Shown: in pieces, positions 1 to 64,000 of the stretch | Numbering within the stretch: the stretch's first letter is position 1 | How the letters are laid out: each line of letters opens with the position of its first letter | DNA from: Azolla caroliniana | Lineage: Eukaryota > Plantae > Polypodiophyta | Assembly (NCBI GenBank): GCA_043228905.1 | Contig: JBHGNT010000020.1 | Coordinates: 2,418,001 to 2,482,000 of the forward strand | DNA: 64,000 nucleotides | Direction: 5' to 3' | Program-made: the position numbers and the translations under genes | Notes under the pieces: generated by a model | Told to the model about the DNA's origin: nothing | What the model saw: the letters and a program-made list of their open reading frames with translations, nothing else | The model's database searches: none

Positions 1-1384
1 GAGGAAAAGAAAGCCAACCGAAACCGAAACCGAGAGATCGAAACCGACCCGTAAGGGGGCGAAATCGGTAAAAACTGATCAACCGAGTCCGATTCGGCCG
101 AATACGAATCCGATCAGAAGCCGATCGGACGAGACCGATCCAGAAAAAATTCAAGGTTGATGAAGAGGCAAGGAAAAGACACTACCACGAATGACAAGGG
201 CCAAGCGGATTTGAAGGATATTATTAACGATAAGATCTCAACAAAGAAGAATGGCTCTAACGGGAAGAATGTAAACACTAATGCGAGATTCTATGAAGAG
301 AGAGAACAAAGAATATGGTGGATCGGATGGCGACAATGGTTCGGGTGATAAGAATGGATATGTTCAAAATGGAGAGACAACGCCGACATAGCAAGAGAAA
401 CATAGGGTACTACAAGTAAAGAAGAATTATGAGGGCCGGTAACCGGAGACCGGACAGAGCCAACAACCGAACAAAACTGGAAACCGAGCGGAGTCGGCAA
501 CCAAAAACCGGAGACCAAACGGGGCCGGCAACCAAAAATGGCAGGCGACGAAACCAACCATGCGGAGAACGAACGGACGAGATTAACAATCACCGACAAC
601 TTCGGCACATACCGGAGGATGTGTGGGTTCGGAGGGGGCGAGTGTCATAGTGTATTTCGTACACTACGTGGAAATAATATAAAATAACCGATTGAATAAA
701 TATGAAGAAAAAAAAGAAGAAGAAAATATCAAAATAAGCATTACATGCATAGTGCAAGATTCGAACCTTGCACCTCCATGTTAATAATGTAATGTCTTAC
801 CATTACACTAACATTTCATTAGTGTTTAAAAAGTAGATGTTCCACATAGAAAAGTTATTTCACCTAGGATAAACTTTAGTTAAAAGAAAACGCATGCTAA
901 AAGAAAAAGTTACGCGTGCACATCTAGCTTGCATGAACGCTATAGTTGATAAAAAAACGCACAAGTTAGAAAAAGCATGATCACTTTAGATCAAGCATAT
1001 AGTCTATCTATAGGAAAAGCATGGAGTCTATAGTTAGAGAAAAAAAAGCATGGATTCCTAAGACTCCCTCATCACTACATAAGGATGGGGAGCACAATGT
1101 AATAGGTGTGTGAAATATTTGGGAAATTGGATATATTTCCTAAAACACCAATAATAAAATAGAATCGTGGGATTCACGAAGTTTTATATAATCCATCTCT
1201 TTCAATCTAAATACATATTCTTACATAAATATTAATCAATAAAATACATTATACTTGTGGGATTCACAAGTTCCTAATAATCTACTCATAATTATAATCG
1301 TCACAAATTCTTCCTCCTCCTAGTCCAAAACCCCGGTGGTTCCCACCCGACTCACACAACGATCCGGAGCCGAAAGGCACGACA
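1..1384 (+). mobile_element. 3' part of a non-autonomous family-P (Phygy-like gypsy) element: internal tail, PPT and 3' LTR (643-1384)
   Basis: PPT GGAGGGGGCGAG directly precedes TGTCATAGTG at 643. LTR ends GAAAGGCACGACA at 1384. Bases 1-642 match the reverse complement of about 10752-11520. Confidence 0.88.
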
Positions 1385-4300
1385 CCGTATTCCGGACCAA
1401 TGTTGTGGAACCCGTTCAAGCAACCGGAGGACGGAGTAGGAACCGGAAGCGGTATTCGAATAGCCGGCAACCAAGAGGAACCTACCACAGAGCCTGTGTT
1501 GTCGGATACAATGGAAAAGGAATAACATGTGTCCTTAAAGAAGGAAAAATAAAAAAAGAAGCCATCCTGCAGGGGTGAGGAGTAAATATGTGGCGAACGC
1601 ATGAGGAGAAGAAGAAGAAAAGAAAAAGAAAGAGTGGTAGTAAAAAATGAATGAACACCACGAAATGGCGTGACGTTAGGCATTTAAAGCGCACCACACG
1701 ACATACAACTTCTATAATAATACATGACATGCATGCGTAGGAATCAAGAAAAGGCGGCAAAGATGGGAACACAAAACATCCGCATTACAGAGTCTCTCTC
1801 ATTCCGCGAACATAGAGCCCTTAGCACATAGAAGCGGATACAGGTGATCAGGCGAATGCAAGAAGCTACCGCAGGCACCCCGAAGCTTACCACCACCACC
1901 AAAGTAAATGACACACTAGAGCCCATGGCGCTCTCCAAGACTGCCAAGAAATGGTTTACACAACATGGATTGGAGGGTTTTCTCCGAATAGCAGAAGCAC
2001 CTCCCCACGACGAACCAGAAGATCAACTTGGAGGAAATAATAGAGGAGGCTATCCGTGCCTTAATCGGATTGTCGGAGGGAGGGATCTACTCTATTGAGA
2101 ATCCTTCCCCAAAGACGCTGACGAAGTTCTTTGGCAAGTACTCCCTCGCCAGCAAAGCGTACCGCACACAGGGTGGTGACGACACCTTTTTCCAAGAAGT
2201 GGCTTGTGTGCTCCACAAGTATGGGTTTGTGCACCCCCGACCCCCGACAATGCCTAAGAACAGAGCCGGGTTCATCATCGCAACATACGAAGGGGTGAAA
2301 GTGGATTGTCCAGTAATCATCGTCGATTCTCTAGGAGTGGCCATCCAATCCGTAGTGGATGGCAAGAAAGTATGGACAACGGTGGCCCAATGGCTCACCC
2401 TCCTCGCACTACCAGTGCCGGCAATAAAGGCAAAGAAGCGGGGCCGAGCGGCGGATGCAACGCCAAACAAGCCTTCGAAGCGGCAACAACTCCTCGCCAA
2501 GCACACTCCCGACTGGACAGAGGGAGGATCGGCACATAAGGAAAAGAAACAGCCTAGTTGGAAGCAGCAGGTGGAGATCGAGGCACCGGTAGAACCACCG
2601 GTAAAGCCCCTTAAAATTAAACTGCACCGGCAGGAGCGAGAGTCGCCCACCTTGACTCAAAGAATTAACATCGGAACCCAAGAGGAGGAGGCGGAGGAAG
2701 AACCCGCCGACAATTTCCTACGTCGCCAGAAGAGAAGCGACGTGGAGCAGCAAGGGGACGAATCGGGTTCGGTAAAGGACATCACACCAACTCCCAGCTC
2801 CAAGGGACGAGAGCCAAGGCAAGAGATCGAGCCTGTTCGGCAAGAAGTGGTGACACCGGTGCTACCAGAACCGGTGATAGAACTACCTATCTCACCGGGT
2901 CGACATGCACAACAAGAAAAGGAGTTGTTACTGGAGACAAGACTACAATAAGGACTTGAGGGGAGACCAGAGCCGACACCACAACCAAAACCGCCAAGGC
3001 AACAAGGCACCGACAGTCAATGGTTGCATTGGATCGGAGAGCAGGTGGCCGAGGTGGTAAGCCAAATTGAAGCAGTAGAGATAGCACAAGGGGACCGGTT
3101 GTTCGCCACAACCGAAGAACTCGAGAAAGCCCGGTCGAGGATTCAGAGCATGGAGGAAGAAGTTGAGAAGGCCAAAGCAGACGCGGCCCAACAGGTCAAT
3201 TCGGGACCGACAAAACACATAAATAACAGATAAATAACACGTCGGCAAAACTACTGGAGGAAGCAACATGGGACCAGATGGAACTCACCGGACCGCATTA
3301 TGAGGAGACGGAACGAGCGAAAATGGCTCTGAACAAAGTTCAGACAACTTATCAAACTCAGTTGCTGGAGTATAGGGAACAAGCACAAGCAATTGCAATC
3401 CTTATAAAGAAATTGAAGGAAGAAACACAGGCCGTGGAAGACAAGTCCAAAATGGGGCTCAACCGGATCCGCGACATTGTATTGACTTGGAAAGAGCGGA
3501 CAAAGAGGATAATCGAGTAAAGCTCAGTACAATGGTGGTCAAAATGGGTGGAACAAGTAGCGGAATTGCAGGCTCTGCGAGCGGATGTGGAGAACTAGAG
3601 AAAAGACGGTGACAACTTCTACAAGCTGGATGCAGAGAGCATTGTAACCATCCGGGAGGAGTTGTCGGACGATTTCTTGTCCCTGGTAGGAGAACAATTG
3701 GCGGTTGTGAGGCGGTTGGTAGAACAGTTGGATGGTGAACAACTTGCCACTCAACTCCAATTTGAGTGGTACGAGCAGGAGCGTAGACGGTAGCTAGCAT
3801 TGCAAATGATGGCGGCAATCAACATAAGTGACGGAGAGCAATCTCTAGAGTAGCCACCGAATATAGCCGGAACCGGCGGAGGCCATCCAGACGAAGCCCG
3901 AGTGGAGCAGCCGGAAGTAGCCAGACCAAAAGAGCCAGCGGAAGCAGAACGAGAGCAACAGGAGCAGCCAAGGACGGAGGAGCCAGAGCCGGAGGGGCTG
4001 AGACCAGTAGAGCCGGGAGCGGATGGAGTCAGAGAGGAGGATCAGGCTGGAGAGCGACAACAATCGGAGCAACATCAACAAAAGCAAATGGAGCAACTAC
4101 CCGATGAACCGTTGGAACCCCTGGACCAGAGTATTCTAGACATTCGGGAAGATGAGTGAAGGGGCTAACCCGTGGGTTCGACGTACAAGGTACTGTCCCA
4201 CGGGCATGCCAGGTGTTGGCCGGTTAGGCCAACCTATGAAAGGGGAGCTGGTTTTGGGATAATGGGAGTTGTAATTAGAATTCATTATTATAATTATAAG

Positions 4301-4716
4301 ATTGGACGGACGGACCCAGAATCGGTATGCCAATCTGAATCTGGACCGGTTCGTAGCCGGTTGCCGGTTGGCACCGGTTTGTAACACATCCGGATACCTA
4401 TAAAAGGATTCGAATATGATGTAATTGACAACAAATAATTAATAGAGAAGTGTTGTTATTTTTGGATACCTATAAAAGGATTCGGATATGATGTAACTGA
4501 CAATGGATAATTAATAGAGAAGTGTTTGTTTATCCTGTCATTTCCGTTTTGTGCTTAATGATGTTGATCCTACGTGTGTAACTAATCGATCCGAATAACA
4601 ATCGGAGAGGATCGGTTCTGTGTTACGGTCTTCTCATTCCTTACCGTACCACCCCTTTGGTGAAGTGTTCCGAAAGGACACCCTGTGTTAGTGGCTTGTC
4701 CAACCCAGGATTAACA
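1385..4716 (+). mobile_element. 3' part of a family-C LTR retrotransposon with extra ORF and 3' LTR (4214-4716)
   Basis: LTR TGTTGGCCGG...GGATTAACA is homologous to 47136-47574 (minus) and to the solo LTR at 16146-16578. The left end is interrupted by the family-P LTR. Confidence 0.8.
1925..4159 (+). pseudogene. Degraded extra (env-position) ORF of family C: globular N-terminus, Pro/Glu-rich linker, coiled coil, acidic tail
   Basis: ORF pieces 1844-2098, 2028-2951, 3024-3233, 3278-3520 and 3902-4159 are collinear. The coiled-coil and acidic tail recur in 48192-48395 and 47658-47915 (minus). Confidence 0.65.
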
Positions 4717-7656
4717 CATCCGTGAAGTCGTGATAAAGGGTTCCCCGAGAATCATGGAATGCAAGACCTCATCTTGCACGAAGAAATTTTGGTCAATCTC
4801 TACATCTCCTATCTTCACCGGCACATTCGGACAAGCCGCAAATAGGTCATCCATTGTTTTAGTAGACGCACGGATCTTCCATCCATGACTGGTGTTAATC
4901 AGCCCCTTCCCTTTCCGGTAGAACTCCTTGGACATCAGGTTGATCTCCGATCCATGATCAATCAATGCGACTACGCGCTCTTTGATGTTTCCAATTCGGA
5001 CTAGAGTCTCTGTAGTTGCTCGTGCCCAATGTGTCTTTGTGTAGTGGGAGTTTGAAATTTGGTCCTCCGTTTCCGTGTCATTCATTAGAATCATATTTGC
5101 ATTCACCTTTAGAGTATTTAAATATTCCGTAGCTTTCCTCTTTCTCTTCACAAGATCCACGAGGAGATCATGGAACTCTTTCTTTGCTATTCCGAGCAAT
5201 TCCTGGAGAGAAAATTCCACCCGACTATCAAGGATTCTCTCTTCGAACACCTTCTTTAGGTCCATTTGTTGTTCGATGTCCGAGGCGAGTTTGAATGCCG
5301 GAATCGTTTTCTCTTTTCCTTTTCCTTCGGAATTCCAACTCTGTGGTGTCTTCGAGGGTCCGGCCACATCGCCCGTGCACCGTCGTTTCTTATCTACGTA
5401 CACCTCATGTAATTGGTATAGGGCATATATGCTATTCTTATCTACGGGGCACTCCCATCCCGTAGCTTCCCAAATGCCTTCTGCAGTGCTCCGGATTTCA
5501 TCAGAGTGTGTTTTCTCGGAGATGCCTTGACTTTCTAACACTATCAAGGATTCTCTCTTCGAACACCTTCTTTAGGTCCATTTGTTGTTCGATGTCTGAG
5601 GTGAGTTTGAATGCTGGAATCGTTTTCTCTTTTCCTTTTCCTTCGGAATTCCAACTCTGTGGTGTCTTCGAGGGTCCGGCCACATCGCCCGTGCACCGTC
5701 GTTTCTCATCTACGTACACCTCATGTAATTGGTATAGGGCATATATGCTATTCTTATCTACGGGGCACTCCCATCCCGTAGCTTCCCAAATGCCTTCTGC
5801 AGTGCTCCAGATTTCATCAGAGTCGGTTTTCTCAGAGATGCCTTCACTTTCTGACACTTCTGGCTAGAAAGATGCCTTCACTTTAGATATTTCACCCACA
5901 TGCATTTCCGCGGTTGTCACATAATTGATTTTTACCTCTATCTCCTCCTCTAGGGCCTTCTTCATGCTGCATTTTCAGAAGTTCGGATGGAATGGCTTCT
6001 GAGTATCCATCGAATGGATCCGATTTCCTTCATAGTAGATAAGATCCGGCTGTAGAGCCTCCTTGAGCTGATCACATTCCTTCCGATCATGTTCGGCACT
6101 ATCGCACCATATGGACCGTCGGTCCATATACTTGGAACTTGTGGGACAGTCTTTTGATTTCTTCACCATGACAATCTTGAGATTCTCTATCTCTTTTAGC
6201 AATTGCTCCATCGTAGTTACTTCGATTCCCTTCTCGGTCATAGTTTCTCAAGCCCGTGGTTGGTAGTCTTCTGCTATGAATCTCAACCTCAACGTTTGTT
6301 CCCTACTCCTCTCTTCATGTCCAAGCCATTGCCCCCTCTTTGTGTATTGAGTGACGATGTTTCGCACATTTTCCCATGTATTGGTGAGGCCACTCTCGGT
6401 AGTCGTTTCCTCTAGAAGCACTCCAAGATCTTTCTAATCCCATATGTCCACAGCTCGTAAGAACATGATCACTTTGTCTAGTACGAGGATAGCTTGATCT
6501 CTCGCGGACAACCTCCCGAATCGACTTTCAAATGCCGAACATACATCAAGGACCTTCAACCCCTCTGTCTGGTGTTTCCACCCAATCTTTGAATCCCCTC
6601 CGCGACACCTTGGAGGAATCTTCGATAGCAAATGTAGTCTTTAGCGTTTCTTCAAACGCTTCCCATGTCAGATTTTGTTGTCGAATCCCGTGGATACTCC
6701 CTTGAAGCCCATCTGTAGCCACCCGATTGAAGGATGACATTTGCAATCCTTTCGATATCCCACAACGCAGCATCTCCGCCTTGTTGTCCCAAAGATAATG
6801 TGAAACATCCTTCCCATCGAAATGACCATTCCATTGCAAGAGTCGTTCTAAGGCAGCTCCAACCTCCGACATCGCGTGTGGTTCCTGTAGTATCCACTCC
6901 AATATTGCCATCATGTTGTTGTCCTCTTGTTGATTCTCCATCTCCTTGCCACCCATCTTCACGTCGGGTTCACCAAATGTGTCGTGGCTTTCGGCGCCAG
7001 ATCGTTGCGTGAGTCGGATGGGAACCATTGGGGTTTTGGAATAGGAGGAAGAATTTGAGATGAGTCTAGTTATGAATAGATTGTAAGAAAGAGAGAAAGA
7101 AACTTGTGAATCCCACAAGTATAATGTATTTTATTAATCAATATTTACATAAGAATATGAATTTAGATTGAAAGAGAATAATATAGAAACTTCGTGAATC
7201 CCACGAGTATAGTTTATTAATTGGTACTTCAAAACATATCCAATTTCCAAAGATTTTCACACCTTGTTACATTATACTCCCCATCCTTATATAGTAATAA
7301 GAGAGTTTTAGCAATCCATGTTTTTTCTCTAAATATCAACTCCATGCTTTTTCTATCAATAGACTATATGCTTTCTCTAACATGCTTTTTCTAAAAGTGA
7401 TCATGCGGGATATTTAGAAGCTATTTTATCTAGAAAATATAGTTGAAATAACCTTTCAATGTGGGATATCTATTTTTTAATATCTATGATGTGTTAGTAT
7501 AATGGTAAAGCTTTACATTATAAACATAGAGGTGTAAGGTTCGAATCTTGCCCTATGCATGTAATATATATTTTAATATTTATTTCTTTTTCTTCATATT
7601 TATTCAATCGGTTATTTTATATATTTTTCACGTAGTGTACAAAATACGCTACGACA
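4717..7656 (-). mobile_element. 5' part of an autonomous-type family-P element: 5' LTR (6980-7656), tRNA-Trp PBS (6958-6975), decayed Gag-protease
   Basis: ORFs 6546-7118, 5975-6241 and 4711-5547 align by eye with the Gag-PR ORF 54021-56147 (ALIDHGSEINLM). PBS reads TGGTGAACCCGACGTGAA. Confidence 0.9.
5224..5850. repeat. About 316-bp tandem duplication inside the decayed gag
   Basis: ACTATCAAGGATTCTC...GAGATGCCTT starts at both 5224 and 5540. The peptide STAEGIWEATGWECPVDKNS is duplicated. Confidence 0.9.
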
Positions 7657-9962
7657 CCGGCTTATCGTTGTAGCAACGATTTCTGCACAACTCACATCAA
7701 AAGTAGAAGAAGTTCAATAATGAACACCCAGATGGGAAGCGCTCTTCCCACCGAGAAGCTCGATAGAACAAACTTCGCATCTTGGGAGTACAAGATGCAT
7801 CAGTACCTTGTTGGACAACGTTACTAGAGCTACATCTAGGGAGCTCACAAAACGCAACCCAACCCGACACACGCTGACTACCTAGCGTCTGGGAAAGCTG
7901 CGAGCTTGTGTTGTATTGTGTTGCATCATGTGTCCATGACCACATGCTCGAATATATTTGGGATTCGAAAATGCCGAAAGAAGCTTGGGGAAATCTCAAG
8001 AAGATTTTTGCAGCCGATACTGCTACACGAAAGCTCCAACTTTGACAGGAGCTAAACAACATGCAACAGAGGGACATGTCGATCACCGACTATAGCTTGA
8101 AGATCAAGGAGGTGTGTGATGCCCTCAATTCGATTAACGTCATCGTCGATGATGAAGAAATGGTGCAAATAGGCCTCGACAGCTTGGCACCTCGATTCAG
8201 CACGCTAAGATCAGCCATTCTTGCGAGGGAGAACCCTCCCTCCTTTTTCGACCTTCAATCGATTTTGTCGGTCGAAGAAAAACACATTCGACAAAGGAAC
8301 AATGCGCCTGATGGTCAGATGTTCTACTCATAGTCGGATGATAGAAGAGGATTCGATCATGGAAATAGAAGTCGGTTTGGACGAGACGGTCGGCCGACCC
8401 AAGAGTGTAACTCCCACCAATGGCAAGAGGACAAGAATAGTCCTAGAGAGTTCGGCAGAAGGGGGAGCCACCCCGCCAGACAGAGCAATCATAACAACTT
8501 GATCGAATGCGGGTATTGTGGAAAACATGGCCACTATGAACAGGAGGCCGAGAAGGCCGAATGTTCATCCTCGAATTAGAAGAGGTGAAATCGGCTATGT
8601 TCGCAGAAGGCCTCAAAGTCAAAATAGGCTTGAAAATGTGGCACAAGAGAATCGGCCACATCAATCTCCAAAAGCTCCAAAACATGCAATTGAAAAGAGT
8701 CGTAATCAGACTCCAAACTTTATCGAGAAGGAGATTACGAGCGTATGCGAGGCATGCTAATTCGGAAAACAACACCGACATCCATTCTCGAAAGAGAGTA
8801 ATGTGAGTAAAGGGATCTTGGATGTAGTACATTCAGATGTGTGGGGACCAGCCCAGACCGCAACATTTGGAGGTTGCCACCACTATGTCAAGTTGATCGA
8901 TGACTTCTCTAGGCACACTTGGATCTACCTGATGAGACAAAAGAGCGAAGTGTTCAGACACTTCCAACGGTTTAAGAATGAAGTCAAGAAAGCGATGGGC
9001 CGACATGTACACTGCCTTCGGTCGGATGGAGGCAAGGATATTTCTCGAACGTGTTTTCGGCATATCTCCGAAAGGAAGGAATACGACGAGAATTTTCGTG
9101 TCGACATATACCTCAACAAAACGGTGCCGCCGAACGGAAGATTCGGCACCTAGTAGAGGTTGCACGGGCAATGATGATTGAGAAGAACCTGTCGAAATCG
9201 TACTAGGTAGAAGCGACGAACACAACCGTATATCTCATGAACAAGTGTACAACCTCTGGGGTACACGACATAACCCCTCATGAGAGGTTTTTTGGAAAGA
9301 AGCCGGATTTATCACATGTTCGTATTTTCGGCTCAATCGCCTATGTGCATATTCCCGACAAAACGCGACAAAAGCTCGACCCGAAGTCAGAGAAATGTAT
9401 CCTCGTAGGGTACTTGCTCGAACAGAAGGGGTACAAATGCTACAACCCATGTACCCGAAAAGCTCGAGTGAGTCGAGACGTCGTTTTCGACGAGTCGGCA
9501 TCCTGGTGCAATCCAGAGGCGACTCCGATCTCTACTCCAGTCGACTCGGAATTGACTGAACGAGAGATAGAAGACGAATTTCACCTCGGATCCATGTTTG
9601 AAGAAAGTCAGATTACAACAAGAATTAGTGGACCACAGGAACCCTCGAGTGACCGAAGCCCATGTCGACCGAGTCCGAAACACGACAAAGGGAAGGCCAA
9701 GACATGTCCGAATACGAAGATCCAATCGACAACGAGTCAACTCACTCCCTCGATAGTGACTGCAAAGGCCTTGACATCCGGACAAATGGAGCGAAGAAAG
9801 CCTTAGTATCCGCAAACGAGAAGCTATGCCAGTCTACTTGTGAAAAGAACCTCATAAGCCGTTTCGGCTACGATGAGTATATGGTGTATCATTACGCATT
9901 TATGATGAAGGTAGCAATTGTCCGAGAGCCAGAAACATTTTTCGAAGCCGTGAAGGACCCAT

Positions 9963-12900
9963 TGTCGTGCCTTTCGGCCCCGGATCGTTGCGTGAGTTGG
10001 GTGGGAACCGTTGGGGGTTTGGACTAGGAGGAAGAATTTGAGACGAGTTTAGTTATCAATATGAATAGATTATAAGAAAGAGATATAGAAACTTGTGAAT
10101 CCCACAAGTATAGATTATTAGATTTATTAATATTTAGAATCCTAATTACAATTTATCATAGATTGGAAGAGATAAATTATATAAAACTTCGTGAATCCCA
10201 CGATTATATTAATTGGTGTTTTAGGAAATATACCCAATTTCCCAAATATTTCACACCTATTACATTGTGCTCCTCATCCTTATATAGTGATGAGAGAGTC
10301 TTAATAATCCATGCTTTTTCTATAGATAGACTCTATGCTTTTTCTAAAGTGTTCATGCACACTAAATGTGCATGAGTTGCTTTTTACATGATGCTTTTAT
10401 TTCCTAAATATAGTGCTCATGTTCGCTAGATGTGCACGAGTAATATTTTATTGGTTTACATTTTTCTTATAAATAAAGTATTCACGCACTCTAAAAATGC
10501 ATGGCTTACCTTTTTAATAAAGGTAGGCGTAAATTAAGGTCTTATAGGTATTAAATCTATATTTAAAACACTAATGATAAGTTAGTACAATGGTAAGGTT
10601 GGGGTTTGTCTACATGGAGGTATAAGGTTTGAATCTTGCTCTATGCACGTAATAAATATTTTTTTAATATTTTATTTTATTTATTATACGTACTTTAAAT
10701 CGGATATAGTATTTTACATATTTCACGTAGTGTGTGATTCACAATACGACACTCGCCCCCTTCGAACCCGCACATCCTCCGGTATGTGCCGAAGCTGTCG
10801 GTGATTGTTAGTCTCATCCGTTCGGTCTCCACCCGATTGGTTTCGTCGTTGGTCGTGCTTGGTTGCCGGCTCCGCCTGGTTTCCGATTTTCAGTTGCTTG
10901 CTCCGCCCGGTTACCGGTTGCCGGCTCTCATATTTCTCCTTTACTCGCAATCCCCTCCGTTTTCTCTTGTTATGTTGACTTTGTCTCTCCATTTTGAGCA
11001 CATCCATTCTTTCCACCCGAACCATTGTCGCCATCCGATCCACCATATTCTTTGTTCTCTCTTTGCATTGCCATGGTCGGTTGCCATGGCTCCTTGTGAT
11101 CCTCTTGAGCATAACCCTTCTTGTCTTGTGCATGTGCCATGCTTCCCACTTTGTTCACCTTTGTCATATAATCTCGCGTTAGAGTTGATAATCTTCATGT
11201 TAGAGCTCACCGTCTTTGTTAAGATCTCATTGTTAATAATACCCTTCAAATCCGCTTGGCCCTTGTCGTCTGTGGTAGTGTGCCTGTTTGGCGTCTTCCT
11301 CGTGTTCACCAGCCTCGATTGCTTCGACCTCCGGTTGAGTCGAATTAGCTTCTTTTTGGATCAGTCTTGTCTGATCGGTGTTCGGTTGGATCGGCTTCCA
11401 ATCGAATTCATATTCGGCCGATTCGGACTCGGTTGATCGGTTTTTACCGATTCGGCCCCCTTCCGGGTCGGTTTCGATCTATCGGTTTCAGTTTCGGTTG
11501 GCTTTCTTTTCCTCGTTTTCACCGGCCTCGACCGGTTCAACCTTTGACTAAGTCGGATTAGCTTCTTTCCGGATCGGTCTCGTCCGATCGGGTTTCAGCT
11601 AGGTCAGCTTCCATCTGTATTCGCGTTTGGCCGAATCGGACTCGGTCGATCGGTTTTGATCGAGTCGACCCCCTTTCGGGTCAGCTTTCTTTCGGATCGG
11701 AATTTTGTCCGGATCATCTTCCATCCGAACCAGCTTCCGACTTTACCTTTCTTGCCGCCACCTCCCGTCTCTCCGGTCTCACGTTGCTTCTCGGACACAA
11801 CCGCCGAAGTCTCTAGGATTAGTGGGCAGGAATCCTTGGTATTATCGTTCTCCGTCATTTCACGCATATCCACCTTCTTGGCTATCTCTCTGTTGTATGC
11901 ATCAACTTCGGCCTTCGTTTTCTCTCTGCCACCTTCCGTCTCTTCGGTCTCACGTTGCATTTGGAACGCAACCGCCGAAGTCTCTAGAACTAGTGGTGGG
12001 AAAGTCTTCATACAGCCATCCGTCATTGATTTGTCCATAGCCACCTCCGATTCGATGTCATCTTTCATGGTGACTTCCTCAATCAAGTCCGCCTCGCACT
12101 CTTTATCTCCCTCGATCATGCAAGCATCGATTATGCTTACCCCTTTTTCACCCGATGTTTCGGATACTTGTATTCCGAAACCTTCTTCCATTCTTGAAGT
12201 GGTGTTCGCCACTCTCAAGTCATCGACCTTATCCTTGGTCGTCGTTCTTTCGCAAGACGAGAGGATGCCTTGTTCCACACCCTCTCCCATGGTACCGTCG
12301 AATCGTACTTTGGCCTTCATATCAACCACATCGTTAATCCTTAATCGATCATCCCTTATAGGCCATGTTGTTGTTGACAAGATTCTCTTCTTCCTCTCAT
12401 CATGTCTCCGACATACCCTTTTGACATTGGTCCAATCCTCAGTAAGACCATTCGCACCGTCATCGTCTTCGAGTTTGATCCCGATGTCCATCCTTTCTTT
12501 CTGATCGATCGACTTCATGAACATTAGGACTTTATCCATCCCCACCAATCGTTGTTCCCGCTCCGAGAGTTGAGCAAAATGATACTCAAACTCTAAGAAT
12601 GCTAGTGTTGCAGTTCGGTGAGTCTTTGCCGATGCCACCCACTAGTCAAACTCGCATCGATCTCGTCCCATCAATCTCTCGTAGTCATACTTCTCCAATA
12701 GTGCTTTCTCAAAGGACACCCACGTTGTGTTTTGTTGTCGTATCTCGTATATGCTCTCTTGCAGCTCGTTCGAGGCCACCCGACTAAAGGATATCACTTG
12801 CAATCCTTCAGGTATTCGACATCGCATCATCTCCGCCTTATAGTCACGTAGATAGCGTGACACATCATTTCCGTTGAATTGCCCGTTTCGTTGCACAAGC

Positions 12901-13831
12901 CACTCTACTACCGACTTCATCTCTAACATCGCACGTTGCTCTTGTTGCATCCGTTTGATCATCATCATCATTATGCTCATCGCCTCTTGTTGATTCTCCA
13001 TCTCCTTGCCACCCGCCTTCACGTCGGGTTCACCAACTGTGTCGTGCCTTTCGGCGCCGGGTCGTTGTGAGAGTCGGGTGGGAACCGCTGGGGTTTTGGA
13101 TTAGGAGGAGGAAGAATTTGAGATGAGTTTAGTTATCAATATAAATAGATTATAAGAAAGAGATATAGAAACTTGTGAATCCCACAAGTATAGATTATTA
13201 GATTTATTAATATTTAGAATCCTAATAACAATTTATCATAGATTGGAAGAGATAAATTATATAAAACTTCGTGAATCCCACGATTATATTAATTGGTGTT
13301 TTAGGAAATATATCCAATTTCCCAAATATTTCACACCTATTGCATTGTGCTCCTCATCCTTATATAGTGATGAGAGAGTCTTAATAATCCATGTTTTTTC
13401 TATAGATAGACTCTATGCTTTTTCTAAAGTGTTCATGCACACTAAATGTGCATGAGTTGCTTTTAACACTATGCTTTTATTTCCTAAATATAGTGCTCAT
13501 GCTCGCTAGATGTGCATGAGTAAGATTTTATTGGTTTACATTTTTCTTATAAATAAAGTATTCACGCACTCTAAAAATGCATGGCTTACCTTTTTAATAA
13601 AGGTAGGCGTAAATAAAGGTCTTATAAGTATTAAATCTATATTTAGAACACTAAGGATAAGTTAGTACAATGGTAAGGTTGGGGTTTGTCTACATGGAGG
13701 TATAGGGTTTGAATCTTGCCTTATGCACGTAATAAATGTTTTTTTAATATTTTATTTTATTTATTATATGTACTTTAAATCAGATATAGTATTTTACATA
13801 TTTCACATAGTGTGTGATTCACACTACGACA
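9963..13831 (-). mobile_element. Complete non-autonomous family-P element (Gag-like ORF only, no pol); LTRs 13040-13831 and 9963-10751
   Basis: Two highly similar LTRs, Trp PBS at 13018-13035, PPT at 10752-10763, flanks CCAT/CCAC. The internal 2.3 kb has no RT, RNase H or integrase motifs. Confidence 0.92.
11604..13022 (-). pseudogene. Gag-like ORF with long acidic C-terminal extension, one in-frame stop at about 12642
   Basis: ORFs 12642-13022 and 11604-12638 share a frame. The N-terminus (QRNGQFNGNDVSRYLRDYKAEM) matches family-P Gag. Confidence 0.75.
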
Positions 13832-14013
13832 CCACGATGGGTCGACGCGATGCATAAAGAAATGCAGGCCTTGTGCAAAAATGAAACGTGGGATCTTGTT
13901 CCCCATTCACCTCAGAGGAAAGCAATTGGTTGCAGATGGATCTATAAAGTAAAATACAATGTTGATGGCTCCGGAAATCGCTTCAAAGTACGACTTGTCG
14001 CAAAAGGATACGC

Positions 14014-14771
14014 TGTCGTAGTGTATTTCGTACACTACGTGAAAAAGTAAAAATAATATAACCGATTTAATTACATATAAATAAATAAAATAAGAATATC
14101 AAGATATTTATCACCAATAAATAAAATAAGAATATCAAGATATTTATCACGTGCATAGGGCAAGATTCGAACCTTGTACCTCCACATAGCCAAATCTCAA
14201 CTTTACCATTATGCTACCTTATCTTTAGTATTCTACAAATAGATTTAATAACTATAAGTGCTTTATTTGCGCCTACCTTTATTAAAAGGTAAATCATGCA
14301 TTTTTAGAGTGCGTGAATATTTTATAGAAAAACGCAAGCGACTAAAAAGTGACTCATGCACATCTAGCATGAATGAGCACTATATTTAGCAAATAAAAGC
14401 AAGGATTAGAAAAGCATCACATGCACATTTAGTGTGCATGAACATATTAGAAAAAGCATGTAGCTATGCTTAGTCTCTCCCATCACTATATAAGGATGGG
14501 GAGCACATTGTAGTTTTTGTTGATTATTTTTCTATAATGATCAATCAATCTAAAATATTCGTGGGATTCACGAATTTGCTAAAATAATTCTCTCTTACTA
14601 CCTAAATATTGACTAAATATACTAAACTCGTGGGATTCACGAGATTCTTATCTTATAACTCTTTATACCTAATCTTTACTAGCTTTATTTGTATTTTTCT
14701 TTCTCCTAGTCCAAAACCCCAGTGGTTCCCACCCGACTCACGCAAATGATCCGGAGCCGAAAGGCACGACA
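14014..14771 (+). mobile_element. Family-P solo LTR
   Basis: TGTCGTAGTG...GGCACGACA with perfect 4-bp TSD ACGC/ACGC, inside the copia RT (KGYA|Q). Confidence 0.93.
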
Positions 14772-15292
14772 ACGCTCAAACACACAAAGTTGATTATGAG
14801 GAGACCTTTGCCCCGGTGGCAAAGATGACGATTGTTCGAACAGTCTTAGCTCTCGCAGCCGCAAAAGGGTGTCACCTCGACCAAATGGACATAAAGAATG
14901 CCTTCCTACAATGAGATTTAGAGGAGGTGTACATGATATAACCATCTGGCTTCGAATCGTGTACTCACCCGAAAGTCGTGTGCCGACTCAAGAAGCCAAT
15001 CTACAGCCTTAAGCAAGCACCGCGTGCTTGGCATTCAAAGATCACTCAGTACCTTCATCAAGTTGGCTTTCGAGTGTCGAAATCGGACAACTCCCTATAC
15101 ATCCAAAACGAGTCGAACAACCCAATTGTCATCATCCTATACGTGGATTATCTATTAATCGGAGGAAAGGTTCTCGCCGAGATTAATAAGGTAAAATCAC
15201 TCCTATCCGGCAGATTCGAATTGAAAGATATGCACGAGCTCCATTACTTCCTTGGCATAGAAGTAATTCGAACGCCAATCGAGATGTTAATC

Positions 15293-17798
15293 TCTCTTGC
15301 ACCTCGTCTTGGTGATCCAGTGTTTGATAATCAAAAGCAGGTAATCTTGGGACCAACACGTTTGCACACAACGCGGATTTTTCACACTCCACTAGATTCC
15401 TGGATTATCGATGCCATACATGCTAACCTGAAGACTGATAATTTTGCTCAAGCCATTCTAGCGCACATTGATACCTCTTGGGCATCCTGTTCCTAGTCTC
15501 AACAACCAGGTATGAACTATCGACAATTCAAATATCATGATGATTTATCGTTCTTTAAAAAGCTCGTATATGTTCCTGATTGCTCTTGTCGCCTTCAAAT
15601 CGTCCAAAATTGTCACGACACCCATACAACGGGACATTTTGGTAGTACGAAAACGTTGGATCTAGTTCAACGATCCTTTTGGTGGCCCCATATGCGACGT
15701 TTTATCAATGACTACGTTCGAACCTGTGATGCTTGCTACTGAGCAAAGATGCCACGACATCATCCATATGGCTTGTTGCAACCCTTACCGTTTCCAAGTA
15801 AGCCGTGGCAGTCCATTTGTCTTGATTTTATCACAGATCTGCCAGTCTCGAAGGGTTTCGATGCTATCTTAACCGTTGTTGATCGATATACTAAGATGGC
15901 ACATTTTGTGCTGTGTACTAAGGCCATCACTAGTGAGGAAACCGCCGCCCTTGTCATGTGTGAGGTATTTCGGCACCATGGCCTCCCAGATAGTATAATC
16001 AGTGATCGAGGACCTCAATTCGTCTCCAAATTTTGGAAGCATCTCTTCAAGATGCTCAAGGTCTCGTGTAATCTCTCCTCCAACTACCATCCCCAGACCA
16101 ATGGGCAGGCGGAACGAACAAATCAAACATTGGAACAATACCTCCTGTTACCGGCCGGCAAAGGAGTCCAGAGTGGGAAACGGAGAGCTAATTAAGTAGT
16201 AGGAATGTGGTTGTAATTAAGCTATGAGTGTGGACGGACGGACCGGAAGCGGTATGCCGTTCCGGATCCAGACCGATCCCGAACAGGTGCGGATGGCACC
16301 GTTTTGTAATACAGACCGGAAACCTATTTAAAGGCTCGGATACAATGTAATAGTTAGCGGTTAATTAATGAAAGCTTAAGCGTTGTTATATCTCTGTGTT
16401 AATTGCCGTTCTGTCTTAATTGTTATATCTTACGCGTGTTATGAAGACGATCCTAATAAGTAACTTGATTAAGTCGGATTAAGCGTTGAAGTCTAATCCG
16501 GTTGCCGTAACACCCTTTGGTGAAGTGTCTCCCGTAGACACCCTGTGTTAGGCCATTGTCCGGCCCGAAGAGTTAACACCTCTGGTGTTTTCTGAGTTAT
16601 CAGCAGGACCATTAGGTTGATATTCTCCGCTTTGCGGAGTTTGCTTATAATAACGCTATTCACTCCTCGACTCGGGTCTCCCCATTTTACGCTTATACTG
16701 GTTCTCATCCTTGTTGGTCTATGATTGACACCCCGAAGCCACCTACCAATCCTTGTGTCGAGGATCATTTGGAGAGGCTACGCATGATCCAGATGGATCT
16801 CTCTACTCATCTTCGTCATGCTCAACACACACAGAAGGCTTATGTGGATCGTCATCGGCATCCCTCCTCTTTTGCCATCGGAGATCAAGTATGGCTCTTA
16901 CGTCATCACATCAAGACTACTCGACCATGTGACAAGTTGGATTATCGATGACTCGGTCCTTTCCGTATTACCGGTAAGGTTAATGATGTCACATTCCACC
17001 TTGATCTTCCTCCGCATCTTCAGATACATCCGGTCTTCCATAGTTCTCTTCTTGAACCTTATAAAGCAAACACTATTCCCGATCGTGTTACACCACTGCC
17101 ATCCCCGCTTGAGTTAGACGCCAGCCCGGAGTATGAAGTTGTTGTCGTCCTCGGCTCAAAATTTGTTCGTAACAAACTTTATTATTTGGTCGATTGTCTT
17201 GGCTATAGTCCAAGCGAACGTACTTGGGAACCCATCGAGCATGTCGCCAATGCTCAGGATCTTCTTGCTGATTTCCACCGACAATATCCGGACAAACCCG
17301 GTCCTCCATCAGCGCGACTCGTTACACTCGTCGTCTTAAAGGGGGGATAATGTCATGATATGACAAGACTCGAACCCATGACCTTATGTTATATGGATCG
17401 AGCTCTTGACCATTATACCATCTATTCTAATGCGTAGGATATTATTTTCATTTAAGTTTTATTATAGGAAATTAATGTATATTCCAGATTTCTCTGGAAC
17501 ATTCTAGAAGCTTCAGGACTCCTCCTAAGAACACTATAAAAGGAGGCACAAGGCATTATGTTGAACCAAATTGGTTCAACGCCAGTCTTAAGCCTCATAG
17601 CCATCTTGTACTTACTCTTCATATAATATATCATCTGTTATCATCATCGCTCTCTCTCTCGTCCTCGCTATCTCTCTCTCTCTCTCCTCTTCTCTTTCCT
17701 CTCTTTCAGGAGTCTTACGCAATCCCTTCCTCTTAGTACTAATAGTACTTCCCTTCTCCAATACTAATTCTCTCTCCGTTTTAGTACTATTCCTGATA
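15293..17798 (+). mobile_element. 3' half of a family-T (Tcn1-like chromovirus) element: integrase, chromodomain, PPT, 3' LTR (17351-17798)
   Basis: Motifs PWQSICLDFITDLP, SDRGPQF and YHPQTNGQAER. PPT AAAGGGGGGATAA. LTR homologous to 22339-22761. The 5' end is fused abruptly to copia RT. Confidence 0.9.
16146..16578 (+). mobile_element. Solo LTR related to family C
   Basis: TGTTAC...GTTAACA with 5-bp TSD CCTCC/CCTCT, splitting the integrase at LEQYL|RCF. Shares CCCTTTGGTGAAGTGT...ACACCCTGTGTTAG with 4214-4716. Confidence 0.85.
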
Positions 17799-20700
17799 GT
17801 TTCAGACCATACAAGCTTTTCTTCAGTCGACACACCAGGTTCTCTTTATCTTTCCCCACAAAAACTTTGGGTTGCTGCATGTAGATCTCCTCGTCCAACT
17901 CCCCATGCAAGAATGTTATTTTGACATCCAACTATTCGATATCCAGATCCATAACAGTTCAATGGATATCGTTTTCACAACTGGAGAGAATATTTTATCA
18001 AAGTCAACACCCTTTTTCTATTGGAACCCCTTCACCACAATTCGGGCATTATACCTGGGTGCACTATCGACTTCTCTAGTTTTTACCTTGTAGACCCATT
18101 TATTCATGATTGCGCTTTTACCTTTTGGTAGCTCCATCAAGTTGTAAGTATAATTTTCATGCAAGGAATCCATCTCGTCCTGCATTGCACTTAGCCATTT
18201 CTCTTTGTGCTCATTATTCATGGCCTCATCATAGCACTCAGACTCACCTTCATCAATGAAGAGGATGTATTGATTGGCGTATGTGGTCAATGATCTCCTT
18301 TCTCTTAAAGGGTATCTCCTTCCACTCATTGTCAGCTCAAGGTTAGTCGCTAATCAACCGACTCTTCATTCGGCTCAGGTTCCCGCATGTCGATCGGTTG
18401 CTCAAGGTTAGCCAACTCCGACTCGTATTCCTCGATCAACTTCAGTAGGTCTGCTGAATCCGACTCATATGTATTGGTCGGTTGCTCTAAATCGACCTAC
18501 TCGGATTCGCCTATGCCGACTGGTTGTCTCCCAACAACCGATTGTGTCGGTTCGACTAGTCTTAAGTCAGCGGTAGTGGGAGTTGATTGGGAAATCGATT
18601 CGGACTTCTCTTGTTTCCAGTACTCGATCGTCTTGTCTTCCAAGAAGACTATGTCCTGACTCCTCATTATCTTCTTGTCGACTAAGTTCCACAACCTGTA
18701 GCCAAACTCATCCTTAGAGCACCCCATGAATATGCATGGTTTCAACTTCTTGTCGAGCTTCGAGCTCTGATCCTTTGCCACATGCATATACACCAGACAT
18801 CCAAACACCCTCAAGTGTCGGTAGGAGACTTCCTTTCCTGTCCACACCCTCTATGGGACATCGCCTTTCAATGGCACTGAGGGAGATCTATTGATCATAT
18901 AAACAGTTGTGTACATCGCCTCAACCCAATATGATTTTAGCAGGTTAGCATGCAACAAAATGCTCCTTACTCTTTCCATGATCGTCTGATTCATCCTCTC
19001 GGCAAGCCCGTTCAACTCAGGGGTCTTAGGAATAGTGTATTCAATTCGAATACCTTGGGCCTTGCAATATTCTTTGAACTACGCTCTATATTCACCACCA
19101 TTGTCGGTTCAGACAGCCTTCAACTTCCAACCCAACTCTCGTTCTGCCCTTGCTTGGAACTCCTTGAATACCGACAGTACTTGATCTTTCAACTTTCATA
19201 CGGAAGCCCACAACTTTCAATTGTAGTCATCAATGAAGTTCACAAAGTACGGTCCACCTCGATGTGATGGGGAATTGCGTAGCACACATCTATGTGTACT
19301 AGTTCCAATGCCGCTTCTCTTCTCCTTGGTGGTCTCGTGTGGAATGCAACTCTGTTCTGCTTCCCAACTAGGCAGTCGACACACTTCTCCAGGTGCACTC
19401 CGTTCACCTCCGGGAGAAGTTTCTGATCAGCTATGATGTGCATCCCCTTTTCAGTCATGTGGCCAAGCCTTTAATGTTATAACTCTCCATTCGAGTTGGC
19501 TGCCAGGTTTACTTCTGACTTGCACAACTTGGCTTGCATCATATACAATGTGCCTTGTTTCTGTGCTCGGGCCACTATGAGGTTTCATTTGCAGAACTTC
19601 CGCTTGCCATTACGAAAGCTACCAATATAGCCTTCGTCATCCATTCTTCTAGTCTATATCAGATTGAGCCTGATATCATGTACGTGTCGGACATCCTTCA
19701 GAATCAGCCAACAACCAGTCGACGTTGTCAGATATACATTTCCGACACCAACTATCTTGCATTCCCCATTATCTCCCATCTTCACATAGCCATGATCTAC
19801 GGCTATGTTGTCATGGAGTCGCTCACCTAGAAGTGTATCATTGCGTAGATAGAAGACAACTGAAAGTGAGGAAGGAATCGTTGGGATTTTGGACGAAAGA
19901 GACGAAAGAGTGGAAGTAGATAAATAGTGATCAACAAGATATGACAAGATATGATGTAAAATGATAATTGAGGGAATGTAAGAAATTTATAATTATTTCA
20001 TGGAAGAGTTACAAAATGGTTGCGAGCGTCGTTGAACCGTCAAACTTTGTCTCACAAGGTAGTCGCTCTTCTCTTTCTTGATAGTAGACCATAATCTTCC
20101 CTTCTATCTTTCGATGAGGATAAGACTCAAACCTCCGCCTTTTCGTTGCAAGTTGAGCACCGCCGCCGCCAAGCTAGTTCTTCTCTTGTCTTTTAAAGAT
20201 TGTATATAGCTTTTACCTTCTCTCCCTCTTTCTCTATTATGATATCTCTTACAATATAATTTCACTCAATTTCATACAATAATTCTATTCAATATGATTG
20301 ATTGATTCCTTGATATCCTTGTGCCTACACTCCCTTCTCCTTTTATAGGAATGGGATGGTTTTGCATGTGGGCCATATGTCACACATGGAAAGAGGGCTC
20401 TTGCATGTGTGCTATATGGTGCACATGTAGTACATTAAATGGTTTAGACTATACAATACTACTTCAAATAAAACAACACATTTTGTTTTACATATATAAT
20501 GAGTATTGTCTAAATTGTAGGATTTGAGGTTCATAATGTGGAGGTTGTTGGTTCAAGTCTTCTCTCGCCCATGTAATACAATATATGGTGCACATGTAGT
20601 ACATTATATGTTTTAGGATTTAAACCATACAATATTACTTCAAATAAAACAAGACATAGTTTTATATATACTACAATTATAGGGTAAATGGTAAGATTTC

Positions 20701-21255
20701 AAAGTCATAAGTTGGGGGTTATTGGTTCAAGTCCTCTCTTGTCCATGTAATATAATATATATGTTTTATTTGCCTCTACATATAGTGTATAATATTATCA
20801 TAGTGTGTTTTTAATATACCTTTATAAAAAAATATCAAGATATATTTTATTTTAGTTACATATTTATCTTTTTGTAGACTTTTAATGTGAAGCTTTCGTA
20901 CTTCACAACAACGTAAGTCTAGAAACACTCTCTCGAGGGAGTTATATGAAAGGATGCACCTGAGTCAATTACCCAAGTACACTCTTCACTTACAAGATTT
21001 GTGCTTGCCTGCTCACAAATAAACAAGATCTCCTCTTCACTTGTAGCAATGGATGATGTGCCCTTCTCCTCAGAAATCTTTTTGGGTTCAACATCCTTCG
21101 AGGCATCTTTGTCCTTCCTAAGGTGTCGAAAATCCTTCTGGAAGTGTCCAAGTTTTCCACAGAGTCACCACCAGGTTCTCCCAGTTGTCTGACAGGGTAC
21201 ACAATAGTAGTACGACCTGCATAGCATCATCAAGGGGAAACTTAGCTACCGCAAG
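17799..21255 (-). mobile_element. Decayed Ty1/copia (Tnt1/Tork-like) internal region
   Basis: Protease WVIDSGASFHITP (about 20935-20975), integrase HLRVFGC...KLD, and RT KWVYKVK...ARIVVKGF and LVCRLKKSLYGLK, all on the minus strand. Confidence 0.88.
19809..20910 (-). mobile_element. Solo LTR of a diverged P-related family
   Basis: Ends TGTCATGG...CACAACA look like CpG-decayed TGTCGTG...CACGACA. 4-bp flanks ATGT/ACGT. The copia protease frame resumes across it. TATA (CCTATAAAA, minus) at about 20341-20349. Confidence 0.75.
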
Positions 21256-21498
21256 TGTTGGGAAATAGGTCCCTCTGGATGGGATCTAGATGAGAAGACG
21301 AGCCGAAGGAAGGAATTGGACCGAATGGATCTTGAAGGAGTCCGGTTGGATCCGGTATGAACCAGGAAATAGGAACATACTAGTAAATATGTTCAGACGT
21401 GACTGTGAGGACATATTTGTAAATAGTCCCAAAGTTATATAAGTATAAATATAACTAAGGAAACATTGTTATGTGAGTGATCATCATTATTGTTGTAT

Positions 21499-21529
<31 letters not shown>

Positions 21530-22135
21530 TCTCTATTGTAACTATTGGTAGGCGAAGATAGAGCTCGAGGTCATTGCCTCTGATTCTCCCATTGTACCTT
21601 TCCTCTCATAGTGATAGTTGGAGTCTGTGGGCTCCCGTGGTTTTTATCCCGATCGGGGTTTTCCACATTAACATCTCGTGTCGTCTTATTTCTATTTTTT
21701 GTTTCTTCCATTGTGTGATTGAGACTCGGTTGTGGTCGAACACTATTCCTCACAAATTGTTACCATGGTGAAGTTCTAAAATTCAAACAAAGAAAGAGCA
21801 TGGAAGATCCATTCGGCGGCATGTTCAAGCTCACCGGCTCCAACTACTCAATGTGGAAATCGAAGATGAGGGATATGCTAGTGGTTAAAAATCTCTGGTT
21901 GCCGATATAGTTCGGGAACAAAAGACCAGACTAGATTGATGCATCAACATGGGAGGTAATGCATATGAAGACGACGGCCTACATTCGATGCTTCATTGAC
22001 ATGAGCTTGTACAACAACTTCAATGAAGAGAGTAGGGCTCATGAACTCTAGGAGAAGATTGGCATCATGTTTGAGAACAAGAATGTCGTAAATCGAGTCT
22101 CGGTCTTCCGGAAGTTAGTGAGACTCATATATCAA
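21256..22135 (+). mobile_element. 5' LTR and truncated gag of a Tnt1/Tork-like copia
   Basis: TGTTGGGAAA start shared with 32204. gag MEDPFGGMFKLTGSNYSMWKSKMRDML from 21800, then stops. LTR 3' boundary uncertain (about 21742-21753). Confidence 0.7.
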
Positions 22136-22834
22136 AACTTTTTGGCACCTATTTTGCCAAATAAAGACTTACGATGAGGATCGCTCCTACAATAACTGCA
22201 CCATAAAAGACCAGTTTTCAAATCCTCTTGAAGCCACTTAAATTTAGTAAGTCAATCTTCTTGAAATTTTAGTTTGGCCTTACTAACTCTATTCATCTCA
22301 TGAAGTAACTCTTGAGAGTGTTTATGGTCCTTTATAGGTGTCATGATATAGCAAGACTCTAACCCATGACCTTATGGTATATGGGTCGAGCTCTTAACCA
22401 TCACACCATCTATTGTAATTCAAAGGATATTATTTTCATTTATGTTTTATTATAAGAAAGTAATGTATATTCCAGATTTCTCTGGAACATTCTAGAAGTT
22501 TCAGGATTACTCCTGACAACACTATAAAAGAAGGCACTAGGCATTATGTTGAACCAAATTGGTTCAACGCTAGTCTTAAGCCTCTCAGCCGCTTTGTACT
22601 TATCTTTTCACATAATATATTAGCTGTTGTCATCATTTTTCTCTCTCTCTCCTCTTCTCACTTCCTCTCTCGGGAATCTTACGCAGTCCCGTCCTCTTAG
22701 TACTAATAGTACTGCTCTTCTTAGTACTAATTCCATCTCTGCTTTAGTACTATTCCTGACAGTTTGAACCAATTTTTCCTTTCCTCCAGCCTACTTGTCG
22801 TTCTCCCTCATCCTCCTACCCTTTTCCCTATACT

Positions 22835-23992
22835 ATGGCTACTGTTAGCACCCAAGAATATCAATCCGTTTTCTCCGAGTTACAGTGCCTAAAAGAAAAG
22901 TTTGTTGCCCTGGAACAAGAAAACCAACGGTTGATAGGGGATCTGCAACAAATCGCTCTCGAAAAACAACAAACGCAACAACAACATGGGGAGTTAGCAT
23001 TACAGGTACAACAATTCGAAGCAGCGTTGCAACAACAAGGATCAAGTCCCCAAGGATTTCATAAAGAGCCCAAGATTGGACTTCCTATGAAATTTGATGG
23101 AACATGATCGCAATTCCGGGGATTCCTTAATCAGGTACACTTAGTCATCCAGATGCATCCTTCCCGATATCCCACTGATGCATCTCGAGTCGGCCTAATA
23201 GGCACGTTACTTAGCAGCTCAGCCTTGGCATGGTTCGCTCCGCTTCTAGAAAAACAATCCCCCTTGCTTAATAACTTTGAAGATTTTATTGGTGAGTTTA
23301 AAGCCTGCTTTGGAGATACCGACAGCATCAGGACGGCGATCAACAAGATCCGAAGATTGCGTCAAGGCGATCGTCCAGCCTCTGCCTACGCGGCGGATTT
23401 CCGTCTACTCGCCTCAGATATTCCCTGGGATGATCAGGCCTTCATGGAGCAGTTTTGCTACGGCTTGCGCAATGATGTCAAAGATCTGCTTTTAACCTTC
23501 CCCGAAGAACCAAAGTCTCTTACGGAGGCAATCAGTCGAGCGGTCTGATGTGACAACCACCTTTTCGAATGGCGTTCGGAGCGTCAGTTACAAATACCAC
23601 GCTCTCGGTCGGAACCCACATACGCCTCAGTCACGGCTAAACCGTTTGCACGCGATGTACCTCAAGCCAATATTCCGACACCGATGGAGATCGACACCAT
23701 GCGTCGACGCGGCCCGTTATCGGAAGAAGAAAAGCAACGACGACGTGCCAATCGATTATGCCTTTATGGCGGTGGACCAGGGCATATCGCCATCAATTGT
23801 CCCCATAGGCCAAGAAGACAGGTAAATCAAATCGTCGCCTGTACTAAACCCGAGTCAATTCTTCCCTTCGGAGTGTCTGATAGTATTAATAGTACTAATA
23901 GAGTGTCAGATAGTATTCATAGTACTAATAGCCCAAGTATCTCAAACAAATTTGAAATCCTTAGTCAATTAGATGAAGAGTTAAACAATTGA
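22835..23992 (+). pseudogene. gag of family-T element, with in-frame stops
   Basis: EPKIGLPMKFDG, LRQGDRPASAYAADF, PMEID and a degenerate zinc knuckle CLYGGGPGHIAINC. TGA stops at about 23105 and 23546. Confidence 0.88.
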
Positions 23993-26900
23993 GTCCAGCC
24001 AAAATAGGAGTCATTTGGTTGGACAGCAGCCCTAGATCTGTACAGCCCATTAGTGGTTCCATTCCTTCCAAGCAAGTTAGCAATGTGTTCCTAGCCCAAG
24101 TCATTGTTAGTACTAAAAGTACTCCCCCAATACCCGTCCTAGCACTCTTAGATTCCGGAGCTAATTCTTGTTTCATGGATTGAAATTTTTCCCAAGCTTC
24201 TCAGATATCCCTAAGAAAACTTCCTTGTCCCGCATCTGTAGTAGTCATTGATGGTCATCCCATTGCTTCCGGGAATATTGTAGAAGAATCAGAACCCATT
24301 CAAGTTATCCTAGGTAGTTTTGTGTGTGTAATATCATTTAATATAATTAGTAGTCCAGAGCATCCCATTGTCCTAGGATTACCTTGGTTTGAATTACATA
24401 ATCCAGCCATAGATTGGAGAACAAGAGAAGTCCGATATCGACCACCCCAAGAATCTACTCACCGAGTTTCGACCATTTCACTCCATCAATTACGCGAAGA
24501 AGGACACAAGGAGGCAATGATCCTATTTGCAATATCAGTACATCCTTCCAGCACTATTAAGAAGGACTCCTCAGTACAACTTCCGACAAAATATCATCCT
24601 TATGCCGATGTATTTGACAAGGTAAAAGCCGGTACCCTTCCTCATCACCGTCCCTATGACTGTCCCATCGATTTACAACCAGGAACCGAGCCACCATGGG
24701 GACCAATTTACAACTTGTCACCCACCGAGTTAGAAGTCCTTCGAGCCTACATAGAGGAGAACTTGGCAAGCGGGTTCATCCGTCATTCAAAATCTCCGGC
24801 CGGTGCACCCATCTTCTTTGTCAAGAAGAAAGATGGCTCACTTCGTCTCGTCATTGATTACCGCGGATTGAATAAGGTCACCATCCGGAATAGGTATGCA
24901 CTTCCTCTTATATCAAGTCTTTTAGAGCGAGTTAATGGTGCCAAGTTTTTTACCAAAATCAATCTACGATGAGCGTATAACCTCGTGCGGATCCGACTAG
25001 GAGATGAATGGAAGACCGCCTTTCGCACGCGGTATGGGCATTTCGAGTATACTGTTATGCCGTTCGGCCTAACCAATGCACCCGCAGTCTTCCAACACAT
25101 GGCAAATGATATATTCAGAGACCTCTTGGATATCTGTTTGATCATCTATCTTGATGATCTATTGATTTATTCGAAGACCCAGCAAGAGCACAATTCTCAT
25201 GTACTATTAGTACTAAAGCGACTCCGCGAGAATGGTCTTTATGCCAAGCTAGAAAAATGTAGCTTTGACTGTAAGCAAGTGGAATTTCTAGGCTACGTCA
25301 TCTCCTCAAAGGGCATTGCCATGGATCCAGCTAAAGTCCAAATTGTACTAGAGTGGCAAATTCCACGGTCGATACGAGATGTACAATGTTTTCTAGGTTT
25401 TGCTAGCTTCTACCGTAAGTTTATACAGGATTACTCCAAGATTATCTTACCCCTCACACAACTTACGAAGAAGGGCCAAGCATTTCTTTGGTCCATTGAA
25501 GCAGATATGGCTTTTCGGCATCTTAAGAAAGCCTTTACATCAGCACCGATTCTAGCTCATGTGGATACTAGCAAACCATTCATCATGGAGGCCGATGCTT
25601 CATATTTCGCCCTTGGTAGCATCCTTTCTCAACAAGGAGATAAAGAAGAGTTGCATCCGGTGGCTTTCCATTCGCGCAAATTCGATGTTGCGGAAATCAA
25701 CTACGAAATACATGACAAGGAGTTATTAGCCATCGTGGATTCATTTGTGCAATGGCGGCATTTCTTAGAGGGCTCTCCACAGCAGGTTGTTGTCTTTAGT
25801 GATCATAAAAATCTTGCTTATTTCCAGAACGCTCGCGTACTAAATCGACGGCAAGCTCGGTGGGCGCAATTCCTCACACATTTCGACTTCAAAATCACAT
25901 ATTGACCGGGGAAACAACAAATAAAAGCAGATGCACTATCACGACGTTCATATCTTGCACCTCGTCCTGGTGATCCAACATTTGATAATCAAAAGCAAGT
26001 AATCTTGGGACCAACACGATTGCACACAACGCAGATTTTTCACACCCCGATGGATTCACGGATTACTGATGACATATGTGCAAACTTGAAGACAGATAGT
26101 TTTGCTCAAGACATCCTGGCGCACATTGATACTTCTCGGGCATCCTGTTCTCAGTCTCAACAACCAGGTATTGACTACCGACAATTTGAATATCATGATG
26201 GTTTGTTATTCTTTAAAAAGCGCGTATATGTCCCCGATTGCTCCTGTGGCCTTCAAATCGTCCAGCATTGTCACGACACCCATACGGCAGGACATTTCGG
26301 TAGTACTAAGACGTTGGAGCTAGTGCAGCGATCTTTTTGGTGGCCCCACATGCGCCGTTTTGTCGACGACTACGTTCGGACGTGTGATGCTTGCTGCCGA
26401 GCAAAGATACCACAACACCATCCATATGGCTTGTTGGAACCCTTATCGATTCCAAGTAAGCCGTGGCAGTCTATTTGTCTTGATTTTATCACAGATCTGC
26501 CGGTTTCGCAGGGGTTCGATGCTATCTTTAACCGTCGTCGATCGATATACGAAGATGGCACATTTTGTTCCGTGTACTAAGGCCATCACTAGCGAGGAAA
26601 CCGCCGTCCTAGTCATACGTGAGGTATTTCGGCATCATGGCCTCCCAGACAGTATCATCAGTGACCGAGGACCGCAATTTGTCTCCAAATTTTGGCAGCA
26701 TCTCTTCAAGATGCTCAAGGTCTCTTGCAACCTCTCCTCCGACTACCATCCTCAAACCGATGGGCAGGCAGAACGAACAAACCAAACGCTAGAGCAATAT
26801 CTCCGGTGTTTCCTGAGTTATCAACAGGACGATTGGGCCGAGATTCTCCACTTTGCGGAGTTTGCGTATAATAATGTTGTTCACTCCTCGACTCGAGTCT

Positions 26901-27562
26901 CCCCATTCTACGCTTATACCGGTTCTCATCCTCGTTGGTCGGTGATCGACACCCCAGAGCTACCTACCAATCCTCGTGCCGGGGATCATTTGGAGAGACT
27001 ACGCAAGATCCAGACAGATCTCTCGACTCATCTTCGTCATGCTCAACAGACACAGAAGACTTACGCGGATTGTCATCGGCTTCCCTCGTCTTTTGCCATC
27101 GGAGATCGAGTATGGCTCTTACGTCGTCACATGAAGACTACTCGAGCGTGCGACAAGTTGGATTATCGACGACTCGGTCCTTTCCGTATTACGGGTAAAG
27201 TTAATGATGTCACATTCCGCCTTGATCTCCCTCCGCAGCTTCAGATACATCCGGTTTTCCATTGTTCTCTTCTTGAACCTTATAAAGCAAACACCATTCC
27301 CAATCGTGTTACACCACCACCGCCCCCGCTGGAGTTGGACGTCGGCCCAGAGTATGAAGTTGTTGCCATCCTCAATTCCAAACTTATTCGCAACAAACTT
27401 TATTATTTGGTCGATTGGGTTGGTTATAGTCCGAGCGAACGCACTTGGGAACCCGTCGAGCATGTTGCCAATGCTCAGGATCTGCTTGCTGATTTCCACC
27501 GAAAGTATCCGGACAAACCCGGTCCACAATCAACGCCGACTCGTTCCACTCGTCGTCTTTAA
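23980..27562 (+). pseudogene. pol of family-T element (PR, RT, RNase H, IN, chromodomain), disrupted
   Basis: ALLDSGA, YLDDLL, EADAS, DFITDLP, SDRGPQF, GPF and chromodomain EYEVVAILNSK...YLVDWVGYSPSERTWEP. Several stops and one frameshift near 26530. Confidence 0.92.
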
Positions 27563-29544
27563 GGGGGAGATAGTGTCATGATATGGCAAGACTCGAACCC
27601 ATGACCTTATGGTATATGGGTCGAGCTCTTAACCATCACACCATCTATTGTAATTCATAAGATATTATTTTCATTTATGTTTTATTATAAGAAAGTAATG
27701 TATATTCCAGATTTCTCTGGAACATTCTAGAAGTTTCAGGATTACTCCTGACAACACTATAAAAGAAGGCACTAGGCATTATGTTGAACCAAATTGGTTC
27801 AACGCCAGTCTTAAGCCTCTCAGCCGCTTTGTACTTATCTTTTCACATAATATATTAGCTGTTGTCATCATCTTTCTCTCTCTCTCCTCTTCTCACTTCC
27901 TCTCTCGGGAATCTTACGCAGTCCCGTCCTCTTAGTACTAATAGTACTGCTCTTCTTAGTACTAATTCCATCTCTGCTTTAGTACTATTCCTGACAATAG
28001 GCTCTTCTAGAGACACATCTTCATTGGAAGATGACAAGTTTTTCCTAAACCCAGGCATTGTAAAGAGGTTGATTTGCTTTCCTTTGCCTTTCGTATTTTT
28101 GTTGTGGGACATACTGTAACAATAATGTAGAGTATCTTGGACTAGCATAATCTATGGATTCCATTTACAAGAAGGGGGAACATACATACACAGTCCATGT
28201 TTTCCAAAGAGAATAAGCAAATTAAAATACTTGGGATATATGGAAGATTTCGAGGCAATACAGGATCAAGTTTCCACTAAGGATCTTCCAATCTATCAAA
28301 AAATAAAGAAGAAAGAGGAAGGCTCACATTAGCTTACACGGACATGCAAATCCGTGTATGTAAATGTGAAAGAAATTGAGGGAACAAATATATTGCAAAT
28401 ATTATTGAAGGAAAAGATCAAGAGAAAAAAAGTAGTGTACATATAAAAACAAGAGGACAATACAAATGCAAGGTAATAATGCTCGCGGACTTTTCATGAA
28501 CCCATAAATAATTGAGTTTGAATTCATACGATGTAATAGAACATAAAATTGATTGAATATAACATGATTACCAAGAAACAAATGATAAAAAACAACAATT
28601 TTTGGAGTTAAGAGATGTGTGCAAGTCGGGAAAGGAATCTTGGAGCTAAATTTACAAGTATGAAACGTTTCACCATTTAAACGATCCATGAAAGATAAAT
28701 AAGAGTGTTAAATAACTAGACTTTCAACAATTCTCTACTAGGTACCAAAATCAACTCTCAACTTCACATTTTACAGAAGTGGTGTATATATTAAAACAAG
28801 ATGACAATACAAATGCAAGGTAATAATGCAATATACATGCCTCCTTGTGATTTATTCTTGTCTATTGTCATCATCTTTTTGCTTTTTTTGTGGTAAGATA
28901 ATTTGTTGTACATAATTCCCTCCCATTTTTCAACCTATCCTTCACTACATGTGTTTGAAATACATGTTGATTCTCATCTCAAATTTGTTGATTCATCTAG
29001 TTATATTGTAATAAGTAAATAGTATTTTAGTTTTGTCTAATTTGTTTATCATAGTAGCCCCTTGATGATGATGAAGAAGAGCAAATCTCTTCCCACACCT
29101 AGTTCCCTTACATCTTCACAACTTCATGTTCACCCATTAAAAAGAAGCGTCAAGGTTCAACCCTCTTCTCCAATGCACATACTTTGCAATGATCCCACAT
29201 CTCCAATGCACATACTTAGAATGTTCAGGAGACATTTAAGAAGTGATCAAATCACTTGATAATTGAAAATGTCATACATGAATGTTTGATTGAAAGCCTA
29301 CATTGCGATATATTGTAAAATGAATCTCTTCATTATTGTTACATTTTACGAATGATCTTAAGGTCTTATTGTCATCAAAGTACATATACGAAGCCTACAC
29401 TTATTAATATAAATATTCTAGAGTAAAAACATACAATCGAGAAGGAAAATAAACAATGTAATGGCAAGTTTACATAATTATATGAGAAAATGGATTGAGG
29501 GTACAAGACCCTAATGCTGAAAAATGTGCACTCACCCCGCAATA

Positions 29545-31020
29545 GAGAGCAGTGAATGGCGAGTAACGAGCAACTCCCAGTGAGCAGCACGTAACGAGCG
29601 GCGATCAACGAGCGGCAAGTAACACGCTGTCGTAGTGTGAAATACTATATCCGATTTAAAGTATGTATAATAAATAAAATAAAATATTAAAATAATATTT
29701 ATTACATGCATAGAGCAAGATTCAAACCTTATACCTCTATATAGACAAACCCCAACCTTACCATTGTACTAACTTATCCTTAGTGTTCTATATATAGATT
29801 TGATACCTATAAGACCTTTATTTATGCCTACCTTTATTAAAAAGGTAAGCCATGCATTTTTAGAGTGCGTGAATACTTTATTTATAAGAAAAATGTAAAC
29901 CAATAAAATATTACTCGTGCACATCTAGCGAGCATGAGCACTATATTTAGGAAATAAAAGCATAGTGTAAAAAGCAACTCATGCACATTTAGTGTGCATG
30001 AACACTTTAGAAAAAGCATGGATTGTTAAGACTCTCTCATCACTATATAAGGATGAGGAGCACAATGTAATAGGTGTGAATACTTTATTTATAAGAAAAA
30101 TGTAAACCAATAAAATATTACTCATGCAAATCTAGCGAGCATGAGCACTATATTTAGGAAATAAAAGCATAGTGTAAAAAGCAACTCATGCACATTTAGT
30201 GTGCATGAACACTTTAGAAAAAGCATAGAGTCTATCTATAGAAAAAGCATGGATTGTTAAGACTCTCTCATCACTATATAAGGATGAGGAGCACAATGTA
30301 ATAGGTGTGAAATATTTGGAAATTGGATATATTTCCTAAAACACCAATAATCAATAAACTATATTCGTGGGATTCACGAAATAATATAATACTTGTGGGA
30401 TTCACAAGGTTTTATCTCTTTTCTATTTCTACTCTAAACTATTCTAAACTATTTCAATTTATTTCTATGATTAAGATAAACTAAAACAACTCTACTTGTG
30501 GGATTCACAAGCTTCAATTAATCTATACATAACTAGACTCTTCTCAAATTCTTCCTCCTCCTAGTCCAAAACCCCAGTGGTTCCCACCCAACTCACGCAA
30601 CGATCTGGCGCCGAAAGGCACGACAGCGCAGGAATTAGCGAGTGGTGAGTGGCGAGTAACGAATGATGAGCAGCGAGTGACGAGCGGCAATCAGTGAGTG
30701 ACAATCAGCGAGTGACGAGCAGCAATCAGCGAGCAACGAGGGACAAGCAGCAATCAGTGAGCAACGAGGGACGAACGGCGAGCAGCAATTAGCAAGTGAT
30801 GAGCAGCAATCAGCAAGGAAGGAACGACGATCAACGAGTAATAAGCAACAAGCAGTGGGCAGTGGGCAGTGGGCAGTGAGCAGTGAACAATGAGTAGTGA
30901 GGAGCGTCAGCGAGTAATGAGCAACAAGTAACAAGCTACTACTAGCGAACAACGGGGAAGAGGAACGAGCAACAAGCAACGAGGAGGGATCAATGAGCAG
31001 TGAGTAGCGAGCAGGAAATC
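29545..31020. repeat. Degenerate about 7-nt-unit minisatellite (ACGAGCA/GTGAGCA/GTGGGCA type) split by a solo LTR
   Basis: Same repeat texture at 29545-29627 and 30626-31020. Confidence 0.65.
29628..30625 (+). mobile_element. Family-P solo LTR with internal about 210-bp tandem duplication including the TATA box
   Basis: TGTCGTAGTG...GGCACGACA with flanks ACGC/GCGC. GTGAATACTTTATTTATAAG...CACTATATAAGG occurs twice (from about 29869 and 30077). Confidence 0.9.
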
Positions 31021-31296
31021 AGGCGACAGAGAGGGAGAAAACAGAAAGAGGGGGAAAGTAAAACACAAAAAGGGGGGAAAGGGGGGAAAGACTAAAGAAG
31101 AATACATAAAAACTTTTTTTTTACCTTTGTTTTTTACATAAACTATATAAATAGCCGATTCAAAAAATATGAACCGGCTAGATTCTGGTTGGTAGGAAAA
31201 CCTGGCCGAAATCAATTCCAGTTGTCCCCCACCTTGGCTGGCAAAAGTCCCAACCCAATCGGAACGCTAACATTGTTCCTGGGACTTTGCCCAATA

Positions 31297-32203
31297 CTGG
31301 ATGACACCACACATCCAACTCGGAACATCGGCAATGTTCCTTTCGGCAAGGATGGTAACAACACTTGCATTAATAATGTCTTGCACATTCCTACCATAAT
31401 GGAGAATTTAGTCTTGGGCGGCCAAAATCGTGGAGCAAGGCATGCAAGTCTAGTTCAACAATGGAGGCTACTTCATAGAAAAGAAGGGTTGACGCATCGC
31501 CAAAGGACGGAGAGAAAGCTAAATGTTTATTCTTGATTCGGACGAGGTAAAGTTTTCCATGTGTGCCAAAGGTCTCAAGACCGAGACAGGTATGGAGTTG
31601 TGGCACAAGAGAATCAGCCACATCAATCTCCAACGGTTTTGGGGTATGCAGTCGAAGGGAGTCATCACCGAACTTCCCGCCTTTGAAACAAAGTAAGTCG
31701 TCAGGGTGTGTGAAGCATGTCAACTCAGCAAACAATATCACCTCCCATTCCCAAAGGAAAGACATGTAAGTAACGACCTCCTTGACGTGATCCACTCAGA
31801 TGTATGGGATCTGACTCAAACACCAAGCTACAAAGTGCATACAGGACCAGCTACAAGATGAGTGTCCGCTCAACCCCGTTCCGCATGGTGTTCGGACTAG
31901 AGGCGGTGATGCCGATCGAATTTCAGATTTCGAGCCTCCGAGTGCAGGTAAACGAGCAATTGAGCGAACTCGAGTCGAAATAGAGCCGGTTGGAGAAATT
32001 GTTGGTGTTAGAAGAGTATCCACTACAGAGCATGTTGCAACTTGAAATGGATCAGCGCCAAAGGAAATCATTTGTAGACAGGCACCGAAAAGGAAATGAA
32101 CGTTGGTTTGAAATTAGGAAGCCGACACTTGTATTTTAGAACCAGATGGGGCTTATGGCAAGCAAATTAAGGTTTCGGTGGATAGGACCTTATTGGATCA
32201 TTT
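31297..32203 (+). mobile_element. Copia protease/integrase fragment fused to a gypsy integrase C-terminal fragment
   Basis: NVLHIPTI..NLV, LWHKRISHIN and IHSDVWD up to about 31820. Then PFRMVFGLEAVMPIEFQI and KLRFRWIGPY to about 32200. Confidence 0.7.
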
Positions 32204-32540
32204 TGTTGGGAAACGGGTCCCTCCGGATGGGAAGAGCACAAGCCGAATCAGTCGAGAGCCAACTCGGTCGAGGCCGAAAATCGACTGATTGCCAATTCGG
32301 TCGAGGTTGATAGGCTAAAGCCGACTTGGGGCTATATTTGTAAATAGCCCCAAATGTGTCTATTGTGTGCTATATTTGTAAATAGTCATATATATATATA
32401 TATGGATATAAATATAGCTAGGGCAAAAGTAGTTATATGATTTTTTTGCTATTGTAACTAGTGGGCAATGAGTAGATCTTGTTCTTCGGACTCCAATCCG
32501 GCTCATGCTCTTCCCATCCAGAGGGACCGATTTCGTAACA
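32204..32540. mobile_element. Two LTR 5'-end fragments of the 21256 family joined in inverted orientation
   Basis: TGTTGGGAAACGGGTCCCTCCGGATGGGAAGAGCA at 32204 and its near reverse complement ending at 32540. Confidence 0.65.
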
Positions 32541-32611
32541 TATACAGCCTGCTCCTTTATTTCAGGTGGTTTTTCTTCTTTTTTGTTGTTGATGTTGCTC
32601 AAGTTCAAGTC

Positions 32612-33053
32612 GCTCTGATATCAGTTGTTGGAGCTTTATGAGTAACTTAGTCTGTTATAATTGAAGTTAGTCGACTTGTGCGGAATAGGATCTTGGATGT
32701 GGAGTTGGCAAACAAGTAACAAGATAGAATGTAGTGCACTCTTAATCTCATAGATGAAGATACAAAGAAAAGAAACATGGAAGAAGACAATTACACAGTT
32801 TAAGCTCAAGAAGATTGTTGCATTGCAATTCCCGTCGAACCTCGATTACAAGACTTAATCTCTCACTTTTATAGTTAGGGTAACTAAGTTATAACTGTGA
32901 GGATGTGTTTACACTAAGAGTACATATATTGGGTACCTCGATTACAAGACTTAGTCTCTCACTTTTATAGTTAGGGTAACTAAGTTATAACTGTGAGGAC
33001 GTGTTCACACTAAGAGTACATATATTGGGTAGAGTGGAACTTTTATCCCATCA
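32612..33053 (-). mobile_element. Probable 5' LTR with tRNA-iMet PBS remnant; contains a 96-bp tandem duplication
   Basis: Minus strand reads ...CCAACA AC TGATATCAGAGC, one mismatch to TGGTATCAGAGC. CCTCGATTACAAGAC...ATTGGGTA is repeated at about 32840 and 32936. Confidence 0.6.
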
Positions 33054-33273
33054 ATTTTCAATGGGAAGATTAAAAATGATACCTTATGGGGCAAGCCTCC
33101 TTTATAAAGATGCATGAATCTACGTGATTATTTTTTATGTAATCTTAGTTATGGAGAGTCAAGCACAGTTTCTCCGAAAGAAAGGCAGAGTATTCGTTCA
33201 TTCGCCCATCACACTCTTCCTTCTTCGGTTCCAAAATCATCTAGCATAAGGACCCTTCTTTCTAACAATCGGC

Positions 33274-33630
33274 AACAGTTCAGTTCGGTTCGGCTCGAGA
33301 GTGTCCAAACCTCACCGTTTAAAAATTTTGAAACCCAAACCGAACCGTTAGATAAAAAATTCGTGGTTCGGTTTTGGTTTTCAACTTAGTCAAAATTCAA
33401 ATTTTAAATTTTCAAATTTTAAATTTTCAAAATTTTAAAGATTTTCCTACAATGTGAGAATTAGGTTTGAAAATGAAAAGGTTGTTTTAAAAAAAATAAA
33501 AAACCATTAAACCATCAAACTGTGGTTTCAAACCATTAAAACCGAACCAAACCGTTAAAAAAAACTTGAACCTAAACTTGAATTGAACCGAACCGTTTAA
33601 ACCGTTAAGCCGAGGTTTCGCGGTTCCAAT
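33274..33630. repeat. AACCG/CGGTT-rich stretch, probable non-autonomous DNA-transposon remnant in the promoter region
   Basis: Dense AAACCGAACC and GGTTCGGTT motifs in both orientations. No TIR or TSD resolved. Confidence 0.45.
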
Positions 33631-33985
33631 TGTTACGTCTTTCTTTCTTTAGACTAAATTCTTTCTTTCTCCATTTCCGAAAGAAAGGCAAAGTATTTGT
33701 TCGCTCATCACATTCTTCCTTCTTCGGATCTGAAAGCATATATGGCTTGAAGGACCCTTGTCTTTGTTTCTTTCCTTTGTGGTGGTGATGGTGGACCAGG
33801 GGTAGTTTGGTAATTTCAGAAAATCAACAGGGGTATATGGCCCAGAATTAGTACATACTGATACAGCCATAGCCATGGCCATGGCCCTGCCCCTGCCCTG
33901 CTGCTGTTGGAGATCTATCTGAAGCAGAGGAGGAGAGGATATGGAAGAAGAGAGAGAGACTGAGTGACCCACTGTCTCAAAAGCC

Positions 33986-36900
33986 ATGGCTTCTGCTTTT
34001 CCCAAGCCTTGGAAGAAACCCAAAGGACTCGGCCCTACCCATTGGGCTCCTTCCACCACTTGCTTCGTCTCCTCCTCTCTCCTCCTCCTCCTCCTCCTCC
34101 TCCTCCTCGGCTTTCTTCTGGAATGGAATGAGCTCCTCCTTAGCCGAAGCTCTCATAGTAATGGCTCCCCTTCTCTGTCCCTGTCTTTGCATCAGAATCG
34201 GGATCGTCATCAAGATGATCGTGAAGAAAATGAACAGAAGATGGTTTCTTCAGATTTTGGCATCCTTGGCGTTCCTTGGTGTAGGTAGCTCCCCCCCCCC
34301 CCCACCCCTTTTTCTTCACCATATGACTTTTTGAAAGTGCATCATCTCTTCTCTGATTTAGGGTTTAAGGTTTAATTATATGCATTTAGTGTTTAACTTT
34401 TGCTAATATCTTTTTTTGGGTTTAGGGTTTCGTCAAATTCATAACTCGTTGAAAATGTATTTTATCTACATACATTTAAGGATTTATGGTTAGATCATTG
34501 ACATGTTTCTCATATGTAGTTCAAGGTTTGAGCACATACACCTTAAGGTTTAGGTTTTTTGGGTTTTATACTAACTCACTCTGCCCAAACCCTAGATTTA
34601 AGGCCTGTACATATTTAAACTAACATATACACATATGCTATTGTAATGGAATTCAAAAGCCTAGATCTAAGGCGTGTACATATTCAGGCTGACATATACA
34701 CATATGTTAGGGTAATGGAATTCAAAAGCCTAAATTGAATCTCCTAATTCACATCCACACATATATGCATCGAGCCCTTATGATGTAGAACTAAGAAAGG
34801 CTAAGCAATCCAGCTCTGTTCAAAACTCGGGATTGGAGACACACATCTTGCATATGACACATTTGCAGAATTAGTGAAACCTTTGTTAAAAATCTTGGAT
34901 TGAACTTTCAAATTGGAATTACACAGATATCTGCAAGATGACTGAAAGCTCTGTTCAAATTGACATATACCATTTATGCACATTCTAATTGGCATATACC
35001 CCTGTCCTTATTTGTTTTTTATTCCTTGTTCCTTTGCAGGACTAGAAATGGTGCCAATGTCCCCTGGACTCAAGATGATCTCCTCAAGGGTCTCAAAGAG
35101 TTTGCTCAGATCTATATAAATCGCCCCATACCGAACAATAAGTTTGGAATGGGTTTTGATCATTCATTTGGCCTATGGTTTATGGCTCGATGGATTCAAC
35201 CCGATCTAATGATTGAAAGTGGAGCTTTTAAAGGACACTCAACTTGGGTTCTAAGACAAGCTATGCCTGACAAGCCGATCATTTCAATAACACCTCGTCA
35301 CCCAAAGAAATACTTGCAAAAAGGCCCTGCATATGTTGACTCCAATTGCAAGTACTATGCTGGGAGGGATTTTGTGGATTTTGGAAGCATTAATTGGAAA
35401 GATGTACTTAAGGAGCATGGCATCAAAGAGCAATCGAGAGTCTTCTTGTTCTTCGATGATCATCAAAGCGAATTGAGAAGGTGAGCTGCTTTCTACATTT
35501 CATTCTAAGAACTATCGTCATGGTTTCTCAAATGGGTATGAATAATTATTTGTAAGAAGTTTGCAACATATGATGGCGATGCTTGAACCAGTTTGGCAAG
35601 ATTCTCATGGAAAACCGAGTTGAACAGGGATATTGATTGGTATCAAACGGTTGGCTGGAGCTTAGTGTAGTAGAAGCTAGGAAATAACCTATGGATTAGG
35701 TATCCATTTTATGGTTGGAAATATCTTGTAAGATTGACTTGCTTAAATCTCCTGTATGGATCTATGCACAGCATGCCATAGTTCTCTGATATTTAGACTT
35801 TTCAGATTGTAGATTTTTGTGTTCTCCAATATACATAAATACATATATGCACTTATTCCTAATTCAAACCCCAAATTTTAGAATTCAAGATTTTTTTATA
35901 AGGTTTAATACTTTAGATTTCAGCAAGCACTGGAGGCAGGGTTTCAACATTTAGTGTTTGAAGATAATTATGATACTGGAACTGGGGATCATTATTCTCT
36001 CCGACAAATCTGTGACCAGCCTCACATAAAAGGTAATGTTTCTAAAGTTTCCGAAGTATGAATGGTTCAGCGATTTTATAACTTGTAAAATCCTAATAAG
36101 AGTTTATATTTATGTGTGTGTGTGTGTGTGTGCGCGTGTGTATGTATATACATAGATTGGCTAAATAACATGTTTTACTTATTTTTGGCAAATATATTAC
36201 CGGTACAATCTGAAAAATAATCTTTTAGTAGGCAAATGATTCTATTTGTAGTTCAACTTTGAAAAACAGCAGTTGAAATTGTGTATATACTGCCCAAATT
36301 ATAGAATATCATGTGAAAACTCAGCATTTTTTTGGCAAAATATACTTGTAAAATGCTATAATAAATAGATTGTAAATTTTGCAAATGTTTAAAAAAGTTA
36401 GTAGAGGTATCCAAAGACCTTAAAAAACAGTTATTTAGCAAAATGTGATCACGATTAACAGTTTTTTAAAATCTTGAAAAATGGGCAGTTGTCTGAAATA
36501 TTAAACCCTACTTTTTTGGGTGAATTTATGTCTTGTAAAATAGTATATAGGATATAATGTTGAACTTCAAACAATTTTACTTTCTTTGGCATGCATTGTT
36601 TTTTGTGACAAATATAATCTAGATCTATCTCTATTTATGCGAATTAGAAAAATAAGGGCAATTGATATATATGCGCTATAACTTATACAAGATCTGGATA
36701 TGGTAAAAAGGTGGTGGCCATAATTGCTCAAAAGACAGTTATGAGGCTCATGTAAGAGTGACAAGGAGCAATATTTGGGAGAAAGCAGTAAATGTGGATG
36801 AGCTATGTGGAGCTGATAATGCATGGTGGGGAGTGAGAGGACAAATGAGGGATAACTTCAATCATAGTTTTGAGTTAATAAGTGAAAATGATCATCTCAA

Positions 36901-37129
36901 GAACTCAAAGCAAGTTGAAGCTGCCTTAGAGCTCTATTGGGAATTGCCACCTATTGCAGATCCTACATTAACTCATCAAACTAGGTATGATCCATCTCGA
37001 ACCTCACCCCCTCTTATCAAACGTAGTCAGAAAGGACTCTTTAAGAAGCTTGGCCTAAGTACCCTTGATAAAGATGTCTTTAATGGCTACACTCAAATGG
37101 TGTACTTGAAAATATCTCAACATCTGTAA
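33986..37129 (+). CDS. Conserved plant protein of unknown function with N-terminal transmembrane anchor and SAM-methyltransferase-like motif; exons 33986-34284, 35040-35480, 35917-36032, 36711-37129
   Basis: GT-AG introns with consistent phases give one frame: ...FGILGVPWCRTRNG...GMGFDHSFGLWF...IESGAFKGHSTW...FFDDHQ...FEDNYDTGTGDHYSLRQICD...GGGH...WELPP...YTQMVYL. Leu-rich segment near the N-terminus. Confidence 0.88.
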
Positions 37130-37667
37130 TTCTTTTTGCATTTCCATGAACTGAAACTGAAGAGGATTAAAGATAAAAGGATTGTATCAGCTATAAATGT
37201 TATAGTAGCTATGATAGTCGGTAATTTCACTCTTGTATTATTTGTACTTGGTGTTCTTCAACTTTTGTGTCGTAGAAAGGCATTTTGTAGCACTAACTAT
37301 TGTTTAAATATCTGTAGGACAGTACTTCCCAAGAATTGTCACTTGATATAAGACATTGGCAGATTTTGGCAAAGTTATTTTTTTCAGACATTTGAGTGAA
37401 GAGGATTTGTGTTCTGGTAATGAGTTGAGATTTGATCTATACAGAAAATTTATGGTGCATTTAAATTGGTCATGATTCTTCATAGCTCATTATCCATCTG
37501 ATAGATAGCACATGGTTTACGTACTAACCAACCTATTATGTACATTGAATACTCTTCTGACAACACGTGGTTTACTTTGCTTTGCTAGTCAACATATCCA
37601 TCTTCAATACATATAAATAATGAACAGTTATTTAAAAACACGTATACAAAGCAATACACTCAAATAC

Positions 37668-37905
37668 TTCAAAACGACATCCTCAACATACAGTTAGTTG
37701 TCTTTCCAACTAAGAATAATGTTTTGAGAGTCATATACAAATTACTGAGGGACAATAGTTATTTTTGAGAGTTCAAAACGACATCCTCAACATACAGTTA
37801 GTTGTCTTTCCAACTAAGAATAATGTTTTGAGAGTCATAATACAAATTACCGAGGGACAATAGTTATTTTTGAGAGTCATATACAAATTACTGAGGGTCA
37901 TAGTT
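37668..37905. repeat. About 104-bp tandem duplication plus partial third unit between the convergent genes
   Basis: TTCAAAACGACATCCTCAACATACAG...TTTTGAGAG starts at 37668 and 37772. Confidence 0.8.
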
Positions 37906-38547
37906 AATTACTTCAAAAAGTAGATCACCAAGGATTCAAAAGTCATAAAGACTTGAAATTTCATAAAGATTTGGATTAAATGTTGAAACTTTCTTCATAC
38001 AGACTCCACGTTATACAAAAGCCAGTTAAACCATGGAATGGAAAAGGCAACATTCCTGCTTTTCCAATACCAGGACAAATCCTTTGGAGACAAAAATGTC
38101 CTCGTCTCTTAGGAAACCAAAAAACAAATGCACAGCTTCGATGCATACATAGTAAGTAGGCTATAGAAACAACCTACTAAAGAAATCACTTATCTACCCT
38201 AATACTTCTCAATAATGGTTACAGTTCATGATTATTCACGCCTTGCCGACAACAAGAAAAATACATACTCCAAAACTCCCTTCTCTCCCTTTCTGTCCTC
38301 CATCCACCTTGATATACTACAACAAACATCAGGCTATATATCGACCTCAACCTTTTGCTACACCACATGTATCTCCAACTCTATCTATTACAACACCAAT
38401 GCATTCATATGCATTCATTCTTCTTGAAGGTAACTCAAAAAACATCATATAGTTTTCTGCTTTATCCAATTGTATTTATGTAGCATGTACTGCATTGATT
38501 GGACCCATCATAATTAATGCATAAAGTTGAATTGATTGTTTGGTTGC

Positions 38548-40310
38548 TCAAGCCAAACCCGATTCAATGAAAAGATCAAGTAATGCCAACGTCTGCAATA
38601 GCCAAAAACGGAAACAATTAACTAAATATAAAGCAAAACAAGAAACAAAGACGGTCAAAAAATGATCCAGTTAGTCAAAAATATAGAAAAGAATCAAAAG
38701 AAACTAACCTCAGGTACTGAGAGTTGTAGACGGAACTTGGGTCCATCATAGTGATGGAGAACCGGTCGAAAAGAGTCTTCTTCAAGGGGCTTTGAGAGCC
38801 TTCTCACCCGAATGCGGACCTGCAAAGAAAATAAATAGAGTTAGCAAACCAAATATCATAATAAAACAAGTAGTATCAATTAGAACAAAAGGGCTTTGTC
38901 TGTATAAGTGATTGAAATATGTTCAGAAGCTCCAGAATGCCACAATTAGTTGGCGCCTCTTAAACATGGCCACATACAAAATTCTTGGTTTAACTTTTTG
39001 TCCAATCTAAAACGAAATAGAGGTCCGAACAATAAGATTATGCTACGCTGCCTTGTAACGAATCGTGGACTTCGAATGAACTAAGCTACCTACCCAACAT
39101 TTTTTATACCAATGACTTTATGCCAAATCAGAATACATAGCAAAAATTTAACCTACCGTGTTTCGCCACTCTCAAGCACCTAGGGACTCTGACCCACTAT
39201 TTTAAGTGTCTAATAAGACGATGCCACCTCAGCATCAAAATTTGTTTTTCCATGGTTTCATGTATCAACAATGTAGAGAATTTACGAACTAAAATGCAAC
39301 GCAGTAAGTGAAGAGCGACACTTAACCTGAGCTGGGAATCTAGACTCTCCTTTACATTTCTTGTCTTCCCATGCCGTTGGATCAATGTTTGAACCACCAA
39401 AACTAGCAGCCTAAGAAAAGGAAATATGGATTCAGAAAATTTCCCAAGAAGACTTTGATTTTCATGCTAATCAATAGAAAAGAATACTTCATAAACTCAT
39501 ATAATACTTTTACCTCATACACTCCATGAAGTTGATGAGTGGTATAGTTGTAAAGAAATAGCGGCAGGCCTGGTTGAATTGCACGAACTGAATCCCGATA
39601 TCTCTGTGGTAATCCTGTATGGCGAGAAAAAAGTATATAGCAATTTAAATCTTCTTAAAACCCCACATGCCCTTCACATGCGTACATATACATAGGCAAA
39701 AACCCATAAAGGCACAGGAACACATCAAAAATGCATGCATTACAAACACATACACACGCATAGATGTATACATACACATGCATAAATGGAAGATTTACAT
39801 ACTTACAAACACATACAAAGGGAGATAGAGAGAGAAAATACTACGGATCATACCAAAGAGCTGCCGCTTCAGGTCCTCCGCCATTGTATCATTATTACAC
39901 ACAAAGATGTAACCCCCCAGAGTCTCATTCCTTGGTAGAGTTTCGGCAGGGGGCAACGACTTAAATCGTTTATCACCACTATTACCTGACTGTTGTTGTT
40001 GTCCTGAAGAATTGAAACTTCCTCCAGACAAAAGCTTATGACCAAATTCATCCAATTTCATGTCCACTAACTTCTGATTCAATCCCTCTCCTTTCAAAGT
40101 ATCATCAACTCGTCCTTTTTTCCCTCCTTTAACTGGCTTGAAATTCTTGTCCACAACCTTGGTTTCAGAGTGGCTTCTATCCATATTGCCTCTCATTTGA
40201 TCGACAATAGCGAGTTGTGATGCAACAATTTTCCATTTGTGGTCTTCTTGAACCTCGCTTTGTCCTCTCCTTTCATTACTGAAGCTCCAGAATGCATACA
40301 TGCTATCCAT
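38548..40310 (-). CDS. DCD (development and cell death)/B2-domain protein; exons 40310-39854, 39614-39514, 39410-39327, 38819-38709, 38592-38548
   Basis: DCD signature ETLPRNETLGGYIFVCNNDTM...LFGLPQRYRDSVRAIQPGLPLFLYNYTTHQLHGVYEAASFGGSNIDPTAWEDKKCKGESRFPAQVR...FRPVLHHYDGPKFRLQL. Canonical GT-AG sites. Probable 5'-UTR intron at 40321-41300. Confidence 0.93.
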
Positions 40311-41479
40311 ATCCAAACCCCTATAATAATAATAACAAAAATTATATGATAATAAATCAATATATACATATGGCTGAGGAGCATTTTTCCACAGTGCAAT
40401 TTCACATCATTCCAATTATTGAAGGTTCAAAAATGAACAAACATTTTTTAAATGTGGACTTTCAAATTAGTAAAATTAAAAAGAATCACAACCCCAACAA
40501 CAGAGTATGAGAAAAAAAGAGAATTACACAGAATATCATCAGCACAAACAGAAACCCTAGAAGGGACAATAAACAAAAAAAACACTATAATTCTTGAATT
40601 GAAAGAAACAACCCTGGAGCAGGTTAAGTACAGAAAGCTATAAAAAATTTCGACATTAAAAGAAAACCCTGGAGGGAATTCAAGAACCCTCCAAAAATTC
40701 ATTGTCCTTAAAAGAAAGAAATCCTCTTGAAGCATACAGTACAAAATACCCTAGAAGTATAGACATAGAACAACAGTTAAGTAAAAGAAAACATAAAAAC
40801 TAAATATATTCAAAAGAATCAGGAAAACCATAATAACGGTTGAAAACAGACTCATTTCCAGATACAGAGATACTCATCAAGCAGAATATCTGAGAGGAAT
40901 GCGAAAATATGCAGAAATGGTAATATTTGAGCGAATTTAACAGAGAACTTTTGCATATAAGAAACCAAACAAACGAGCAGCACAGATAGGAAATGGGACA
41001 GTAAGATCAGAAGCTGCGCAGGAAAAATCAAAATTTTGAACAGGAGAACCAGAAAACTTAAACAGACAAATCAGAAGAACAAAAAACGAGCAGGAGAACA
41101 ACAAGAATTTAACAGGTTTAAATTAGCACCAAAAGAAGCAGAAAACTAGAGAAGCGAATTGAAGCAGAAGAGGGTAAAGACAGATAAAGAAGTAACAGTA
41201 TACATGAAACAAGGGGAAATTTCAGAGAAGAATTAGAAGAAAATATACAGAAAATTTAAGAAGAAAAACAGAGAGAAAGAGAGAGGTTTTCTTGGCTTAC
41301 CTCTGTATGTTATAGCAGAAACCCGAAGAGTAGTGGCGGAATCAAAGCTCAGCCGTCCAAAAACACAGAGCGAGAAGCTCTTGATTGAAGAAACGCCCTA
41401 AAAAAAGGGAGCGTCCTTCAAGAATTTACAGAAGGAAGTGATGGAGGAAACACTAAAAATAAAACACGAAATGAAGATA

Positions 41480-41765
41480 GCAGAAACCCTAAATGACCAA
41501 TTATGGAAGAAGAGTATACGGAACCCTAAAATCAAATATAGAAGAAGAGAGTAGAAAGAAACCTACGCCCAATTACAGAAGAAGAGTAAAAGAAACCCTA
41601 AAAACCCAGTAGAGAAGAAGAGTAGAAAGAACCCTAAAACCAGTAGAGAAGAAGTGTGGAAGAAACCCTAAAACTAGTAAAATAAAAATAAAAGAAGAAG
41701 AAGAGTAGAAGAAACCCTAAAAAGCCAGTAGAGAAGAAGAGTAGAAGAAACCCTAAACCCAATTA
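41480..41765. promoter_or_regulatory. About 40-bp degenerate tandem repeat, each unit with a telo-box (AAACCCTA) and GAAGAAGAG, in the 5' leader of the DCD gene
   Basis: (A)AACCCTAAA at about 41484, 41522, 41594, 41630, 41664, 41712 and 41748, alternating with AGAAGAAGAGTAG. Confidence 0.6.
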
Positions 41766-42373
41766 CAGAAGACGGTAGAGGAGAGATTGAAAAGAAGAGA
41801 AACACAGAGAAGGAGAGAGGTAAAAAGGGAAGGGAGCGGGGGGAACAGAACAGAGTGAGAGAGAGTGTATGTTTTTTGAAAACCCTAGATCTGCAGGAAA
41901 AAGGGGGAGGAGATCAAACCAATTTAAAGCACAAAGAAAATATCCCCATCACTTTACTACTCTCTCTCTCTCTCTCTCTCTGTCTTTTGGAAAAATAAAG
42001 AGAGAGCAGATCAGAGCAGATCAGAGCAGCAGGACAGGGCATATGGTGGGGCCAAATATACATACATACATACATACATATTCTGATGATCTCTCTCCAT
42101 CTATCTGTATCTATCTATCTATCTATAAGAAGAAGAAGAAGAAGAAGAAGAGTCCAGACTCCAGTCTCTTGTGTCTGTAGTTCTATTTTCAGTAGAACAA
42201 CTCTCTCTCTCTCTCTCTCGGTAATATACATAGGTGTCCGATGTTTTGCTTGCATTCATTTCACGTGATATATGGTGGCGTGGTCTCTTCATCAGTCCAT
42301 CCATCCACCCATTGAATCAAGACTGAAGCATGCCCCGCTTTTCCCGCTCGACCACCCACTCCAGTGTACTCGA

Positions 42374-42683
42374 TCTTATGCCTTGTAATAGCTCGATGTC
42401 GATCTCGATCGTGATTTGAAGCCAACCTTTTGCATTGCATCTATCTGCTCATGATTACTCTTATATATTTTCTCATTGTATGTGGTTCCCTTGTTCCAAA
42501 CTGGGGCGTAGTCCCAAAGCTGATTGGGATTCACCAAGGGGCTTAGTCGTAAGTCCCAAAGAAGGAGCCACCCTAGGTTGAGACAACCAAGTTCCACAAT
42601 CATCCTAGGCCTATATAAGGAAGATCACTCCTATTTTGTAAATCATTCTAAGGTTTACCATTTTGTTCTAAGGACCGTGAAGT

Positions 42684-42744
<61 letters not shown>

Positions 42745-42956
42745 TGTTTGGGAGTTGTCCCGACTCATCTTGACATAGTCTCGATTCGTCCCAACTCAGT
42801 CTCGACTTGTCCCAACTATGAGTTTTGGATTGTGGTTTGTCCCACTTTGGGAGTGTTTCTAAGCTTTTCCTTGTTGATATGATATATGGGCATGTTTTGT
42901 GTCCCAATCGTGTTTTCTTTTGGCTTTAAGGAACGCCATAAAATAGGGTCATAACA
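42374..42956 (+). mobile_element. Possible solo LTR
   Basis: CCTATATAAGG at about 42610, a (CT)n tract at 42687-42741, and an end GGGTCATAACA. Left boundary and TSD not resolved. Confidence 0.35.
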
Positions 42957-45627
42957 TATTCCTCTCCATATGCCAAGTGGCCATTTAGGAGAAGTTCTAA
43001 CACATTAAGTGGTTGTTGCCTAGCCATGTGTAGAGATCTTAACCCCATTGCCAACCCCAAAAGCTATGACCAAAGAAGTTTGATAGAGTTTGGTTGCGAT
43101 ATTGCAATACCATGTGCACTTTGTTTGGTACTATAAAATTGAGTGTAGGTGCCTAGGTATTACTACGTGAATCCATATCAATCCACAACAAAAGTTAATA
43201 TGCAAACAATATTAATAAATGGAAAAAGGCGTGGTTTTGATCATAGGTTTATGCTTCAAATGGAAGGTAAATTGTAGATTAGCCTCTTGAAGAATGACCA
43301 TTTAACTATTAATAGGTATAAAATGGTTGTTTAGGGGCATATGCAATCACGTGATTGTAACCAACACAAACGGGTTAAAGAGAAAAGGATCCATTGGAGG
43401 TTGATAGATGGGCATGTTACAATCGCATTGCACTAGGGTCCGCTCCAAAGTAGCATTTTGAGCCGTGAATTAAGATATTTTTTCATCAATAAAAGAAGGG
43501 CATGCAATAGTAATGTTGTTGTATTGTCTCTTTAAAATTGTTTCGTATTCGAACTCTTTTTTGTGGCCTACTAACCCCGTAATGCTCTACGATAAATTTT
43601 GAAGCTTTGCATGATACTTACACATGCCCTATCAAAGGAAGAAATCTACGAAGAAAATGGTAGTATTCAACAAAATCATCGATGATTCGATTTATAGGAT
43701 TTCTCCATACATTGAAACACCAAAAGCCTACCGTACATCCAATCTTCGCCAAATAAATTTATTGTCTTTATTTCCTTTCAAACTGTGGGCTAGTATATTT
43801 ATTGACAAGGACATACACAATGATATATCATATCGAAGAATAACTCGAATACATTTATTTCATGTCGCATTGGTAAGGAACCAAAAACTTCTCCCTAATT
43901 GATCTATTCATTATGTTGTCGGGATATTTACCTTTAAGAACCATGAAATGTATTGTATGGTGAAAATATATGTTACATTTGCTTCTATATAAGCTTTCAT
44001 CATTTGTTCCAAGTGCAAGTGTTTAATTTATATGTGTACATTCCTCGGATGAGGATTAAAATTGCCATAAGGAGTTGAAAGTATTTCTACAATAGCATCA
44101 TGATCACACGTTTACAAAAAATAAAATAAAATATGCTCATAAGATGTAAGTTCTATGTGTGTGCTCAAAACATAAAAAATGTATTCGTGCTCAACCCAAA
44201 ATACTACTTGATTTAGGACACTAATGAGACATTAACAAATTATTAGCTATGAATTGGTTATATTGACCAAAGTAACACTGCCTAAAGATTACTCAAGGAG
44301 TTAGTGTTAAGATGTAAATGTTTATTGAACATGAAGAAAAATTCATACACACAAGAGATTTGTCCACCAACAAGTGTCATGCATCACTCCGCTAATTACC
44401 TTTCCTTGCATGAAAATGTCAGTGTTGTTTATTATCATTCAACATAAAATCAAGTAAACGTCATGAATTTTGTTTGTGTTGATTTATGATTTTGGGAAAT
44501 ATGGTCAAATTTCAACGTAATCTATAAATCTAGAGCGAATGAAGTTTCATACCTTATATTTTTTAGAGAAATTGTTTACCCATCCAAACATTTATCGAAA
44601 GAGATGGTTAGGATTAGTATATTTATTGACACATTGAATTGTTTGGTATATCACTGAGCACATAATTTGTAGTAGAAGTAGTAGTAAAACAATAAACTAA
44701 TTTGTCTATACGATTCACCTAACTAATAGTCTAATGGGAAGCAGTTTTTTCTTAAAAAAAAAAATATAAAATGAAGTAGAGGAATATGTAAGATTGTGGA
44801 ATATTCTAGAAGGGTTAAAATATTAAAAAATGTCATGGAACATTATTGAAAGTTATTGATGATAGTAGAAAAGTTATTATGAGTCATAGAATTAATAATG
44901 ACAATGTATTAAAGGTCGTTAAAAGGACACATCCTCCAATAGATTAAGATTTCCCCTTAACTTCTTTCTTCAAAGGTTGTCTCGAGCTCAATGGTGAAGG
45001 CTACAAAGTCTTTCTCTTCTCCTTTCCAACAAACAAAACTCTTTCGCTAGTTATAAAATTTTACAACTGTGAGTGTTATATACAAATCTTAGAAGGAACT
45101 TCATAGTTCAATCTTATGTGGAGGCCCACTGACTCAAGAAAGGGAGAGGACGACCACTAATGTATGAAGGTTAATCATTGTCTTTCGGCTCTATCAGATC
45201 CGCCTGTGATGTCATAGTATTGGCTCTTTAGCGTGGCTATAGGTTTCACTCCATATTTCCTGCAACAATGTGCTTGATGCACATGTTGATTGAAGAAGAC
45301 TTGCCTACAATGTTGTTTCCAGAGAGTCTATAATGTTATTGGGCTGACCAATTCAAGCACGACTTGATCTTGGCGTTGATGGGAGTTGGGTGAAAGACTG
45401 TCGGTGGTGGAAAACGAGACCTCTTGTGCCTTTATCACCAATGTCATCCCCTCCTCCTGACGTTCATATCTACCAATTGGGGCCAACTGTTGGCATAAAA
45501 GGCTGACTCCCTCCTCGTCGAAGCTCATATTGATCTGACAATTGTTGAAGAGAGACAGATCCAACGACCTCCCACATCAACACCTTCCAAGGGATTAACT
45601 CTCCTCCTAAGGGATTAACTTCAAAGA

Positions 45628-48600
45628 AGACGTTAAAGCCCTTGCCCTCCTTTCGAGCTTGCCGGCGGGTTGGGAGGTATTCTGCACGACATTTGCCAAC
45701 AACTATCCAAAGTTGAATTTGGACAAAACGATCGGACAAGCCCACTACTCGACTGAGTCGATCAGACAAACCAGCCGATCGAGAGAACAAGCCAAAAGAA
45801 CTGGTCAAAACACTAATCAATCGAGAAAGAGGGAAAACCGACAACGGTTGAAGTCGAGGAATACGTTAAAGCCCTTGCCCTCCTTTCGAGCTTGCCGGCG
45901 GGTTGGGAGGTATTTTGCACGACATTTGCCAACAGCTATCCAAAGTTGAATTTGGACAAAACGATCGGACAAGCCCACTACTCGACTGAGTCGATCAGAC
46001 AAACCAGCCGATCGAGAGAACAAGCCAAAAGAACTGGTCAAAACACCAATCAATCGAGAAAGAGGGAAAACCGACAACGGTTGAAGTCGAGGAATAGTCG
46101 ATCAAGTGTCTTCTACACACATTGCAAAATGACCTGTCACAACGTTTCAAACGGTTGGTTTATAAAAAGAAAGGAGTATGGTCAAGGATTCAATCAGACA
46201 CAAGAACAATCCAATTTGAACTATTCTCCTACCAACAACCAAGTCAATGTTGCTGAATCCCGGTCCGGAGAAATCCTCTCCCTGGAGGAGTCATTGACCA
46301 GTGAAGTCCTATACAGCACGCAAGGCGCACGAACATGGCAGCTGGACTCTGACGCCACATTTTACGTGACCCCCAACATCGAATGGTTTTTGAACTATTC
46401 GGCCAGAGCCAATGGCATAGTTCGACTAAGCAACGGGCAGGAGTGCGTAATCGCAGGGATCGGCAAGGTTCCCATCCAATTGTCGAATGGCAATACTATC
46501 ACCCTACAGTGAGTCCAACACGTACCCGAGTTGAAGAGGAGTCTAGCCTCCATTGGCATGCTAGCCAAAAGCCGGGTACCGAACGACTCTAAGTGAGTCA
46601 TCATGGATGATCAGATGAGGAAACATGAAAATTGGGTGTGGATGCAAGTAAAATAACTTGTATCTACTGATGGCGATCAATTCAGAGGGCATAGTGAACA
46701 TAGCTGAATTGCAGGATTCGAACCTATTGCATGACTGACTTGGCCATATGTCACAAGCCTGACTTGATCAACTAATGGCAATCGACTACATCCCGAAGCT
46801 CCAGTCGAAGACAGACTTCCGTGAGCATTGTCGTTACGGGAAACATGCCTGAAGTCCAATTCTCTCCATTACGAGACGACACGACAACCCCTAGAACTAG
46901 TCCACACAAATATATGTGGGCCGATGCCCGAAAGGTCACTAGGAGGTTCTCAATACTTCATCACATTCGTAGATGATTGTACACGAAAGGTCTAGGCCTA
47001 ACATGTTAGGTCAAAAGACGAAGCTCAAGGTCTTCTCTCGGTGGATAGTCGAAGTGGAGAACCGATCAGGACAACGAGTGAAGACACTCTGGTTCAACAA
47101 CGGAGGTGAATACATCTCTCGAGTCTTCAAACAATTGTTGTACGTGGGCTGGACAAGCCACTAACACAGGGTGTCCCTTTGGAACACTTCACCAAAGGGG
47201 TGGTACGGTAAGGAATGTGCAGACCGTGATACAGAACCGATCGTACCCGGTTATTATCCGGAATGATTAACTTGATACATGCGTATGATAATCACATGAA
47301 GCACAAAACGACATTAACAAGATAAATAGTACGTAAAGCCACAACACCTCTCTATTAATTATCCGTTGTTACTTACATCGTCTCCGGATCCTTTTATAGG
47401 TATCCGGTTGGGTTACAAACCGGTGCCAACCGGCAACCGGCTACGAACTAGTTCATATCCGGATCGGCATACCGATTCCAGGTCCGTCTGTCCGCTCTTA
47501 TAATTATCATAATTTATCTAATTACAACTCCCAAAACCGGCTCCCCTTTCATACTCTGGCCTAACCGGCCAACACATGGCACACCCATGGGACAATACAT
47601 TGTACGTCGAACCCACGATTAGCCCCTTCATTCATCCTCCAAAATGTCCAGAATGCTCTAGTCCAGGGGTTCCAACGATTCATCGGGTAGTTGCTCCTCC
47701 AGTTGTAGTAGTTGTTGGTCTCCGGCCTGCTCTTCCTCTCCGGCTCTATCCGTTTCCGGCTCTACTGGTCTCGGCGCCTCTGGCTCCGGCTCCTCCGTCC
47801 TTGGCTCCTCCTCCTCCTGCACTGCGGCTTTGTCTGGCTCCTCCGGTTTGACCTCTTCCGGCTGTTCTACTCGGGCTTCGTTTTGTTGGCCTCCGCCGGT
47901 CCTGGCTACATTCAATGGCTACTCTGGAGATTGCTCTCCGTCATTGATGTTAATTGCCGCAGACATTTGCGATGCTATTTGCCGTCTTCTCTCCCGTTCG
48001 TCTCGCTCGAACTAGAGTTGAGTGCCAAGTTGGTCATCATCTAGCTGTTCTACCAGCCGCCTTACAACCGCCAATTGTTCCCCTGCCAAGGACAAGAAAT
48101 CGTCCGACAACTCCTCCCGGATGGTTACAATGCTCTCTGTATCCATCTTGTAGAAGTTGTTACCATCCTTTCTTCGGTTTTCTGCATCAGCTCACAACGT
48201 CTGTAATTCCGCCGCCTGTTGTGCCCATTTTGACGACAATTGCATTAGGCTTTCACCAATCATACTCTTTTTCCTTTCTTTCCATGCTAGCACAATGGCG
48301 CCGATCCGACTAAGCCCCATCTTGGATTTGTCCTCCGCAGCTTGGTTTTCCTCCTTTAACTTCTTTATTAGGCCCGCGGTTGCTTGTGCTTGCACCTCAT
48401 ATTCTAGGAATTGAGTTTGATAAGTTGTCTAAACTCTATTTGACTCCATCTTTGCTCGTTCCGTCTCCTCATAATGCTGTCAAGTGAGCTCCATCCGGTT
48501 CCTTGCTGCTTCTTCCAGTACCTTTGCCATGTCAGCCGCCTTGGTTCGTTCTTTCGCCAATGCCTCTGTGGCCTTGTTTACTTCATTCCGTAGTTCCCCT

Positions 48601-59749: not shown

Positions 59750-60938
59750 GTTGCACACTATGTGGAAATTATATTTTTGTCCCTCCGGATAGAGAATGGA
59801 GTGCTCGGTGAGAACCGGAAGGAGGAAAAACGGCATACCGGCAAGGAGGAAAACGGCATACCGGCAAGGAGGAAAAACGGCATACCGGCAAGGAAGAAAA
59901 CGGCATACCGGCAAGGAAGAGCCGGATAAAGAGACGTAAATGTAAAAAAAAAAGGAAATACTCACTACTACGCAGGGCGTGATTCGAACTCTGCACCTCC
60001 ACGTTGACAAACCCCAACCTTACCATTACATTAACTTATCTTAAGTGTTTTAAATATAGATTTAATACGTATAAGACCTTTATTTATGCATACCTTTATT
60101 AAAAGGTAAATCGTGTATTTTTTAATATATGAAAAAGAAAAACACGAGACACTAAAAATAACTCATGCACATCTAGCGTGCATGAGCCCTATACTTAGGA
60201 AATAAAAAAGCATCACATGCACATTTAGTGGACATGAACACTTTTTGTAAAAAAAAAAAAGCATGAAGCCATGCTTAGCTCTTCTTTCCTTATATAAGGA
60301 GGAGAGAAATATGTAAAGGGTTGTTGATTATTTGGATTAAGTATTAATCAATACAAAATTTATTCGTGGGATTCACGATTTATACATCTACTTCTCTCTT
60401 AACACCCTAAGTACCAATTAATATAGTATACTCGTGTGATTCACGAGTTTCTTATCTTTCTCTTTGCTATTTACTCATAATTAATCTCTATCTCACGAAC
60501 TTCTTTCTCCTAGTCCAAGACCTCTGTGGTTCCCACCCGACTCACGCAACGATCGGAGCCGAAAGGCACGACAACGCTGATCTACCCACCTGAAGAACCT
60601 CGTGAAGAGATACGGGTACAATGAATACATGGCGCACCATTATGCGTACATGACGCGAGTGGCAGAAGTGCGTGAGTGGGGGAGCTACGCAGAAGCGGCG
60701 AAAGACGCAAATTGGCGTGCCGCAATGGAGGAAGAGATGCGCGCTTTAACGCAGAATGAGACGTGGGACCTGGTTGACGCACCAAAGGGTGTGAAGCCGA
60801 TTGGATGTAGGTGGGTGTACAAGGTCAAGTACAACACTGACAACTCTGTCAACCACCATAAGGCCCGTTTAGTTGCAAAAGGCTACACGCAGAAGCACGA
60901 CGTGGACTACGATGAGACCTTCACGCCTGTCGCGAAGC

Positions 60939-63900
60939 TGTCAAGAACAGTACTAAGATAGAGAAGGAATTAGTACTAAAAGAAGTATTAGTACTGAGAG
61001 GTGAAGAACTCTCGAGAGAAGGAATAAGTGAGCGAGAGGGAGGGAGAGAGAGATCGAGAGAGAGAGAGAGAGTGATGTAAGAAAAAAAATATATTATGTG
61101 AAGAAAATGTACAGTAGCTAGGAGGCTTAAGACTGGCGTTGAACCGATTTGGTTCGAAATAATGCCTTGTGCCTCCTTTTATAGTGTTCTAAGGAATACT
61201 CCTGAAGTTTCTAAATGTTCTAGAGAAATCTGGAATATACATCAATTTTCTATAATAAAACATAAATGAAAATAATATTTTACGTATTACAATGTATAGT
61301 CTAATGGTCAAGAGCTCGACCCATGTAGCATAAGGTCATGGGTTCGAGTCTTGCCATATCATGACACTATCCTCCCTTTAAAACGACGAGTGTAACGAGT
61401 CGTTTTGGATTGAGGACCCGGTTTGTCTAGATATTGACGTTGGAAGTCTTCAAGAAGAGCACGAGCATTGGTGACATTCTCTATCGGTTCCCAAGTACGT
61501 TCGCTGGGACTATATCATAGCCAATAGACTAGATAGTAGAGCTTGTTGCGAACAAGCTTGGAATCAAGGATGTCGGCAACCTCGTACTCAGGTCCATCTT
61601 CAAGCTCGATCGGTGGTGGAGGTTGTGTAATACGTCCTGGGATGGTGCTCTCTTGATAGGGTTCGAGGAGAGAACTATGAAACACCGGATGTATCCGAAG
61701 TTGTGGAGGTAGATCAAGACGAAAAGCGACATCATTAATCTTTCCTATAATACGGAAAGGACCTAATCGCCGATAATCCAACTTCTCGCATGGGCGAGTA
61801 GTCTTGATGTGTCGTCGGAGTAGCCATACCCGATCTCCAATGTTAAAACTAGATGGGAATCGATGACGATCCACATAAACCTTGTGTGTTTGTTGAGCTT
61901 GTTGGAGATGAGTAGATAAATCCTCTTGTATCTTGCGTAACCTCTCCAAATGATCCTCTGCGCAAGGATTTGTGGACACCTCTGGGGTTTCAAGTACACA
62001 CCACCGGGGGTGACATCCCGTATAAGCATAAAATGGCGTAACTTTAGTGGATGTGTGGATAGAATTGTTATAGGCAAATTCGGCGAAGTGGAGAATATCT
62101 GCCCAGTCATCCTGATGATAGCTGAGAAGGCACCGCAGATATTGCTCCAGTGTTTGATTGGTTCGTTCGACTTGGCCGTTAGTTTGTGGGTGGTAGCCGG
62201 AGGAGAGGTTACAAGTGACCTTGAGCATGTTAAAAAGGTGCTTCCAGAATTTTGACACGAACTGGGGTCCACGGTCGCTGATGATACTATCGGGAAGTTC
62301 ATGATGCCGACATACTTCACGCATGACAATTTCGGCAGTGTCTTCACTGGAGATCTCCTTACTACATGGCAAGAAATGAGCCATCTTGGTATATCGATCG
62401 ACCACCGTTAGAATCGCATTGAACCCCTTAGAGACTGGAAGATCTGTGATGAAGTCTAGAGCAATGGATTGCCACGGCTTGTTTGGAATTGGTAATGGTT
62501 CTAATAAACCATATGGATGATGCCTTGGCATTTTTCCTCTGCAACATGTATCACAAGTCCGAACAAAATCCTCGACAAATTGTGGCATACAGGGCCACCA
62601 GAATGATCGTTGTACTAAATGTAATGTTTTAGTACTACCAAAATGCCCAATTGTATATGTGTCATGACAATTTTGTACTACTTGAAGGTGGCAAAAACCA
62701 TTAGGAACATACAAAAGTTCTTTAAAGAAGAGTAATCCATCATGGTATTTAAATTGCCGATAGTCCGTACCTGGTGGTTGCGACTGTGAACACGACGCTC
62801 GAGAGGGATCAATTTGTGCTAGTATAGCTTGGGCGAACGCATCTGTCTTCAAGTCTTCGCGTATGGTATCGATAACGCGGGAATCCATGGGCATGTCAAA
62901 GATCTGTGTTGCTTGTTGTCGTGCCGATCCCAAGATGACTTGTTTTTGGTTATCGAAAGCTGGCTCGCCGGGACGGGGTGCTAGATACGAACGCTGTGAT
63001 AATGCATCTGCCTTCCCTTGGTGCTTCCCCGGACGATATGTAATTTTGAAGTCGAAACGCGTGAGGAAGTGGGCCCACCGAGCTTGACGTCGATTCAACA
63101 CACGAGCATCCTGAAAGTAGGCAAGGTTCTTGTGGTCACTAAATACGGTGACCGGATGAGAGGATCCCTCCAGAAAATGCCTCCATTGCATAAAAAAATC
63201 CACTATTGCCAATAGCTCCTTATCATGAATTTCGTAGTTGATTTCGGTGGCGTCAAACTTGCGTGAGTGAAAAGGCACAGGATGTAGCTTCTCATCATTC
63301 CCCTGTTGTGATAGAATGCTCCCCAATGCAAAATCCGATGCGTCAGCTTCGATAATGAATGGTTTTTCCGGATCGATATGAGCTAGAATTGGAGCCGATG
63401 TAAATGCCTTTTTAAGACTCTCGAAAGCCATGCCCGTTTCTTCAGACCAGATGAACGGTTGTCCCTTCCTGGTAAGTTGTGTGAGAGGTAGAACGATCTT
63501 TGAGTAATCTTGTATGAACTTCCGGTAAAAATTGGCAAAGCCTAGGAAGCATTGCACATCCCGAACCGAACGCGGAGACTACCATTCTACCACTGTTTTG
63601 ACCTTAGCTGGGTCCATGGAGATGCCTTCTGACGAAATGATGTAGCCGAGAAATTCCACTTGGTTGCACCCGAAACTACATTTTTCCAGCTTTGCATACA
63701 AACCATGTTCTCGAAGTTGTTTTAGTACTAATAGTACATGAGAATCGTATTATTCTTGGGTCTTTGAATAAACCATTAGATCATCCAAATAGATGATCAA
63801 ACAATCATCCAATAGATCTCGGAATATATCATTAGCCATGTGCTGGAAGACTGCCGACGCATTAGTGAGGCTTAATGGCATGACCGTATACTTGAAGTGC

Positions 63901-64000
63901 CCATATCTGGTGCGAAACGCGGTCTTCCATTCGTCTCTTGGTCGGATTCGTACGAGGTTATATGCTCCCCGTAAGTCGATCTTCGTGAAGAACCTGGCAC
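60939..64000 (-). mobile_element. Family-T Tcn1-like chromovirus, 3' LTR (60939-61366) and pol running off the window end
   Basis: ORF 61515-63557 covers RNase H, integrase and the chromodomain start. RT YLDD lies near 63785. PPT at 61367-61380. LTR homologous to 22339-22761. Confidence 0.93.

Follow-up and report, generated by a model that had tools for sequence, protein, structure and literature searches.

We asked what the tRNA-like cassette near position 7,490 of a 64,000-nucleotide stretch of Azolla caroliniana DNA (contig JBHGNT010000020.1, positions 2,418,001 to 2,482,000; hereafter the window) represents, and why LTRs of retrotransposons keep it. The reading that we favour, and to which we give about an even chance, is that the cassette descends from a tRNA gene which has decayed except for its internal promoter, and that this promoter has been conserved, likely as a TFIIIC-binding DNA element beside the Pol II promoter of the LTR. 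An earlier note had described this cassette with seven companions and had proposed a convergent recruitment of such promoters against silencing. The observation of antisense tRNA-like cassettes was confirmed, and the interpretation as a whole is partly supported.

Identification of tRNA-like cassettes in the window

Rereading of the sequence placed the A box (TAGTATAATGG) at 7495-7505 and the B box (GGTTCGAATC) at 7538-7547, with the claimed 45 nt between the start of the A box and the first T in TTCGA. All seven further sites were confirmed as well. Each of the eight cassettes (Table 1) is antisense to its own LTR and lies ∼255-320 nt upstream of the TATA-like box (in P6, of the first copy of a duplicated TATA); the P2 cassette, being upstream of this box, was assigned from sequence to U3. 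Their alignment revealed homologous copies within one LTR family (family P), so they do not count as independent observations, and they represent one homologous tRNA-derived unit in the U3 of a single Phygy-type Gypsy LTR family. A ninth LTR (P9), which the earlier note had not listed, belongs to a more distant Phygy family and carries two antisense cassettes and one sense cassette.

At a threshold of at least 20 bits, a generic tRNA A/B-box matrix, which was not trained on these copies, found 10 sites in the window, and dinucleotide shuffles of the window contained 0 such sites in 19 of 20 cases and 2 in the remaining one. The claim that the boxes are not due to chance holds for individual LTRs as well, since the antisense score exceeds that of 200/200 shuffles in 12 of 13 LTRs (199/200 in the LTR P3). 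Five copia LTR-like stretches, a thin control, reached at most 14.6 bits; of these, a single one (its end at 50762) has an anchor, namely a primer site together with a copia gag.

Table 1. Cassettes and associated features in the window (TATA-like box and terminator are predictions)
Feature	Positions	Strand	Comment
P2 cassette	7488-7559 (body, positions 1-72)	+	antisense to LTR P2
P2 cassette motifs	A box 7495-7505, AGGT 7529-7532, B box 7538-7547	+
P2 T-rich tract	7571-7591 (TTTT 7571-7574, TTTTT 7587-7591)	+	candidate Pol III terminator
LTR P2	6980-7656	-	5' LTR of truncated Phygy-type element inside copia element
P2 TATA-like box	7285-7294	-	sequence-based
Primer-binding site, P2 element	6959-6975	-	same site in P4 and P7
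P1 cassette	746-817 (boxes 810-758)	-	LTR P1 643-1384 (+)
P3 cassette	10576-10647 (boxes 10583-10635)	+	LTR P3 10751-9963 (-); B box C56T
P4 cassette	13656-13727 (boxes 13663-13715)	+	LTR P4 13831-13040 (-); B box C56T
P5 cassette	14152-14223 (boxes 14216-14164)	-	solo LTR P5 14014-14771 (+)
P6 cassette	29707-29778 (boxes 29771-29719)	-	solo LTR P6 29628-30625 (+); C56T
P7 cassette	53465-53536 (boxes 53529-53477)	-	5' LTR P7 53210-54069 (+); A box G10A
P8 cassette	59969-60040 (boxes 60033-59981)	-	3' LTR P8 59737-60573 (+)
P7-P8 element	53210-60573	+	near-complete Phygy-type Gypsy; LTRs 99.6% alike; PBS 54074-54090
LTR P9	19985-20911 (ends approximate)	-	other Phygy family; 73% to L029 LTR
P9 antisense cassette	20680-20733	+	U3; 20.2 bits
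P9 second antisense cassette	20507-20559	+	decayed tandem duplicate; 16.2 bits
P9 sense cassette	20124-20176	-	downstream of TATA-like box; 19.5 bits
T1 cassette	17355-17427	-	antisense; 5' end of LTR T1 (17351 to ∼17800, +)
T2 cassette	22343-22415	-	5' LTR T2 22339-22761 (+); B box C56A, absent in T3
T3 cassette	27578-27650	-	3' LTR T3 27574-27996 (+)
T4 cassette	61290-61362	+	LTR T4 (61366 to ∼60940, -)

Two retrotransposon lineages with cassettes

Family P appears to carry the marks of Phygy, a non-chromovirus Ty3/gypsy lineage. The P7-P8 element encodes gag-protease, RT, RNase H, integrase and SH3 in the Gypsy domain order; the four ORFs scanned from 54009-59746 gave no Chromo match, and no extra ORF was found. 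Named homologues are Riccia proteins, at 54-60% for the best-ranked, and no RNA data set was found to contain the P7-P8 element. The conserved 17-nt primer site following P2, P4 and P7 is presumably a tRNA-Trp PBS. According to the lineage paper (PMC6317226), 81% of Phygy elements use the tRNA-Trp primer, their published length is 7656-9968 and their target duplication is a 4-bp NCGN. The P7-P8 element, with 7364 bp, is slightly below this length range; the duplication ACGC/ACGC at P7-P8 and at the solo LTR P5 fits NCGN, while the flanks are ACGC/GCGC at P6 and GTGG/ATGG, a poor fit, at the single non-autonomous element flanked by P3 and P4 (LTRs 95.9% alike).

Family T has the marks of the Tcn1 chromoviruses. 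Its 5.7-kb T2-T3 element contains a chromodomain (PF00385) in 26324-27559, has the 5-bp ATAGG on both sides and is predicted to be self-priming, the sequence behind the 5' LTR being complementary to a stretch just downstream of TATA. A second Tcn1-like LTR also carries a cassette; that of locus L068 lies in a nested Tcn1-like LTR. No such cassette was seen by eye in the Selaginella SM-Tcn1 LTR, thus it is not a fixed Tcn1 trait.

The two families are different lineages, as the earlier note held, and blastn gave no match between their LTRs. Homology of the P and T cassettes themselves, considered because of letters in common behind the B box, found no statistical support: outside the boxes their identity is 0.35, compared with 0.305 +/- 0.076 for the background, where 28% of the 90 pairs attain 0.36.

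Conservation of the boxes and loss of the tRNA fold

The cassette derives from a tRNA, as had been claimed, and its boxes have changed about fourfold more slowly than the remainder. In 11 LTRs of family P, chosen by LTR or integrase homology and not by their boxes, changes per column amount to 0.33 in the 18 box columns vs 1.38 over the remaining 48 columns of the cassette (Mann-Whitney p=8e-5), and the invariant columns to 13/18 vs 11/48; hence neutral decay, the alternative named by the earlier note, is not borne out for this family. AGGT and TA(20-21) are invariant too (6/6), and none of the 72 columns of the cassette contains a gap vs 23 of 83 columns of the upstream flank, with no indels in the spacing.

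Positions outside the boxes are also kept among 14 cassette groups picked as dissimilar from the pairwise identity matrix: A44 in 11, G45 in 12, G46 in 14, T47 in 13 and A38 in 12 of the 14 (binomial p 2e-4 to 2e-9), with neighbours near background. Since the A/B-box matrix does not score positions 38 and 44-47, their conservation is not an ascertainment effect. The G19-G53 spacing, scanned over 22-70, peaks at 33-35 (29 of the 35 scored sites, overlapping registers included), and A box and B box thus stand at tRNA spacing, which is the trait of a type 2 Pol III promoter. Genome-wide contigs aligned at 80% likeness (those of run X20, probably DNA, were treated as DNA) accumulate over the cassette, around TATA and at both the ends of the LTR, with far fewer on the flanks. 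This depth is not a copy number, and where it falls on the side of the B box there is a poly-A tract whose length varies; within the B box, every position varies in less than 2% of the depth.

Two substitution patterns count against the favoured reading. The B box is broken by C56T in P3, P4, P6 and L015, a change that arose twice among the 11 LTRs of family P; being found in both LTRs of P3-P4 and in P6, it is carried by copies that still moved. In yeast, mutation of cytosine 56 is reported to lower TFIIIC binding severely (PMC4228148). The tolerated change G57A, on the other hand, was seen 0 times in family P.

By contrast with the boxes, the cloverleaf has been lost. ARAGORN returned 0 matches; the Rfam tRNA model, aligned over 1-71 to 746-817, scored 21.2 bits, under the 29-bit cut-off, and had no match on T3. 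The stems pair at 0.48/0.50/0.46/0.45 vs 0.40/0.52/0.43/0.45 for arms from different cassettes, and pairing stands at 48% vs 51% in shuffles, so that both a tRNA gene and a retained cloverleaf were rejected. The anticodon-equivalent triplet differs between copies, with CAT in 4 of 36 rows, too weak a signal to name a donor, and no donor tRNA was identified, as the P-type pattern had 0 matches in the genome contigs.

Distribution of cassettes among related elements

Among Phygy families from metagenomes, the presence of cassettes is patchy: 10 of 25 informative families, with integrases 65-100% identical, possess one. Its absence in the other 15, the mixed state of family 15 and the decayed copy of L026 count against the favoured reading. 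Some copies in the cassette-bearing families are tandem and some are in sense orientation, thus the rule that cassettes are always antisense, true of the eight cassettes above, fails beyond them: sense cassettes occur in the U3 of L004/L005 and L021/L024/L030, and downstream of TATA in P9, L027 and L029. Most cassettes lie in U3 upstream of the TATA-like box. The existence of several positional and orientation classes among relatives favours repeated gain or rearrangement.

Of 25 strong sites (at least 20 bits) in 382 kb of loci, 22 fall inside 48 kb of LTR segments, two more are in LTRs missed by the end-finder, and at most one is outside any LTR; shuffles give 1-4. The LTR of L035 (integrase 69%) is homologous to that of family P from the cassette to TATA (68% over 245 nt) and has intact boxes. 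Cassette carriers are scattered over the integrase tree, a quick tree of 46 of 80 loci and two window rows, in which the root is unreliable owing to a very long outgroup and L068 is mislabelled. In viral contigs, the cassette pattern had 0 matches and both integrase queries were without a relative.

Flanking signals

The flanks are richer in T downstream than upstream, in the direction of the cassette itself, in 13 of the 14 groups and whichever the orientation; plant tRNA genes are described as having a T-rich downstream flank likewise (PMC7544208). The T-rich tract begins ∼10 nt behind position 72, with no SINE body, and all seven family-P copies tested have TTTT at 22-36 nt beyond the B box. 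Other signals count against our reading. A TTTT run within 45 nt is present in just 7 of the 14 groups. Internal TTTT runs are not significantly depleted in these groups (1 vs 3.2 expected, p=0.11; 2 vs 8.5 on 31 copies, which are non-independent), and plant upstream motifs are not enriched (CAA 4 vs 2.4, TATA 2 vs 2.4). In plant Pol III genes, an upstream TATA (∼-34 to -29) and CAA (-7 to -3) are reported, though not in all active genes (PMC3082873).

Alternative explanations

The selected product might be the Pol III transcript itself, a short U3 hairpin RNA that would act as a decoy, give rise to small RNAs or regulate the element in antisense, which we consider unlikely. The perfect hairpin that the earlier note saw in P1 exists, at 752-758/767-773 and not at 751-772, and its seventh pair depends on T753, private to the P1 copy (T>G in >99% of depth). 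As a general trait it fails: fold z ranges from -5.0 to +1.9 across 20 copies, and P1 (-5.0) and T4 (-4.3) fold strongly, but P3, P7, L003 and L004 do so no better than shuffles. A hairpin that is not part of the tRNA fold, and whose loop contains the B box, has 76.9% of cells paired in 16 P-type cassettes vs 66.2% in shuffles (0/500), and 32-45% when slid off register; however, it was read off P1 and its relatives, and the two measures that the program rates as robust are not significant (49/500 and 101/500). The TTTT behind the B box in family P and the kept A38 would suit such an RNA, as would the precedent of foamy-virus LTRs, which are reported to make Pol III pri-miRNAs from A/B boxes (PMC3993851), whereas RNAalifold found no consensus fold among the cassettes and the groups have no common sequence beyond the boxes, AGGT and A38. 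It is distinctly improbable, in our view, that the cassettes are neutral passengers, i.e. tRNA genes, pseudogenes or tRNA-only SINEs captured in AT-rich LTRs, with the conservation being a search artefact. Patchy presence in both orientations, the decayed copies in L026 and P9 and the two C56T events would be expected of passengers, and Repbase is said to hold 'not a few' LTRs with tRNA-like parts (PMC10886601); but the family-P comparison, free of box ascertainment, weakens this explanation, and the kept unscored positions, the T-rich tract in place of a SINE body and the intact boxes of L035 also oppose it.

We regard it as very unlikely that the cassette works at the RNA level, where its antisense copy in genomic RNA would pair with host tRNAs or their fragments through universal D-, variable- and T-loop bases, for primer capture, for packaging, or as a fragment target or sponge. 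The kept positions are indeed those common to many tRNAs, the spacing is of tRNA length, antisense is commoner than sense, and tRNA fragments are reported to target Gypsy RNAs in Arabidopsis and to occur in Physcomitrella (PMC5605234). Yet sense cassettes conserve the same positions in U3 and behind TATA, the self-priming Tcn1 elements carry cassettes with no need of a tRNA primer, and the complementarity is interrupted between the boxes. The least probable explanation considered is that the boxes are kept because common Pol II factors bind them or because other elements use them as a landing pad, their tRNA likeness reflecting origin only. The A-box core may resemble homeodomain sites, which would fit Pol II factors; but a type 2 promoter predicts that A box, AGGT and B box are conserved together at a single spacing, as they are in the 14 groups, and the P and T LTRs of the window, a small sample, are without foreign insertions beside the boxes.

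Proposed mode of action

The cassette appears to be a module that selection has conserved in LTRs from many Phygy families and from two or more Tcn1-like ones. If its boxes act as an internal promoter, TFIIIC, together with TFIIIB and Pol III, would bind it, and a short RNA of ∼95-105 nt ending at the T tract may be made. By analogy with yeast tRNA genes, the bound complex could keep U3 nucleosome-poor or block silencing or read-through from the flank, and such a barrier would raise the chance of a copy staying transcribable. A module of this kind would be helpful but dispensable, presumably with a history of repeated gain, duplication, inversion and loss. Most of what is known of tRNA-gene barriers comes from yeasts and animals. 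In fission yeast they are reported to function in either orientation (PMC2040200), and Pol III complexes to change neighbouring Pol II transcription (PMC4228148). Nevertheless, the sign of the effect could go either way, because Arabidopsis tRNA genes in repeats and transposons are themselves described as silenced by CG methylation (PMC7544208) and yeast tRNA genes as able to repress nearby Pol II promoters (PMC4228148). An anti-silencing effect of the cassette is only a conjecture. More tentatively still, and as something that we hold less likely than not, autonomous Gypsy elements of non-seed plants, in the two distant lineages Phygy and Tcn1 alike, may have repeatedly and independently captured tRNA genes and reduced them to portable TFIIIC barrier modules next to their Pol II promoter, a cis-acting means against silencing that would spread very many TFIIIC sites over the host genome.

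Relation to known systems

The closest likenesses are to Helenus/TRIMp3 and to the Pol III units of foamy-virus LTRs. In Helenus/TRIMp3 (Kojima 2024, PMC10886601), an LTR is likewise described as carrying a tRNA-like sequence conserved at boxes A and B, with several proposed origins and no functional tRNA. Helenus elements are, however, TRIMs without coding capacity, 311-1263 bp long and presumed to be transcribed from the Pol III promoter, with Selaginella as the sole plant case (PMC10886601), whereas ours are protein-coding Gypsy elements of ∼5.7-7.4 kb with gag-pol and a TATA-like box, and their cassettes are antisense in most cases, occur in tandem or in both orientations in some, and have a T tract behind. 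They thus agree with Helenus in the conservation of the boxes and differ from it in size and coding capacity. According to the same paper, autonomous partners should rely on Pol II; other Repbase LTRs with tRNA-like parts receive only a passing mention (PMC10886601). Cassandra is likewise an LTR element of plants that has captured a Pol III promoter, but it is a non-autonomous TRIM whose 5S rRNA type 1 promoter drives its own transcript (via PMC10886601). The miRNA cassettes of foamy-virus LTRs are also A/B-box Pol III units with T terminators in an autonomous retroelement, but their product is an experimentally demonstrated structured pri-miRNA (PMC3993851), while here the unit is collinear with a tRNA and has no established conserved fold. 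Yeast tDNA barriers and ETC sites share the proposed action of TFIIIC/Pol III on chromatin and Pol II promoters, independent of product and orientation, but are host chromosomal sites and not part of a mobile element (PMC2040200, PMC4228148); in the literature searched, no demonstration of such action in plants was found. Pol III boxes in Phygy or Tcn1 LTRs are not mentioned in the available text of Neumann et al. 2019 (PMC6317226) and Novikova et al. 2010 (PMC2864245), and the word tRNA has 0 occurrences in PMC7466625. In the literature covered, mainly open-access papers, A/B cassettes were not found described for the LTRs of autonomous Phygy or Tcn1 elements.

Implications

The unit is small (∼70 bp) and comes in natural variants (intact, C56T, tandem, inverted, and absent in close families), which makes the idea directly testable. 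Efforts to annotate tRNA genes and SINEs in these genomes would be affected too. The finding bears on how high-copy plant retrotransposons remain transcribable under DNA methylation: if the cassettes bind TFIIIC, they would constitute an element-borne cis device in addition to protein-based counter-silencing, and bursts of LTRs would spread sites for Pol III factors across the genome.

Cassettes in the LTRs of the window

The window is composed of nested LTR retrotransposons surrounding a host gene region (33873-40406). The tRNA-derived cassettes, carrying an A box and a B box at tRNA spacing, that the earlier note had placed in eight LTRs of family P were confirmed at 8/8 sites, each antisense to its own LTR, and represent one unit passed on by inheritance. 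Sites were scored with a generic A/B-box matrix, built on the consensus of these boxes. Its B-box core matches that in the accessible text of PMC4228148. Ten sites in the window reach at least 20 bits (19 of 20 shuffles gave none), and each of the 13 LTRs outscored at least 199 of 200 shuffles, so the boxes are not as frequent in shuffled sequence. The matrix maxima elsewhere in the window are 14.6 bits in five other LTR-like stretches, 12.1 bits in 1.6 kb of AT-rich DNA and 17.7 bits in the 12.5-kb gene region. The Rfam tRNA model matches the P1 cassette over its full length but scores 21.2 bits, which is below the cut-off, and ARAGORN found no tRNA gene. An overlooked LTR of another Phygy family (P9) carries two antisense cassettes in U3 and a third, sense, downstream of its TATA-like box.

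Features located in the window
Feature	Coordinates	Strand	Basis
LTR P1	643-1384	+	family P alignment
LTR P2	7656-6980	-	family P alignment
LTR P3	10751-9963	-	family P alignment
LTR P4	13831-13040	-	family P alignment
LTR P5	14014-14771	+	family P alignment
LTR P6	29628-30625	+	family P alignment
LTR P7	53210-54069	+	family P alignment
LTR P8	59737-60573	+	family P alignment
Exon, conserved uncharacterised plant protein	34942-35484		best named matches ~66-75%
DCD-domain match, short	39795-40406	-	domain match in host gene region

Host elements

All eight family-P LTRs align end to end. The element at 53210-60573 (LTR identity 99.6%, ACGC duplication, Gypsy domains, no chromodomain) matches Phygy, a lineage that PMC6317226 characterises by a 4-bp NCGN target duplication and a tRNA-Trp site. 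The named relatives of the Gypsy polyprotein are proteins of the liverwort Riccia; taken with the matches of the host exon and the element lineages found, they suggest a non-seed land plant as host. Family T, with four LTRs, agrees with Tcn1 in its chromodomain, 5-bp duplication and self-priming complement. Blastn between P and T LTRs gave no match either way; together with the Phygy and Tcn1 marks, this bears out the earlier claim of separate lineages.

The left target copy is ACGC in each of three Phygy insertions (14010-14775, 29624-30629, 53206-60577), which fits the published NCGN preference; the real preference is perhaps narrower. The stretch 9963-13831 is a 3.9-kb non-autonomous Phygy derivative (LTR identity 95.9%) with a C56T B box in both LTRs and no Pfam match in its internal ORFs. 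The P7 and P8 U3 regions contain an array of ~22-23-nt tandem units between LTR start and cassette (window 53290-53420), one unit shorter in P8, and within the solo LTR P6 a stretch of ~210-235 nt is tandemly duplicated (29869-30311), which doubles its TATA region.

Conservation of the boxes

Among 11 P LTRs picked through LTR or integrase homology, changes per column amount to 0.33 in the boxes, 1.38 in other cassette columns (p=8e-5) and 1.22 in the remaining U3; AGGT (tRNA-equivalent positions 44-47) and TA (20-21) show zero changes. No gaps occur in 72 cassette columns, but the B-box-side flank is also almost free of them (2/33 columns), so the indel argument is one-sided. When contigs of four runs were aligned at 80% likeness, depth was highest over the cassette (mainly its B-box half in run X20), the LTR ends and the region of the TATA box. 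At a threshold of 2% of depth, two runs show no variation at any B-box position and variation at 8/66 places in 745-810, G19 among them (4% in one run); this comparison is weak by itself and dominated by young high-copy subfamilies. Evidence against a strict need for the boxes is that C56T (common to P3, P4 and P6) has two origins and that G10A is present in P7 and P8. The B-box CpG is intact in 7/11 P LTRs and three other U3 CpGs in 4/11 each; most U5-end CpGs are better kept than the B-box CpG.

A comparison of 14 dissimilar groups of cassettes shows that several positions outside the scoring matrix are retained: A38 (12/14), A44 (11/14), G45 (12/14), G46 (14/14) and T47 (13/14). A spacing scan from 22 to 70 peaks at 33-35. 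Pairing in the cloverleaf stems is not above the cross-cassette null, no consensus fold emerged from a search of the cassettes, and the B-box hairpin of P-type copies passed two lenient controls and failed two robust ones. Read in the cassette's own direction, the downstream flank is richer in T than the upstream flank in 13/14 groups, and a T4 run lies within 45 nt behind the cassette in 7/14; internal T4 runs are not significantly depleted across the groups (p=0.11), nor is there any enrichment of CAA or TATA motifs upstream.

Cassettes in related elements

An integrase-alignment search gave 319 matches, of which 127 were confirmed; the best 80 of these 127 loci formed 44 clusters at 90% DNA identity, 25 of them informative (at least 350 nt of LTR counted from its start). 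Cassettes of at least 19 bits occur in 10 of the 25. They are antisense in P, L028, L031/L033, L045 and L051, tandem antisense in L027/L029 and L036, and sense in U3 in L004/L005 and L021/L024/L030, and L027/L029, L035 and L036 hold both orientations. Thus the statement that cassettes are always antisense holds for the eight originally named, and fails for these sense carriers and for the third P9 copy. The loci are metagenome assemblies of repeats, in which chimeras are possible: the two L028 LTRs are not alike, and the two ends of L033 disagree. Carriers are scattered across a quick integrase tree with an unreliable root, in which L068 is mislabelled.

L004/L005 share 86% integrase identity with P, but their LTRs are alike only over the last 76 nt and their cassettes 25% alike outside the boxes. 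In the more distant L035 and L045 (69% and 67%) the cassettes are P-like, with 55-56% likeness outside the boxes, and the P and L035 LTRs align from cassette to TATA; the P-type unit is therefore old or travelled with the LTR. Single loci show further arrangements: the L027 LTR contains four B boxes, since one cassette (3130-3460) is directly followed by a further copy of its own B-box half; L037 has a 23-bit cassette (3080-3133) ~1.2 kb beyond the LTR start; and L071 has a perfect A box and AG(A)GT near a contig end that cuts off the B box.

In L068 the cassette belongs to a nested LTR, close to its 5' end; this LTR ends in the self-priming motif of family T and is a second Tcn1-like carrier; no cassette was seen by eye in the Selaginella SM-Tcn1 LTR. 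In family T (61304-61353 and the other T cassettes) the post-A-box spacer is a near-perfect inverted repeat of the B-box region, possibly through template switching, forming a long hairpin (z -4.3 in T4, -1.8 in T1) and a B-box-like word on the opposite strand. The T cassettes at 17351-17427 and 27574-27650 face outwards 17 nt from the LTR 5' end, with no T tract behind them inside the LTR; a transcript would enter the polypurine tract (3' LTR) or the host flank (5' LTR).

Origin and possible function

Outside the boxes, P and T cassettes are 35% alike against a background of 30.5 +/- 7.6%, a sequence likeness compatible with separate origins. Within Phygy, the differing positions and orientations call for several captures, or for one old capture that was duplicated and inverted and then saturated. 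Helenus TRIMs are defined by tRNA-like LTR parts in the accessible text of PMC10886601, which also mentions in passing further Repbase LTRs with such parts; unlike Helenus, the window elements fall outside the TRIM criterion. Searches of the accessible literature found no account of such cassettes in autonomous Phygy or Tcn1 elements.

The retention of promoter positions without tRNA structure, the free orientation, the tandem copies and the location upstream of the LTR's Pol II TATA box are best fitted by a DNA-level TFIIIC/Pol III module, a reading to which we give an even chance. From such a candidate module an anti-silencing effect, as the earlier note proposed, might follow. In the available portions of the respective papers, a fission-yeast tRNA gene forms a barrier in either orientation, requiring TFIIIC and Pol III (PMC2040200), and neighbouring Pol II transcription is affected in budding yeast (PMC4228148); against anti-silencing counts that in Arabidopsis even tRNA genes carry methylation and are silent when they lie within repeats (PMC7544208).

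A functional Pol III RNA made from the cassette, for which the accessible part of PMC3993851 offers a comparison case, is unlikely, and that the cassette is a passenger we consider distinctly doubtful. RNA-level pairing with tRNA has a comparison case in the available text of PMC5605234 and appears very improbable, and other binding factors or landing pads are the least probable explanation. Judged by its sequence, the cassette is real, under selection at least in family P, and more widespread than the earlier note saw.

What the first reader, a model, noticed from the sequence alone, without database searches (positions are those of the whole stretch)
20500..20746. Tandem pair of tRNA-Met-like cassettes in a diverged solo LTR
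Seen: two copies about 175 bp apart. Copy 2 reads TAGGGTAAATGG TAAGA TTTCAA A GTCATAA G TTGGGG GTTATT GGTTCAAGTCC TCTCTTGTCCA. Counting the A-box T (20680) as tRNA position 8, CAT (20706-20708) falls at anticodon positions 34-36 and TTC starts at position 54. TTCAA/TTGGG can pair around the loop. This is the clearest tRNA geometry in the window, in a third LTR type and again antisense to the inferred LTR direction. Inference: it supports a true tRNA origin of the cassettes and shows they can be amplified within U3.
Basis: partly seen in the sequence, partly recalled or inferred. Interest (0 to 1): 0.7.

Follow-up and report, generated by a model that had tools for sequence, protein, structure and literature searches.

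The report
Backward Pol III boxes in LTRs
The two tRNA-like stretches are not tRNA genes but backward-facing pairs of RNA polymerase III promoter boxes, found in the end repeats of three different jumping-gene families of what is likely a moss, where they are likely kept as a landing site for the host's tRNA-transcription machinery.

Summary
The two cassettes are there as described (B boxes 174 bp apart, CAT at positions 34-36), inside a 1,105-bp solo LTR and antisense to its inferred direction. They are not tRNAs. Rfam and ARAGORN give no tRNA call, the acceptor stems pair 1-2 of 7, and folding is no better than shuffles. 'Clearest tRNA geometry' is wrong: 746-817 scores better. What is real is an A box and B box at tRNA spacing (32-33 nt). 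The same unit lies antisense in U3 of all 8 LTRs of a Phygy-like family and all 4 LTRs of a self-priming Tcn1-like chromovirus in the window. Across 10 distinct cassettes 11 of 11 box positions are conserved against 13 of 42 others; the anticodon is not. Best reading: a tRNA/SINE-derived type-2 Pol III promoter, likely kept at DNA level; binding and transcription are untested. Closest known: Helenus/Cassandra (sense, tiny, non-autonomous) and foamy-virus LTR Pol III units. The scan earlier noted single backward tRNA relics in other genomes, read as passengers.

The parts
19806..20910 (-). Solo LTR, third family (F3), 1105 bp, TG..CA ends, no intact target-site duplication; superfamily unknown
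   Evidence: empty-site joints; no homology to other LTRs outside the cassettes
20339..20348 (-). TATA box of the LTR (inferred Pol II promoter), 158 nt from T8 of cassette 1
   Evidence: present on the minus strand only
20413..20586 (+). Tandem unit 1 (AT-rich lead-in plus cassette 1)
   Evidence: (79% to unit 2), alignment
20582..20760 (+). Tandem unit 2 (AT-rich lead-in plus cassette 2)
20499..20571 (+). Cassette 1: A box 20506-20517 (position 18 is T in this copy, G in most laid contigs), CAT 20532-20534, B box 20550-20559
20673..20745 (+). Cassette 2: A box 20680-20691, CAT 20706-20708, B box 20724-20733; no cloverleaf
17810..21255 (-). Degenerate Ty1/copia remnant interrupted by the solo LTR (approximate limits)
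   Evidence: read from the sequence; joints
53210..60573 (+). Full-length Phygy-like Ty3/gypsy element (F1): 4-bp ACGC TSD, tRNA-Trp-type PBS, RT/RH/INT with in-frame stops; antisense cassettes at 53464-53531 and 59968-60035
   Evidence: the Trp assignment of the PBS is recalled
743..812 (-). F1 cassette, best tRNA-model match in the window (21.2 bits), folds as two hairpins
7493..7562 (+). F1 cassette (LTR on minus strand)
10581..10650 (+). F1 cassette, B box with T at position 56
13661..13730 (+). F1 cassette, B box with T at position 56
14150..14218 (-). F1 cassette in solo LTR 14014-14771
29704..29773 (-). F1 cassette in solo LTR 29628-30625, B box with T at position 56
22339..27996 (+). 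Tcn1-like chromovirus (CH): chromodomain, self-priming complement, antisense cassettes at the very start of both LTRs (22340-22410, 27575-27645)
17352..17422 (-). CH cassette at start of LTR 17351-17803
61297..61365 (+). CH cassette (LTR on minus strand), long hairpin z -4.6

Best explanation
Each cassette is a tRNA-gene-type A box and B box pair at tRNA spacing without a cloverleaf, likely captured as a tRNA-derived SINE head and likely kept because it binds the host factor TFIIIC on the DNA, just upstream of the LTR's TATA box and facing away from it. Shown: boxes, spacing, position in U3, presence in three LTR families, loss of stems and of a fixed anticodon, antisense orientation in F1 and CH. 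Inferred: orientation in F3; purifying selection on the boxes; TFIIIC/TFIIIB binding between cassette and TATA, which would keep the Pol II promoter open or fence it off from neighbouring silent chromatin, with a short outward Pol III transcript as by-product. The tandem pair is an ordinary U3 duplication that doubled the site.
For: 6 strict A..B sites vs 0.02 expected, all in LTRs. 8 of 8 F1 LTRs, 4 of 4 CH LTRs and the F3 LTR carry it. Over 10 distinct cassettes, 11/11 canonical box positions are >=0.9 conserved vs 13/42 other positions, Fisher p 3e-5 (B boxes were the search handle, so partly circular; the A box was not). In six F1 copies: A box 0.85, B box 0.91, positions 24-43 0.60, adjacent flanks 0.64-0.74, no gap column from T8 to 61. 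In F3 relatives from four runs (94, 44, 21, 38 contigs laid): 14 variant rows at 11 positions, all at tRNA positions 24-49, none in either box, no indel; p 0.009 after limiting to positions >=30 nt from the stretch ends. Loose ends too diverged to align still show the A box. No common RNA fold across families. F1 and CH RT/RH are 24-27% identical, so the unit is shared by distant lineages. tDNA/TFIIIC effects on neighbouring Pol II transcription are established in yeast (PMC4228148, abstract).
Against: No binding or expression data. One F1 subfamily carries T at B-box position 56 in 3 LTRs of 2 insertions, a base normally required (recalled), so it spread or survived without an intact box. In the whole F1 LTR the A box ranks only at the 84th and the B box at the 94th percentile of 10-nt windows, and positions 62-75 are also conserved, 0.82. 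CH LTRs are too alike overall (0.80-0.92 in flanks) to show box selection, and their A box is not better kept than the flanks (0.81). Laid contigs were pre-selected at >=80% likeness and local clipping favours central differences. T-runs after the cassettes are no closer than background. At least two other LTR types in the window lack the unit. A bound Pol III complex in the 3' LTR could hinder the element's own Pol II passage.
Confidence: 0.5

Rival explanations
1. Passenger relic: a tRNA-derived SINE head landed in an LTR, spread among families by recombination or repeated insertion, and decays without function; only antisense copies were tolerated.
For: C56T subfamily; conservation extends beyond the boxes to 44-47 and 62-75; shared tail letters between families (F1-CH 0.63 at 62-71, F1-F3 0.46 at 24-43) fit one ancestor; Kojima proposes SINE insertion into LTRs as the origin of such units; two earlier scan notes read similar relics as passengers (unchecked).
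Against: Box-versus-middle contrast within F1 and within F3 relatives; no indel between the boxes while the rest of U3 is full of gaps; similar place upstream of TATA in three families. No free-standing SINE copy in the window.
Confidence: 0.3
2. The cassette is a Pol III gene for a short structured antisense RNA (hairpin or dumbbell), used as a small-RNA precursor or decoy, as in foamy-virus LTRs.
For: CH cassettes fold as long hairpins, z -3.0 to -4.6; F1 758 folds as two hairpins, z -6.1. F3 positions 23-30 are complementary to the B box (8/8 and 7/8 pairs, G-U included), in about the same register as in CH. Precedent: PMC3993851 passages.
Against: Both F3 copies (z +0.75, +0.82) and 7 of 8 F1 copies (z above -1.7) fold no better than shuffles; the structures differ between families; CH hairpins are nearly as strong on the other strand.
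Confidence: 0.1
3. RNA-level bridge: the antisense copy in the genomic RNA anneals to the primer tRNA and helps minus-strand transfer, as proposed for HIV-1 U3 and the Ty3 bipartite PBS (both recalled, not read).
For: Explains antisense orientation, U3 location and fixed spacing; the 53477 subfamily matches the complement of its own PBS at 9/15 positions.
Against: CH has no tRNA PBS but a 12-nt self-priming complement 34 nt after its TATA (Tcn1 self-priming in PMC6317226) and still carries the unit. The other four F1 cassettes compared match the primer end at only 6-7/15, no better than CH and F3 cassettes (5-8/15). The anticodon arm is the least conserved part.
Confidence: 0.07
4. The cassettes are working tRNA-Met/Ile(CAT) genes carried by the LTR.
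For: CAT with T33 and A37 at canonical positions in both copies, mostly kept in laid contigs of two organisms.
Against: No acceptor stem, no Rfam or ARAGORN call, fold z > 0; stem letters private to this copy.
Confidence: 0.03

Closest known systems
Helenus (TRIMp3; Kojima 2024, PMC10886601; parts 1-4 of 6, searched passages and one supplement passage read)
   Same: tRNA-derived A and B boxes inside LTRs, boxes conserved, tRNA function unlikely, proposed origin by SINE insertion
   Different: Helenus are 311-1263-bp non-autonomous elements; the Selaginella LTR is 120 bp with boxes in sense to the PBS, presumed to drive the element's own RNA. Here LTRs are 425-1105 bp with a TATA box, two families encode RT/INT, and the boxes face outward. 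The paper notes that 'not a few' Repbase LTRs hold tRNA-like parts but analyses only TRIMs.
Cassandra and Ajax TRIMs (as described in PMC10886601)
   Same: Small-RNA-gene-derived Pol III promoter conserved in LTRs
   Different: 5S-derived (A, IE, C boxes), non-autonomous; Cassandra's promoter makes the element's own RNA
Foamy-virus LTR Pol III miRNA units (PMC3993851, passages read)
   Same: A/B-box Pol III units within the LTR of an autonomous retroelement, beside Pol II transcription
   Different: Animal retroviruses, conserved hairpin products with shown expression; here no common fold and no expression data
tRNA-derived SINE heads and extra-TFIIIC (ETC) sites (SINEs per PMC10886601; ETC per PMC4228148 abstract)
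   Same: Type-2 Pol III boxes without a functional tRNA; possible effects on neighbouring Pol II transcription
   Different: Here part of LTRs and copied by LTR replication; no SINE tail, TSD or free copy seen in the window
Phygy and Tcn1 lineages (Neumann et al. 2019, PMC6317226, passages read)
   Same: F1 has a 4-bp NCGN-type TSD and no chromodomain; CH has a chromodomain and self-priming; both are described from moss (Tcn1 also club-moss)
   Different: The passages read mention no Pol III boxes in their LTRs; lineage membership was not tested by phylogeny

Membership tests
tRNA gene (Rfam RF00005), tRNA-Met/Ile(CAT) | Score at or above the gathering threshold, or ARAGORN call | tested here: not met
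tRNA gene (Rfam RF00005), tRNA-Met/Ile(CAT) | Cloverleaf with 7-bp acceptor stem | tested here: not met
   1/7 and 2/7 pairs; fold z +0.7
tRNA gene (Rfam RF00005), tRNA-Met/Ile(CAT) | CAT at 34-36 with U33 and R37 | tested here: met
   both copies; not in the 8 F1 and CH cassettes compared
tRNA gene (Rfam RF00005), tRNA-Met/Ile(CAT) | Closest to host tRNA-Met among host tRNAs | not testable with these tools
   no host genome or plant tRNA set held
Type-2 Pol III promoter | A box and B box in order at 30-60 nt spacing | tested here: met
Type-2 Pol III promoter | T4+ terminator downstream | tested here: inconclusive
   T4 at 30 and 51 nt after position 61, but background median in this U3 is 35 nt
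Type-2 Pol III promoter | TFIIIC binding or Pol III transcription | not testable with these tools
   needs ChIP or stranded RNA data
Helenus / TRIMp3 | tRNA-derived boxes in LTR | tested here: met
Helenus / TRIMp3 | Whole element under about 1.3 kb, non-coding | tested here: not met
   F3 LTR alone is 1105 bp; F1 is 7.4 kb and CH 5.7 kb with RT/INT
Helenus / TRIMp3 | Boxes in sense to the PBS | tested here: not met
   antisense in F1 and CH by ORF direction, inferred antisense in F3; sense in Helenus-1_SMo
tRNA-derived SINE | Free dispersed copies with tail and TSD | tested here: inconclusive
   none in the 64-kb window; genome not available
Phygy (for F1) | NCGN target preference, no chromodomain, short internal part | tested here: met
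   ACGC both sides at 2 insertions, ACGC/GCGC at a third, GTGG/ATGG (not NCGN) at a fourth
Phygy (for F1) | RT-RH-INT phylogenetic placement | not tested
   no reference set held
Tcn1 (for CH) | Chromodomain and self-priming instead of tRNA PBS | tested here: met
   PF00385; 12-nt complement
Tcn1 (for CH) | Phylogenetic placement with Tf1/Sushi | not tested
   no reference set held

The most novel reading that the evidence does not exclude
Distant LTR retrotransposon lineages of mosses, including protein-coding Phygy and Tcn1 elements, share a selected, outward-facing Pol III promoter in U3 that recruits TFIIIC/Pol III as a portable chromatin barrier or activator for their Pol II promoter, a way of resisting silencing that my searches did not find described for plant retrotransposons; the tandem pair is a dose increase of that site.
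Probability: 0.3. Interest if true: 0.75.

Novelty: new variant of a known kind. Interest (0 to 1): 0.5.

Why it matters
If the boxes are under selection, protein-coding plant LTR retrotransposons co-opt the Pol III machinery inside a Pol II LTR. The Helenus paper expected Pol III LTRs in tiny non-autonomous elements and thought it unlikely that they share long LTR stretches with autonomous partners. The unit would scatter many TFIIIC sites through the genome, offer a testable way in which elements stay active inside nested, silent repeats, and supply a possible source for Helenus-type elements. It also warns that loose tRNA annotation in such genomes can count LTRs. If it is a passenger, it is a minor marker of sequence exchange between LTR families.

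Tried and rejected
No whole genome is held, so no genome-wide copy analysis. Sequencing-run search: 14 of 17 listed runs hold part of the LTR, none half of its words; no RNA holder listed, which says nothing on expression; 6 of the runs were laid. Summed contig depth was not used. One search showed 40 of 255 difference rows, so absence of a row there was not used. B-box-plus-tail pattern: 0 hits in viral contigs; 2 in metagenome contigs, both bacterial tRNA-Leu(TAG) genes; this shows the 3' end can be a real tRNA end but is post-selected and names no ancestor. A CAT-containing pattern gave 21 viral-contig loci; 12 of the 18 scanned hold a tRNA-Met call, circular and not used; the identity counts were out of register by one and were dropped. 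Relatives of the F1 and CH polymerases: none in viral contigs, none for F1 in genome contigs. mis-anchored the A box in 3 of 4 CH rows (gap 41); corrected. F3 as a diverged F1 LTR: rejected. Terminator spacing as evidence: rejected. Literature: searches returned 0 papers; the listings showed no report of antisense A/B boxes in plant autonomous LTRs (titles and abstract starts only; most subscription papers are not held). The HIV-1 U3 tRNA-like paper was not held and two reviews did not cover it in the terms searched.

Full report
Setting. [quoted passage not shown] No whole genome is held. Two families point to a moss. F1 has DUF4100, RT, RH and INT without a chromodomain, and 4-bp target duplications, ACGC at two insertions; Neumann et al. 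2019 give NCGN preference as unique to Phygy (PMC6317226, passages). [quoted passage not shown] Neither placement was tested by phylogeny.

The locus. The finding lies in a 1,105-bp TG..CA element at 19806-20910 that interrupts a minus-strand copia. Contigs from four public runs join the copia across it, skipping about 1,115 bases. It has no intact target duplication. A TATA motif occurs on the minus strand, 562 nt from that end, and not on the plus strand, so the LTR likely reads right to left and 20350-20910 is U3.

Checking the observation. The quoted sequence and numbering are correct. The two units of about 170 bp are 79% identical. Both have T8, CAT at 34-36 and TTC at 54-56, with 32 nt between G19 and G52. 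They are not tRNAs. cmscan finds no RF00005 match at E<=10 in 20440-20800. ARAGORN finds 0 genes at default and reaches these copies only at settings that give 45 and 128 calls in the window. Acceptor stems pair 1/7 and 2/7. Folding energies are slightly worse than shuffles, z +0.7, while a real tRNA-Met control gave -2.8. The best tRNA-model match in the window is an F1 cassette at 746-817, 21.2 bits.

Related copies. Six of the 14 runs that hold part of the LTR were laid (five coded organisms, three studies). On 20664-20763, 94, 44, 21 and 38 contigs were laid from four runs. All 14 difference rows, at 11 positions, fall between 20696 and 20721 (tRNA positions 24-49). None is in the A box, the B box or the tail, and there is no indel. 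Limiting to positions at least 30 nt from the ends, to allow for clipping, the chance of sparing the box part is 0.009; the 80% likeness filter remains a bias. The C of CAT reads T in 11%, 4%, 0% (one contig) and 38%. Most contigs laid on cassette 1 read G at position 18. Joints show one-unit LTRs (20584 to 20765, 20580 to 20768) and other tandem repeats of the cassette or its B-box half, so amplification recurs. F1 LTRs, however, duplicate cassette-free U3 segments as well.

The wider pattern. A strict A..B pattern finds 6 sites in the window against 0.02 in 100 shuffles, all in LTRs. By homology the unit is present in 8 of 8 F1 LTRs and 4 of 4 CH LTRs, antisense to the ORFs where these are attached, and 114-332 nt upstream of the TATA box in the four LTRs measured. 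The profiles found no such unit in the two other LTR types (21256-21745 and 16146-16578). A profile of F1 plus CH finds F3 cassette 2 as its best outside hit, weakly (E 0.025). Across 10 distinct cassettes (near-identical partners left out: 13706, 29719, 59981, 22355), 11 of 11 canonical box positions are at least 0.9 conserved against 13 of 42 others; AGGT at 44-47 is almost fixed; positions 34-36 are CAT only in F3. In six F1 copies the A box is 0.85, the B box 0.91, the anticodon arm 0.60 and the adjacent flanks 0.64-0.74, with no gap between T8 and 61. Against this: one F1 subfamily has T at position 56; over the whole F1 LTR the boxes rank at the 84th and 94th percentile; CH copies are too similar to test. 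There is no shared fold: CH forms long hairpins (z -3.0 to -4.6), F1 758 two hairpins (z -6.1), and the other nine cassettes nothing beyond z -1.7.

How it likely works. What is kept is primary sequence at the two TFIIIC boxes and their distance, not an RNA shape and not an anticodon. That is the signature of a type-2 Pol III promoter acting on DNA. Because it faces outward, TFIIIB would sit between the cassette and the LTR's TATA box (established geometry, recalled), where it could keep the promoter accessible or block spreading of silent chromatin; any transcript would be a short antisense RNA ending at the next T-run, though T-runs here are no closer than background. [quoted passage not shown] I put this reading at 0.5, a decaying passenger at 0.3, a small structured RNA at 0.1, a tRNA-bridging role at 0.07 (the self-priming CH family has the unit without a tRNA primer) and real tRNA genes at 0.03.

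Comparison with what is known. Helenus TRIMs have tRNA-derived boxes in their LTRs with the same boxes-only conservation (PMC10886601; parts 1-4 of 6, passages and one supplement passage read). They are small, non-coding and, in the plant example, sense-oriented; this locus fails size and orientation and is not a Helenus. That paper mentions that many Repbase LTRs hold tRNA-like parts but did not analyse the long ones, so scattered cases may already sit in Repbase, which I could not see. Foamy viruses carry A/B-box Pol III units in their LTRs (PMC3993851, passages). Ten searches showed no description of antisense A/B boxes shared by autonomous plant LTR lineages; the library lacks most subscription papers. 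Earlier scan notes record one backward tRNA relic in a fungal LTR and one in a gypsy tail in other genomes, both read as passengers (unchecked); none of the notes shown for this genome concerns U3 cassettes.

Verdict. Observation partly confirmed; Met identity and cloverleaf not supported; the real feature is a conserved, backward Pol III box pair shared by three LTR families. New variant of a known kind, interest 0.5.

Noticed in passing
window 14014-14771, 53210-60573, 29628-30625: F1 insertions have 4-bp target duplications ACGC (twice) and ACGC/GCGC, matching the Phygy NCGN preference; one flank of the F3 solo LTR reads ACGT, a weak hint that F3 may be Phygy-like too.
   Followed up: partly
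window 22522-22775: Chromovirus self-priming signature: 22764-22775 is the exact complement of 22556-22567, which itself lies in a palindrome just after the TATA box.
   Followed up: yes
window 17352-17422, 22340-22410, 27575-27645, 61297-61365: CH cassettes sit at the very first bases of the LTR and fold as long hairpins in which the B box pairs with the stretch after the A box; a Pol III transcript would run out of the LTR into flanking DNA or the end of pol.
   Followed up: partly
window 20521-20528 and 20695-20702: F3 positions 23-30 are complementary to the B box (8/8 and 7/8 pairs), in about the same register as the CH hairpin; may be a rod-like SINE-type fold.
   Followed up: partly
window 10626, 13706, 29719: One F1 subfamily has T at B-box position 56 in three LTRs of two insertions.
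   Followed up: partly
window 9963-13831: F1-type element on the minus strand with 95.6% identical LTRs, a PBS and an internal part of about 2.3 kb whose long frames had no Pfam hit: likely non-autonomous.
   Followed up: no
window 14014-14040, 20885-20910: F1 and F3 LTRs both begin with a short terminal inverted repeat despite no other similarity.
   Followed up: no
window 39795-40406: Minus-strand frame with a weak DCD (development and cell death) domain hit, E 8e-4, below cut-off: possibly an exon of a host gene within 33000-44000.
   Followed up: no
window 30628-30852 and 53287-53416: Short-period tandem arrays: 7-bp-based repeats right after an F1 LTR, and 23-24-bp repeats inside the U3 of the full F1 element, with different copy number in its two LTRs.
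   Followed up: no
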